A program made the position numbers and the translations under genes. Below are positions 1-60,681 of a stretch of 60,681 nucleotides of DNA, in pieces. Below the pieces are notes generated by a model that was not told where the DNA came from, ran no database searches, and was given only the letters and a program-made list of their open reading frames with translations. This stretch comes from Mustelus asterias (lineage: Eukaryota). Location of the stretch: NCBI RefSeq assembly GCF_964213995.1, contig NW_027591068.1, positions 62,001 to 122,681 on the forward strand, written 5' to 3'. Position 1 is the stretch's first letter; each line of letters starts with the position of its first letter.

Positions 1-778
1 CTGCTCTGTCCAAGACTGCAAGAAATTACAAAAGGTCGTGAATGTAGCCCCGTCCATCACGCAGACTAGCCTCCCATTCATTGACTCTGTCTACACTTCC
101 CGCGGCCTTAGAAAAGCAGCCAGCATAATTAAGGACCTCATGCACACATTCTCTCTTCCACCTTCTTCCGTCAGGAAAAAGATACAAAGTCTGAGATCAC
201 GTACCAACCGACACAAGAACTTCCCTGCTGCCCTCAGACTTTTGAATGGACCTGCTACATATTAGATTTATCTTTCTCTACACCCTACCTATGACTGCAA
301 CACTACATTCTGCACCCTCTCTTTTACTTCTCCCCGATGTACTCTATGAACGGTATGTTTTGTCTGTACAGCATACAAGAAACGGCGGCACGGTAGCACA
401 GTGGTTAGCACTGCTGCTTCACAGCTCCAGGGTCCCGGGTTCGATTCCTGGCGCGGGTCACTGTCTGTGTGGAGTTTGCACATTCTCCTCGTGTCTGCGT
501 GGGTTTCCTCCGGGTGCTCCGGTTTCCTCCCACAGTCCAAAGATGTGCGAGTTAGGTTGATTGGCCAGGTTAAAAAATTGCCCCTTAGAGTCCTGAGATG
601 CGTAGGTTGGAGGGATTAGCAAGTAAATATGTGGGGGTAGGGCTTGGGTGGGACTGTGGTCGGTGCAGACTCGATGGGCCGAATGGCCTCCTTCCGCACT
701 GTAGGGTTTCTATGATTTCTTTGAAACAATACTTTTCACTGTATCCCAATATATGTGACAATAATAAATCAAATCAAA
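1..778 (+). mobile_element. 3' end of a non-LTR retrotransposon (Rex1/Babar-like), interrupted by a SINE
   Basis: Degenerate RT C-terminus/3'UTR at 1-383 resumes at ~723 and ends in AATAAATCAAATCAAA. GAAAC flanks the SINE on both sides. Family assigned from memory. Confidence 0.55.
384..720 (+). mobile_element. tRNA-derived SINE (HE1-like shark SINE), full length
   Basis: A-box-like GGTAGCACAGTGGTTAGCAC, B-box GGTTCGATTCC, core CGTGTCTGCGTGGGTTTCCTCCGGGTGCTCCGGTTTCCTCCCACAGTCC and a CR1-derived tail. Confidence 0.9.
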
Positions 779-1002
779 ATCCTCCCAATTCTTTCCTCCA
801 CGATAGGTCGCAGCATTTAAAGAACACGCCCAGGGCCCAGTGCTGAGTCTGAGGGTATCTGACTACAGTAAGGTGAGTGATACAGGAGGGTCTCACTGTC
901 TGAGGGAGGTGAGTCTTAGCCGGGGGGGGGGGCGTGAGTGACCCAGGTTAATCTGACACTCCAGGGACAGTTGGAATGGAGCTTTCCCCCGGGCTGTCCC
1001 CT

Positions 1003-1210
1003 CCCCGTGTCTGCGTGGGTTTCCTCCGGGTGCTCCGGTTTCCTCCCACAGTCTGAAAGATGTGCCGGTTAGGGTGCATTGGCCGTGCTAAATTCTCCCT
1101 CAGTGTAACCCGAACAGGCGCCGGAGTGTGGGCGACTAGGGGATTCTCACAGTAACTTCATTGTAGTGTTAATGTAAGCCTACTTCTGACACTAATAAAT
1201 AAACTGAAAC
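1003..1210 (+). mobile_element. 5'-truncated SINE (same core, different tail)
   Basis: Core is near-identical to 490-540; tail matches the copy at 55752-56048. Confidence 0.8.
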
Positions 1211-1404
1211 TGAAGGTCAAGGTGCTGCTGTGACAATGCACTCTTGTTTAAACACTCTGCAATGCTGAGACTGGGAGAAGTGACCAACAGGGGGCAGCAT
1301 TGCAGCTTCTGTCCCCCTATTGAAACTGGGATTGTTGCTCCATCTGCTGCACAATCCCAACCCCATCCACTGGGGGCAATCTGGACAATGGCTGCAGGCA
1401 GACC

Positions 1405-1720
1405 TCACTGCGCACGCGCCGCAATGACACCCCCAGCCGGCGGCCATTTTCCGTTGCCAAGGGAGACGACCAGCGGCCATATTCCGTTGCCAAGGGAGAC
1501 GGCGGCCACCATCTTGCGTTGCCAGGGGAGACGGCATCAATGCGGCGGCGTCCCCGCGCGCTGACCTCTGGGAGCATTCCCGTCCCGCACATGCGCACAG
1601 GCCGCCCCGCCCCCTCGGCTGACCCCCCCCTGTTGTCCCGCCAACGAGCATGGCCCGGAGTGGGCAAGAGGTGACACTGGGAGGAGCAGCCCCCCGGGGA
1701 GCGTTACAGCGACGCCTGGT
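1405..1720. promoter_or_regulatory. CpG island with housekeeping-promoter-like motifs
   Basis: CpG-rich. NRF1-like TGCGCACGCGC (1409) and CGCACATGCGCA (1586). Three copies of GCCATnTT + GTTGCCARGGGAGAC (1441-1532). GC box CCCCGCCCC (~1605). Confidence 0.5.
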
Positions 1721-2859
1721 GGCCAGGAAGGGCAATAGCAGCAGCACAGTCTCTGCCCAAAGGCTTCCCCAGTTCAGCTGCTCAGAGACACTGGGAATGT
1801 CTTCAAGTGGAAACTTCAGCTTCTCACATTCACCCCCTGTGTTCAGTCATTGTTTCCTAGACAAAGCAGTGAAGAACATTGGGAGAACATGCTTCCAGCT
1901 TAAGAATTCCACAAAATCAGCAGAATTGTAAAATTATGTCAACTCTTGTACTCTGATGTGAAGAAGTAATTTTATATCATGGGCAGTCCTCATTTATTGG
2001 GAGACTAAGAGGCGTTACCCAATGACAGGATTGGCTTGTTGCTCAGTGTTGTCAAGAATTGGCCACCGAACAACATTGGTTGTAGCCCAATAACTTTACC
2101 TGCCCCTGCCTGTCTTTCTCTGCGCCTCTGGTTCTCTGTTCACCTCGGTGTCCATCCTGCACTCTCAATATTTTGGCGGCTAATGTCTGTCTCCTCTCTC
2201 TGTGTCTCAAAGCCCCTCTCTCCCTCAACCGTTTTCCAGCAACGTGCAGAATTTAGAACATGCAATTTCTCCCAGTCTCCTATTTCAATAAATTCCCCAA
2301 GCCCCATTAGGGGACAGCTGATGTGTTAGCCAAAATATCATCATGACAACTCTGAGGAAAGTTTAAACTTGAAGCAGGTGCACTGAAATCCGACAATCTG
2401 TCAGATAAATGTGAGGTTGGAGTCAAATTTACATCCTTTCGATGTGTGGAGAGAACTTTATTGAGAGTTCGAATCTTAGCAGTATTGCTGTGGTTTCAAA
2501 TGTTGTAACACGAGTATAGTTTAACAGAAAGGCCTGGAACACTCAAAACAGGTAAAGCAATTAATTGATGAGGATTCAGACTGAAGTTCGTATTAGTTCC
2601 GTGCATGGGTCCACCTGAATTTAAGTATATTATAACAAGAATCATGAGAACAAGAAAAAATACAGCAGCAAAATCCTGCAACAAGATCCTTCAGTAATCT
2701 GAGAATTCACTGATCTCCCATTTACCTCACATCACCACCAGAGGGCGATCCCTCACCGTGTTTTTGTGTTCACTGTTTCAGGAGCGGGTTCCATAACACA
2801 TGGATATGTTGGGGAGCCACAATCCAAGAGAACAGGATGAATTATTCAATTACCCGGTT

Positions 2860-3045
2860 AAAGGATAGAGAGCAGTAATGCAGGAGAACTCTGCTTTAAT
2901 TGTTGGAATACACAATGATATGTTACAGAGCAGAAATATAAGAGAACTGCATTGCTTGTTGGAATACACAGTGATATGTCACAGAGCAGTAATCAAGGAG
3001 AACTGCATTAATTGTTAGAATACACTGTAATATTTACAGAGCAGA
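2860..3045 (+). repeat. Degenerate 56-bp minisatellite (about 3-4 copies), paralogous to 32723-33112
   Basis: CACAATG at 2911 and CACAGTG at 2967 (56 bp apart), each followed by ATATGTYACAGAGCAG. Confidence 0.8.
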
Positions 3046-3046
3046 T

Positions 3047-3670
3047 ATGGATGCTAAATTTGCAGACAACACAAAGATAGGTAGGACGATAAATGATGAA
3101 GTGCGTGTGAAGATACGAAAAAGAAACATAAATAGGTTAAGTGAATTGGCAAAGCTCCGCCAAATTGAGTATAATGTGGTCAAATGTGAAAATGCCCCTA
3201 TTGGCAGGATGAATATAAAATACACTTAATATTTAAACGGTGAAAGATTACAAAATTCTGAGGTACAGAGAGATTGGGCTGTCCTAGGGCACGAATCGAA
3301 AGGGGCTAAGGTACAGGTATAGTAATTAATTAAAAACGTCATAAAATATGATCATTCACTACGAGGGGATCTATTATAAAATAGGAAGGGTATGTTTCCG
3401 TTGTACGGGGCATTGGTGAGACCACCACCTGGAGTATTGCGGACAATACGTATCTCCTTATCTAAAGAAAGATGGTAATGCGTTAAAAAACGTTCAGAGA
3501 AGGTTTGCTGTAATAGTATCCAGGTACGTGCGGGTTATCTGTATCCGCGGTAAGAATATTGATGTTGGGTTTGTATCCACTTGAGTTTCGAAGACTCAGA
3601 GATAACTTAATTGAAACCTTTAAAACCATAAGGGGTATTAACGGTGTGGATGTGGAGCGGCTATTCCCTC
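3047..3670 (+). mobile_element. CR1 LINE ORF2 fragment
   Basis: AKFADNTKIG (RT FADDTK motif) and LGLYPLEFRRLRDNLIETFK, with stops. Confidence 0.85.
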
Positions 3671-3990
3671 GTGTCCGTGTTGTAGCTGCACTGGGTATTT
3701 CTGGGTCTTTATATTTCTCGGCGTGTGTATATCTGGGCTCTTGTTTCTGCGTCTGTTCCCAATGCGGTTGTAATGTCCACGGGAGGGCGCTCTCTGATCA
3801 CTTACCGAACATCACAGTTGCCTTCTGCAGAGAGTGACTATTTGCAGATATAAAAATGGGTGGGGAAATAAACCCCAGCCAATCGCACCACACCTTGTTG
3901 ACTCTTTCAACTTCTCACATTCCAGGTCCGGTACAGAGAGAGATCATTGTTTCCGTTTCTGGAGCTCAGACTGGAACGCTGGGGGTGAAA

Positions 3991-4461
3991 ATGTTCCTGA
4001 TTCTAGTTATTGCACTGATCCCAGGTCAGTGATTCTGGTCACAGATTGTAAAGTATATCGCAAACCTTGTGCAATTTCCCTTTCCCAGCGCTGTGTGACT
4101 ATCGTCTTCCTCTGTCTCCTAACCCGCTGTGCGTCCGCTGTTTATTTCCAGAGATGAGCAATGGAGACTCAGTGTTCCAGTCAGAACCAGGAGTTGAAGC
4201 AGCAGAGGGTGAAGATTCAGCAATACCCTGCAGTTACTCTGTGCCGAGTTCAGCTCTACAACATGACCTGTTCTGGTATCGCCAGTATCCACACCGAGCT
4301 CCTCAGTATCTGCTCAGAGCCAATAGTTATGGGTTTACCGATACGGCTCCCGGCTTTGGACACTTCAGCGGGAATCTCAACCAGACACAAAGCACTTTTC
4401 ACTTGTCCATGAAAGATTTGAAGATGAGAGACAGCGCCGTGTATTACTGTGCACTGAGACC
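3991..4461 (+). CDS. TRAV/TRDV: TCR alpha/delta V segment V1, apparently functional
   Basis: Leader 3991-4024 (MFLILVIALIP g|GT). V exon 4152-4461 after ttccAG: GDSVFQ..IPCSY..FWYRQ..DSAVYYCALRP. Followed by an RSS. Confidence 0.93.
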
Positions 4462-4500
4462 CACAGTGAGTGAGGCTCCCGCGGGCCTCAGACAAAAAGT
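4462..4500 (+). other. 23-RSS of V1
   Basis: CACAGTG + 23 bp + ACAAAAAGT. Confidence 0.95.
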
Positions 4501-4889
4501 GACGCAGACGTTTCAGGGTCAGAGAAAAAGAGTCGGATCTCAACGAAAATGCGCAGAAAATGAAGGCCACAATACAGCCCCAGCTGAATAATATTCCCCC
4601 CACTGAGCTCAGCCATTGTCAGTGTTGTGAAATGTCACATTTGCCGTCCTATTATTCCCGGATCAAATCCAACCATTCTCCGACCCCATCCGCACAAAAT
4701 CTGCAGATTATCCCGGGTGAATAACTTCCTTAATCTGTACTTAGAAAGATTCTGGATTCGGTGCCTATCTGCCCGGCCACACATTTTAAAAGTGATCTAT
4801 TGTCAAATGCAGCCTCAGAATTGTCCCATTTTCAAGTCCGTGGAGCAGAAATAATAACTGATTGAAATCAGAGCTTTACTATTTGGGGA

Positions 4890-5356
4890 ATAGAGGGGTA
4901 CAGTGAAGATTTACCAGGCTGATTCCTGGGATGGCAGCTCTGCCATATGAGGAGAGATTAAATCCGTTAGGATTATATTCACTGGGGTTTCGAAGAGTGA
5001 GAGGGGATCTCATAGAAACTTATAAAATTCGAACAAGGTTAGACAGGGTAGATTCAGGAGACTGTTCCCAATGGTGGAATCCAGAACTAGGCGTCATCTT
5101 TTGAAGATAAGGGATAAACTGAGGTGAAGGGAAATTCCTTCATCCAGAGAGTGTTGGATGCATGGAATTCAGTACCACCGAATGTAGTTGAGGCCAAAAC
5201 GTTGTCTGATTTCAAGAAGAAATTTGATATAGCTCTTGGGGCTAAAGGGGTCGAGGGATATGGGCGAGGGGGAAGGGGGATCAGGATATTGAACTCCATG
5301 ATCAGCTATGATTACGATTAATGGCGGAGAAGGCTCCTGCTTCTAGTTTCTATGTT
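4890..5356 (+). mobile_element. CR1 LINE 3' fragment
   Basis: Degenerate RGDLIETYKI and FIQRVLDAWNSVP..VVEA..FKKKFD, then a CR1-type tail. Confidence 0.85.
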
Positions 5357-5474
5357 ATGAGTCCGTGAAATATTTCCTGGTGCAGAGTTGAGTGACTACT
5401 TATCCCCGGTATACTTACAGCACTACTATTAATTATGTTGAGTCATGGCCATTAGTCTCAACGAGCCTGTCCCG

Positions 5475-5737
5475 ACAACAATCCCACCCAGGCCCTATCC
5501 CCGTAACCCACATATTTAACCTGCTATCCCCTGACACTAAAGGTAATCTTGCGTGGCCAATCCAGCAAACCTGCACAGTTTAGGAATGTGGAAGGAAACT
5601 GGAGCACCTGAGGAAACCCACGCAGACACGGGGAGAAAGTGCAAACTCCACAGAGACAGTGACCCGAGGCTGGAATCGAACCCCTGTCCCTGGGGCTGTG
5701 AGGCAGCAATGCTAACCACTGCGCCACCGTGTCGCCC
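5475..5737 (-). mobile_element. HE1-like SINE
   Basis: Reverse-complement match to 384-720. Confidence 0.88.
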
Positions 5738-5988
5738 ATAAATGATTAAATTAATTTCACTTTTCACCTGAATTAGAAAAAAAGGATCTGCCTTCAGAAA
5801 GATTGATGGACTGAGTTCTGAGGAAAGCGAGTTCACCAGTTAATGAGACAGAATAACTGGTTATGTGGGAGAGAGCAGAGACAGAACAAGGAACTTAGAA
5901 ATACGTTTACGGCCAGGGAAGGAATGTGATTGGAAAGAGCCAGCTATATTAAATCATTAACTAACAGTGATTGCTTCACTGGTTACGT

Positions 5989-6310
5989 GGCGGCATGATG
6001 CCACAATGGTTAGCGCTGCTGTCTCACAGTGTCAGGGACCCGGGTTCAATTCCGGCTTCGGATCACTTTCTGTATGAAGTTTGCATGTTCTCCCCGTGTC
6101 TACGTGGGTCCCCTTCGGCTGCTGTTGATTCCTCCCACAGTCCAAAGATGTGCAGGTTGGGTTGATTGGCCATGCTAAATTGACCCGAGTCTCAGGGGAT
6201 ACGCAGGGTAAATACACGGAGTTGCGGGAGTGGGGCCTGGGTGGGATTGTGACCGGTACAGACTCGATGGGGCGAATGGCCTCCTTCTGCACTGTAGGGA
6301 TTTTATGATT
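5989..6310 (+). mobile_element. HE1-like SINE
   Basis: A/B boxes, core and tail similar to 384-720. Confidence 0.88.
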
Positions 6311-6313
6311 CGC

Positions 6314-6344
6314 AGCTGACGTCAGCTCAGGGAGATGAGCCAAT
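6314..6344 (+). promoter_or_regulatory. V2 promoter: CRE palindrome and CCAAT
   Basis: AGCTGACGTCAGCT (TGACGTCA 6317-6324) and CCAAT 6340-6344, about 135-160 bp upstream of the leader ATG. Confidence 0.7.
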
Positions 6345-6477
6345 CGCAGCACTGAGAAACGCCTCCCAGTTTCCTAATAATAGAAGCTGCCTCTGATCTG
6401 AGTTGACTCTGTGATATAAGACTAGAGGCAGCAACTTATTGTAAACATTGTCGCTGCTTACTGTCCTATCAGGAACC

Positions 6478-6915
6478 ATGTGTTCCCTGTGTGCTTTACT
6501 GATAATAATGGCCACGCTGCCCGGTGAGTCTGAGTTCAAATCCTCAGTGTGTGTTTCATGGGTTATATTTGTTCACAGATTTCTCACACATTCTACATTT
6601 TGTTGCAGGAATCAATGGCCAAGATTCAGTTTCCCAGGACCCGGCTGAATTAACGGTTCAGGAAGGATTGAACGTAACAGTGAATTGTAATTACACAACA
6701 AAGGATGCTTCTCCAAATCTCTTCTGGTACATCCAGTATCCCGGGGAAGCTCCGAGATATTTACTGCAGAAATATGGCACGGGTGGCGGAGAAAAGTCTC
6801 CAGATTTCCCTGACCGGTTTTCGGCTGAATTGGACAAGGACAAGAGAACAGTTCCTTTAACAATCACCGGGGTCCATGTCTCTGACTGTGCCGTGTATCA
6901 CTGTGCGCTGAGCCC
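6478..6915 (+). CDS. TRAV/TRDV: TCR alpha/delta V segment V2 (open; YHC motif, extra Cys)
   Basis: Leader 6478-6523 (MCSLCALLIIMATLP g|GT). V exon 6609-6915: QDSVSQ..VNCNY..FWYIQ..SDCAVYHCALSP. Confidence 0.9.
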
Positions 6916-6954
6916 CACACTGCTACAGAGGCACAGTCAACCCGTACAAAAACC
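6916..6954 (+). other. 23-RSS of V2
   Basis: CACACTG + 23 bp + ACAAAAACC. Confidence 0.93.
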
Positions 6955-7332
6955 GGCAAAGGCACTCTCACCTCCTCTCACTGAATCGGATCTGTGACCT
7001 GGATTGTAAACTGTTAATATTAACAAACAATATTATAAAGAAGAGTTAGCCCGAATGCTCTCTTTCCATGGTGCTGAATGTGCCATTCTATATAAATTCC
7101 ATTTTTATAGCCGTTTGGAGCAACTCTTCCAATGGAAAACTCTGCCGCTGTTGCCACAACGTTAACCAAGATCCATCTGCGTCCTATCTCAAAGATGAAC
7201 TCCGGAAAATGACCAATATTCGTTTCCATGCCCTCACTTTGTCAAAGAGCGACATCACCATTCGGTCGTTCCGCTTCTTCGAGTCCAGTTCATTGTCTGA
7301 GAACAGATTCTAATGGTTCCGGCTCCTCGCTC

Positions 7333-7490
7333 TGACGTCATGCATTGGAGAACAAAGACTCTCTGAGCTGATTGGATGAAATGTAGGACAGAGAAGCTGT
7401 GAGCTGATTGGGTGCCTCCTGCTGGCTCTTTGTCAGGAATGAACCAATCGCCAGTGAGGCCGGATATTACTCACCATCTTCTGAACTCTG
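7333..7490 (+). promoter_or_regulatory. Orphan V promoter of the V6 family, with an upstream CRE
   Basis: TGACGTCA at 7333-7340. GAACCAATC..CCGGATATTACTC (7441-7473) resembles the promoters at 17651 and 19779. Confidence 0.55.
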
Positions 7491-7562
7491 AACTAAAACA
7501 GTTTGAACTCACTGAGTTCAGATCCAGCACCAGCTCGGCGAGACTGCTGTCTGTTAGTTTTT

Positions 7563-9099
7563 ACAGTAAGAAGTTTAACAACACCAGGTTAAAGTCCAAC
7601 AGGTTTATTTGGTCGCAAAGGCCACACAAGCTTTCGGAGCTCCAAGCCCCTTCTTCAGGTGAGTGGGAATTCTGTTCACAAACAGAGCTTATAAAGACAC
7701 AAACTCAATTTACATGAATAATGGTTGGAATGCGAATACTTACAGCTAATCAAGTCTTTAAGATACAAACAATGTGAGTGGAGAGAGCATCAAGACAGGC
7801 TAAAGAGATGTGTATTGTCTCCAGACAGGACAGCCACCATGGACTACTCTCCGGAATCGGTTGCATTCTTGGACACATGCATCTCAATTAAGGACAGTCA
7901 CCTCGGCACTTCACTGTACCGCAAGCCCACGGATAACCTCACGATGCTCCACTTCTCCAGCTTCCACCCTAAACATGTTAAAGAAGCCATCCCCTACGGA
8001 CAAGCCCTCCGAATACACAGGATCTGCTCGGATGAGGAGGATCGCAATAGACACCTACAGATGCTGAAAGACACCCTCCATAGGAACAAGATATAGCGCT
8101 CGACTCATCGATCGACAGTTCCGGCGCGCCACAGCGAAAAACCGCACCGGCCTCCTCAGAAAACAAACACGGGACACGGCGGACAGAGTACCCTTCGTCA
8201 CCAAGTACTTCCCCGGAGCAGAGAAGCTACGACGTCTTCTCCGGAGCCTTCAACATGTCGTCAATGAAGACGAACATCTCACCAAGGCCATCCCCACACC
8301 CCACCTCTTGCCTTCAAACAACCGCACAACTTCAAACAGACCATTGTCCGCAGCAAACTACCCAGCCTTCAGGAGAACAGTGACCACGACACCACACAAC
8401 CCTGCCATAGCAACCTCTGCAAGATGTGCCGGATCATCGACACGGATGCCATCATCTCACGTGAGAACAGCATCCACCAGGTACACGGTACATATTCTTG
8501 TGACTCGACCAACATTATCTACCTGATACGCTGCAGGAAAGGATGTCCCGAGGCATGGTACATTGGGGAAACCATGCAGACGCTACGACAACAGATGAAT
8601 GAACACCGCTCAACAATCAGCAGACAGGAGTGTTCTCTTCCTGTTGGGAACACTTCAGCAGTCACGGGCATTCAGCCTCTGATCTTTGGGTAAGCGTTCT
8701 CCATGGCGTCCTTCACGACATACGACAACGCAGAATCGCTGAGCAAAACTGATAGCCAAGCTCCGCACACATGAGGAAGGCCTCAACCGGGATCTTGGGT
8801 TCATGTCACACTATCTGTAACCCCTACGACTTGCCTGGGCTTGAAAAATCTCACTAACTGTCTTGGCTGGAGACAATACACATCTCTTTAACCTGTGTTT
8901 AACCCCCTCTCCACTCACGTTATCTGTACATTTAAGACTTGATTACCTGTAAAGGCTCGCAATCCAACCATTATCGTTTTAATTGAGTTTGTGTCTGTAT
9001 ATGCCCTGTTTGTGAACACAGCTCCTCACTCACCTGGAGAAGGAGCGACACTCCGAAAGCTTGTGCTACCAAATAAACCCTGTTGGACTTTAAACTGGC
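7563..9099 (+). mobile_element. Penelope-like retroelement: inverted pLTR, truncated RT-thumb/GIY-YIG ORF and 3' pLTR
   Basis: FLDT..TSLYRKPT..SFHP..IPYGQALRIHRICS (RT C-terminus) and IIYLIRCRKGCPEAWYIGET..LRQQMNEHR (GIY-YIG). 7563-7835 is an inverted copy of the 3' repeat. GTTCAGATCCAGCAYCAGCTC is repeated at 7516-7536 and 9100-9120. Confidence 0.9.
7621..7667 (-). ncRNA. Minimal hammerhead ribozyme motif in Penelope pLTR
   Basis: Minus strand: CAC-CTGAAGA-A-GGGGCT tgg AGCTCC-GAAA-GCTT-GTG. Confidence 0.7.
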
Positions 9100-9127
9100 G
9101 TTCAGATCCAGCATCAGCTCTGTGAAC

Positions 9128-9179
9128 ATATTAAATGTTACCTTTGCAGAAATCGTCACAGCTGCAGAGCACTTAACTG
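9128..9179 (+). pseudogene. Degenerate orphan V leader exon (V6 family)
   Basis: Aligns with 19889-19940; ATG is now ATA and the donor GT is GC (ACTG|GCAAGTT). No V exon follows on +. Confidence 0.6.
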
Positions 9180-9289
9180 GCAAGTTCCGAAATTGAATAA
9201 GTTTCACTTTGCTTGCGATACGGATTTGGAAATCACCCGTTTATCTGTTTTTCCACTGCTTGCAAACAATTCCGTTAACTTGATAACAT

Positions 9290-9527
9290 TGACAATTTTT
9301 AATAGATGCAGAAAATTGAGTCCCCACTCCCTCTGGTCTGGTCTGAAAACATCGCCATATTTAGGGATGTGGATCAAGAATGTGGGGGCTTTTTCCTGAT
9401 CCTGACAGTGCAGCTGTAATCAATATGAATTAGCTGTGGTCGAATTGCTGAAATCATTCATTACCGAATCTCCTTCAAACGTTGTCATAAAACGGTTCCT
9501 GTGAGATGGCATATGCATCAATAACAC
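9290..9527 (-). pseudogene. V relic
   Basis: After a tgtAG acceptor: GVIDAYAISQEP-(frameshift)-EGDSV..STTANSY*LQLHCQDQEKAPTFLIHIPKYG..QFSASI. 3' end and RSS are missing. Confidence 0.55.
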
Positions 9528-9544
9528 CTACAATTAATTAGAAA

Positions 9545-10048
9545 TATGGTTTCAAGGCTTCATTCTATGATCATCTTGCTGGTGCCAGTACAGAGCGAGA
9601 CTGCGGATAGTTGGGAACCTGTCTCGGGGGCAGGGAATTCAGATGGTGTTCGTAAAGCAGAAGTGGAAATGAATAGGGTTGGGAAGCATTTTCTGATCAG
9701 GGCCAGTGTGATCTCCTGGACTCGTTTCGATCGCCACAGGGGGTCGGAGAGGAATTTCCCAGATTTTCTTTTCCCCATATTGGCCCTGGGGTTTTCACTC
9801 TGGGTTTTCGCCTCTCCCTGGAGATCACATGGTCTGGAATGGGGGGGTAGGGGTGAGTTAATAGGTTGTGATGAACAAAGCATCGTAGCTGTGAGGGACA
9901 GCTCGGTGGATAGGATATTAGGATGTAGATAGGCTGGAAAATTGGGCGGGGATCCTGGATTCAGGATTCAATCCTGGACCGGGGAGCGGCGCGGGCTTGG
10001 AGGGCCGAAGGGCCTGTTCCTGTGCTGTACTGTTCTTTGTTCTTTGTT
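9545..10048 (+). mobile_element. Retroposon 3' region ending in a CR1-type tail
   Basis: Ends in GGGCCGAAGGGCCTGTTCCTGTGCTGTACTGTTCTTTGTTCTTTGTT. Left boundary approximate. Confidence 0.6.
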
Positions 10049-10276
10049 AGTGCCGAGTTCCCAGTGACCCCCAATTAAAGAGCAGCCAATTCTTCCCTCG
10101 TCCAGCGAATCTAAGAATCAGCAGGAATCTGCCTTCGATGTGAACGGTTTTAAATGGTGTTTATGTGGATTGTTCTCGGGGTTTGAGTTCACGGGAATAT
10201 ATTCAGGTGCCAATGTCAGACCCGCTGTTGTAAACGGGACCCAGCAGACAGCAGCTGTGGCCCAGAAACCTGCGGC

Positions 10277-10315
10277 AGTTTCTGTACGAGGATTTCACTC
10301 ATGTTCATCACTGTG
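10277..10315 (-). other. 23-RSS of V3
   Basis: Minus strand: CACAGTG + 23 bp + ACAGAAACT. Confidence 0.92.
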
Positions 10316-11332
10316 AGACTCTGTGCACAGTAATAGACCGCAGTGTCAGACAGCAGCAACTCCGAGATGGTCAATCGGTACAACTTTTCTGACTTCTGGA
10401 TTGTATCGGAAAAACGGGTCTGAGCGAAATCCGCCTTCAATTCATCACCGCCGCCAGTATGCCTCCGGACCGCAAACACGGGCTGTCTGCCTGGGTATTG
10501 ACGGTACCAGAATAAATAATATGCATCGTCGGTATAGGTGCAGCTTAAAGTGACATCTTCCCCCTCTGTCCGTGTGAGTGAGGATTCCCCCTGAGTAACA
10601 GAATCCCCATCGCTCAGATCTGGAACACACGGTTAAAGAAAAAACATTCAGCAGAACTGAGGGTGAACATTCGCAGACGATGCAGCATAAAAATAGGCTT
10701 TAAATAATCTCACATTCGCATCAACTAATCTAGTTCCCGTTCAGTATCCCCAGGAGAATCCGCCGTCCCACCTCATCTCAAATGCCTCTGCCCCTTTCCC
10801 CCTCAGCGGCTAATCTAGGTCTCCCCCAACTGTGTCTTTACTCCTCTGTTCAAGTGTCTCATTGTTTTAATGTGAGTCACTTTCTACAGAGCTCCGTCGA
10901 AAGTAGATTTGCTGTAATTTCCAGTTAATCTTTTCATTTCACTCAGATTGATGGGACATCCATTTGGAATCCTCCCCGAGTGGAATCTTCCTTTCCCCGT
11001 CCACCTGACTGAACCTTATTGTGAATACATCAATCAAGTTACTCTTTAGTCTTCAGCCAGAAGAGAAATGAACCATAATGTTTAGATTGCATTCTGATCG
11101 ATGTCATATCCCAATTCTGGTATCAGGCTTGCTGTGCTATTTGCCAACCGATAGTCCTGTAAGGAAAAGCCAAGAGCAAAGACTCAAGTGCTCTATGGCA
11201 GGCCCGATGTCTGATGAACTGGAGCGCCCTGCTTTTGAAGTTTATTCCTCTCGAAGTTACACTCATTTTTAAAGTGTTAAACGTACCGACAATGAATGTC
11301 ACCCAGATCACAGTGAGGACGGAGCGCCGCAT
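10316..11332 (-). CDS. TRAV/TRDV: TCR alpha/delta V segment V3 (inverted), apparently functional
   Basis: Leader 11332-11287 (MRRSVLTVIWVTFIV g|GT), 667-bp intron. V exon 10619-10316: GDSVTQ..VTLSCTY..FWYRQ..SDTAVYYCAQS, open frame. Confidence 0.9.
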
Positions 11333-11482
11333 TGCTGCTGTTCCAAGATTCTAGGGACGTCTTGTGTCTCCAAAAGCTTCGAATATCGAACAAGATAAAA
11401 CTGAGACCATTGGCTGAGGCTGGTCTGACCTCACTTCCTAACGTATGTTCGGTAGATCTGAAATCACTGGATCTCACTGGTC

Positions 11483-11495
11483 TGACGTCATTGGC
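11483..11495 (-). promoter_or_regulatory. V3 promoter: CRE and CCAAT
   Basis: TGACGTCA at 11483-11490 abutting ATTGG, about 150 bp upstream of the ATG. Confidence 0.65.
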
Positions 11496-11939
11496 TTAAA
11501 CTCAATTGTTGATGACAGAGAACTGAGACATTGGCGATACACTCTGCTGTTCAGAGCGAGACGAGTAAACACAGCTAGGTTGAGCCTAATTGAGCTCAGA
11601 GACATTTTTCCCTTCAATTGATCTGAAAGAATTCGCCTTGAAGAAGGAAATGCAAGTGTTGAATGTGGATGAAGATGTTCCGAGTATTTGAGTCACTGTC
11701 AATGATCAGACTGAGTTTGAGACGGGTGTCAATTGGGAAGATGATCTAAGATTTTTTTTCTGTGATAGTGACGTATCAAACAGAGCGGGAAAATACAATG
11801 ACAGTGAATAGGTTAAAATTCCAAATTTAGCGTGTGTTAAAAAGGTTGGTTTATCAAATACACGTTAAAGGGCTGCACCCTATTGCTCAGTTTGACGTGA
11901 GCCTGACAGCGAACTCCTCTGTTCGGATCTGCTGGGATC

Positions 11940-12139
11940 AATCTTGTGGATACATTCTCCAGACGCTCTCCTTTGCTGAGGGCTGAAAAAATGTTTCCAA
12001 ACGTACAAGGCAAGATCTCTGCTGATTTTCACAAAGGAAACAAAACGGTCCCTTGAAATATCACGGGAGATGTTTTCTCTGACACCGCATTTCTGTGCCA
12101 CACAGCCAGCAGAGAAGTAGCAGATTCGGGACAAAAATC
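11940..12139 (+). pseudogene. V relic of the V5/V9 family with residual RSS
   Basis: CACAAAGGAAACAAAACGGTCCCTTGAAATATC..TCTGACACCGCATTTCTGTGCC aligns with V5 FR3 (with indels). CACAGCC (12101) + 23 bp + ACAAAAATC (12131). Confidence 0.7.
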
Positions 12140-12934
12140 CCACACTGGGGGTTCCAGACACCGCTCTCATTGCTGAACAAAATCAAAAACTCCGCCTCCA
12201 AAGTCTGAGTCACCGGCAGTCTCAAAACAAAAACAACGTCAGGAATTGTATTAACTCCAGCGTACAGTTATACTGAGAGCGACCTTCATAAATCTATTTC
12301 ATTACTCCAATGTACTTTTTTCCTTTCGATGTGTTTTCCATGACTCTAACATTGAACAACCCTCTCTCCATATCCCCTCCCAGTTTCCTGGAACCTTTGA
12401 CTGCGGCATGTTCACACAGTTTATTTAAACCCAGTGCCCACTGAGCTTCAGAATGTTTTCTGGAGGCTGGTGTGGTTCCTGTCAGCACTAACGATCCAAA
12501 TGTTTCTGATGATTATCTACAGACCAGGATTACATTCCTCGACCACCTCTTCCTCCTCCCCCTGGCTCTGAAAGTGCGGCCATACCCCTATGACGGCACT
12601 GACTGCAGCTGGGCTCAGACGATTTTCTTTCCAAGTCAGCACGAAATTACCACCAACTGGTCTCCCAGAACCAGAGACACACACGGAAGTGGGGCGAGAG
12701 CATCCCCAGGGTAGAGAACAAATTACAAAAGGCAGGGATTAGAACAGGTATCTTCCAATATGACTGTGCTGATTTGTTTGTCGGATTGAAATCGGCAGTT
12801 TGTTTGTGCAGTTGCTCCTGGGAACAGTTTCACGAAAGGTTGGTTTGGTTTCCTTTCGCTGCACATTATGGCGATATCTACCGCGATTTTACACAAACTA
12901 CAACAGACAGGAGTTGCATTCTACAGTGATGGGC

Positions 12935-13435
12935 AGTTTTTGTACAGAGCTGAGCTTGCTTTATATCAATCTGAACCTGAAAGCGCAGTAATACACGGCG
13001 GCGTCATCCAGCTTCAGACCCGAAATGGATAAACTGGTGAATTTATTCTCTGTCTGAAGCTCAGCAGAGAAACATCTTTTGGCAAAATCGGCTTTATCTC
13101 CACCGCCGCCCGAGTTTTTCCGCAATATAAACTCAGGCTGTGAGTCTGGGTGCTGCCGGTACCAGTACAGATAGTAGTAGCTCATTTCATGATCATATTT
13201 ACAATTTAAAGTCACCGCATCTCCTTCTGCCATAACATCTGAGGACGGCGACTAAGTGACAGAATCTCCATGAATCAGATCTGGAAAACAAATATGAAAA
13301 GGTCCAACCGACCACTGTTGGAAATTCAGATTTACACCATGTTTCAAAAATGGAAACAAAAAGTTGAAATGTGCTTGGTGCACATTTACCTGTCAGAAAT
13401 ATTGCCCACACAACCCAGATACTGAGCAGCCGCAT
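12935..13435 (-). pseudogene. TRAV/TRDV: V pseudogene V4 (inverted)
   Basis: Leader 13435-13390 (MRLLSIWVVWAIFLT). V exon 13280-12974 has an in-frame TAG at 13254-13252 (GDSVT*). RSS heptamer mutated: CAGATTG + 23 bp + ACAAAAACT. Confidence 0.9.
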
Positions 13436-13896
13436 TGTTTCTGTCCGCGCTGTAAAAGGCGAGTCAGGGATTTTGAGACACCCGTTCTAAACCCCGCCCT
13501 CAGTAATCTGCTGTGAGTCTCAGGGTGTTCTCACTTCACTTCCTGGTGTTCCCAGTGACGTTGTGAATAGGCAGGCTCGCTGGTTGCCAGGAGCTGGTTC
13601 CCAGTGATTGGAAACACTCAGAGCCGGGTAACAGCCAGAGCTTTATGGGGGGGAATATTTCCATTTTACACAGCAGATGGTGACAGTTAAACCCGATTCC
13701 GATTATTGTGACTCAGGCTTGCTCCAGGATTTGGTTCATTCAGGATCAATCCGTTTATTTAATTCTTGCCATCAGGGGCGTGGCTCAGCCGTGACTGCGA
13801 GACTTATCTCATGAAACACTGAGGCAGTTATTGAACAATTATTGTATTGTATGTCGGAGTGGCTGACTGACTCGCCAGGCTGTCTTGTGGTACATT

Positions 13897-14233
13897 CAGT
13901 AAGAAGTTTAACAACACCAGGTTAAAGTCCAACAGGTTTATTTGGTAGCAAAAGCCACACAAGCTTTCGAGGCTCTGAGCCCCTTCTTCAGGTGAGTGGG
14001 AATTCTGTTCACAAACAGAACTTATAAAGACACAGACTCAATTTACATGAATAATGGTTGGAATGCGAATACTTACAACGAATCCAGTCTTTAAGAAACA
14101 AAACAATGGGAGTGGAGAGAGCATCAAGACAGGCTAAAAAGATGTGTATTGTCTCCAGACAAGACAGCCAGTGAAACTCTGCAGGTCCACGCAACTGTGG
14201 GAGTTACAAATAGTGTGACATAAATTCTGATTC
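13897..14233 (-). mobile_element. Solo Penelope pLTR with 11-bp TSD
   Basis: Homologous to 7563-7835. TGTGGTACATT at 13886-13896 and 14234-14244. Confidence 0.88.
13954..14000 (-). ncRNA. Minimal hammerhead ribozyme motif
   Basis: CAC-CTGAAGA-A-GGGGCTC a GAGCCTC-GAAA-GCTT-GTG. Confidence 0.7.
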
Positions 14234-15678
14234 TGTGGTACATTGGCAGCGTCCCTGTCTTTCGAAGAGAAACTCCCAATTCAAGAGCAAAGTGAGGACC
14301 CGTTGGTGAAGGAACCAGCGGTTATGCTGCCGTTCCACGGTCTGATAATCAGTTATGGAATCCTTCGCACCATAGTTCAAAGGAAAGAACGTGTATTTGT
14401 GGCGAGGTGCTTCAAAAGTATTCCTGTCGCATTAGAGCAACGATACCAGCTGTCACTGTACATTCAGCTGAACAATCTTGAAGTATGAACACTTCCACTA
14501 ATGTCCGCAGGATTCATCTCAATGACACCTCTGTTTAAAATTAGCATCTACAGTGGGGTTAGTTATCGTTTTTACAATGAGCCATGATCTTCAGAGATTG
14601 GATTTTTTTCGAAGAGAGAATAATGTCAGCGCTTCCAGTAACTCGACACTCAGGTATTCAAAGCACGGGAGCAAAGTTCAGACAGCAGGTTGACGGTCCC
14701 CAGGGGATATGCAAAGCTAGTTCTCATTAACTACAATTAAATACCAGCCGGCTAGGAAACCCTTTCATTGTCACTTCCACCCATAAAAGAAATGAACAGA
14801 GCGCTGAGATGGTTACAGTGCAATAATTCAGAAAGCTGCTCTCAAAGTGGGCCGACGTTCTTCTGATGATTATTGACCTCTTTACCTTCTCCAAAATATT
14901 GAGGCAAATTGGGTTCAAGCATTCACCTTGGGATCCCAATGCAATTGAACGCAGTTGAACGTATACATGAGAGATAATCCCACCGTTACTTTAATTGCTG
15001 GCGTTTCGCTTTATTCAATTCATACTGGTTATAAAAGCTCATTCTAAACAATATGAAGCCATCAAGATTCCGATAAGATGCCTTCTTTAAAATAATAACA
15101 CAAGATGTAAATATGACTCTGGATTCACATTCACACTCTATATTCTTTAGTATTTACATTTAAATCTTTCCATCATAATGTTACCCCTTAAGTGCTGGTT
15201 ATTAACTTTGTCTACATTTGGTGCTCGAATAGAATGAGTAATTTAGTGGGCTCATTGAAATGGGAGAGTGGGAGAAATCGGATTGTCTGAACTCTGAACT
15301 CTAGGGAGAAGGGCAGAAAGATAAGAATGTAGAGCCAGTGCGAAGACAGAGACGGTCAGAAGCAGAGCAATGGGGGCGAGACAAACAGAGGCGGAATAAC
15401 AGAGCGAGATAGACAGGCCACAGACGGAGAGAGAGCCGGAGAATCTGAGAAAGACAGGGAGAAAGAGAAACTCAGAACTTATTAGTCGAGCGAACGCTGA
15501 TTGATGCCCGACGATCATCAATCCTGAGAAAGCGGCCAATCCTGTCGCTGGGAAACGCCCCATAATTTCTGAGTAAATTACGTTTCCGCTGATATGAATT
15601 TCCGCTTGAATATTAGAACAGAAATGTCAACACATTTCAAGTACTGCTTCATTTCTGCCGAACCCGAAACCAGACACC

Positions 15679-16222
15679 ATGTGCTCCTTACTTTGTTTGC
15701 TGATAATAATGGTCTTGCTGCCCGGTGAGTCAATAAACTCTGAAAAAGTGTCATCCTGACTTGAAACATTATCTCTGTTCGCCTCTCACAGATGTTGTCA
15801 GATCTACTGAAAATTTCGAGCATTTTCTTTTTTTGAGTCAATGTTTAAATGATCAGTGTCTGTCCCATGGGCTCTCTATCCCTCCCAGATATTGATTACC
15901 TTCTGTGTTTTGTTACAGGGGCAAAGGCTGAATATTCAGTGTTTCAAGATCGATCTGAATTATCGGTTCTGGAAGGACAGAACATAACACTGGACTGTAA
16001 ATACTCGACAGCTGCTTCTGAAACTATGTTCTGGTACATCCAGTATCCCGGGCAAGCTCTGAGATATTTGATGAAGATATATAGCTCGGGCAATACCGAT
16101 AAGTCTCCGGATTTCTCAGATAGATTCTCGGCTGCTTTACACAAAGGAAACAATACTGTTCCTTTAAATATCGCCAGAGCTGTTCTGTCCGACAGCGCCG
16201 TGTATTTCTGTGCCATGGAGCC
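15679..16222 (+). CDS. TRAV/TRDV: TCR alpha/delta V segment V5, apparently functional
   Basis: Leader 15679-15724 (MCSLLCLLIIMVLLP). V exon 15919-16222: ..ITLDCKY..FWYIQ..SDSAVYFCAMEP. Confidence 0.92.
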
Positions 16223-16260
16223 CACACTGGTACAGATGTTGCGAACCCCGCACAAAAACC
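16223..16260 (+). other. 22-bp-spacer RSS of V5
   Basis: CACACTG + 22 bp + ACAAAAACC. Confidence 0.9.
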
Positions 16261-16285
16261 CCAGACTGGGAGTTCCGGTTAGTGA

Positions 16286-16300
16286 TCAGCAGAGGGCGCT
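16286..16300 (+). promoter_or_regulatory. CTCF-like motif 25 bp downstream of the RSS
   Basis: TCAGCAGAGGGCGCT versus consensus CCASYAGRKGGCRS; also at 31079-31093. Confidence 0.6.
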
Positions 16301-17759
16301 CCCACACTGATAAACAGAAATAATTATTTTGTCTCGACAGTGATAGTCACAGGGTCATAAACAAAATATCAAAACAAAACAACACGAACGGCTGAGCCAC
16401 AGTTGAATTTTTAACTTGCAACTATACTAAAAATACATTTACAGTTCCTTAACTCACGCTTCAACCTTTGATGACATTTTCTTGCCTGTGTGAATTATTG
16501 TGCAGCAGTTTCCCCATCTTCACTCTCCTTTTCAAGGTCTCTTTGATCAAAGGGTCTATTTGATCAGAGTATTTTGCTGCCTAAAGGACAGCTTGTATTG
16601 GCATATACATTTCGCAAGATTGTCATTGTGCTATTTAAAACAATCACTGAGAACAAGTTGCCATCAATGTTCATTCTCATTTTGAATGTCTGTCAAATGT
16701 TTTCTGACACAATTCGCAACCCAGTGTTTCTCTGTTACAATAATCAGACCAGCGACTTCATTCCCACCCCTGGCCCTAACAATATAGTGATTTTCCTCAC
16801 AAGCACACTGAGAACCTCTCCAATCCAGCTACTCAGCTATTCGGTCCCACTTTCCATCTCCATCACTGATGAAGATTCCGCTTTGTATTGGATCATTTAC
16901 TAACCCTGACCTTCCTGGTGCGAGACTGCTGGTCCGCGCTATGGAATGAACATTCAGCTGCCGCTCCTACAGACAGGCAAATTTATATGATTTCCAATGC
17001 GATAGTGTTATTGAGTTCAATTCCTTGCAGATAAATTCTACCTCTCACCACACTGCCTATGGCAGCCACACCCACAGCTTTCCTGTGTTGTTCTCACTCT
17101 GACCTGCCTCATCTGTGTTGTTTTATTAGAGATTTTATTGTAGATATTGAGCTTTGCTGCTTTTCCCTGTTTGGCACCGATTGGATCAGCAGTCCAATGG
17201 GGTGGCAAGCTATACTTTCTCTCTGAAAGAGGATTTCACACGCGGCAAAGTTACAAATTGAGGGAAGATCGGATGGAAATATCACAGACTATTCATTATT
17301 CTATCACTTGTAAAGTACAAGTTTCAACTAAAAATTCATCCTCCCCCGCACCGTAGCTGCTATCCCAAACATGATTGATAACAAACTGCTTGACATGTTA
17401 CTGTAGGGATGAACATTGTCATTCTCCATGTCAGAACAGACCCATCAACACTCAGGGGACCGGTCGGTTCATGAAATAACTGTTGAAGAGGAAAATAATC
17501 CCCTGTCGTGGGATGGCCAACTTCACTTTGTTCCTTCCGTCTCTCCGCCTATGGGGTGAATTGGAGATAAAGGAGCTGTGAGACCATTGGTTGAACTGCA
17601 GAACAAAGGAGCTTGAATCCGATTGGATGTCATCTGATGTTTTCAGCAGTGAACCAATCCACAGGGACCCGGGTGTGACTCCGCCTCTTTCAACTCTTGA
17701 CTGAAACAATGACATCTCCCACCCGCTCTGGTCAGATCCGCCCCGAGCTCTCTGCAAAC

Positions 17760-17811
17760 ATGTCTCCTGTTACTCGGTATTTATTCCTCACAGCGGCAGC
17801 TCTGTTAACCG
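17760..17811 (+). pseudogene. Intact orphan leader exon (V exon deleted)
   Basis: MSPVTRYLFLTAAALLT g|GTAATT, paralog of 19889-19940. Intron homology stops at ~18105 and resumes at ~18290 with sequence that lies 3' of V6. Confidence 0.8.
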
Positions 17812-18924
17812 GTAATTTCACAAGTTGCTCAAGTCTGTGTTACACATCATTACCACACACTATATTCTGTCAGGCAGTTCCTTCAATGCGAGGGGAAGGG
17901 GGTCGGTGATGAGGGAACGGATTGATCACAACATCGAAAAGTTATCTGGATTTCGCTGGTCTCATCACTGAACACTGTTGGGATTGGGCACATTTCCCCC
18001 AGGGATTGATAGAGAATGAGTTGGGCTCAGATTCCAGCTCCTCTGATACCAGTGAATCACTTTGGCAAACATCACACTTCAAACAGACAGACCGTGAGCA
18101 GTTTTTTTGGTCAAACTGAAACACAGGCTAGTACAATATAGCAACAGGGCTGACTAACCCTTCAAACACCCAGAGCACGTGTAGACAAAATATTAGACAA
18201 AATATAAAACTCCCTCCACATTGTCACACTAAAAACTTCCAGGGCAGGTACAGCACCGGTTAAGTAGAGAGTGAAACTCGTGAGCACAGATATTCCCTAT
18301 AACTCCAGCTGTCACCTGTGACAAGTTGAACTCAAGGTTCTGCAAGTTTTAGCGAAAGATGAGGTCTTGGTGCGGCGTCTGTGAAACAGCGACTCTCAAT
18401 GTTGTTAACATTGCTGCATGATATTGCAGGATTTTTGTGCAGCAGTTTATTGTGTGTTTTATTTCTTTGATGATACTACTGCATCTGATGCCTTTGTCAT
18501 TATTTTGATGTTGTTACATTTGACGTTTAGTATTGATATCAGTGCATTTGTCCCCGTTTCCGGACGCGTCTGCGCCATTAGAACAGGACCTGTTCTGTTG
18601 ATTAGATGGATGAATTTCCCTGTAATAAACTCATAAATCCAGAACTGACCAGTCTGGATTGTTCACTTCGAAAGAACGGAAGTCTTGGACGGTCGCTAAT
18701 AATCAAACACGTATACCAACGAAATTTAAATAAGCCAATGTATCAAGGAGTGTTTTTTATGTTTCTACTGAAGGTTAGTCTGCAAGTTTCATTGTGATAA
18801 ATAATAAAATATGTTTTAATTCCATTATGTTAATCGCAAGCAGAACGTTTTATATCGATATTGCTTGAATCATGCTCACATCTGAGGCATTTTGGTATTG
18901 TGTCCACAGTCCCCATGTCGAGTG

Positions 18925-19128
18925 TGTTTTTGTATAGGTTTCTGATCTCTGATTCACCGTGCCTCATTGCACTGTAATACACCGCAGAGTCTGACAGCTC
19001 AACCGAGTGAACAGTGAGAGTAGTGGAGCCTTTCTCACGGTCCACAGATACTTTAAACCTTCCCCCAGCTGTTTCATCTCTGAATGTGGATACGACATAC
19101 TCGGGAGCTTGATCGGTGGGTTGCCAGC
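18925..19128 (-). pseudogene. 5'-truncated paralog of the Cys-less V
   Basis: QPTDQAPEYVVSTFRD..SDSAVYYSAMR. RSS CACGGTG + 21 bp + ACAAAAACA. FR1/CDR1 lost next to a Penelope insertion. Confidence 0.85.
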
Positions 19129-19209
19129 AGTGCCGGATTCAGGCATAAGCTAAACTAAACAAGCTGAACAAGCTAAACAAGCTATAGCATAGGGCCTCAC
19201 AGTCTGGTA

Positions 19210-19609
19210 CAGAGACACAAAATCAAGTTACAGAATACTGATTAGAATGCGAATCCCTACAGCCAGCCAAGTCTTAAAGATTCAGACAATGTGGGTGGAG
19301 GGATTTGTCTGCTAATTTTTTTTTAGTGCTAATTACCCATCCTGGGGGCTCTGCCTATTTCTGCATCTGCATTGTCTGCATCTTTAAGACCTGGCTGGCT
19401 GTAGGGATTCGCATTCTAATCAGTATTCTGTAACTTGATTTTGTGTCTCTGTGCCCTGTTTGAGAGCACATTTCCACTCCATCTGACGAAGGGGCAGCGC
19501 TCCGAAAGCTTGTGGTGTTTGCTACCAAATAAACCTGTTGGACTTTAACCTGGTGTTGTGAGACTTCTTACTGTGTTCACCCCAGTCCAACGCCGGCATC
19601 TCCACATCA
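19210..19609 (+). mobile_element. Penelope pLTR with partial inverted copy
   Basis: 19211-19290 is the reverse complement of 19370-19450; ends CCAACGCCGGCATCTCCACATCA. Confidence 0.85.
19474..19515 (+). ncRNA. Minimal hammerhead ribozyme motif (intact core)
   Basis: CCAT-CTGACGA-A-GGGGC agc GCTCC-GAAA-GCTT-GTGG. Confidence 0.72.
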
Positions 19610-19888
19610 GATTCTGTTCAATCAGGTTTGGAATGGGGTCATTGAGAACATTTTGGGGCTTGTTGATTTACATACCTCACCAAATATCTTCTTCCGAGAA
19701 TTCTGAGTTGGAATTGGTGAGACTGAATTTTATTATTTGAAGCCAATTGGATGTCATATGATGAGGTCGGCAGCAATGAACCAATCAATAGGGGCCCGGA
19801 TATGACTCAACTTCTTTCCAACTCTTGACGAAAACAATTCCAGCTTTCAACCCTTTCTGGTCACATCCACTGCGAGCTCTCTGCAAAC

Positions 19889-20782
19889 ATGTTTCCTGTT
19901 ACCCTATATTTATTCCTCGCAGCAGCAGCTCTTTTAACTGGTAAGTTCACAAGTTGCTCAACACTGTGTTTCACATGTTTCCCTCACACTATATTCTGTC
20001 GGGCAGTTCGTTCAGTGGAAGGGGGTGAGGGGAGACGATCGAAGGATTGGCTTGATCCCAACTTCGAATAGGATCTCGCTGATTTCAACACTGAACACTG
20101 TTTGATGGCAGTCGACACATTTCCCCTCAGGGAATGAGAGAGGACGAGTTAGGCCGAGATTCAAACTTCTCTGATAACAAAAAATGATTTGACAATCATT
20201 AGACTTTCAAACACACAGACACAGAGCAATTTCCCGTTCCAGTCACAGGGAATGAAGGCGAGGAACTAATCTCGTTAGAAAGTACAGGATGTTTATGCTG
20301 GAAGTTTTATTTCATCACCGCCAGCACCTTCCCGTTCCAGCCACTGAACTGTGAAAAATATGCTTCTGTTCAGCCGTCTGATTTCTCTCTGAGGTTATGT
20401 TCAGGATGACGAGCAAGTCCTGGGGGAAACAGAGTGCAGGCGCATTGTGTAATTTAATATTCCTTTGTGTTTTTACAGGGCATTGTCGAGGAGATTCTGT
20501 TTCACAGACACCTGCAGTCTCCGTCACTGAAGGAGTCAATGTAAGGTTGTTCTGTAATTATTCAACTACAAGTGCGAACACTCTATACTTGTTCTGGTAC
20601 CGTCAGTATCCCAGCGGATCCATGGAGTTCCTGCTGCAGGCAAACAAATACGGCGGAAACACAGGGGGATCCTCAGGGGACCGTTTTTCAGCGGAACTCA
20701 ATGATACAACCCGCACCGTCCCGCTGAAAGTGTCTAAAACAGAGCTGGCAGACTCCGGGGTGTATTACTGCGCTCTGAGACC
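19889..20782 (+). CDS. TRAV/TRDV: TCR alpha/delta V segment V6, apparently functional
   Basis: Leader 19889-19940 (MFPVTLYLFLAAAALLT g|GTAAGT). V exon 20479-20782: GDSVSQ..LFCNY..FWYRQ..DSGVYYCALRP. Confidence 0.92.
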
Positions 20783-20821
20783 CACAGAGACACAGAGCTG
20801 GGCTGAACCTGTACAAAAACT
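20783..20821 (+). other. 23-RSS of V6
   Basis: CACAGAG + 23 bp + ACAAAAACT. Confidence 0.9.
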
Positions 20822-22073
20822 GCCAGAGCCTCACTCAACATAACAGAGCGTTAGGCAAACATTGTGATCAGACTGAGTCTGAAATGAAACCTGAAATCCT
20901 GGTGATTTCTCAAACTATTAATTCCAAGATATGTTTTCTTATTAAAAATGTATTACCAAAACAAAGCAACGGGGTAGTTTACAGAATTAACATGAGAATA
21001 TTTGTACAGTTTGATGACCCAAACTGTTTCCCCATCTGTGCAGAAAACACCAGCAGACAATTTTGACTCAGCATGTCATGGCGTTCAGTAATATTGTAGG
21101 TACCATGTGCCAGGTACCATGCCCTGAGGCGGCGCTGGTAGACCAGAGATTTCCATTTGATTGCTCCATGAATATGCCTGGCAAAGTCCTGCAGTGGTTT
21201 CCATCACCTCCTGCAGTAAGGCTGGCCAGGGAACTCTCCTGTTCTTATCACTTGTCATTCGGCTTATTGGAAGAATTTACAAGCAGATCATCAACCTGTG
21301 TGACCGGATAATGTCTGTAGCCATAATGCCCTGAAGTGGGGATAGATCCCAGAGTTTCCGGTTCAGAACTTCCGTAATTCACACATCGGCTCTTGCGCTG
21401 CAGTTTGTGGTGGTGTCAAGACGCACAAATGTTTCCTGTAACTCCAGCTGTCACCTGTGACAGGGGGGACTGACGGTTCTGCAAGTTTTAGCGAAAGATG
21501 AGGTCTTGGGACGTCATCTGTGAAACAGCGATTCTCAATTGTGTTTATGTTGCTGCATCATATTGCAGGATTTTTATTGTTGCAGTTTATTATGTGTTTT
21601 ATTACTTTGATGTTATTGCTATTACATCTGCTGCCTTTATCATTTTGATTTTGCTACATTTGCTGTTTAGTGTTGATACAAATCATTTATCTCAGTTTTC
21701 TGACGCGCCTGCGCCATTAGCACAGCGCCTGTCCAGCTGTGTAGATGGATGAATTTTGCTTTAATAAACTCATAAATCCACAACTGATATGTTTGAATCG
21801 TTCATTTCGAACGAACGGACGTTTTGAAAGCTCGCTCATAATAAAACAATTGTGATAACCAAATTTCAATCAGCCAATGTATCAAAGAATGATTTACATG
21901 TTTCTTTTGAGTGTTAATCTGGAAGTTCAATGATTAGAAATAATAACATGCATTTTCAATTCCACCATATTACTCGGATCAAGAACATTTTCTGTCGATT
22001 TTACTTGCATCACACTCATTTCTAAAGTCTATGTGCTGTTGTGTCCTCTGTCCCCATGTCGAGTGAGTTATTG

Positions 22074-22330
22074 CTCCTTCCACTCATATTGCCTGTACCT
22101 TTAAGGCTTGATTAGCTGTAAAGACTCACATTCCAATCATTATTCATGTAAATTGAGTTTGTGTCTTTGTGCCCTGTTTGTGATCAGAACTCCCACCCAC
22201 CTGACGAAGGAACAGCCTGTTCCGAAAGCCAGTGGCTTTTGCTACCAAATAAACCTGTTGGACTTTAACTTGGTGTTGTAAGACTTCTTACTTTGTTTAC
22301 CCCAGTCCAACGCCGGCATCTCCACATCAT
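22074..22330 (+). mobile_element. Solo Penelope pLTR inserted at the V7 RSS nonamer, 13-bp TSD
   Basis: GAGTGAGTTATTG at 22061-22073 and 22331-22343. Hammerhead-like CTGACGA..GAAAGCCA at ~22195-22235 has a mutated cleavage-site U. Confidence 0.88.
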
Positions 22331-22335
22331 GAGTG

Positions 22336-22374
22336 AGTTATTGTACAGGCTCCTGATCTCTCTGTTTCACCGTG
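22336..22374 (-). other. 23-RSS of V7
   Basis: CACGGTG + 23 bp + ACAATAACT. Confidence 0.85.
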
Positions 22375-22655
22375 CCTCACGGCACTGTAATACACCGCAG
22401 CGTCTGACAACTCAACCGTGTTAACAGTGAGAGCAGTGGAGCCTTTCACACCGTCCACAGATACTGTAAACCTTCCCTCAACTTTTACATCTCTGAATGT
22501 GGATACGAGATACTCGGGAGGTTGATCGGTGAATTGCCGGTACCAGAACACAAAGTCATTTGCAGTGACAGTAACATTGTGGTGAAGGGAGACGGTCTGT
22601 CCCAGTTTTACCCGATTCACCGACATCTGAAATGTTTCCGAGTGACAAGGAACAT
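22375..22655 (-). CDS. Atypical TCR V exon V7: open frame, both canonical Cys absent, leader not found (ORF or pseudogene)
   Basis: Acceptor ttttgacAG, then DVPCHSETFQ..TVSLHHNV..FWYRQ..SDAAVYYSAVR. No stops; RSS intact. Confidence 0.7.
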
Positions 22656-22778
22656 CTGTCAAAATAAGAATACAATTAACATGAAGATACATACGGGGAT
22701 AAATAAAGTGCTTGCGTACATAGACGGAATTAACTAATCTATGCGTCTATCTATCCAAAGAACAAATCTACTTATTAT

Positions 22779-23300
22779 AGCTCGGGGGGGGAACAGCTCG
22801 GGGAGGGGGACAGCTCGGGGGGGGGGAACAGCTCGGGGGGGGAACAGCTCGGAGGGGGGGAACAGCTCGGGGGGGGGGGAACAGCTCGGGGAGGGGGACA
22901 GCTCGGGGGGGGAACAGCTCTGGGGGGGAACAGCTCGGGCGGGGGGACAGCTCGGAGGGGGGGAACAGCTCGGGGAGGGGGACAGCTCGGGGGGGGAACA
23001 TCTCTGGGGGGGAACAGCTCGGGGGGGGGGACAGCTCGGGGGGGGAACATCTCTGGGGGGGAACAGCTCGGGGGGGGGGACAGCTCGGGGGGGGGGAACA
23101 GCTCGGGGAGGGGGACAGCTCGGAGGGGGGGAACAGCTCGGGGGGGGGAACAGCTCGGAGGGGGGAACAGCTCGGAGGGGGGGGAACAGCTCGGAGGGGG
23201 GGGAACAGCTCGGAGGGGGGACAGCTCGGGGGGGAACAGCTCGGGGGGGGGGGAACAGCTCGGGGGGGGGGGAAACAGCTCGGGGGGGAACAGCTCGGGG
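22779..23300 (+). repeat. G-rich minisatellite (ACAGCTC G-run)n
   Basis: About 30 units of 16-19 bp; source of the spurious Gly/Pro-rich ORFs. Confidence 0.95.
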
Positions 23301-23894
23301 CTATCGATAGCCTGGTTCAGGACGTTTATTCTTAGATAGTTATTGACTAGAGCAACTCCACTGCTCTTCTTCAAAATAATGTCATTGTGCACTTTCACCT
23401 CCACCTGAGAAGGCAGTCGATGCCTTCGCTTCAACATCACTTTCGGCACCTTTGACAATTCACCATCCCCGGCAGAGTTCACTGCCGCATCTGAATGGAT
23501 CCTGGAACTGGCATCTCCTCAAATCTTCTGCTTCATAGGCGATAGAGCTAACAACTGAACATAGCTGGGCAAGCGGTGTGTGTAGATTCGCGTGTGTACT
23601 GTCACTTCTGAGATACTGACACCGTTTTGACAATGAATATATAGTTTATATTTACACATGCCGGGTTGATGCAACGGTTAATCGAGGTGATCAGCCTGAT
23701 AACTGAGAGATAGATAGGAAGCAGCCTCTCGGTGCCTCAGTCACTTTCCATCAGGGTCACCCAAGTACCTTCTCGGGTAGTTTTTCCTGAAAGAATCCGT
23801 GTGTCTTGTGGGGAGGAAAGAATCTCAGAATAGACTGAAGACTGAACCCTGGAATTCCCAGGAGGCAGTGACTACCCATAAACCCAATCATGGA

Positions 23895-25110
23895 TTAGAA
23901 CATAGAACAGTACAGCACAGAACAGGCCCTTCGGCCCACGATGTTGTGCCGAGCTTTATCTGAAACCAAGATCAAGCTATCCCACTCCCTATCATCCTGG
24001 TGTGCTCCATGTGCCTATCCAATAACCTTTGACATCACTTTCGGCACCTTTGACAATTTACCATCCCCGGCAGAGTTCACTGCCGCATCTGAATGGATCC
24101 TCACTTTCATCATAAGCCGACCATGGGGGACCTTATCAAACGCCTTACTAAAATCCATGTATATGACATCAACTGCCCTACCTTCATCAACGATAGGATT
24201 CGCCAGGACTCTGGTCCCAGCACGATTCAGACGAAGACCATCCCATCTGAACATGTTTCATCTTCCCCAATACTGGTGCCAATGTCCCATGAATTCAAAC
24301 CCATTCCTCCCACACCAATCTTTGAGCCACGTATTTACCTCCTTAATCTTATTGACCCTGTGCCAATTCGCTTGTGGCTCAGGTAGTAATCCAGAGATTA
24401 CCACCTTGTTGGTTCTGCTTTTTAATTTGGCTCCTAGCTTTTCATACTCCCTCTGCAGAACCTCTGTTCCTGTTCTGCCTATATCGTTGGTACCTACATG
24501 GACCACTACAACTGGATTCTTACCCTCCCACTCCAAGTTCCTCTGCAGCCCAGATGAGATATCCTGGACCCGAGAACCAGGCAGGCAACACAACCTTCGG
24601 GATTCTCGATCTTGGTCACAAAGAACAGTGTCAATGCCCCTAACTACACTATCCCCAATTACCACTACATTTCTTTTGTCTTCTTCCACCTGAACTGCTC
24701 CCTGTACCAAGGTGCCGGGGGCAGTTTGCTCGTCCTCCTTGCAGTCCCCGTTCCCATCCACACTGGGAGCAAGAATCTCAAACCTGTTGTACAGATTCAG
24801 GGACTGAGGCTCTTGCAACTCTACCTTCTGGATCCCAATTCCTGCCTCACTCGCAGCCACACCCTCTTGTCCCTGACCCCCGGCTGAATTAGTTAGTCTA
24901 AGGGGTGTGACTGCCTCCTGAAACACAGCGTCCAGGTAACTCTCCCCCTCCCAGATATGTCGCAGTGTCTGAAGCTCAGACTCCAGCTCATCAACCCTGA
25001 GCCGGAGTACCTCAAGCAACCAACACTTACTGCAGACATGCTCACTGGGAACCACAGTGGGGTCCACCAGCTCCCACATCATGCAGGAACAACACATTAT
25101 TTCCCAAGAG
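23895..25110 (-). mobile_element. Internally deleted CR1 LINE: ORF1 (Cys-rich N-terminus + SGNH esterase), RT fragment and 3' tail
   Basis: CCSCMMWE..VCSKC, coiled coil, VVVIGDSVVRG..VVVHVGTND. Then DEGRAVDVIYMDFSKAFDKVPHGRL. CR1 tail at 23895-24025. Confidence 0.9.
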
Positions 25111-25541
25111 GAGGTAAAGTTTTGCCCCCTCTCTCGTCGGGAATGAGAAATTCCTCCTGAATACACTCAACAAATTTCGCTCCATCCAACCCTTTAATAC
25201 GATGGCTGTCCCAGTCAACCTCTCACACAGTTTCACTTCAAATGCCCAAAGCGAGAATCATGCCCCTCGACCAATGAGCCTACGCAACCGGCGCTTTCAC
25301 CGAAATATAACTGGTTTGCTTGTATCCAAAGCAGCTCAGAAATCCTTGGTAAAAGCCCGAAATTGTTGAACAAACGCAGCACGTTAGTATTTTGCTAACT
25401 CGACTGTTTGGAACTGGGCGCTGTCGTGTATAAAATACAGATGTTACCCGCTACACTACACAAAGAATGTCGAGCGCCAAACTGAATGAACGTGAATATT
25501 TTCTTATGAGTCCACCTCCTCCAAAGACAACCTTTTCCCAG

Positions 25542-25706
25542 ATATGGGTCACTGAGATTCTGTCACTCAGCCGCTGTCCTCAGCAGTAAAGTAAGAAGTC
25601 TCACAACACCAGGTTAAAGTAAGAAGTCTCACAACGCCGGCATCTCCACATCATCTCAGCAGTAAAGACAGAAGGAGAAGCGGTGACTTTACAATGTATC
25701 TATAAT
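25542..25706 (+). pseudogene. V FR1 fragment (V4-like) disrupted by a 64-bp Penelope remnant
   Basis: ttcccAG|DMGH*DSVTQPLSSAVK[insert 25591-25654]TEGEAVTLQCIYN. TSD CTCAGCAGTAAA at 25579-25590 and 25655-25666. Confidence 0.75.
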
Positions 25707-25844
25707 ATTAAATGTTACTCTCTGAAAAGGGGAAAAATCCAAACATATCAACTGAGTCGCCTTTGTACCTTCTTGTTTGTAAGGAAAATAAACCAAATTA
25801 ATCTGTTGATCCCTGGCATTATTCTGATTTATAACCATAAGCCT

Positions 25845-26160
25845 TTAAGACGATAAGATATAGGAATAGCATTAGACCATTCGACCCATCGAGTCTGCTC
25901 CGCCATTCAATTGTGGCTGCTAAGTTTCTCATCCCCGTTCTCCCGCCTTTTCCCGGAAACTTTGATCCCCTTACAAATCAAAAACATATCTACTCAATGA
26001 CCTGACCTCCACATCCTTCTGTGGCAATGAATTCCATCGATTCACCACCCACTGGCTGAAGAAATTCCTCCTCATCTCTACTTTAAAGAATCGTCCCTTT
26101 ACTCTGAGGCTGTGCCCTTGGATCCTCGTCTCTCTGACATGGAAATATCTTCCCCAGCAC
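25845..26160 (-). mobile_element. CR1 LINE 3' fragment
   Basis: GHSLRVKGR..EMRRNFFSQWVVNRWNSLPQ plus tail. Confidence 0.85.
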
Positions 26161-26678
26161 CGCGCACTTTTCCCAAAGTCTTGGAATGCTCTGGACTTCG
26201 GTGTACCCGGGATTTGAACAGAGAATTCCAGCAATGATGCCCGCATCATTTTACGATGTAAGTAGGAAACGTAACAAGGACTTTCTACAGAGCACCCATT
26301 CGGATTCCTGGGCAGCATTTGCGCCTTGGTCTGTGTTGGAGTAAACCCTGAATCGACTCAACAGCCAAATGCGAACTTGCATTAAACAACATTTGTCAGC
26401 AGAGGGCGCCAATCTCGAGCCCGGTTTTGGAGTGGGGAGGGATGTCGGGGGAGGGGCGGTGCTACAATCTCACGTGACATTATCACTGGAGCCTGTATGG
26501 ATGGTAGGCTGCTGAGGTCACAATAGACTCCACTTCCCCTCCCCACACTCACACCCACACAGACAAACTGACTCACACTCACTCACACTGCAATCAACGG
26601 AGCAGAGCCTGGGTTCCCGCTCCCTTCCTCACTCTCTGACTCCTCCATTCTCACTCACTGGAATAAATCCACTCGGAC

Positions 26679-27166
26679 ATGTTTCTGATCATTCTGCTGG
26701 CGCTCTTGCACAGTAAGTACCGGACAACGTTCATCAAACCACGGAAACATATTTATACACAAAGATGCCAATTTAATTAACCATCAAAAATATCCATGTG
26801 AGGTGGAGATGGGAGGTTCCACAAACTATAAATTGACATGAACTCTTGATATTTCATTCCTCTACCTTTACAGGCGGACTGTGCGCAGATCCAGTAACTC
26901 AGTCACCGGTGACAATAACAGCATCAGAAGGGGATTCGGTGCAGTTGGATTGTAACTATACAGACAAGGAAATGAGCTTCATGCAATGGTATCAGCAGAA
27001 ACCGGCACAGCCACTGAGAGGGATTATTACCACAACATTAGTAGTGAAGGAAAATAAAGTTTTAGGACGATATCTGGCGGCTGCTGACAAGTCCACACAG
27101 AGCGGCTCCCTCAATATAAGCGCCCTCAGTTTGGAGGACGGGGCGGTCTATTACTGTGCAGTGAGG
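26679..27166 (+). CDS. TRAV/TRDV: TCR V segment V8 (alpha-like, divergent family), apparently functional
   Basis: Leader 26679-26712 (MFLIILLALLH a|GTAAGT). V exon 26874-27166: DPVTQSP..QLDCNY..MQWYQQKP..EDGAVYYCAVR. Confidence 0.93.
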
Positions 27167-27205
27167 CACAGTGTTGGGTTACAGCGAAAACCCTGTACAA
27201 AAACC
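27167..27205 (+). other. Consensus 23-RSS of V8
   Basis: CACAGTG + 23 bp + ACAAAAACC. Confidence 0.97.
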
Positions 27206-27284
27206 TCAGCGAGTATTTACAACTCCATGAAGATGTTTTGATCACGAGTTCACGAAGGCGGCGATTCTATTTACCAGACAATTT

Positions 27285-27661
27285 GACCTTGTTCAAATCA
27301 TCATAGAAGCACTTTGGTAAATCTCGAGATTAAACCCCATGCCGCGATTTATATAGTAAGCAGATACCAGGAGTATCGAGCTATCAGCTGAAGGATGCGC
27401 TCAGAAGTGGAGGTAATATAGCAGAAAATTACCGGCTGTTCATCCAGAATTGTTAACTCAGCTGAGCCCACGGACACCGACTCCTCGGCATTCGTTCCTA
27501 TAACTCAATGCAGAATGGATCAAAGTCTGCTGAAGTTCATAACAAATGAGATGTAGAATAACCTCCACACAGACTCACTTAGCAACACGACTATTGTTAT
27601 AAATCCGGGACACAGAGACTCACCTCGCAGCACGAAGATAGTCTATTCCCACAGCTGACAT
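27285..27661 (-). pseudogene. V relic of the V2/V5 family with degenerate leader
   Basis: Leader relic 27661-27624 ending GAG|GTGAGT. Exon from 27497: GTNAEESVSVGSAELTILDEQPVIFC..SRDLPKCFYDDLNKVK (compare V2 SPDFPDRFSAELDKDK). Confidence 0.65.
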
Positions 27662-27689
27662 TGGTGTATTGTGTGGTGGTGAACTGCCT

Positions 27690-28260
27690 TCTTGTGGTCC
27701 CTGATGTGCAGGTACACACACTGTGCTGTTAGTGAGGGAGTTCCAGTGATTTGACCCAGTGACCGTGAAGGAACATCGATATATTTCCATGTAGGGATGT
27801 AGAATAACTTGGAAGGGAACCTCGAGGTTGTGGTGTTCCCATGTGCCCGCTGCCCTTCTTCTCCTAGATGGCAGTGCTCGTGTGTTTGGATTGTGCTGCC
27901 TAAAAAAAAACCTTGGTGAGTTGCTGCAGTGTATCCTGCAGATGGTGCACACGGCTGTCACTGTTCGTCTGTGGTGGCAGGAATGAATGTTCATGCAATG
28001 GGTAGCAATCAAGCGGGCTGATTTGTCCTGCATTCTGTCGAGCCTCTCGAGTGTGGTTGCAGCTACACTCATCCAAGCAAGTAGAGGGTATTCTATCTCA
28101 TCCCTGAATTGTACCTTGTAGATGGTGGACAGGCTTTGGGGAGTCAGGAGGTGAGTTCCTCGCCGCGGGATTCCTAACCTTTGATCAGCTCTGGAAGCCA
28201 CTGTATTTATATTCCTGGGTCCAGTTCAGTTTTCTGTCAACTCCCAGGATGTTGATGGGG
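27690..28260 (-). mobile_element. Non-LTR retrotransposon RT C-terminal fragment (CR1/L2 group)
   Basis: LGIPRR..LSTIYKVQ.R..IEY..LAW..TTLERLDRMQDKSARLI. Confidence 0.75.
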
Positions 28261-29179
28261 TGGTGGTTGAATATCTGTTAAGTCCCATCTCATGTGTACC
28301 CATATACAGATGGATAGACATAAGATGGTTGCCTGGCACACAAACAGTCACCTGGGAAAGAGACATTAAAGTCAAATCGGTTCTCTAGTGTCGTCCCTCT
28401 ATTCTGGGGTTGTGTGCCGTGTGCTAGATTCTCCTACTAATGGAAATATCTTCTCCACATCCACTCTGTCCAGGATTTTCAGTCTGCTGTATTTTTCAAT
28501 GACATTCCCCCCTCATCTCTCTAAACTCCATCGAATGCAGATCCAAAGTCCTCAGCTGTCTGCGGTTTTATTTGATCGGCCTAACACGCTCAGATTGAAT
28601 GTTATTTATTTTTTGTGACGGTTTCTCAAGAACACTAATCTCATTGTGCGTGACCTGGTGACGCTGAACTCTTCGTCCTCCGCGGTAGATTTCAGGGGGT
28701 TGCGATTGTAAATAAAACAATACGCGATTTGTACAACAGTGGATTTAGATGTTGATCCCGTGAGGGGAATAAATGCAGCAACACAGAAAGCTTCAAGCTG
28801 AGGAATGAAGATAAACAAAGAACAAAGAACAGAGAACAGTACAGCACAGGAAACAGGCCCTTCGGCCCTCCAAGCCTGTGCCGCTCATTGGTCCAACTAG
28901 ACGAATGGAAAGACAGTGGGTGAACTCGAGGCCGAGACCGTGATAGAAGTCAAGGCACAGATTAGGAGGAACAGATGGAGTTACAGGGATATAAACACGA
29001 GGAAAGGGAATGAGAGAAATGTGCGAGAGGCAAGGAGATAAATAGAGGGACAGACAGTAAGATAAATGAGGGAGAGACGGAGACAGGAAGGGAAATAGAT
29101 GAAGGTTCGGTGAAGGAACTGTGAAGGGAGCAGTTGCAGATTTATGGAGACAGTACAGACGAAAACATAAAGAGAGAAC

Positions 29180-29366
29180 AAAGATGTGCGGGTTCGGTTG
29201 ATTGGCCGTGCTAAAAAATGCCCTTAGTGTCCTGAGATGTGTAGGTTAGAGGGATTAGCGGGTAAATGTGTAGGGATATGGGGGTAGAGCCTGGGTGGGA
29301 TTGTGGTCGGTGCAGACTCGATGGGCCGAATGGCCTCTTTCTGCACTGTAGGGTTTCTCTGATTTC
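29180..29366 (+). mobile_element. 5'-truncated HE1-like SINE
   Basis: Matches 540-720. Confidence 0.8.
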
Positions 29367-30472
29367 TCCATCTGTTCCTCCTAATCTGTGCCTTGACTTC
29401 TATCACGGCCTCGGCCTCGAGTTCACCCACTGTCTTTCCATTCCTTTACCTTCATTCCTTAACACAACATAATATAACATAGTACATGATACCGACAGGA
29501 TTATTTCCGAGAGCTTCTGGACGCCCGAGGAAACCAGATCAACAACATAACCGCCTCGTAAAGCTTCCCGGACCCGCTGCAGTAAACACACAAACATGGT
29601 GAGGCACCGCCATCTGGCGGCAATCTGAGGTAACTGGTCATTTCCTGCAAAATCATCGAATTCTCAAATTACAGAAGGTCGCTACTACTGGTGATTATGT
29701 TGCATTATTCTTGTTCATCCTTTTACTATTCCAATGCAATTGAACACAGTTGAACGTATACATGAGAGATAATAACATCGTTATTTTAATTGCTGGCGAT
29801 TCGCTTTATTCAATTAATAGTGGTTATAAAACTCATTCTAAACAATATGAAGCCCTCAAGATTCCGATAAGATGCCTTTTCTAAAATGACAACACAAGAT
29901 GTAAATATGACCCTGGATTCACATTCATTTCCTATATTCTTTAGTTATTTACATTTAAATATTTCCATCATAATTTACCTCGCAACTTCTGGTTATTAAC
30001 GTTTTCTACATTTGTTGCACCAAAAGAATGAGTAACTTAGTGGATTCATTGAAATAAGAGAGTGAGGGAAATCGGATTGTCTGAACTCTGAATTTTAGGG
30101 AGAAGGGGAGAAAGATAAGAATGGAGAGCCAGTGCGAAGACAGAGACGGTCAGAAGCAGAGCAATGGGGGTTAGACAAACAGAGGCGGAATGACAGAGCG
30201 AGATAGACAGGCTCCAAACGAAGAGAGAGCAGGGGAATCTGAGAAAGACAGGGAGAAAGAGAAACTCAGAACTTATTAGTCGAGCGAACGCTGATTGATG
30301 CCCGACGATCATCAATCCTGAGAAAGCGGCCAATCCTGTCGCTGGGAAACGCCCCATAATTTCTGAGTAAATTACGTTTCCGCTGATGTGAATTTCCGCT
30401 TGAATATTAGAACAGAAATGTCAACACATTTCAAATACTGCTTCATTTCTGCCGAACCCGAAACCAGACACC

Positions 30473-31015
30473 ATGTGCTCCTTACTTTGTTTGCTGATAA
30501 TAATGGACTTGCTGCCCGGTGAGTCAATAAACTCTGACAAAGTGTCATCCTGACTTGAAACTTTATCTCTGTTCGCCTCTCACAGATGTTGTCAGATCTT
30601 CTGAAAATTTCGAGCATTTTCTTTTTTTGAGTCAATGTTTAAACGATCAGTGTCTGTCCCATGGGCTCTCTTCCCTCCCAGATACTGAGTGTGTTCTGTG
30701 TTTTGTTACAGGGGCAAATGCTGAAGATTCAGTGTTTCAAGATCGATCTGAATTATCGGTTCTGGAAGGACAGAACGTAACACTGGACTGTAAAAGCTCG
30801 ACAGCTGCTTTTCAAACTGTGTTCTGGTACATCCAGTATCCCGGGCAAGCTCTGAGATATTTGATGAAGATATATAGCTCGGGCAATACCGATAAGTCTC
30901 CGGATTTCTCAGATAGATTCTCGGCTGCTTTGCACAAAGGAAACAATACTGTTCCTTTGAATATCGCCAGAGCTGTTCTGTCCGACAGCGCCGTGTATTT
31001 CTGTGCCATGGAGCC
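30473..31015 (+). CDS. TRAV/TRDV: TCR alpha/delta V segment V9 (paralog of V5), open
   Basis: Leader 30473-30518 (MCSLLCLLIIMDLLP). V exon 30712-31015: ..VTLDCKS..FWYIQ..SDSAVYFCAMEP. Confidence 0.9.
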
Positions 31016-31053
31016 CACACTGGTACAGATGTAGCGAACCCCGCACAAAAACC
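31016..31053 (+). other. 22-bp-spacer RSS of V9
   Basis: CACACTG + 22 bp + ACAAAAACC. Confidence 0.9.
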
Positions 31054-32722
31054 CCAGACTGGGAGTTCCGGTTAGTGATCAGCAGAGGGCGCTCCCACAC
31101 TGATAAACAGAAATAATTATTTTGTCTCGACAGTGATGGTCACAGGGTCATAAACAAAATATCAAAACTAAACACAACACTCAACACGAACGGCTGAGCC
31201 ACAGTTGAATTTTTAACTTGCAACTATACTAAAAATACATTTACAGTTCCTTAACTCACGCTTCAACCTTTGATGACATTTTCTTGCCTGTGTGAATTAT
31301 TGTGCAGCACTTTCCCCATCTTCACTCTCCTTTTCAAGGTCTCTTTGATCAAAGGGTCTATTTGATCAGAGTATTTTGCTGCCTAAGGGACAGCTTATAT
31401 TGGCATATACATTTCGCAAGGTTATCATTGTGCTATTTAAAACAATCCCTGAGAACAGGTTGCCATCAATGTTCATTCTCATTTTGAATGTCTGTCAAAT
31501 GTTTTCTGACACAATTCACAACCCAGTGTTTCTCTGTTTCAATAATCAGACCAGCGACTTCATTCCCACCCCTGGCCCCAACAATATAGCGATTTTCCTC
31601 ACAAGCACACTGATTATATCTCAGCTTGGGTTATTTCTGCTCACTGGAAGCCAGGTCTCCAGCTTCAGGGCTAAAAACACCACTGCGACACATGTTTTTT
31701 TTATTTCAAAAATATACTTTATTCACAAAAAAAAACTCTCCAATAAAACATTGCAAAATGACAGATCCAAAGGTCATAAACAGTGCAAAAAAGAATCATT
31801 TTTACAGTACAATACAGTGCTTATTTACAAAAACATTACATTTTGTTACATTTCATTTCTTAAAACTATATACATGTGTCAGAGTTTACTGTGTGCCGTT
31901 ATTTTTCAGGTTGGCACACAGTTACTCAGGCCGAGGGTATTCTGCAGTTACCCGGCCCTCGGTCTGCCTCGGTTGAGACGGGGTGGGGAGGGGGAACTTC
32001 AGATAGGCAATTGTGGAATAAACACATTTAAAGTAATTTCCCAACCGTGATTTCAACCTAAAGTTTAAACACACTCCGATATGATTGATTCGGGTTTGAA
32101 CATGTATTTCAGATCTGAGTCATGGAAATTATGTCACTTACTTATTGTCCTCAAATGATGAGACAGAAAAAGAAGTAGTTTTTTTTACAAGTTTCAACTA
32201 TGACATTGCAAGGATTGTCTTTGTTTTATTCTGGAACTCACTGATCAATATCAGCTTTATGATATTGAACTGCGCTCGCAGGGAGTCTTACTCATGTTTG
32301 CAGACAATCGTGAAACAAACAACAGCAACAGCACCGGTCAGGCAGCCAAACCTCTCCATCTCCAGCTGGAGAAATTGGACTCTGAAGAGTTGATCAGAAT
32401 AAGGACTCACTTACGGAATTTATGATGGAAACCAATCCAACCCCGCACTTTGCATTGTGTTCGGGAGCTCCTGTCTGTCGGATTGTAAAATAGTAATTGC
32501 TTAGCGTTGCAAAGCCAATGCAGAGAGCGGACTGGCCAAGCCAGAATCCATCTCCTCATTGCCCCCAAAACCAATTCAAATTGAATCTAATTCATGGTCC
32601 TCGCAAAAAATCCAAGCTGACATGAAAGAGCATCGCACCTGATCTTGGACTCGATTTGATGCTTGATTCGAGCCCAAAGACCGAGGTGCCTGCTTTCTGT
32701 TTTAGTTATATCCAATCAAAAA

Positions 32723-33112
32723 CCAGGGGAACTGGATTAATTGTTAGATTACACAGTGATATGTCACAGAGCAGTAATCCAGGGGAACTGGATTAATTGT
32801 TGGATTACACAGTGATATGTTACAGAGCAGTAATCCAGGGGAACTGGATTAATTGTTAGATTACACAGTGATATGTTACAGAGCAGTAATCCAGGGGAAC
32901 TGGATTAATTGTTAGATTACACAGTGATATGTTACAGAGCAGTAATCCAGGGGAACTGGATTAATTGTGAGATTACACAGTGATATGTCACAGAGCAGTA
33001 ATCCAGGGGAACTGGATTAATTGTTAGATTACACAGTGATATGTTACAGAGCAGTAATCCAGGGGAACTGGAGTAATTGTTAGATTACACAGTGATATGT
33101 CACAGAGCAGAA
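32723..33112 (+). repeat. 56-bp tandem repeat, 7 copies, each containing CACAGTG
   Basis: Unit CCAGGGGAACTGGATTAATTGTTAGATTACACAGTGATATGTYACAGAGCAGTAAT. Heptamers at 32752, 32808, 32864, 32920, 32976, 33032 and 33088. Confidence 0.95.
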
Positions 33113-33950
33113 ATGGATGTTAAGTTTGCTGATGACACAACGATAGATTGGAAAATAAATGGTGATGAGGATGTAAGGGGACGATGAAGGGACATAAGTA
33201 GTTCAGTGAATTGGCAAAGCTTCGCCAAATTGTGTTTAATGTGGGCGGATGTGAAAATGTACATTTTGGCCTGATGAATATAAAATACACTTAATAACTA
33301 AATGGTGCGAGATCACAACATTCTGAGGGACAGAGGGATTGGGCCGTCCTTGGGCATGAATCAAAAGGGGCTAATATACAGGTACAGCAATTAATCAGAA
33401 ATGTCATGAAATGTTACCATTTATGACGAGGGAATGAATTATTAAATAGGAAGGGTCAGAAATTCCTCAGATATAGGAGCAGATTTAGGCCATTCGGCCC
33501 ATCGAGTCCGTTCCGTCATTCGATCATGGCTGATATGCTCCTCATCCCCATTTTCCTGCCTTCTCCCCATAACCCTTCAACCCATTACCAATTAAAAATC
33601 TGTCTAACCCCTCCTTAAATTTACTCACTGTCCCAGCCTCCTCCGCTCTTTGGGGTAGCGAATTTCACAGATTCACAACCCTTTGGGAGAAGTAGTTTCT
33701 CCTCAACTCTGTTTTAAATTTGCTGCCCCTTATCCTAAGACTGTGACCTCTCGTCCTAGAATGTCCCAGAAGAGGAAGCATCCTCTCCACGTCTACTTTA
33801 TCCGTACCTTTTATCATCTTGTCAGTGATCTCTCATTCTTCTAAATTCACGCATGTTTCCATTGTGCAAGGCACTGGAGAGACCACATCTGGAGTATTGT
33901 GTACAATACTTGATTCCTTATCTATAGAAAGATGGTAATGTGTTAGAAAA
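33113..33950 (+). mobile_element. CR1 fragment (paralog of 3047-3490) with a nested inverted CR1 3' end at ~33465-33845
   Basis: VKFADDTTI..; homology to 3047+ resumes after the nested piece (GAGACCACATCTGGAGTATTG). Confidence 0.8.
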
Positions 33951-36140
33951 CTGCCCCAGGCTCCTGTGAATTCCTCCAACTGGTATTTAATGTAGACTTG
34001 AATTGATTTATTTTAAAACGGTTTTTTTTAAACATATTGAGACTGGCCTGAAAGTGGTAGACTGGGGACTATCACACAGATGCTCTCAATCTGATGGTGT
34101 GGTGGTATTGTCACTGGACTGGGAGCCCAGAGTCCGAGGGTAATGCACTGGGCAGCCAGCTTCCAATCACACCACAGCAAATAGTGAAATCTCAATTCAA
34201 TAAAAATCTGTCATTAAAGGTCTGGTGATGACCATGAAACCATTGCCGTTAAAACCCATTTGGTTCCCCGATGCCCTTCAGAGAAGGAATTTATCCGACT
34301 CCAGAATAAGACCAGAGGATGCTGGAAAATCTCAGCAGGTCTGGTAGGACCTGTAAGTCTTTCATGTGAATCCAGGTCCACACGATGTGGTTGACTCTGG
34401 AATGGCCCAGCAAGCAAGCTGCTCAGTTCAAGGGCAGTTAGGGATAGACCGCAAGCAAGGAACTGGGAACAATCTGCACTAAATATTGGCCAGTTATTTT
34501 CAGTCTGGAAATGTAAAGCTGCCGTTTCGCTCTCAGTCAGGAACAGATCCCAGTTTTACACCAATCTCTGATTTAACAGCACATTGGAGAGCTGGTGCAG
34601 ACACGATGGGCCAAATGGCCTCCTGCACCAACACTATTCTGTGAAATCTTAGAAAAACAGGGAAATGCTGGAATTAAACTCAGCAGGTTCGGCAGCATCT
34701 GTGCAGAGAGAGAGAGAGAAACAGAGTTAACATTTCAGCTCTGTGACCTTTCCTGTGAACTGGGGAAAGTTCGAAATGTAACAGGTTTGGAGAAAGGGGC
34801 GGGTGGGACAGGGACTAAAGGAAGGTCTGTGAGAGGGTGGAAGACAGGAGAGATTGAATGAGAGAAAAGTGAACCCCCCCCCCCCCCAACCCGAGCCAAA
34901 GGGAATGGAGATGGAGCGAGAGAAGGAACAGAGAAACAGAAGCTGTGTCTGGAGCAGGGGGGCTGCCGACTGAAAGAAAGAAAAATGAAACAATCAAAGA
35001 AAAAGAAGCAGAACGGGCTGAGAGTTCACTCTCTGAAACTGTTGGACTGAATCTTGAGTCCAGAAGGCTGTAAAGTGTGGAGGGGGTGGGTGAGTGGGGG
35101 GGATGTTCTCCTGGACCTGCTCCAGACCCTGGTTAAAACAGTAACCAGTAGATCCAGGATGGGGGGGGGGGGGGGTCACTCTGGCTGATCTGCTGTGGTC
35201 TTGTCTGTGCCCAGCTCAATCTGATCTGTGCAACTCAAACACACTGGAGAGTGTTTGATAGGAAATGAAGATTGTGAATCTAACTCAGTGTGTGAACTCC
35301 CTCAGAGGCTCCCACACTGCATTCCAACAAACTGAGCTGGATTGGACTGAATGGGAAGTCATGGGAATGTAGCCCTCACTGACTTCATGCATCAAGTACA
35401 TTTCTGGATGGAAATTAGCTGCATCGACTCCAGCCTGGTTGTTGGTGTGAAACAGGAGCTGATGTCTATCTGTGTGTGTGTGTGTGAGTCCCTGCGTGCA
35501 GCTCCCAGAGAGTTTAAAATCCTGCATCTGTCTCTCTGCAGAGCTGCTGGTTAAAGACACACTTACAGCATTTATCAGACAGAAACTTCACTCTCATTCT
35601 CTCCCTCCCCTCCCCCAGCCAGTGCTTCTGTTTAAAAAACAGTTTAAACGCTTTATGTTGCAGCTCTGATCTCTGGTGAATCATTAACCACACACACACA
35701 TTCAGACACCCGGACAGACAGATTGTAAATCAGAAGTGGCAGTTGTAAATGCAGCAACAAAGAACTTTGCAAGATATTGTTTCAGTTCAGGCAACTTAAG
35801 GAAAAGTGAATTTTGCAAGAATCAGCAAAGGGTGCAAACCTGTAGCCGATGGAGTCCTGGATGAACAAGTTGTACAATCCACATTCAGACCTGGCCTCTC
35901 TCTCTCTCTGGCAGTGCAGGGCTGCGAGTTAATTGAAACCCATCTTCTCTCAGCTCCCAGTGCTGGTGATGTGAAGCTGGGAGTGGGGGGGGGAGGGAGA
36001 GCCTTGGGATAAACCATTTGCCTGGTGCTCACTAACCCCCACACACACAAACACCCCCCACACACTCAGAGACAGGTTGGTGTTGGACTGGCCCATACCT
36101 GGAGGAGGTGTGTTCAGGTGAGGTGTAGGAGATGTGGTTG

Positions 36141-36229
36141 GATAAGGATTGATTGGGGAGGTGTGGGACTCAGTGAGGTTATAAAAAGGCTGGCGATGCA
36201 TTGTCCAGTCTCTCTCTACACGTGGGTTG
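36141..36229 (+). promoter_or_regulatory. Candidate TATA promoter and short non-coding first exon
   Basis: GATAAG 36141, reverse CCAAT 36152, GGTGTGGG 36160, TATAAAAA 36180, donor TG|GTAAGT at 36229/36230. Confidence 0.45.
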
Positions 36230-36360
36230 GTAAGTATCAGGTAAGCTGTGTCTTTGTGACTGAGTGAGTCAGTGTGTGCTTGCATGGAGTTCCAGCTCTG
36301 ATATTTTAACCCCCCCTTTCCCAGCACAAAACCCCTGGCCAAGGATCTGTCTCCCCCACC

Positions 36361-36416
36361 ATGGGAGAGGGGATGGAAGGAGTTGGAGAGATCACCGAGG
36401 GAAAACATGTGCGATG
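36361..36416 (+). CDS. Candidate first coding exon of an unidentified gene
   Basis: Acceptor cctttcccAG (36324), Kozak CCACCATGG, MGEGMEGVGEITEGKHVR, donor TG|GTGAGT. Confidence 0.35.
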
Positions 36417-37101
36417 GTGAGTATGAACCTCTTCACTTTCTGTCTACACCTTTCCCACCTCAGCCCTGCTTTTCTCTCTGTTTGCAGCCTCCTCTCAATC
36501 TCCCTCTCCATCTTTCTCTCTCTCAACCTTTCTCTCTCTCAATCTCTCTGTCTTTCTCTCTCTAAATCTTTCTCTCTCTAAATCTNNNNNNNNNNNNNNN
36601 NNNNNNNNNNNNNNNNNNNNNNNNNNNNNNNNNNNNNNNNNNNNNNNNNNNNNNNNNNNNNNNNNNNNNNNNNNNNNNNNNNNNNNNNNNNNNNNNNNNN
36701 NNNNNNNNNNNNNNNNNNNNNNNNNNNNNNNNNNNNNNNNNNNNNNNNNNNNNNNNNNNNNNNNNNNNNNNNNNNNNNNNNNNNNNNNNNNNNNNNNNNN
36801 NNNNNNNNNNNNNNNNNNNNNNNNNNNNNNNNNNNNNNNNNNNNNNNNNNNNNNNNNNNNNNNNNNNNNNNNNNNNNNNNNNNNNNNNNNNNNNNNNNNN
36901 NNNNNNNNNNNNNNNNNNNNNNNNNNNNNNNNNNNNNNNNNNNNNNNNNNNNNNNNNNNNNNNNNNNNNNNNNNNNNNNNNNNNNNNNNNNNNNNNNNNN
37001 NNNNNNNNNNNNNNNNNNNNNNNNNNNNNNNNNNNNNNNNNNNNNNNNNNNNNNNNNNNNNNNNNNNNNNNNNNNNNNNNNNNNNNNNNNNNNNNNNNNN
37101 N

Positions 37102-38180
37102 CCTCCTGGGCTTTGCCCCCCCCTCCTGGGCTTTGCCCCCCCCTCCTGGGCTTTGCCCCCCCCTCCTGGGCTTTGCCCCCCCCCTCCTGGGCTTTGCCCC
37201 CCCCCTCCTGGGCTTTGCCCCCCCCCTCCTGGGCTTTGCCCCCCCCCTCCTGGGCTTTGCCCCCCCCCCTCCTGGGCTTTCCCCCCCCCCTTCCTGGGCT
37301 TTCCCCCCCCCCTTCCTGGGCTTTGCCCCCCCCCTCCTGGGCTTTGCCCCCCCCCTCCTGGGCTTTGCCCCCCCCTCCTGGGCTTTGCCCCCCCCCTCCT
37401 GGGCTTTGCCCCCCCCACCCCTGGGCATTGCCCCCCCCGCTTGCCCGCCCCCCGACTGCCCGCCCCCCGACTGCCCGCCCCCCGACTGCCCGCCCCCCGA
37501 CTGCCCGCCCCCCGACTGCCCGCCCCCCGACTGCCGCCGCCCCCGACTGCCCGCCCCCCGACTGCCCGCCCCCCGACTGCCCGCCCCCCGACTGCCCGCC
37601 CCCCGACTGCCCGCCCCCCGACTGCCCGCCCCCGACTGCCCGCCCCCCGACTGCCCGCCCCCGACTGCCCGCCCCCCGACTGCCCGCCCCCGACTGCCCG
37701 CCCCCCGACTGCCCGCCCCCCGACTGCCCGCCCCCCGACTGCCCGCCCCCCGACTGCCCGCCCCCGCTTGTTCCCCCCCCCCCGAGCTGTCCCCCCCTCT
37801 CAGACCCGCCCTGACCAATTCCTCTGAGACCCTCCAGTCCCACCAGGATTTCACCCCCCCTCCCCCCAAATCCCAGCCCTATCCATAGGGGCCCCTCCCC
37901 AGCTCCTGAACTCCTGTCCCCAAAACCCACCCCCACCGACAGACCCAAACCCCACCCCCACCGACAGACCCAAACACCACCCCCACCGACAGACCCAAAA
38001 CCCACCCCCACCGACAGACCCAGCCCCCACCGACAGACCCGAACCCCACAGCCACCCCCACCGACAGACCCGAACCCACCCCCACCGACAGACCCGAACC
38101 CCACCCCCACCGACAGACCCGAACCCCACCCCCACCGACAGACCCGAACCCCACACCCACCGACAGACCCAACCCCCACT
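37102..38180. repeat. Three adjacent C-rich minisatellites (~21, ~15 and ~23 bp units)
   Basis: (CCTCCTGGGCTTTGCCCCCC)n, (CCCCGACTGCCCGCC)n, (CCCCACCGACAGACCCGAACCCCA)n. Confidence 0.92.
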
Positions 38181-41100
38181 GAGCCTAATCCCCCCCGACT
38201 CCTGAACCCACTCCCAATCCTAAACCTGCCGCACTCAATCTCTCACCCCCAAATTCCCCTCTCCCCTCCAGGTTCCCCACCCCCCAAAACCCCCTTTAAA
38301 TCCCCACTGCCCAAACCCACTCTCAGTCCCTCCACTTAAACCCCTCTGAACCTCCCCTCTGCCCAATCTCTCTCTGCCCCTCCTCCCGATCCTCTCTGCC
38401 CCTCCCCTGATCCTCTCTGCCCAATCTTCTCCAATCCCAATTCCCCCCCCCCCCCCCACTCCAGCCAAATCTGTTGTCCCTCCTCACAATCCCTCTAAAT
38501 CTCCCGATCCTTCCCTCTGAGCCCCGTACCCCGCTCCCCCACTGCCCAAACCATCTTCAAAGCCCCCCGGCTGAATATCCCTCTAAGTTCCCCTCTTTCC
38601 CCCCACCCCTCTCAACCTGGCAAATTCCCACTCCCTCCCTGTGAACAGCCTCTGGACTGACAGATCCCCCCCCTTCTAATTAGTAACCCCCCCCCCCCCC
38701 CCCCCCCACCACACATCTATCCCCGTCCACCACCCCCTGTAAACAGCTCATGGTGGAGTTGGATGTGGAAACTCTGCCCATTTTAAACATTAACGTTCAA
38801 ACGACTAATTCCCCTGACACTGAGCAGCCTGTGTTATAACATCCCGCACCCCCATCCTGTACAACAGACCCCCTGTCTGATTCCCCCCCCCCCCCTCAAT
38901 TGCCCCCTTTCTCTGATAACCCCTGACTCTGGTCAGCCTGTGTTATAATATTCCCCCCTCTTGTACAACAGCCTCCCCCACCAGCCCCTTCCCTCTCTGT
39001 CTAATAGCCCCTGGCTCTGAACAAGCCCCTGTATTACACACTCCCCCCTTTCAGCAGTGCTGAATCCCTCTGAATTGCCCCCGATTCCCTCCCTCTGCGT
39101 TCCTGGGCCTTTGCTGCTTGTGAACAGCAAACCCGTGATCTGGCCCGTCCCCCACGAGAGAGCAGAGAGGGAGATAAGAGGCAGAGAAGCAGAGAGATAT
39201 AGAGATGGAGTTAGAGAGAATGCTACTGTAATTCAGACAGAATGATTCACAGAGAGAGGGAAGCAGAGATCAGATACAGAGAGAGATAAGAGGCAGAGAG
39301 ATATAGAGATGGAGATAGGATGCGACTGTAATTCAGACATTGATTCACAGAGAAGGGAGGGAGCAGAGATAAGAGACAGAGATATAGAGATGGAGTTAGT
39401 GAGGAATCTGCTGTGATTCAGACAATGATTCACAGAGAGAGGGAAGCAGAGAACAGATAGAGATATAGAGACAGAGGATGCTACTTTAATTCAAACAGAC
39501 TGAGTCAGGGGGAGGCAGAGATAGAGAGAGGGGGAAGCAGAGAGAGATAGAGAGAGTCAAGCAGATAGCTAGAGAGATAAGACAGAGAAGCAGAGTTAAA
39601 GTTCAAATTTTATTCGTCACAAGTAGGCTTACATTAACACTGCAATGAAGTTACTGTGAAAAGATGGAGATAGAGAGAATGCTGCTGTACTTCAGACAGA
39701 ATGAGTCAGAGAGGGAGCAGAGATAGATAGAGCGAGAGAGAGATGGAGAGGAGGCTGCTGTGATTGAGATAAAATGATCCACAGAGAGGGAGAGAGAGAT
39801 GTGCAGAGAGGCTGAGATACAAAGTGAGATGTCGAGATAAATAGAAAGTGGGGCTTTGGCAAGACAGTGACAAAGTTTCAGAGAGAGAGTGAAAGATAGA
39901 GAGAATGAGAGAAAAGGGAGAAAGATGCTGCCATTTTGAGAGGCTGAGGTATAAAGGATGGGGAGAGACAGGGATTGGAAAGATGTGGAGAAACAGTTCT
40001 GAGGATGGGGGAGTTGCACAGACAGAGCTTCAGGGAGAGGGATTGAAATCTGGGATTACATTGGAGCAGGGATCACTGGGAATACCCCCTCCCCCTGACA
40101 CACAGACCACTAACCCTCCGTGTAAAAGCCCCACCAGTCTATCTGTGAATAAAAATGAACGACCAAGACACGGGGACTTTTATTAATATTTTTCTCTCTG
40201 GTTATAGCTCTTGTCCGAGGATTCCTCACGGCAAAACTATTCGCTCTCTGCATCGCCAAAGTTTCCAAAGGAATTCTCCTTGGAAGAGAGAAAGAGAAAA
40301 TAAAGTGAAATTTGATTAAACACAAAACAAAAGCTGATTTAAAAACAATAAAAGGCACAGCAAGATCCCAGGACTTGCTGAAATTCACAATCTCACTGGG
40401 GGAGGTGGGGGAAACATTCATTTTCACCTCCTCATTATTAAACCCTGACAAAATGGGAACACGTTTCAAATGCAATGAACTTCCAACTGCCTCCTGACTG
40501 TCCCGATATTGAATTTATTAAACACGTCAAAGCATTCTGGGGGCTTTACTCCAGAGACAGGCCAGTGAAAAAACACAGGAGGCCCCAATGAAGTTCCCAC
40601 TTCTATCAGTCACCTCTCTCCCCTCACTCTGTTTCTCCCTCTCCGTCTCTTACACACTTCCCCCCAGATCTCTATCTGTCCAATACCCCGTCTCTGCTCC
40701 TGTCTCTGGATAACCTGTCCTGATCTCTGCTCTGTTTCTCTATCTCGAGGCGAATCTGGATTGAAATGCTCTCTCTAAGTTTCTGTCTGACCGTTTAAAA
40801 TAAAACTCACAATCAAAAGGGAAATGAGAAGGGGGCGGGAGCTGGAAAATCCACAATCCCACCCTGAAGCGGCTGCTTCACATTTTATTGAACCATTGAA
40901 TTCAGCCACTTAAACCCTGTTGGGGAATTAAGCGAATGCAAAAGTGCTGCTGAGATTTAGGCCGTGAAGTGAGGCCTAGTCACAGAGGCTGCATTATTCC
41001 TCCGGTAGAAAGAACAAACCCCCCTCTCTCCCACCCCCCAGTTAAACAGAACAATCTTCTCCATCCACACCCACAAATCCCAGCGCCCTGTCTAAAAACA

Positions 41101-44100
41101 CAAGCAGGACTCTGGGATTGAGAACAAGCCTTTCCCCCAGGCTCAGGAATTTGAATTTCAGCTCCCTCTCCCTCCCGAGTGCTTCACAGTGAGAGAGAGA
41201 GAGACTGGGAATGCTGCAATCAGGATCCCACAGGGAGTCCCACACTGCAGGAGGACACCCCCCCCCCCACCCCCAGAGCCTCTGTCTCTATCCCCCTACC
41301 CCCCCCTCCACTGAGCCCCCCCACACTCCCCACCCATTCTCTGTTCCTCTCTCTCTACCCCACCCTCCTTCCTCTCCATCTTTTCATGTTTAAAGTGTGG
41401 GGCGCTGTCACAGTGCAGGGAATATGGGGCGGGGAGGAGGGCACAGCAAGATCCCACACACAGTCTGAGCAGGGCCAGATACAAAGTGATTTTTAAGTGA
41501 GGATTGGGCTAAAGTGAGTGGGCAATGAGGGAACCACACTTCTCCCTCTCTCTCCCTCGCTCCCCCCCTCCATCTCTTCCCCCACCCCAAATAAAAATAA
41601 TGACAAGTCACTCCAGGATTGGGGCTGTTTGTACATTCGATATGAACAGGGAACCTTCCACTTCGAGCACAGTCACACCTCTCTCTCCCATTCCCTCTGT
41701 CTCTCGCTGTTTCTTTCTCTCTGCCTGTTTCTCTGCCTCTATCTCTGAACCTGTCCAGCCCCCTCTGTGTCTCTTTTGCTTTCCCCCCAGATCTATATAT
41801 ATATATATATCCAAACCCCATCTCTGCCCCGGTCTCTCTTGCTCTGGATAATCTGTCCTGATCTCTGCTCTGTTTCTCCGTCTGGGGATGAATGGGGATT
41901 AAAATGCTCTCTCTGATAAGTTTCTGTCTGACCGTTTCAAATAATGACGTGTCGTGGGCCACGTTTGCTATTTCTCAGTGATTTCCATGGGGAAATGGGG
42001 AGGGAAGCTCCTCCTGCAAAGCCACATCTCTCTCACTGCAATGTGGCAGCAGCCAGATTCCAATATCTTTATATTGGGAAAAAATCTTTTCAAACACAAC
42101 AGCACAGATTCAGCCTCAGTCACACAGCCGCTGGTTACAAATCCCACCTTCTGGGAGGCTGTGAGTGAGGGTCTTTTCCCCAGAGACTGGGGAGCTGGGC
42201 TGTGAGTGCAGAGCAGAGGACCCCCCCCTAACCCACCCCGCCCCTCCAGTGTGTCTCCTCTCCCTGCCCCTCTGCCTTTGATCTCCCTCTGTTACCCTCC
42301 CTTTCTCTCTCCCTCCCTGATAACTCACAATCAAAGGAGAAAGATGGGAGAGAGAGATACAGCAGGAAAACCCACAATCACATCCCCAATCCGATGGATT
42401 AAAGCGGCTGCTGCTGGTTTTATTCGGCTGCCTTTCTCTCTCTCTCTCTCTGTCTTTCTCTCCTTCCCCCCCTCCCTGTCTTTCTCTGTCTCTGTCTGTC
42501 TTTCCCTCCCTCCCTGTCTCTCTCTTTCTCTCTCTCTGTCTTTCCCTCCCTGAAATTAAATCAAAAAAATTCACATTGGTGTTTTCCTTCACATTTGATT
42601 GAAAGGTGAAATATAGACAGGAATGTCTGGGGAGAGAGAGAGAGGGGAGGGGTGCAGAGATTGGGAAGAACGCTGGAGAGACAGACAGGGAAATTATGAA
42701 CCCTCCATCCAAATAGAAATTCCTGGGAAAAGAGAGAGGAGAATCTGGAGTCACACAGCACAGAAACAGGCCCTTTGGCCCACCAGGTCTATGCTGGCCG
42801 TCAAATCCCAATCTATCCTCCCCCCATTCCCCAGCACTTGCTGCACAGCCTACGATGCCTCGCTAATTTAAGTGCTTTAATTTACCCGACCCCCGTTTCC
42901 ACTTTCTTTCCTTTGAACCCACTTTGCGGTCCGTGAGCAAGATTTTGTTTAATAAAGTGTGGTCGCTGTTGCAGTGCGAGCAAAGGCCACAGGCCCAGTG
43001 TGTGCACAGCAAGATCCCACAACAGCAGCAGCAACAATGTGAACCTGAATCAGATGGGACACAGTCCCCCCCAACACACACCCAACACTCTCCTGCTGTG
43101 AGCCCNNNNNNNNNNNNNNNNNNNNNNNNNNNNNNNNNNNNNNNNNNNNNNNNNNNNNNNNNNNNNNNNNNNNNNNNNNNNNNNNNNNNNNNNNNNNNNN
43201 NNNNNNNNNNNNNNNNNNNNNNNNNNNNNNNNNNNNNNNTCCCAAATTTTCAGAAAGGGTTGAACTCCCTCTTAAAACGAAGCCAAACCCTTTTTAAAAC
43301 ACAATCTCTGTGGTGCTCTGGAAGATCCCAGAAGGTGCAGTTCGCTGTGTTGTGTGTTTTAATTTGGGAAATGTTTATACAGAGGGAGAGTGAGGCAGAG
43401 AGGGGCTGAGGCAGTGAAATCCACCCCCCCCCCCCCCTCGCCCCGGGACCCTCAGAATTGAATCATAACGTGTAGGGCCACACGGGGGCACAGTGGTTGG
43501 CGCTGCTGCCTCAAAGCTCCAGGGACCCGGGTTCAATTCCCGGCTCGGGTCACTGTGATCCTGTGTCTCTTCCCCCACCCCCTCACTGCACCTCACCCAC
43601 TGCACCCCCACAAACCTCACCTCTTGCTTTCTTTTCCAGTTTTCCCCCTCTCTCTCTCCCACTCCCTCCATCTTTCTCTCTCACTCCCTGTCTGCCTTTC
43701 TCTCTCTCTCTCCGTCCATCTTTCTCTCTCTCCCACTCCCTCCATCTTTCTCTCTCTCTCCCTCACACTGTTTCTCTCTCTCTTTATCCCTGCCTGTCTC
43801 TCTCTCTCTCACTGTCTTTCCCCCTCTTTCTCTCTCTCTCTCTCTCTGTCTTTCCCTCTCTCTCTCTTTCTCCCTCCCTCCCTGTCTTTCTCTTTCTCTC
43901 TCAGAGACTGGGAATGCTGCAATCAGGATCCCACAGGGAGTCCCACACTGCAGGAGGACACCCCCCCACCCCCAGAGCCTCTGTCTCTGTCCCCCTACCC
44001 CCCTCCACTGAGCCCCCCCACACTCCCCACCCCTTCTCTGTTCCTCTCTCTACCCCACCCTCCTTCCCCTCCATCTTTTCATGTTTAAAATGTGGGGCGC

Positions 44101-46044
44101 CGTCACGGTGCGGGAAATATGAGGAGGGGAGGAGGGGGGACAGAGCATGAGGGCACAGCAAGATCCCACACACACAGTCTGAGCAGGGCCAGATAGATAC
44201 AAAGTGATTTTTAAATGAGGATTGGGGTAAAGTGAGTGGGAAATGAGGGAACCACACGTCTCCCTCTCTCTCCCTCCACACGAGAGACCCCCAGATCCTG
44301 TGTCTCTTCCCCCACCCCCTCACTGCACCCCCCACAAACCTCACCTCTTGCTGCCCTTTCCTGCTCTCCCTCACTCTCCCCTCTCTGTCTCTCTCTCCCT
44401 TTCTCTCTCTCCCCCCCTCTCTGTCTCTTTCTCTCTGTCTCTCTGTAATATGGTTATGAAGCTGCATATATAAGGTTAAAGATGTGGTGTTTGAGAAATG
44501 TAAATATTGAAAAGAAATGCTGAGAAAACCAAAACGAACCATCCAGCGTTGTGTCTTTAGAAAGCCACACCCACAGATCCCAGCGCCCTGTCTAAAAACA
44601 CAAGCAGGACTCTGGGATTGAGAACAAGCCTTTCCCCCAGGCTCAGGAATTTGAATTTCAGCTCCCTCTCCCTCCCGAGTGCTTCACAGTGAGAGGGAGA
44701 GAGACTGGGAATGCTGCAATCAGGATCCCACAGGGAGTCCCACACTGCAGGAGGACACCCCCCACCCCCAGAGCCTCTGTCTCTATCCCCCTACCCCCCT
44801 CCACTGAGCCCCCCCACACTCCCCACCCATTCTCTGTTCCTCTCTCTCTACCCCACCCGCCTTCCCCTCCATCTTTTCATGTTTAAAGCATGGGGCTCTG
44901 TCATAGTGTGAGGAATATGGGGCAGGGGGACAGAGCATGAGTGCACAGCAAGATCCCACACACAGCTTGAACAGGGCCAGATACAAAGTGATTTTGAAGT
45001 GAGGATTGGGGTGAAGTGAGTGGGAAATGAGGGAACGACACGTCTCCCTCTCTCTCCCCTCCATCTCTCCCCCACCCCAAATGAAAATAATAAGTCACTC
45101 CAGCATTGGTGCTGTTAGTACATTCGATCTGAACAGGGAACCTTCCACTTCGAGCAGAGTCCCACCTCTCTCTGATTCCCTCTTTCTCTCGCTGTTTCTC
45201 TCTCCCTCTATCTCTGAACCTGTCCAGCCCCCTCTGTGTCTCTTTTGCTTTCCCCCCAGATCTATATATATCCAAACCCCATCTCTGCCCCGGTCTCTCC
45301 TACTCTGGATAATCTGTCCTGATCTCTGCTCTGTTTCTCCGTCTGGGGATGAATGGGGATTAAAATGCTCTCTCTGATAAGTTTCTGTCTGACCGTTTCA
45401 AATAATGACGTGTTGTGGGCCACGTTTGCTATTTCTCAGTGATTTCCATGGGGAAATGGGGAGGGAAGCTCCTCCTGCAAAGCCAGATCTCTCTCTCACT
45501 GCAATGTGGCAGCAGCCAGATTCCAATATCTTTACAACACATCAAATATGAGGAAAATATATTTTCAAACACAACAGCACAGATTCAGCCTCAGTGACAC
45601 AGTCGCTGTTTCTAAATCCCACCTTCTGGGAGGCTGTGAGTGAGGGTCTTTATCTCAGAGTAAAGTATAAAGTAAAGTTTATTTCTTAGTCACAAGTAAG
45701 GCTTACATTAACACTGCAATGAAGTTACTGTGAAATTCTCCTAGTCGCCACACTCTGGTGCCTGTTAATGCACCAGAGTGGGTTAATGCACCGAACCAGA
45801 GACTGGGGAGCTGGGTGGGCTGTGAGTGCACAGCGGAGGCTCCCCCCCCCCCCCCAGCTAACCCACTCCCCTCCAATCTCTCTCCTCTCCCTGCCCCTCT
45901 GCCTTTGCCCTCTCTCTCTCTCTCTGTTACCATCCCTTTCTCTCTCTCTCTCTCTCTCCCTCCCTGATAACTCACAATCACGGGAGAAAGATTGAAGAGA
46001 AAGAGATATAGCAGGAAAACCCACAATCACATCCCAAATCCAAT

Positions 46045-46500
46045 GAAAGGGTTGACCAGGATGTTGCCTGGTATGGAGGGTATTGGCTGTGAGGATTGAT
46101 TGAATAAACTGGGATTGTTCTCCCTGGAAAGACGGAGGCTGAGGGACGACCAGCTGGAAGTTTATAAAATTATGAGGGGTGTGGCGAGGATAAACAGTTG
46201 GGAGCTTTTTCCCAGGACAGAAATGATAATTACAAGGGGAACAAGTTCAAGATAAGGGGGGAAAGGTTGAGTGGAGATGTGCGGGGAAGGTTTTTACACA
46301 GAGGGTGGTGGGGGCCTGGAATGCGCTGCCAAGTGAGGTGGTTGGGGCAGATACATTAGTGACATTTAAGACTTATCTGGATAGACACATGAACAAACGG
46401 GGTAGAGAGGGATACAGGCCATTGGTCTCGATAGGTAAACATGATCGGCGCAGGCTTGGAGGGCCAAAGGACCTGTTCCTGTGCTGTGCTGTTCTTTGTA
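46045..46500 (+). mobile_element. CR1 LINE 3' fragment
   Basis: FFTQRVVGAWNALPSEVVGADTLVTFKTYLDRHM plus tail. Confidence 0.88.
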
Positions 46501-47539
46501 TTAAAGTGTCTGCTGCAGGTTTTATTCGACCGTCGAGTCCCATCGATTTAAACACAGGCACTGTTTGGAAAAGGAGCAAAATGCAAAAGCCTTCCTGAGG
46601 TTAGGCCTGGGATTGAGGCCTGGTCACAGAGGCTGCATTATACATCCTGGACAAAGAACAGGTTCCCCAGGCCCCGGCCAGTTCACCAGAACAATCCCCT
46701 CCAGTCCCGAAACCTCCCGGACAGGGCCTGGGAGGAGGGAGGGGGGAAAAGGGAACCTGTGGTGCCCCCACCCCCTTTCCCCTTCCACCCTCCCCTCACA
46801 CCGCACGCAGCCCCCATTACAGAATCACAGAATCCTACAGTACAGAAGGAGGCCATTCGGCCCATCAGGTCTACACCAACCACATTCCCATCCAGGCCCC
46901 ATCCTNNNNNNNNNNNNNNNNNNNNNNNNNNNNNNNNNNNNNNNNNNNNNNNNNNNNNNNNNNNNNNNNNNNNNNNNNNNNNNNNNNNNNNNNNNNNNNN
47001 NNNNNNNNNNNNNNNNNNNNNNNNNNNNNNNNNNCTCTCCCGATCTCTCTCTCCCTGTCCAATATTGTTATGAAGTTGCGTATATCAGGTTAAAAATGTG
47101 GTGTTTGACAAATGAAAATATTGAAAAGAAATGCTGAGAAAACCAAAACGAACCATCCAGCGTTGTGTCTTTAGAAAGCCTGTGTCTCTGTGCTGGGGAT
47201 TTTAAACTGCAGAAAGCAGGGCTGCAGAACACAACTTTACAACATTTGTGTCCAAAGCAGCAGCCAGAGTCCCAGCAGAGCAAAACAGGCTTTGAACTGG
47301 ACCGATGATTTTAAAACAAGCTCTCAAACGCACACAACCAATTGCATTCAAATTGGGGCGTTGGTGACAGCCTCAAGCCACTCAAATTGCAGGAATACTG
47401 TGAGGAAATTCTGGGTATTTAAACCTGGGACAGGGGGAAATAACGGGGAGGGAGCGACCTTGCTGCCTCTTTAGATTGAAGGGGGGAGAGTCTGATACTG
47501 AATCCTGCAGTAATATATACAGCTTCATCACATCACCAT

Positions 47540-47642
47540 CTAAATAGAAGCAGAAACCAACTCAGAAAGTATTCCAGACCCAAGCAGCAGAAGCAAGTTC
47601 ACACTTCCAACAGACGCCTGGTTATTCGAGGGTGACTCTATT
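47540..47642 (-). CDS. Possible terminal exon encoding a GPI-signal-like C-terminus
   Basis: cattacAG|a IESPSNNQASVGSVNLLLLLGSGILSELVSASI*. Phase matches the repeated exons upstream; polypyrimidine tract is weak. Confidence 0.3.
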
Positions 47643-47817
47643 CTGTAATGATTTATTTCATTATTCCTGAGTGAGTCTTGTCCTTGGAACAGCATTCTAT
47701 TGGGGAGTTTATTCAGTTTGTTCATTGTTTTAATAAGGTTGTCACCCAGTCTAAATTAAAGACCTGTTTGGTTGTTCCTGATGGAGAGAGTGTCAGATCT
47801 TGCTTTAATTTACCAAT

Positions 47818-47995
47818 TTCTCCCACAGTCCAAAGCTGTGCGGGTTGGGTGGATTGGCCGTGTTAAATTGACCCCAGTGTCAGGGGGATTAGCAGGTTAA
47901 AAGTGTGGGGTTACGGGAATAGGGCCTGGGTGGGATTGTGGTCGGTACAGACTAGATGGGCCGAATGACGACCTCCTGCACTGTAGGGATTGAAT
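47818..47995 (+). mobile_element. 5'-truncated HE1-like SINE
   Basis: Matches 528-712. Confidence 0.8.
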
Positions 47996-50900
47996 GTCTA
48001 AAACCAGTCGCTTCCTCCTGTCTCTCACATACTTATTTAAGATTACGAGGCGAGGTGTATCCCTTTAGGGGGTTACAAAATAGCGCAGAGGGAAACATCA
48101 CCTCAGAGTGGTAACAATATTTATAATCCCACAATCACACACCCACCCTCCCTTAGTCAATGAATGAATGATTCAAATGACAATGAAGGTAATTCTGCAC
48201 AGCAAGATCCCACTGCCAGTCCCACAGTGGAGGAGGACACCCCCAGACTCTGTGTCTCTTTCCCCCTGCCCCTCCTGAGACCCTCTCACATCTCCCCCAC
48301 CCCCTCTCTGTTTAGCTCTCCCTCCATTTCTCTATCTCTCTCTCTGCCTCCTCCGCCTCCCCAACCCTTCTCCTTCCCCTCAATCTTTCCTGTTTAAAGT
48401 TCTGCTCACGGTCACAGTGCGAGGAATAGGGAGCCAGACCCACCTGTGTGCACAGCAAGATCCCACACACACAACCTGGTGAGGGCCAGATTAAATAAAT
48501 GTTGTGGGTGAGGACTGCAGGAGAGTGTGTGGGAAATGGGATCCACTCCTCTCTCTCTCTCTCTCTCTTCCCAAATTAAATTGACAACAATTCACATTGG
48601 TGTTTTCTTAAACATTTTATTGAAAGATGAAATATAGACAGGAATGTCTGGGGAGAGAGAGAGGGGAGGGGTGCTGGGATTGGTAAGAACACTGGAGAGA
48701 CAGAGAAATTCTATACCCCCCCCCCCATCCAAATAGAAATTCCTGGGAAAAGACAGAGAGAAAAGAATCTGGAGTCACACAGCACAGAAACAGGCCCTTC
48801 GGCCCACCAGCTCCATGCTGGCCATCAAATCCCAATCTATCCTCCTCCCATTCCCCAGCACTTGCTCAAGAGCCTACGATGCCTCGGTGATTAAAGTGCT
48901 TGAATTTACCCGACCCCTTTTCAAGCTTTTTCCTTGAACCCACTTTGCGGTCCCTGAGCCAGATTTTGTTTGAAAATAAAAAGTGTGGGCGCTGTTGCTG
49001 TGCAGGCAAAGGCCACAGGCCCAGTGTGTGCACAGCAAGATCCCACAGTAGCAGCAGCAATGTGAACCTGAATCAGATGGGACACAGTCCTCCCCCCACC
49101 CCTCCCCCACTCTCTTGCCTGCTGTGAGCCCCCTTCCCCACTCACTACCCTGTGTGTGTCTGTGTGTGTGTGTCTGCATCATCCCAAATCTCCAGAAAGG
49201 CCGGAACTCCCTCTTAAAAGTAACCCTTTTTAAAACTAAAATCCCTGTGGTGCACAGCAAGATCCCACAAAGTGCAGTCAGCTGTGTTGAGCATTTTTTA
49301 AATTTGGGAATTGTTTATACAGAGTGAGGGAGCCAGAGAGGGGCTGAGACAGTGAAATCCCTCTCTCAGGACCCTCAGAATTAAACTGGAGACCCTGTCC
49401 CTCACTGAAACCCCCCCTCCCTCTAACAGCCTGTGTCTCTCCCCCTGCATCTAATCCACAACTCCAGCTGTTTCCATCCCTCCCTCTTCCTCTCTCTCCC
49501 TGCCTCTCTGTCTCCATCTGTTTCTGCTCGAGAAGAGACGGGGAGAGAGAGAGACGGGGAGAGACAGAGATAAAGCGAGAGAGACAGATATTTGATAATT
49601 AATTGTGTATGGTCGCATGATTGAGTGTGGTTTAATTTGGTGATTTTTTTTATACAGAGAGGCAGAGAGAGAGGTGAAGACAGTGACATTCTCCCCCTGG
49701 CACCCTCGCAAGTTCAAAGACACAAAAGCTGCAGACACTCACACACACAAACTGGGTTTGGTAAGTTTCCCAATCTCTGCAGCTTCCCATGTGGCCCAGG
49801 GTTTGAATTGAAATTTAAAAGCAGCTTGGAGAGACTGAAGGATTTTTGAGTTGAGTTTCTCCCCCCCCCTCACCCTGTAAATATAAAATAGAAATTCCTG
49901 GATTAAAATATTCCCTTGGACAGAGCAGAGGGAATGTGTGAGTGGTGTGTGTGTGTGTCTGAGACCTAGGCTGGATTTGGGAATATCTGCCTGCTGAAGA
50001 GGGTCAGTGAAACCATCCTGGCTGAATATCTCATCGCTAAAGAGTCACAGAGAGAGATATCTGATCAATAAATGTGTTACTGAACCCACTCTGGATGCTC
50101 CCTCTATCTCTGTCTTTCTCACTAACTTCATTGCAGTGTTAATGTAAGCCTTGTGACACTAAGAAATAAACTTTAAATCTTTCAACTTTAAAAACTCTCT
50201 CTTTCTGTCTCTCTCAGTAACTGCAGCGTTAATGTAAGCCTTACTTGTGACACGAATAAACAAACTTTAAAACTTTAAATATCCTCTCTGTCTCTTTCTG
50301 TCTCTTTATCTATGTCTCTGTCTCTGTGTGTCTCTGTCTCTCTCAGTAACTTCATTGCAGTGTTAATGTAAGCCTTACTTGTGACACTAATAATCAAACT
50401 TTAAAACTTTCAACTTTAAAACCTCTGTCTGTGTGTCTCTGTCTCAATTCAGACACTAGTTCAGTGCCAGGTTGAGAGGGGGTCAGTATTGAGCAGAGTG
50501 GGAGGCAGTTTGATACAAAGTTTGCAGAAACTGCAGCGAGTGTTTGTAAACATGTTGGGGTTGTGGAAAGGTCAGTGTGTAACAAGCTGAGGGAAGGTGT
50601 TTCCACTTCACATGTGGCTACTTTTTGACAGAGTTACCTTTGCATCTACAGGGAGCTCTGAAGCCTCATGGCTTTCTGCCTGCCTCTGTTTGAACAGTTT
50701 AATATGTTTCAGCACTGAGACCTCTGGCCCTTGTTGGGAATATCAGTCTCCCAGAATACCAGTATACCTGACTGCCCACCTCCCCGCCCGCCAACCCCAG
50801 CCCCCAACCCTGTGTGTGTGTTGTCCCAAGTCTGGAGACTTCCCCACAGTCCCCTGAAAGGTTTAAACTGCCTCTGAGAAAACACCCCTTTTTAAAACAA

Positions 50901-51049
50901 AATCCCCAGCAAGATCCCACAAGGTGCAGTCAGCTGTGTTGAGAGTTTTGTAATTTGGGAAAAGTTTATACAGAGAGAGAGAGAGTGAGGCAGAGAGGGG
51001 CTGAGACAGTGAAATCAAACCCCCCGGGACACCCAGAATGAAAATTACA

Positions 51050-54000
51050 CAGCACAAAATCCCAGGATTGCCCCTTTCCAGGTTTTACTGAGAGTTTGTC
51101 CAACTAAATATTAATTCCTGGGAAAAAGAGGGAGAGAGAGAGAATAAAGAGAGGCAGAGAGAGGAAGGAAATGGAGAGAAAAGCAGAGAGAAATAGACAG
51201 AATGGGGGAAAAGCTGTGGAGAGGATGAAATGAAAATCTGAACATCTGTTAACTGAATTGTAAAGGCCTCTGTGAATTTTATTCAACAATTAGGTTCATT
51301 GCTCTGTCTCCGACCCCTGTTATTTTAGATTTAAAGCAAACTTATAGACAGTTTCATACATAATTTAGTCTTTGCCACCCACCAAAGGGTTAACGTGTTC
51401 GCGACTAATTACAAAGCCGGGATATTTTAACCCCAGGGTTTCAAACTCCAGCCCCCCACACCCCACAATCGACCAGAACTGGTTCATCCGAGGAAGCGAG
51501 ATTAAAATTAAACCTGGATCAGGGTAATAAAGAGACGACAACTCACATGCGGCCGATAGAACAGGCCTCAGTCCATCCATCCTCCTCTGGAGAAAAGCCC
51601 CTTGTCCAAGGATTCCGAGTCATGTTGCAGTCTTCAAAATTCAAATTCCTGGGGAGAAGAGAAAATAATGAATTAAGGTACAAGAAAATGTTTAAATTAA
51701 ATAGCACAAGAGCCCAGGATTCCCCCTTCTAAGATTTCACTGAGAGATTGTTTAACTAAATATGAATTCCTTGGGAAGAGATAGAATATAATTAATTTAA
51801 ATACAAGAAAATGTTGAAATTAAATAGCACAAGAGCCCAGGATTCCCCTTTCTCAGTTACACAATCTCTCAGTAAAAGCTAAATATTAATTCTTGGGTAA
51901 AAGAGAGAGAAATATATTAAAATACCAGAAAATGTTTAAATTAAATAGCACAAGAGCCCAAGATTCCCCCTTCTCAGATTTTACTGAGAGATTGTCCAAC
52001 AAAATATGACTTCCTGGGAAAAAGAGGGAGAGAGAGGGAATAGAAAAGAGAGACAGATAGAGGAAGGAAAGGGAGAGAAAGAGAGAAAGCGGAGAGAAAT
52101 AGACAGAATGGCGGAAAAGCTGCAGAGAGGACACAATGAAAGTCTGAACATCTGAAAACTGAATTGTAAAGGCCTCTATGAATTTTATTCAACAATTAGG
52201 AACAGCGCTCTGTCTCCCATCCCCTGTTATCTTGGATTTAAAACTAACTTTCAGACTGCTTCATATTACAGATATTTAATTTACTCTTTGCCACCCAGCA
52301 AAGGGTTAACCTGTTTCTGACTAACTGCAAAGCCGGGATATTTTAACCCCAGGGTTTCAAACTCCAGCTGCCCCCCCACACCCCACAATCGAACCAGAAC
52401 TGGTTCATCCGAGGAAGCGAGATTAAAATTAAACCTGGATCAGGGTAATAAAGAGATGACAACTCACATGCGGCCTATAGAACAGGCCTCAGTCCATCCA
52501 TCCTCCTCTGGAGAAAAGCCCCTTGTCCAAGGATTCTGAGTCCCATTGTAGTCTCTCATGTACTCTGCATTGAAACGAGCGAAGCCATATTCCTGTCTCC
52601 CTGCTGACAATAACGGAGAGTTTTTATTGATTAAAGATTTAAAGAGACACAAAGAAAGATGGAGCCAGAGAGAGAGAGAGACATTCTGGAGAGTGATAGA
52701 CAGATATGGAAGAACGCTCGAGAGAGAGAGAGATGAGCGGAAAGAGACAGGAAGGGAGAGAAAGCTGAAGATGAGAAAAAATACTGGAGGGAGAGACAGA
52801 GAGAAAAGCAGAGAGAAATAGACAGAATGGGGAAGAAAGCTGTAGAGGGGAAGATAAATGCAATGGCTGAACTTCAGAAAATTGAATTGTAATGTCCTCT
52901 GTGAAACGTATTTAACATTCGGGTATATCACTCTCTCCCACCCCTGATATTTTGGATTTATATCAAACTTTTAGACAGCTTCATATTACAGATATTTAAT
53001 TTACTCTTTGCCACCCACCTAAGGGTTAATGTGTTTGTAACTAATTGCAAAGCTGGGATATTTTAACCCCAGGGTTTTAAACTCCACCCCCCCCCCCCCC
53101 CCTCCCCACCCCACAATCGAACCAGAACTGGTTCATCCGAGGAAGCGAGATTAAAATTAAACCTGGATCAGGGTAATAAAGAGACGACGACTCACATGCG
53201 GCCTATAGAACAGGCCTTAGTCCATCCATCCTCCTCTGGAGAAAAGCCCCTTGTCCAAGGATTCCGAGTCATGTTGCAGTCTTCAAAATTCAAATTCCTG
53301 GGGAACAGAGAAAATAATTAATTAAAGTACAAGAAAATGTTTAAATTAAATAGCACAAGAGCCCAGGATTCCCCCTTCTAAGATTTCACTGACAGATTGT
53401 TTAACTAAATATGAATTCCTTGGGAAGAGATCGAATATAATTAATTTAAATACAAGAAAATGTTGAAATTAAATAGCACAAGAGACCAGGATTCCCCTTT
53501 CTCAGTTACACAATCTCTCAGTAAAATCTAAATATTAATTCTTGGGTAAAAGAGAGAGAAATATATTAAAATACCAGAAAATGTTTAAATTAAATAGCAC
53601 AAGAGCCCAAGATTCCCCCTTCTCAGATTTTACTGAGAGATTGTGCAACAAAATATGACTTCCTGGGAAAAAGAGGGAGAGAGAGGGAATAAAAAAGAGA
53701 GACAGATAGAGGAAGGAAAGGGAGAGAAAGAGAGAGAGAAAGCAGAGAGAAATAGACAGAATGGGGGAAAAGCTGCAGAGAGGACACAATGAAAGTCTGA
53801 ACATCTGAAAACTGAATTATAAAGGCCTCTATGAATTTTATTCAACAATTAGGAACAGCGCTCTGTCTCCCATCCCTGTTATCTTGGATTTAAAACTAAC
53901 TTTGAGACAGCTTCATATTACAGACATTTAATTTACTCTCTGCCACCCAGCAAAGGGTTAACCTGTTTCTGACTAACTGCAAAGTCGGGATATTTTAACC

Positions 54001-54450
54001 CCAGGGTTTCAAACTCCAGCTGCCCCCCCACACCCCACAATCGAACCAGAACTGATTCATCCGAGGAAGCGAGATTAAAATTAAACCTGGATCAGGGGAA
54101 TAAAGAGACGACAACTCACTTGCGGCCTATAGAACAGGCTTCAGTCCATCCATCCTCCTCTGGAGATAAGCCCCTTGTCCAAGGATTCCGAGTCACATTG
54201 CAGTCTTCAAAATTCAAATTCCTGGGGAGAAGAGAAAATAATTAATTAAAATACAAGAATTCTTTAAATTAAATAGCACAAGAGGCCAGGATTCCCCCTT
54301 CTCAGTTACACAATCTCTCAGTAAAATCTAAATATTAATTCTTGGGGAAAGAGAGAGAAAATAATTAAAATACAAGAAAATATTTAAATTACATAGCACA
54401 GCAAAAAACCCAGGATCTCCCCTCAGTGACACAATCTCTCAGTAACACCC
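51050..54450. repeat. Tandem duplication (~1.65 kb block made of ~0.73 and ~0.92 kb sub-units)
   Basis: Homologous splice donors at 51546, 52467, 53195 and 54119. Confidence 0.88.
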
Positions 54451-54737
54451 AAACACAACAAGTCAGTTGTAAAGCAGAGACTAAAGAGATTGAGACAGTT
54501 CCCTCCCTGTGTGTTTCTCTCTCTCTCTCTCTATTCCACTCTCATTCAGATCTCGCTCCCTCTGATATGAAACATTAAATCTGGATCAGGTTAATAAACA
54601 GACACAACTCACTCGGGATGAAGCCTGAGCAACAGGCCTCAGTCAGCCCTCCCTCTGGACGAAGCTCCTCTCCCTCATCCTGGTCACAAACATTCCCGTC
54701 CTTTGGATCCTCGACACATCCCCAGTTTTCAAAATTC
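51547..54737 (-). CDS. Putative tandem coding exons of an unidentified extracellular protein
   Basis: Three 102-bp exons (54221-54120, 53297-53196, 51648-51547) with a pyrimidine tract + CAG acceptor and GTGAGT donor. One open frame: NLNFEDCN(M/V)TRNPWTRG(F/L)SPEEDGWT(E/K)ACSIGR. Related exons at 52600-52468 and 54737-54613. Confidence 0.5.
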
Positions 54738-55751
54738 CTCAGGAGAAAAAGAGATAAAAATTGGTTAAAAAGAGAGAGAAAAAGAGACAAGGCCATTTTA
54801 ACAATAAGACACACAACATATCACAGCGAGGAGTCCAGCATTTCCATTCAAGTCCATTCAGCATCATGTCAACACAAGCAAAGCACAGGTAAAAACGCAG
54901 ATTGAGACACACACACACACACTGAATCAGAGTGGGAATGTTTTCAGTGCAGGGGGATTATTGGTGTGGAGACTGAAGGCTCTCAGATTCACATTTATCC
55001 TGAGTGTGCTGGATGCAAACCCCACCCTGAGTCTCTGACATGTCTGCAATGTCTGTCTCTCTATTGAGATGCTAATTCACCCCCCCTCCCCCTCTCACCC
55101 CAGAGGAGTTTGTGGCAATGTCAGACTGACTATTGATATGTTAATGCAGGGAGGCAATGGATTCTGCAATCTCCTGCCTTTAGTTTCTTTAGTTTAGTTT
55201 CAAACTTTATTTCTTTTCCCCTGTAGGTCGTGTTCGTCCATTTCAAAAACCCCCTGACCCCCCCACAGCAGCCCTGAAAATCCTTGCAGCCGCTCCCCAC
55301 AACCCAGCGAGTGGAGGGGGAATGGGGATGTGTGAGTGAGTGGATTGGGGGGATTGTGTCAGTGTGTGTCTGTCTATCCCCCCCCTCTCTGCTCACACTT
55401 CCTGCCCAGCCTGCTGAAGACAGGGAAAGAATGGGAGTTGAACAAAGCCTCCTCTCTGCCTCCATTTTCAAAGGATTTGCCCCTTTCTCACACCAGTTTT
55501 GTCCATTGAGCTGTCCCTATCAATTGGAAAAAAGTTTTATTTATCTCGCTGTGAGATATGAAGTCACTAATTACTAAATACAGGCAAAAACATCCCATTA
55601 TGAGACACGGAGGTTCAATGGGATTTTAAACTGAAATCCTCGGATGTCAATTCCTTAGGTTAAAAGTTTCTAATTCATTAATTTGGATTAAATTAAAACC
55701 GGCCAGTATATTCTCACCAGCTGCTTTCTGTTAACTCTCCCCCTTATCACC

Positions 55752-56048
55752 GGTGGTTAGCACTGCTGCCTCACAGCGCCAGGGACCCGGGTTCGATTCC
55801 CGGCTTGGGTCACTGCCTGTGCAGAGTCTGCACGTTCTCCCCGTGTCTGCGTGGGTTTCCTCTGGGTGCTCCGGTTTCCTCCCACAGTCTGAAAGACGTG
55901 CTGGTTAGGGTGCATTGGCCGTGCTAAATTCTCCCTCAGTGTGACCCGAACAGGCGCCGGAGTGTGGGCGACTCGGGGATTCTCACAGTAACTTCATTGC
56001 AGTGTTAATGTAAACCTACTTGTCACACTCGTAAATAAACTGAAACTT
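55752..56048 (+). mobile_element. tRNA-derived SINE
   Basis: GGTGGTTAGCAC..GGTTCGATTCC, core, and tail as at 1003-1210. Confidence 0.88.
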
Positions 56049-56059
56049 AACACTCCTGC

Positions 56060-57970
56060 ACTCTCCCGCCAGCACTCACTCACTGTTGTACACTTACTCA
56101 GTCTCACACACATTACACACATACTCACTTTTACACACTCCCTCTTGCACACTTGCTCACACACACACTCACTCTCATAAACACTCACTTTAACACACTC
56201 ACATCAACACACACATGAATACTCCCTCACACACTCTCACACACACATTCACTCACTCGCACGCACTCNNNNNNNNNNNNNNNNNNNNNNNNNNNNNNNN
56301 NNNNNNNNNNNNNNNNNNNNNNNNNNNNNNNNNNNNNNNNNNNNNNNNNNNNNNNNNNNNNNNNNNNNNNNNNNNNNNNNNNNNNNNNNNNNNNNNNNNN
56401 NNNNACTCTGTCTCGCTCACACACACTCTCTGTCTCGCTCGCTCACACTCTCTGTCCCGCTCACACACACTCTCTGTCTCTCACACACACTCTCTGTCTC
56501 TCACACACACTCTCTGTCTCTCACACACACTCTCTGTCTCTCACACACACTCTCTGTCTCTCACACACACTCTCTGTCTCTCACACACACTCTCTGTCTC
56601 GCTCACACACACTCTCTGTCTCTCACACACACTCTCTGTCCCTCTCACACACACTCTCTGTCTCTCACACACACTCTCTGTCTCTCACACACACACTCTC
56701 TGTCTCGCTCACACACACTCTGTCTCGCTCACACACACTCTCTGTCTCGCTCACACACACTCTCTGTCTCGCTCACACACACTCACTGTCTCGCTCACAC
56801 ACACTCACTGTCTCGCTCACACACACTCACTGTCTCGCTCACACACACTCTCTGTCTCACACACACTCTCTGTCTCTCACACACACACTCTCTGTCTCGC
56901 TCACACACACTCTCTGTCTCGCTCACACACACTCTCTGTCTCGCTCACACACACTCTCTGTCTCGCTCACACACACTCTCTGTCTCTCACACACACTCTC
57001 TGTCTCTCACACACACTCTCTGTCTCTCACACACACTCTCTGTCTCTCACACACACTCTCTGTCTCTCACACACACTCTCTGTCTCTCACACACACTCTC
57101 TGTCTCTCACACACACTCTCTGTCTCTCACACACACTCTCTGTCTCTCTCACACACACTCTCTGTCTCTCTCACACACACTCTCTGTCTCTCACACACAC
57201 TCTCTGTCTCTCACACACACTCTCTGTCTCTCACACACACTCTCTGTCTCTCACACACACTCTCTGTCTCTCACACACACTCTCTGTCTCGCTCACACAC
57301 ACTCTCTGTCCCTCTCACACACACTCTCTGTCCCTCTCACACACACTCTCTGTCTCTCACACACACACTCTCTGTCTCTCACACACACTCTCTGTCTCTC
57401 ACACACACTCTCTGTCTCGCTCACACACACTCTCTGTCCCTCTCACACACACTCTCTGTCCCTCTCACACACACTCTCTGTCTCTCACACACACACTCTC
57501 TGTCTCTCACACACACACTCTCTGTCTCGCTCACACACACTCTCTGTCTCTCACACACACTCTCTGTCTCTCACACACACTCTCTGTCTCTCACACACAC
57601 TCTCTGTCTCTCACACACACACTCTCTGTCTCGCTCACACACACTCACTGTCTCGCTCACACACACTCTCTGTCTCGCTCACACACACTCTCTGTCTCGC
57701 TCACACACACTCTCTGTCTCGCTCACACACTCTCTGTCTCGCTCACACACACTCTCTGTCTCTCACACACACTCTCTGTCTCGCTCACACACACTCTCTG
57801 TCTCTCACACACACTCTCTGTCTCTCACACACACTCTCTGTCTCGCTCACACACACTCTCTGTCTCGCTCACACACACTCTCTGTCTCGCTCACACACAC
57901 TCTCTGTCTCGCTCACACACACTCTCTGTCTCGCTCACACACACTCTCTGTCTCGCTCACACACACTCTG
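56060..57970. repeat. (CA/CT)-rich simple repeat, unit ~TCTCTGTCTCTCACACACAC
   Basis: Direct inspection; includes an N gap. Confidence 0.95.
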
Positions 57971-59175
57971 TCTTGTATCTATCCTGTGAGTGTTTGATTG
58001 GGACAGTGTAGAGGGAGCTTTATTCTGTATCTAACTCCATGCTGTCCCTGTCCTGGGTGTGTTTGATGGGGACAGTGTAGAGGGAGCTTTACTCTGTATT
58101 GAATCCCGTGCTGTATTTGTCCTGGGAGTGTTTGATGGGGACAGTGTCGAGGGAGCTATACTCTGCACCTAACCCCGTGCTGTATCTGTTCCGGGAGTGT
58201 TTGATGGGGATAGTGTAGAGGGAGCTTTATCTGTATCTAACCCTGTGCTGTATATGTCCTGGAAGTGTTTGATGAGGACAGTGTCGAGGGAGCTTTACTC
58301 TGTATCTAACCCCGTGCTGTACCTGTGCTGGGCGAGTTTGATGGGGACAGTGCAGAGGGAGCTTTACTCTGTATCTAACCCCGTGCTGTATCTGTTCCGG
58401 GAGTGTTTGATGGGGACAGTGTGGAGGGAGATTTACTCTGTATCTAACCCCATGCTGTACCTGTCCTGGGACTGTTTGATGGAGACAGTGTCGAGGGAGC
58501 TTTACTCTGTATCTAACCACTTGCTGTATCTGTCCTGGGAGTGTTTGATGGTGACAGTGTCGAGGGAGCTTTACTCTGTATCTAACCCCGTGCTGTACCT
58601 GTCCTTGATTTGTCTGATGGGGATATTGTAGAGGGAGCTTTACTCCATATCTCACCCCCTGCTCTATCTGTTGTTGGAGTGTTTGATGGGGATAGTGCAG
58701 AGTGAGCTTTACTTTGTATCTAACCCATGCTGTGCCTGTCCTGGGAGTGTTTGATGGGGACAGTATCGAGGGAGCTTTATTCTTTATCTAAACCCGTGCT
58801 GTACCTGTCCTGGGCGAGTGTGTTGGGGACAGTGCAGAGGGAGCTTTCCTCTGTATCTAACCCCGTGCTGTATCTGTCCTTGGTTTGTTTGATTGATCTC
58901 CACATCATAACTTGTTTGATGGGGACAGTGTAGAGGGAGCTTTACTCTATATCTAACCCCGTGCTGTACCTGTCCTGGGTGTGTTGGATCGGGACTGTGG
59001 AGAGGGAGCTTTACTCTGTATCGAACTCTGTGCTGTGTCTGTCCTGGGTGTGTTGGATGGGGACAGTGGAGAGAGAGCTTTACTCTGTATCGAACTCTGT
59101 GCTGTACCTGTACCTTTCCTGTGAGTGTTTGATGGGAACAGTGTCGAGGGAGCTTTACTTTGCATCTAATCCCAT
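57971..59175 (+). repeat. 69-bp satellite
   Basis: Unit GGGACAGTGTAGAGGGAGCTTTACTCTGTATCTAACCCCGTGCTGTACCTGTCCTGGGAGTGTTTGATG; 23-aa periodicity in the ORF track. Confidence 0.93.
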
Positions 59176-59209
59176 GATTCAGTTACTGATAGACTGTAGA
59201 GGAAGATCA

Positions 59210-60681
59210 GGTCACACACACACGTTCTCCTTACACACTCTCAGACACACACACACACACACACACATGCTCTCTCTGTCTCTCACACACACATACACTA
59301 TCTCTTACGCACTCTCTCACTCACACACATGCTCTTTCTCTCTGTCACACACACTTTCTCTCACACATTCTCTCACACCCACTTTCACGCTCACACACTC
59401 TCACCCATGCACCCTCTCTCACTGTCACACTCTCACACACATGCACTCAGTCTCACACACACACATACACTCACTCTCTCACACACATACACTCTCTCTC
59501 TCACACATACACTCTCTCTCTCACACATACACTNNNNNNNNNNNNNNNNNNNNNNNNNNNNNNNNNNNNNNNNNNNNNNNNNNNNNNNNNNNNNNNNNNN
59601 NNNNNNNNNNNNNNNNNNNNNNNNNNNNNNNNNNNNNNNNNNNNNNNNNNNNNNNNNNNNNNNNNNNNNNNNNNNNNNNNNNNNNNNNNNNNNNACACTC
59701 TCTCAAACATACACTCTCTCTCACGCACACACTCTCTCTCACGCACACACTCTCTCTCACGCACACACTCTCTCTCACGCACACACTCTCTCTCACGCAC
59801 ACACTCTCTCTCACGCACACACTCTCTCACACACACGCTCTCTCTCTCACGCACACGCACTCTCTCTCACGCACACGCACTCTCCCTCACGCACACGCAC
59901 TCTCTCTCGCACACGCACTCTCTCTCTCGCACACACTCTCTCTCTCGCACACACTCTCTCTCTCGCACACACTCTCTCTCTCGCACACACTCTCTCTCTC
60001 GCACACACTCTCTCTCTCGCACACACTCTCTCTCTCGCACACACTCTCTCTCTCGCACACACTCTCTCTCTCGCACACACTCTCTCTCTCGCACACACTC
60101 TCTCTCTCGCACACACTCTCTCTCTCGCACACACTCTCTCTCTCGCACACACTCTCTCTCTCGCACACACTCTCTCTCTCGCACACACTCTCTCTCTCGC
60201 ACACACTCACTCTCTCGCACACACTCTCTCTCGCACACACTCTCTCTCTCGCACACACTCTCTCTCTCGCACACACTCTCTCTCTCGCACACACTCTCTC
60301 TCTCGCACACACTCTCTCTCGCACACACTCTCTCTCTCGCACACACTCTCTCTCTCGCACACACTCTCTCTCTCGCACACACTCTCTCTCTCGCACACAC
60401 TCTCTCTCTCGCACACACTCTCTCTCTCGCACACACTCTCTCTCTCGCACACACTCTCTCTCTCGCACACACTCTCTCTCTCGCACACACTCTCTCTCTC
60501 GCACACACTCTCTCTCTCGCACACACTCTCTCTCTCGCACACACTCTCTCTCTCGCACACACTCTCTCTCTCGCACACACTCTCTCTCTCGCACACACTC
60601 TCTCTCTCGCACACACTCTCTCTCTCGCACACACTCTCTCTCTCGCACACACTCTCTCTCTCGCACACACTCTCTCTCTCG
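59210..60681. repeat. Simple repeat (CTCTCTCTCGCACACA)n
   Basis: Direct inspection; includes an N gap. Confidence 0.95.

Follow-up and report, generated by a model that had tools for sequence, protein, structure and literature searches.

Our preferred explanation, to which we give about an even chance of being right, is that V7, an open V exon on the minus strand of the window (the whole 60,681-nucleotide stretch of the Mustelus asterias genome analyzed here), is a copy of an ancient, leaderless TCR alpha/delta V lineage of sharks that lacks both canonical cysteines, and that this lineage likely continued to provide a working protein after the loss, probably by joining of its 23-RSS to a J segment and with the use of a borrowed leader. 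The intradomain disulfide between the two canonical cysteines normally staples the V domain. We refer to the Cys-less lineage as VB, and to the Cys-bearing V that precedes most of its copies, and whose leader may be borrowed, as VA.

The V7 exon, which starts with the last leader residues (L-part2), runs from 22655 to 22375 on the minus strand, directly after the splice acceptor TTTTGACAG. This is a phase-1 acceptor with a pyrimidine tract (22656-22692, minus strand; acceptor end at 22656), the AG of which is retained in all lineages examined. V7 has an open frame, scores above the cut-off of the Pfam V-set profile, and is predicted to resemble TCR chains; on the basis of this profile, its Foldseek matches and its clade with short-CDR2 V segments, it is a V-set domain closest to TCR alpha V. 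The conserved Trp is present in the motif WYRQ (codon 22543-22545). In the alignment, a His codon (CAC, 22579-22581), followed by an N-x-T sequon, takes the first-Cys position, and a Ser codon (AGT, 22384-22386) takes the second. His is separated from the Trp by 12 residues, as is Cys in Cys-bearing relatives, and is therefore a substitution; a two-codon deletion of the first Cys is ruled out by this unchanged spacing. As in TCR alpha/delta V segments, the exon is followed by a putative 23-RSS, CACGGTG-23-ACAATAACT (22336-22374, minus strand), which is identical in L001-L010 and L014. The V7 nonamer deviates from the consensus at two positions; ACAAT-type nonamers are common to VA, VB and a related Cys-bearing V segment (L008:1027-1065, L069:2925-2965), so that the non-consensus nonamer looks like a trait of the clade. 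The two replacements, WYRQ, the open frame, the acceptor and the 23-RSS had all been described in the initial annotation, and each of them is confirmed on the minus strand. By the features that IMGT demands of a functional V, V7 has the conserved Trp, the open frame and the acceptor, and has neither 1st-CYS nor 2nd-CYS (His and Ser instead) nor its own leader exon; neither such an exon nor a promoter for V7 was found within the window. The same annotation had pointed to a paralog at 18962-19128. It does read YYS, and 39 of 54 residues (72%) are identical, but it is a relic: only the 3' half of a VB (18925-19128, minus strand) is left, repeat DNA has replaced the 5' half, and the RSS spacer is 21 bp, not 23 bp.

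A family search in the same genome, in which 150 of 1114 candidates were scored, yielded at least 17 full-length VB copies, two 5' halves and seven 3' halves; a DNA search then added two copies, an interrupted one on contig C128 and a flank-only one on contig C842. Both canonical cysteines are absent from all 17 full-length copies among these scored candidates, with His (16 copies) or Tyr (one copy) at the first-Cys position, and Ser (13 copies) or Arg (four copies) at the second; Tyr is found at the first position only in L014 and in the C128 copy. Identity to V7 is 97-100% in eight copies, which are either uncollapsed haplotypes or segmental duplicates. P0002, a protein found only in Logan, represents a further copy without the cysteines and is close to L017. 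None of the 215 other V domains that span both positions (profile matches) lacks both cysteines, which argues that the double loss in V7 is more than chance; one cysteine is missing in 36 of them (the first in 29, the second in 7), some of these cases being alignment artefacts. Three VB copies lie on contig C71 with an array of 31 J segments of the TCR alpha type, which have a 12-RSS and FGxG, at 18.37-18.42 Mb (G000:C71:18370000-18417000, L098-L102), and this J linkage indicates that the VB copies sit in the TCR alpha/delta V field, which is scattered in elasmobranchs (PMC12227049).

The lineage is also present in other sharks. The Heterodontus francisci (horn shark) model XP_067869830.1 consists of a leader and a VA, followed by a VB in which His and Ser recur at the two positions, the frame is open, and residues match the heptamer. 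V7 and the horn shark VB are identical at 62 of 92 residues (67%), a degree of conservation that equals that between the Cys-bearing VA and the horn shark VA (55 of 85); it should be noted that this VB is known from one predicted gene, and that being an ORF is what brought it to light. The lineage of horn sharks separated from that of other sharks roughly 200 or more million years ago. The shared His and Ser indicate that the loss of both cysteines is ancient and preceded this split, and thereby also the duplication before which the initial annotation had placed the loss; the horn shark model is also the kind of Cys-less chondrichthyan ortholog that it had suggested looking for. The Scyliorhinus canicula (catshark) model XP_038644554.1 has a VA and then a VB with His; the start of this VB reads like a shifted frame of the VB of M. 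asterias, and the copy thus appears to be frameshifted. The same model (P0003) fuses IgH V-J-C1-C2 to VA and VB, the cassette adjoining an IgH cluster there, and this fusion is probably a prediction artefact. Horn shark, catshark and the majority of the copies in this genome keep the N-x-T sequon beside the His; this sequon is also common in the ordinary V segments of the genome. VB forms one clade in phylogenetic trees (100/99). In a tree of 94 columns, for which 10 of 26 Cys23-less domains and 32 of 136 Cys-bearing ones were used after de-duplication, it lies inside a starred clade together with VA and Cys-bearing short-CDR2 V segments from other vertebrates, and apart from the clade that holds 8 of the 10 included Cys23-less matches. 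Judged by Tyr23 alone, the latter clade would be TRAV1-like, and the double loss in VB appears to be independent of the Cys23 loss in teleosts. Many matches (P0026, P0029, P0036, P0046, P0112 and others) are V domains of the bony-fish type with Tyr for Cys23, often in tandem, and likely represent a much expanded TRAV1-like lineage.

Whether these domains were selected after the loss is not a question that whole-gene rates can answer here. Whole-gene dN/dS ratios among paralogs range from 0.5 to 1.9, i.e., about 1, and omega=1 is rejected neither for the whole gene nor for the framework, an outcome of the codon models that rests on likelihoods and pairwise ratios; the tree length is 0.61 for codon positions 1+2 and 0.50 for position 3. 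However, this test, which the initial annotation had proposed, does not discriminate, because two of the three conventional control families with both cysteines (F1 and F2) also fail to reject omega=1, and only the deeper F4 rejects it. More can be learned from a core set of the 22 most conserved positions, derived from 332 unrelated V domains with the two Cys columns excluded. Under a simple model of our own of neutral mutation on the V7 exon, applied to pairs that share branches and to a sample in which ascertainment favors intact copies, V7 and the horn shark VB differ by two core changes (both Val/Ile) where 7.4 are expected (P=0.002), V7 and L014 by four where 7.8 are expected (P=0.034), and V7 and L017 by three where 8.6 are expected (P=0.002). 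V7 and L009 form the youngest informative split, and none of their 11 changes falls in the core (2.7 expected, P=0.028). No protection is seen between V7 and the stop-bearing L011 (6 observed, 7.1 expected, P=0.36), and core protection is not significant in the catshark fragment of 49 residues (P=0.24-0.36). At core codons, pN is 0.00-0.12 and pS 0.06-0.38 in six pairs of open copies, whereas outside the core pN is about equal to pS. Moreover, six stops and short indels are observed versus 13.7 expected at the rate of the spacer (P=0.017; 11 rows, L019 and C128 included, with four large truncations or insertions outside the model). Since none of the sequences compared has the cysteines any longer, the core constraint postdates their loss, which points to selection at the protein level having acted on the Ig core afterwards.

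These figures make it rather improbable that V7 is an ordinary old pseudogene, dead since the cysteine loss and preserved by slow substitution in sharks and by 3' gene conversion with other V segments. Such a pseudogene would show a whole-gene omega of about 1 and could do without a leader, as observed, and 21-24% of neutral runs yield a stop-free pair at this distance between V7 and the horn shark VB. In addition, Cys104-to-Ser is a one-step change that also occurred in an unrelated dead V on contig C1085 (L053:607, minus strand), which reads YYS where its stop-bearing sibling in the window, ending near 13005, reads YYC; this second-Cys loss indicates an independent event in a dead gene, and that the change alone is cheap. 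Yet the changes in the open copies are not blind to constraint, those in L011 being so, and core codons do carry synonymous changes. Omission of the ten 3' codons, the place where gene conversion could act, together with a CpG-biased null leaves the protection in place (0 radical core changes, about 4 expected, P=0.002-0.004), and the deficit of stops and indels likewise argues against death at the time of the loss.

A little more probable, though still unlikely, is that VB was once selected as a disulfide-free protein and is now decaying in every lineage present here, V7 looking intact because its clade is young. All lineages beyond the V7 and L009 groups are damaged: L011-13 and L015 have a stop and a 17-bp RSS spacer, L016-17 have a broken heptamer (CAAGGTG), L018-26 are truncated, the C128 copy has frameshifts and an insertion, and loss of the Trp is also among the damage. 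VA is missing from L014 and from the window copy, and L009 and L010 are without the CRE-type motif described below. The breakage of most lineages, often along with their VA, is what ongoing decay would produce, as are the whole-gene omega and the apparent frameshift in catshark. Decay does not sit well, however, with a youngest split that is free of core changes, with V7 and L009 both keeping frame, acceptor and RSS, or with the promoter motif and leader that seven sibling cassettes retain. The proposal of the initial annotation that the family works or worked without the disulfide is supported in part, by the Ig-core constraint after the loss. The window copy is without leader or promoter, and the cited paralog is dead.

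Most VB copies are located about 470 bp behind a VA that contains both cysteines and comes with a CRE-type motif, a leader exon of 20 codons and a 23-RSS of its own; hence, the cassette reads CRE-type motif, leader, VA, RSS, about 470 bp of spacer, VB, RSS. VA is retained in seven of eight V7-type (near-identical) copies and is absent from the window copy. Neither this leaderless tandem nor the absence of a leader and promoter from the window copy had been noticed in the initial annotation. No convincing leader was found by an ATG..GT scan of five VA-VB spacers, nor a convincing J (FGxG motif) or good RSS in seven of them, and the CRE-type motif is absent from the spacers. The donor of the VA leader and the VB acceptor are both phase 1. 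In contrast, the donor at the VA end (in the heptamer) is phase 2, so that splicing through VA would be out of frame; an in-frame VA-to-VB splice was considered and rejected, because inside VA there are only weak and unconserved phase-1 GT sites. Under our preferred explanation, (i) RAG would join VB to (D)J through the VB 23-RSS, (ii) the VA promoter would drive transcription, (iii) the phase-1 donor of the VA leader would splice to the phase-1 VB acceptor with VA being skipped, and (iv) the VB domain would fold without a disulfide, His and Ser being predicted to pack in the core beside the Trp. No rearranged VB-J-C protein was present among the matches of protein searches that scored 8000 candidates at the longer lengths, covered lengths outside 162-216 and used a representative library that hides members more than 50% alike, and a VA protein search at near length gave no match. 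In other places the cassette is incomplete: in L080 (C842) and L076 (C436), VA and spacer are retained but the VB exon is gone from approximately the acceptor onward, the C842 VA being intact, and at L050:1501-2700 a distant decayed VA is followed, instead of VB, by what by eye looks like a G-protein-coupled receptor-like fragment on the other strand.

VB might instead be a selected protein with a single-exon leader of its own, translated from an ATG that precedes the acceptor by 36 bases, or be spliced behind VA into a chain of two V domains, and we rate these options together as about as doubtful as the pseudogene. The window copy does have an in-frame ATG (22692, minus strand) that could encode a short hydrophobic peptide, an ATG with a hydrophobic run occurs in five of seven copies compared and in P0002, and chicken TRAV1 genes with single-exon leaders have been described (PMC10972964). 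However, pyrimidine tracts yield hydrophobic peptides by default, the spacers do not have the CRE-type motif, and the acceptor AG is retained everywhere. As for a two-V chain, VA is joined to VB in both foreign gene models, but the joins differ between the two, VA has no J-encoded strand, and the phase-2 donor at its end does not fit the phase-1 acceptor. It is very unlikely, and much more so than the foregoing, that VA-VB is a third, independently evolved two-V-domain TCR chain after NAR-TCR and TCR-mu, in which a disulfide-free VB would be joined to J as the supporting domain and an unrearranged VA would be spliced in front of it.

In the window, only a remnant of the spacer is left (22693-22783, minus strand). 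Homology to sibling copies stops at 22783, and a 16-bp satellite (22779-23300) takes the place of the spacer, VA, leader and CRE-type promoter motif. Overall, about 18 kb (22781-41190) replace the 2.2 kb with VA that are found at the C741 sibling; this region contains 29728-31613, a 94.7% duplicate of 14933-16811 with its V. Read contigs of four runs, which behave as DNA (no joints) and drop rare variants, pass 22780 into the VA spacer in three runs and bridge into the satellite in none, and one X2 read contig runs unbranched through spacer and VB. This indicates that the join at 22780 is either a private variant or a misassembly. As assembled, the window copy, without leader or promoter, would be silent, and the copies that might be used are those in the seven sibling cassettes; the object of interest is the VA-VB cassette of the sibling contigs and of other sharks, more than the window copy.

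Modeling of the fold, another check suggested in the initial annotation, gave a normal V fold that matches TCR chains (AlphaFold, pLDDT 88), with TCR structures as the top Foldseek matches (TM about 0.8). The prediction nevertheless says nothing about stability, because 19 of the 24 alignment rows are Cys-bearing and the J strand is absent. His and Ser are polar residues at a buried site; that they fill the core beside the Trp, and that the N-x-T sequon helps, are guesses.

A disulfide-free TCR V is not unprecedented. The salmonid TRAV1 subgroup, which has no 1st-CYS 23, is conserved in many teleosts, expressed and productively rearranged, with TRAV1-1 joins to 72 of 118 functional J segments on record (PMC8559430). 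Like VB, TRAV1 is a TCR alpha V that is unable to form the intradomain disulfide and is conserved across species; unlike VB, it has Tyr23 and keeps Cys104 (PMC8559430), whereas VB is without both cysteines (His, Ser) and without a leader. Tyr at position 23 is found in VB only in the L014 and C128 copies mentioned above, and Cys104 is not kept. The use of the leader of an upstream V, as proposed for VB, has a parallel in mouse, in which the TRBV12-2 leader was spliced to TRBV13-2 in 46,029 of 69,248 transcripts (10.64898/2026.01.30.702900). For VB, such borrowing would be obligatory. TRBV13-2, by contrast, has both cysteines and also a leader of its own. A V that follows another V is known from the supporting V-delta of NAR-TCR and the supporting V of TCR-mu (PMC3457774). 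In VA-VB, likewise, a V with a leader is followed by one without, in the TCR alpha/delta locus of sharks. The supporting V in NAR-TCR is leaderless as well. However, VA is not IgNAR-like, its best solved relatives being TCR alpha chains and scFv with no VNAR among the 60 matches listed, and neither a D nor a J separates VA from VB; with no FGxG motif or good RSS in the seven spacers, we rejected VA-VB as a NAR-TCR cassette. Among antibodies, the natural ABPC48 VH misses one conserved cysteine, and disulfide-free scFv have been evolved from it (PMC5734687). This is a single antibody without one cysteine, and not a conserved germline lineage without two. Under the IMGT scheme, VB would be filed as 'ORF', the class for an open frame with changed conserved residues (PMC8559430), but its replacements are common to shark orders and its core appears constrained.

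We found no report of a germline V lineage without both cysteines, leaderless and in conserved tandem with a normal V, in a search that lay outside the main nurse-shark TCR papers and their alignment figures, where a prior mention is possible. The parts consulted of PMC5278385, PMC7615758, PMC2190937 and PMC5931798 contain nothing on Cys-less V domains, and two supplementary files of PMC12227049 do not name the two shark gene-model accessions. The disulfide between the B and F strands serves to define which antigen-receptor V genes count as functional, and VB would therefore be discarded by annotation pipelines and by tools for repertoire analysis that anchor on the second cysteine. If expressed, VB would be a germline TCR V lineage that occurs naturally with neither cysteine and with an obligatory borrowed leader, kept since the horn shark split; it would reveal what stabilizes a V domain in the absence of the bond, which would be of use in the design of intrabodies, and would show that sharks and teleosts lost the bond independently. 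Elsewhere in the window, the V at 6621-6915 has an extra cysteine directly before the second canonical one (DCAVYHC), at a position that is Ser in its relatives.

What the first reader, a model, noticed from the sequence alone, without database searches (positions are those of the whole stretch)
32723..33112. Tandem array of seven 12-RSS-like units at the edge of the V cluster
Seen: every 56-bp unit holds a perfect heptamer CACAGTG, exactly 12 bp (ATATGTYACAGA), then GCAGTAATC. That is a 5/9 match to ACAAAAACC, including C2, A3, A6 and A7; the last unit has GCAGAAATG. The intact V segments here carry 22/23-spacer RSSs, so these would be 12/23-compatible partners. Inference: an amplified cryptic or decoy RSS array could act as a RAG sink, a deleting element or a source of V inversion. 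It may equally be an RSS relic or a chance match.
Basis: partly seen in the sequence, partly recalled or inferred. Interest (0 to 1): 0.7.

Follow-up and report, generated by a model that had tools for sequence, protein, structure and literature searches.

The report
Shark minisatellite resembling RAG cut signal
This is a seven-copy piece of a common 56-base shark repeat that also sits far from any immune-receptor gene segment; it likely resembles the immune recombinase's cut signal by accident, and would at most be cut now and then.

Summary
The array is real: seven 56-bp units, each CACAGTG + 12 bp + GCAGTAATC (last GCAGAAATG), 1.7 kb past a TCR V segment in a shark-like genome. It is one member of a minisatellite family: 2,695 exact unit cores genome-wide, arrays up to at least 384 units, beside zinc-finger, LRR/SRCR and GPCR genes, and on eight scaffolds with no V hit and no consensus RSS. 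Against 52 real J 12-RSSs from this genome its nonamer (5/9) is worse than all, and it scores below 22 of 24 RSS clusters. Older, diverged arrays lose heptamer bases at the background rate (21% vs 17%). Here the array joined the V cassette at a 5-bp microhomology 28 bp from the heptamer; 11 of 14 sampled copies of this flank lack it, including the one on a contig that also holds a J cluster. A selected decoy or deleting role is not supported. Precedent: cryptic RSSs in mouse gamma-satellite.

The parts
32723..33114 (+). Seven-unit 56-bp minisatellite array; each unit holds CACAGTG, 12 bp and a 5/9 nonamer
32720..32724 (+). AAACC microhomology at which the V-cassette flank is joined to the array cassette (28 bp before the first heptamer)
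   Evidence: empty allele and donor cassette both carry AAACC here
32200..32719 (+). Left flank of the duplicated V cassette; continues without the array in 11 of 14 copies fetched
33115..33960 (+). Broken LINE reverse-transcriptase fragment (KFADDT motif) abutting the last unit, interrupted by a high-copy LINE piece on the minus strand (33578-33820); the usual 3' neighbour of this repeat family. The name CR1-like is recalled.
30747..31053 (+). Nearest TCR V exon (Pfam V-set) with CACACTG-22-ACAAAAACC RSS at 31016-31053, same orientation as the array heptamers
2615..2792 (+). Leader that precedes the array in its full-length form, with a CTCF-like motif at 2735 (motif recalled)
2793..3045 (+). 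Older, diverged five-unit copy of the same repeat; 1 of 5 heptamers perfect
3049..3509 (+). Homologous LINE RT fragment after the older copy

Best explanation
The array is a seven-unit piece of a 56-bp minisatellite family that is spread over at least 40 contigs, and its likeness to a 12-RSS is likely fortuitous and unselected. Shown: the full element is leader + tandem units + LINE fragment; old five- or six-unit versions lie between TCR V segments; a homogenised young variant has expanded to arrays of 4 to at least 384 units. Inferred: units expand by slippage or unequal exchange, the element travels inside segmental duplications, and in this lineage of the V cassette it was fused to the flank of V31016 by a microhomology-mediated (AAACC) rearrangement that dropped the leader, after which the fused cassette was copied at least 11 times. 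Predicted: because the heptamer side is near-optimal and the nonamer weak but not hopeless, RAG would cut some units at low frequency in thymocytes, as a by-product; with the six + strand V segments that would give an inversion, not a deletion.
For: Dispersal: 233 matches, the 150 listed on 33 contigs; 2,695 exact 26-bp cores, 0 for the reversed control; 1,349 distinct units on 40 contigs in the DNA fetched; C87 array 28+178+178 units and still running. Non-receptor sites: 0 V hits in 16 stretches (160 kb) and 20 more (199 kb) on C38, 39, 41, 45, 46, 48, 55, 57; no consensus 12- or 22/23-RSS listed for C27-C68; neighbours hit 7tm_1, LRR_6 (below cut-off) and SRCR or zf-C2H2. Weak as an RSS: 52 unique J RSSs all have >=6/9 nonamers; unit 8.8-11.0 bits, below 22 of 24 leave-one-out clusters; 186 of 2,533 window CAC sites score as high. 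No selection: old arrays differ from the unit at 24/114 heptamer, 21/138 nonamer, 100/582 other positions (p 0.35, 0.62); young units show no significant excess conservation (heptamer p 0.07, nonamer p 0.20) and perfect heptamers are equally common beside V (369/375), zinc-finger (735/743) and V-free (139/144) loci. Dispensable: 11 of 14 flank copies empty; no unit in 18 stretches (about 178 of 249 kb) of C546, which holds this V cassette and >=129 J motifs. Junction: microhomology; no array end at an intact CAC and no signal joint with a unit, while a true signal joint was visible elsewhere. No homology of leader or unit to V ends, V 3' flanks or J regions.
Against: CACAGTGAT is second of the AT-spacer class in SARP-seq (PMC9723617 Table 1). 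GCAGTAATC keeps the R-W-R motif at 4-6 and is one base from ACAGTAATC, row 363 of the top-1000 table of PMC12711392; G1 occurs in real shark J RSSs. All 70 leader-array starts lie on C71 (the J-bearing chromosome) or on contigs C87 and up, the exact core has no match on C1-C37, and a 50-unit array lies on C71 between V segments and the J cluster; several zinc-finger contigs also hold V segments, so dispersal is regional, not genome-wide. Heptamer variation in young units is the lowest class (0.3% vs 3% mean), though not significant. Shuffle probability of the motif is only 0.07% per repeat. Three array ends fall in or near a heptamer (see report).
Confidence: 0.8

Rival explanations
1. The unit began as a genuine RSS (12-type, or 22-type using AGGAGAACT in the A-variant) in the TCR V region, decayed, and was then amplified neutrally as a minisatellite.
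For: The oldest arrays lie about 1 kb from V segments, also on C71; the array starts 3-4 bases before a heptamer; motif rare in shuffles; real RSSs do get duplicated in tandem in this genome (two 23-RSSs 61 bp apart on C71).
Against: No V or J homology beside the first heptamer: nhmmer and blastn gave nothing for 47 V ends (positive control E 2e-94), best E 0.02 for 48 V 3' flanks, 0.5-1 for 158 J regions. Old units are no closer to the consensus nonamer than young ones.
Confidence: 0.12
2. The arrays are selected decoy or deleting 12-RSS elements that soak up RAG, or invert or delete V segments, in the expanded TCR alpha/delta region.
For: Optimal heptamer plus AT; nonamer near a functional one; 12/23-compatible with the local V RSSs; concentration on C71 and V-bearing contigs; family present in three other organisms' runs.
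Against: No selection signal; absent from 11 of 14 flank copies and from the sampled J-linked contig; longest arrays sit among zinc-finger genes; same orientation as six of eight window V RSSs, so it could not delete them the way a J-oriented element would (inference); no germline RAG scar at array ends.
Confidence: 0.05
3. The many near-identical cassette copies are assembly duplicates (haplotigs), so the copy numbers are inflated.
For: Eight loci share array and flanks at 99-100%; most lie on short unplaced contigs.
Against: C232, C1085, C1151 and C627 each hold both a filled and an empty copy; unit numbers differ (4, 5, 7); independent runs show far more depth over the array than over its flanks (depth is no copy number). 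It would not change the nature of the repeat.
Confidence: 0.03

Closest known systems
Cryptic RSSs in mouse gamma-satellite (Cowell et al. 2003, PMC2193808; passages read)
   Same: A tandem repeat whose unit holds an RSS-like motif; there, plasmid rearrangement and RAG-dependent breaks were shown, and the paper already raises the idea of a frequent, harmless site for RAG breaks.
   Different: That unit is 234 bp with 23-type cryptic signals and non-consensus heptamers; this is 56 bp, 12-type, with a perfect heptamer, lies in and near a TCR region, and is untested.
Cryptic RSSs in TCR loci (bioRxiv 10.64898/2026.09.01.748595; abstract only)
   Same: Low-frequency RAG use of non-functional sites across a V region; RSS resemblance did not reliably predict use.
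   Different: Single sites in mouse Tcrb, not amplified arrays.
Deleting elements KDE/RS and deltaRec-psiJalpha (features recalled; search listing only)
   Same: An RSS without a functional coding segment in or beside a receptor locus.
   Different: Those are single-copy, at a fixed place and with a shown rearrangement; this is multi-copy, variably present, also outside receptor loci.
Genuine shark TCR J 12-RSSs of this genome
   Same: Heptamer, 12-bp spacing, C2, A3, A6, A7.
   Different: No J coding segment; nonamer 5/9 versus >=6/9 in 52 of 52; T at nonamer 8, where real ones mostly have C.

Membership tests
Physiological 12-RSS | Heptamer beginning CAC | tested here: met
   CACAGTG in 7 of 7 units
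Physiological 12-RSS | Nonamer within the range of real RSSs at 12 bp | tested here: not met
   5/9 versus >=6/9 in 52 of 52 J RSSs; score below 22 of 24 clusters; not in the top-1000 table
Physiological 12-RSS | Flanks a V, D or J coding segment | tested here: not met
   No V or J homology; D segments not tested
Physiological 12-RSS | RIC12 above -40 | not testable with these tools
   No RIC model held; threshold from PMC2193808
Cryptic RSS | CAC-led heptamer with nonamer-like features | tested here: met
   CACAGTGAT ranks high; R-W-R at 4-6; one base from ACAGTAATC
Cryptic RSS | RAG cleavage or joining shown | not testable with these tools
   No thymus reads; no germline junction at an intact CAC
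Deleting element (KDE, deltaRec/psiJalpha) | Fixed, conserved, single place in the locus | tested here: not met
   11 of 14 flank copies empty; 40 contigs
Deleting element (KDE, deltaRec/psiJalpha) | Signal conserved above its surroundings | tested here: not met
Minisatellite (VNTR) | Head-to-tail units of tens of bp | tested here: met
   Period 56, 97% matches
Minisatellite (VNTR) | Variable unit number between loci | tested here: met
   4 to >=384 units
Minisatellite (VNTR) | Array-specific variants (homogenisation within arrays) | tested here: met
   Nonamer position 5 non-T in 3% of V-linked, 49% of zinc-finger-linked and 67% of V-free units

The most novel reading that the evidence does not exclude
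A shark-specific satellite of about 2,700 heptamer-optimal cryptic 12-RSSs, born in and concentrated around a hugely expanded TCR alpha/delta region, is a real RAG substrate in thymocytes: it diverts or inverts V segments, or has driven the region's rearrangement, and is kept for that.
Probability: 0.06. Interest if true: 0.65.

Novelty: new member of a known kind. Interest (0 to 1): 0.17.

Why it matters
As read here it matters little: a minisatellite with an accidental RSS likeness, a situation known from mouse gamma-satellite. It is a caution for RSS scans of shark receptor loci and a handy marker of how the V cassettes were duplicated. If RAG does cut it often, thousands of 12-type sites inside a multi-megabase V region would be a natural test of how RAG scanning copes with decoys, with filled and empty cassettes as built-in controls.

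Tried and rejected
SRCR origin of the unit: the C38 array follows an SRCR exon, but paralogous exons diverge at the junction, so it is a fusion; rejected. J-segment origin (the unit reads RGTGLIVR in one frame): no FG, older units read RRTALIVR, nhmmer E >= 1; rejected. V-end or V 3'-flank (CTCF cassette) origin of the leader: nothing significant. Expression: no RNA holder listed. Laying contigs of four runs showed the repeat in all four but no listed piece spanning the flank-array junction; inconclusive on its age. PDB search of the V gave only generic antibody/TCR hits. A regex for a TCR constant exon near the J clusters found none, so 'alpha-type' rests on J number and motif. The regex heptamer tally was noisy and was replaced by alignments. 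Literature: searches listed no description of this repeat; the library lacks most subscription journals and repeat databases. Earlier scan notes by place (near) and by sequence returned nothing.

Full report
Observation. The array is as described: 32723-33114, seven 56-bp units, 97% alike, each with CACAGTG, the spacer ATATGTYACAGA and GCAGTAATC (GCAGAAATG in the last), all 5/9 to the consensus. Eight V exons with 22/23-bp RSSs lie upstream, six on + and two on -; the two scanned hit Pfam V-set. The nearest, with its RSS at 31016, is 1.7 kb away and points the same way as the array heptamers. The window is the end of contig C1036 of a 3.68-Gb genome; that it is a shark is inferred from the repeats and receptor genes.

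A repeat family. The array matches 233 places, the 150 listed on 33 contigs. An exact 26-base core occurs 2,695 times (reversed control 0), first on C38. In the stretches fetched there are 1,349 distinct units on 40 contigs. Arrays run from 4 units to at least 384 on C87, where the fetched DNA ends inside the array. The full element is a leader of about 180 bp, the units, and a broken LINE reverse-transcriptase fragment. A diverged five-unit copy lies in this window at 2793-3045, and such old copies recur about 1 kb from V segments, also on C71.

Where it lies. Of 20 array loci sampled, 7 had a V within the stretch and 8 had three or more zinc fingers. On C38, 39, 41, 45, 46, 48, 55 and 57 no V was hit in 16 stretches or in 20 more from four of them (one stray FGxG motif in L165 was not followed). 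No consensus 12-RSS (all 21 matches listed) or 22/23-RSS (the first 100 of 612, listed in contig order, pass from C26 to C69) falls on them. Neighbours there hit 7tm_1, SRCR and, below cut-off, LRR_6. Against a plain 'dispersed' reading: all 70 leader-array starts lie on C71 or on contigs from C87 up; C71 carries 22/23-RSS matches from 4.5 Mb on and a J cluster at 18.37 Mb; several zinc-finger contigs also carry V segments; and a 50-unit array sits at C71:16.04 Mb between V segments and J cluster. The family is thus densest in the TCR region but not confined to it.

How good an RSS. Real 12-RSSs were taken from 108 J motifs on C71 and C546 (52 unique, 24 clusters). All 52 nonamers match at >=6/9. 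The units score 8.8-11.0 bits, below 22 of 24 leave-one-out values; the two lower ones look out of register by one base. 186 of 2,533 CAC sites in the window score as high. Published assays are kinder: CACAGTGAT is second in its spacer class (PMC9723617, section with Table 1). The nonamer keeps the R-W-R motif at 4-6 (PMC12711392, abstract and Results parts 1-2 of 3). It is absent from that paper's top-1000 table but one base from ACAGTAATC (score 0.594). In that table A1 to G lowers ACAAAAACC from 0.90 to 0.65 and ACAGAAACC from 0.75 to 0.57, so the unit likely falls below the list's end near 0.56. That screen used a 23-RSS in mouse cells. A weak cryptic site is the fair reading; RIC could not be computed.

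Selection. In three old array types the heptamer differs from the young unit at 24 of 114 positions, the nonamer at 21 of 138, the rest at 100 of 582 (p 0.35 and 0.62); across the five old arrays aligned, 3 of 28 heptamers are perfect. In young units heptamer positions vary least on average, but not significantly (p 0.07); the nonamer's fifth base is the most variable position of the motif; perfect heptamers are as common away from V segments as beside them. The old arrays share ancestry, so these counts are not fully independent.

How it got here. Eight loci share the array and its left 1.5-kb flank at >=99.4% and the right flank at >=99.1% (one only over 309 bp); three more carry the same junction. 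Of 14 further flank copies fetched, 11 go on without the array. Empty allele and donor cassette share AAACC exactly at the join, 28 bp before the first heptamer: a microhomology-type rearrangement that dropped the leader (inferred). The copy on C546, which also holds at least 129 J motifs, is empty, and no unit was found in 18 stretches covering about 178 of its 249 kb. One search lists 15 left-end and 14 right-end classes. None starts at an intact CAC; entries at phase 0 or 55 are artefacts of my extension when read. Three are near a heptamer: one joins 3 bases inside it, one stops 4 bases inside it at a LINE, and one stops about 7 bases before it in a (GT)n run. The leader-type start is 3-4 bases before the first heptamer. 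No unit forms a signal joint, whereas a precise 12/23 signal joint was seen in a light-chain-type cluster on C8.

Mechanism. Shown: tandem family, variable length, regional dispersal, microhomology at this junction, no excess conservation. Inferred: slippage or unequal exchange, transport inside segmental duplications, accidental RSS likeness. Predicted: occasional RAG cutting, which would invert rather than delete the + strand V segments. Descent from a real RSS is not excluded (0.12), but no V or J homology was found beside it.

Comparison and novelty. The closest case is the mouse gamma-satellite cryptic RSS, where the sink idea is already in print (PMC2193808, passages). Low-level cryptic use in TCR loci is reported (bioRxiv 10.64898/2026.09.01.748595, abstract only; supplements not seen). 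The shark TCR alpha/delta region is described in PMC12227049 (passages; the term 'zinc finger' does not occur in its main text). PMC12205992 was seen as abstract and outline only. Seven searches listed no account of this repeat. Verdict: a real but ordinary minisatellite, a new member of a known kind; interest 0.17.

Noticed in passing
L060:5750-5816 (G000:C8:50402750-50402816): A precise head-to-head 12-RSS/23-RSS signal joint in an Ig light-chain-type cluster, present in the assembled genome; may be a germline RAG footprint or a somatic read.
   Followed up: partly
G000:C71:7091239 and 7091300: Two near-consensus 23-RSSs 61 bp apart: a true stacked RSS, a better candidate than this array.
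   Followed up: no
G000:C71 4.5-18.4 Mb, C546 and many unplaced contigs: Very large TCR V region interleaved with C2H2 zinc-finger genes: 612 consensus 22/23-RSS matches genome-wide, 80 of them before C71; two J clusters with 34 (C71) and at least 129 (C546) J motifs; zinc-finger genes between V and J; no constant exon identified.
   Followed up: partly
window 16223 and 31016: One V family carries 22-bp spacers with perfect nonamers in all copies seen.
   Followed up: no
window 22374 (- strand) and 12101: V at 22374 ends YYS instead of YYC; the RSS at 12101 follows a decayed V-like stretch.
   Followed up: no
window 19198: Lone CACAGTC-12-ACAAAATCA site without a V or J reading beside it; 11.6 bits, as weak as the array units.
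   Followed up: partly
window 2735 and 29620: CTCF-like motifs (motif recalled), the first in the array leader about 60 bp before the first unit.
   Followed up: partly
L022:8250-8600 (G000:C38): A frameshifted SRCR exon fused to the array inside a region with LRR exons.
   Followed up: yes
L169, L172, L173 (G000:C41, C39): Several long unidentified ORFs, perhaps of an LTR retroelement; only their starts were seen.
   Followed up: no
window 51644-54445 and 57974-59166: Other minisatellites (121-123 bp in three duplicated blocks; 69 bp) fill the V-free end of the contig.
   Followed up: no
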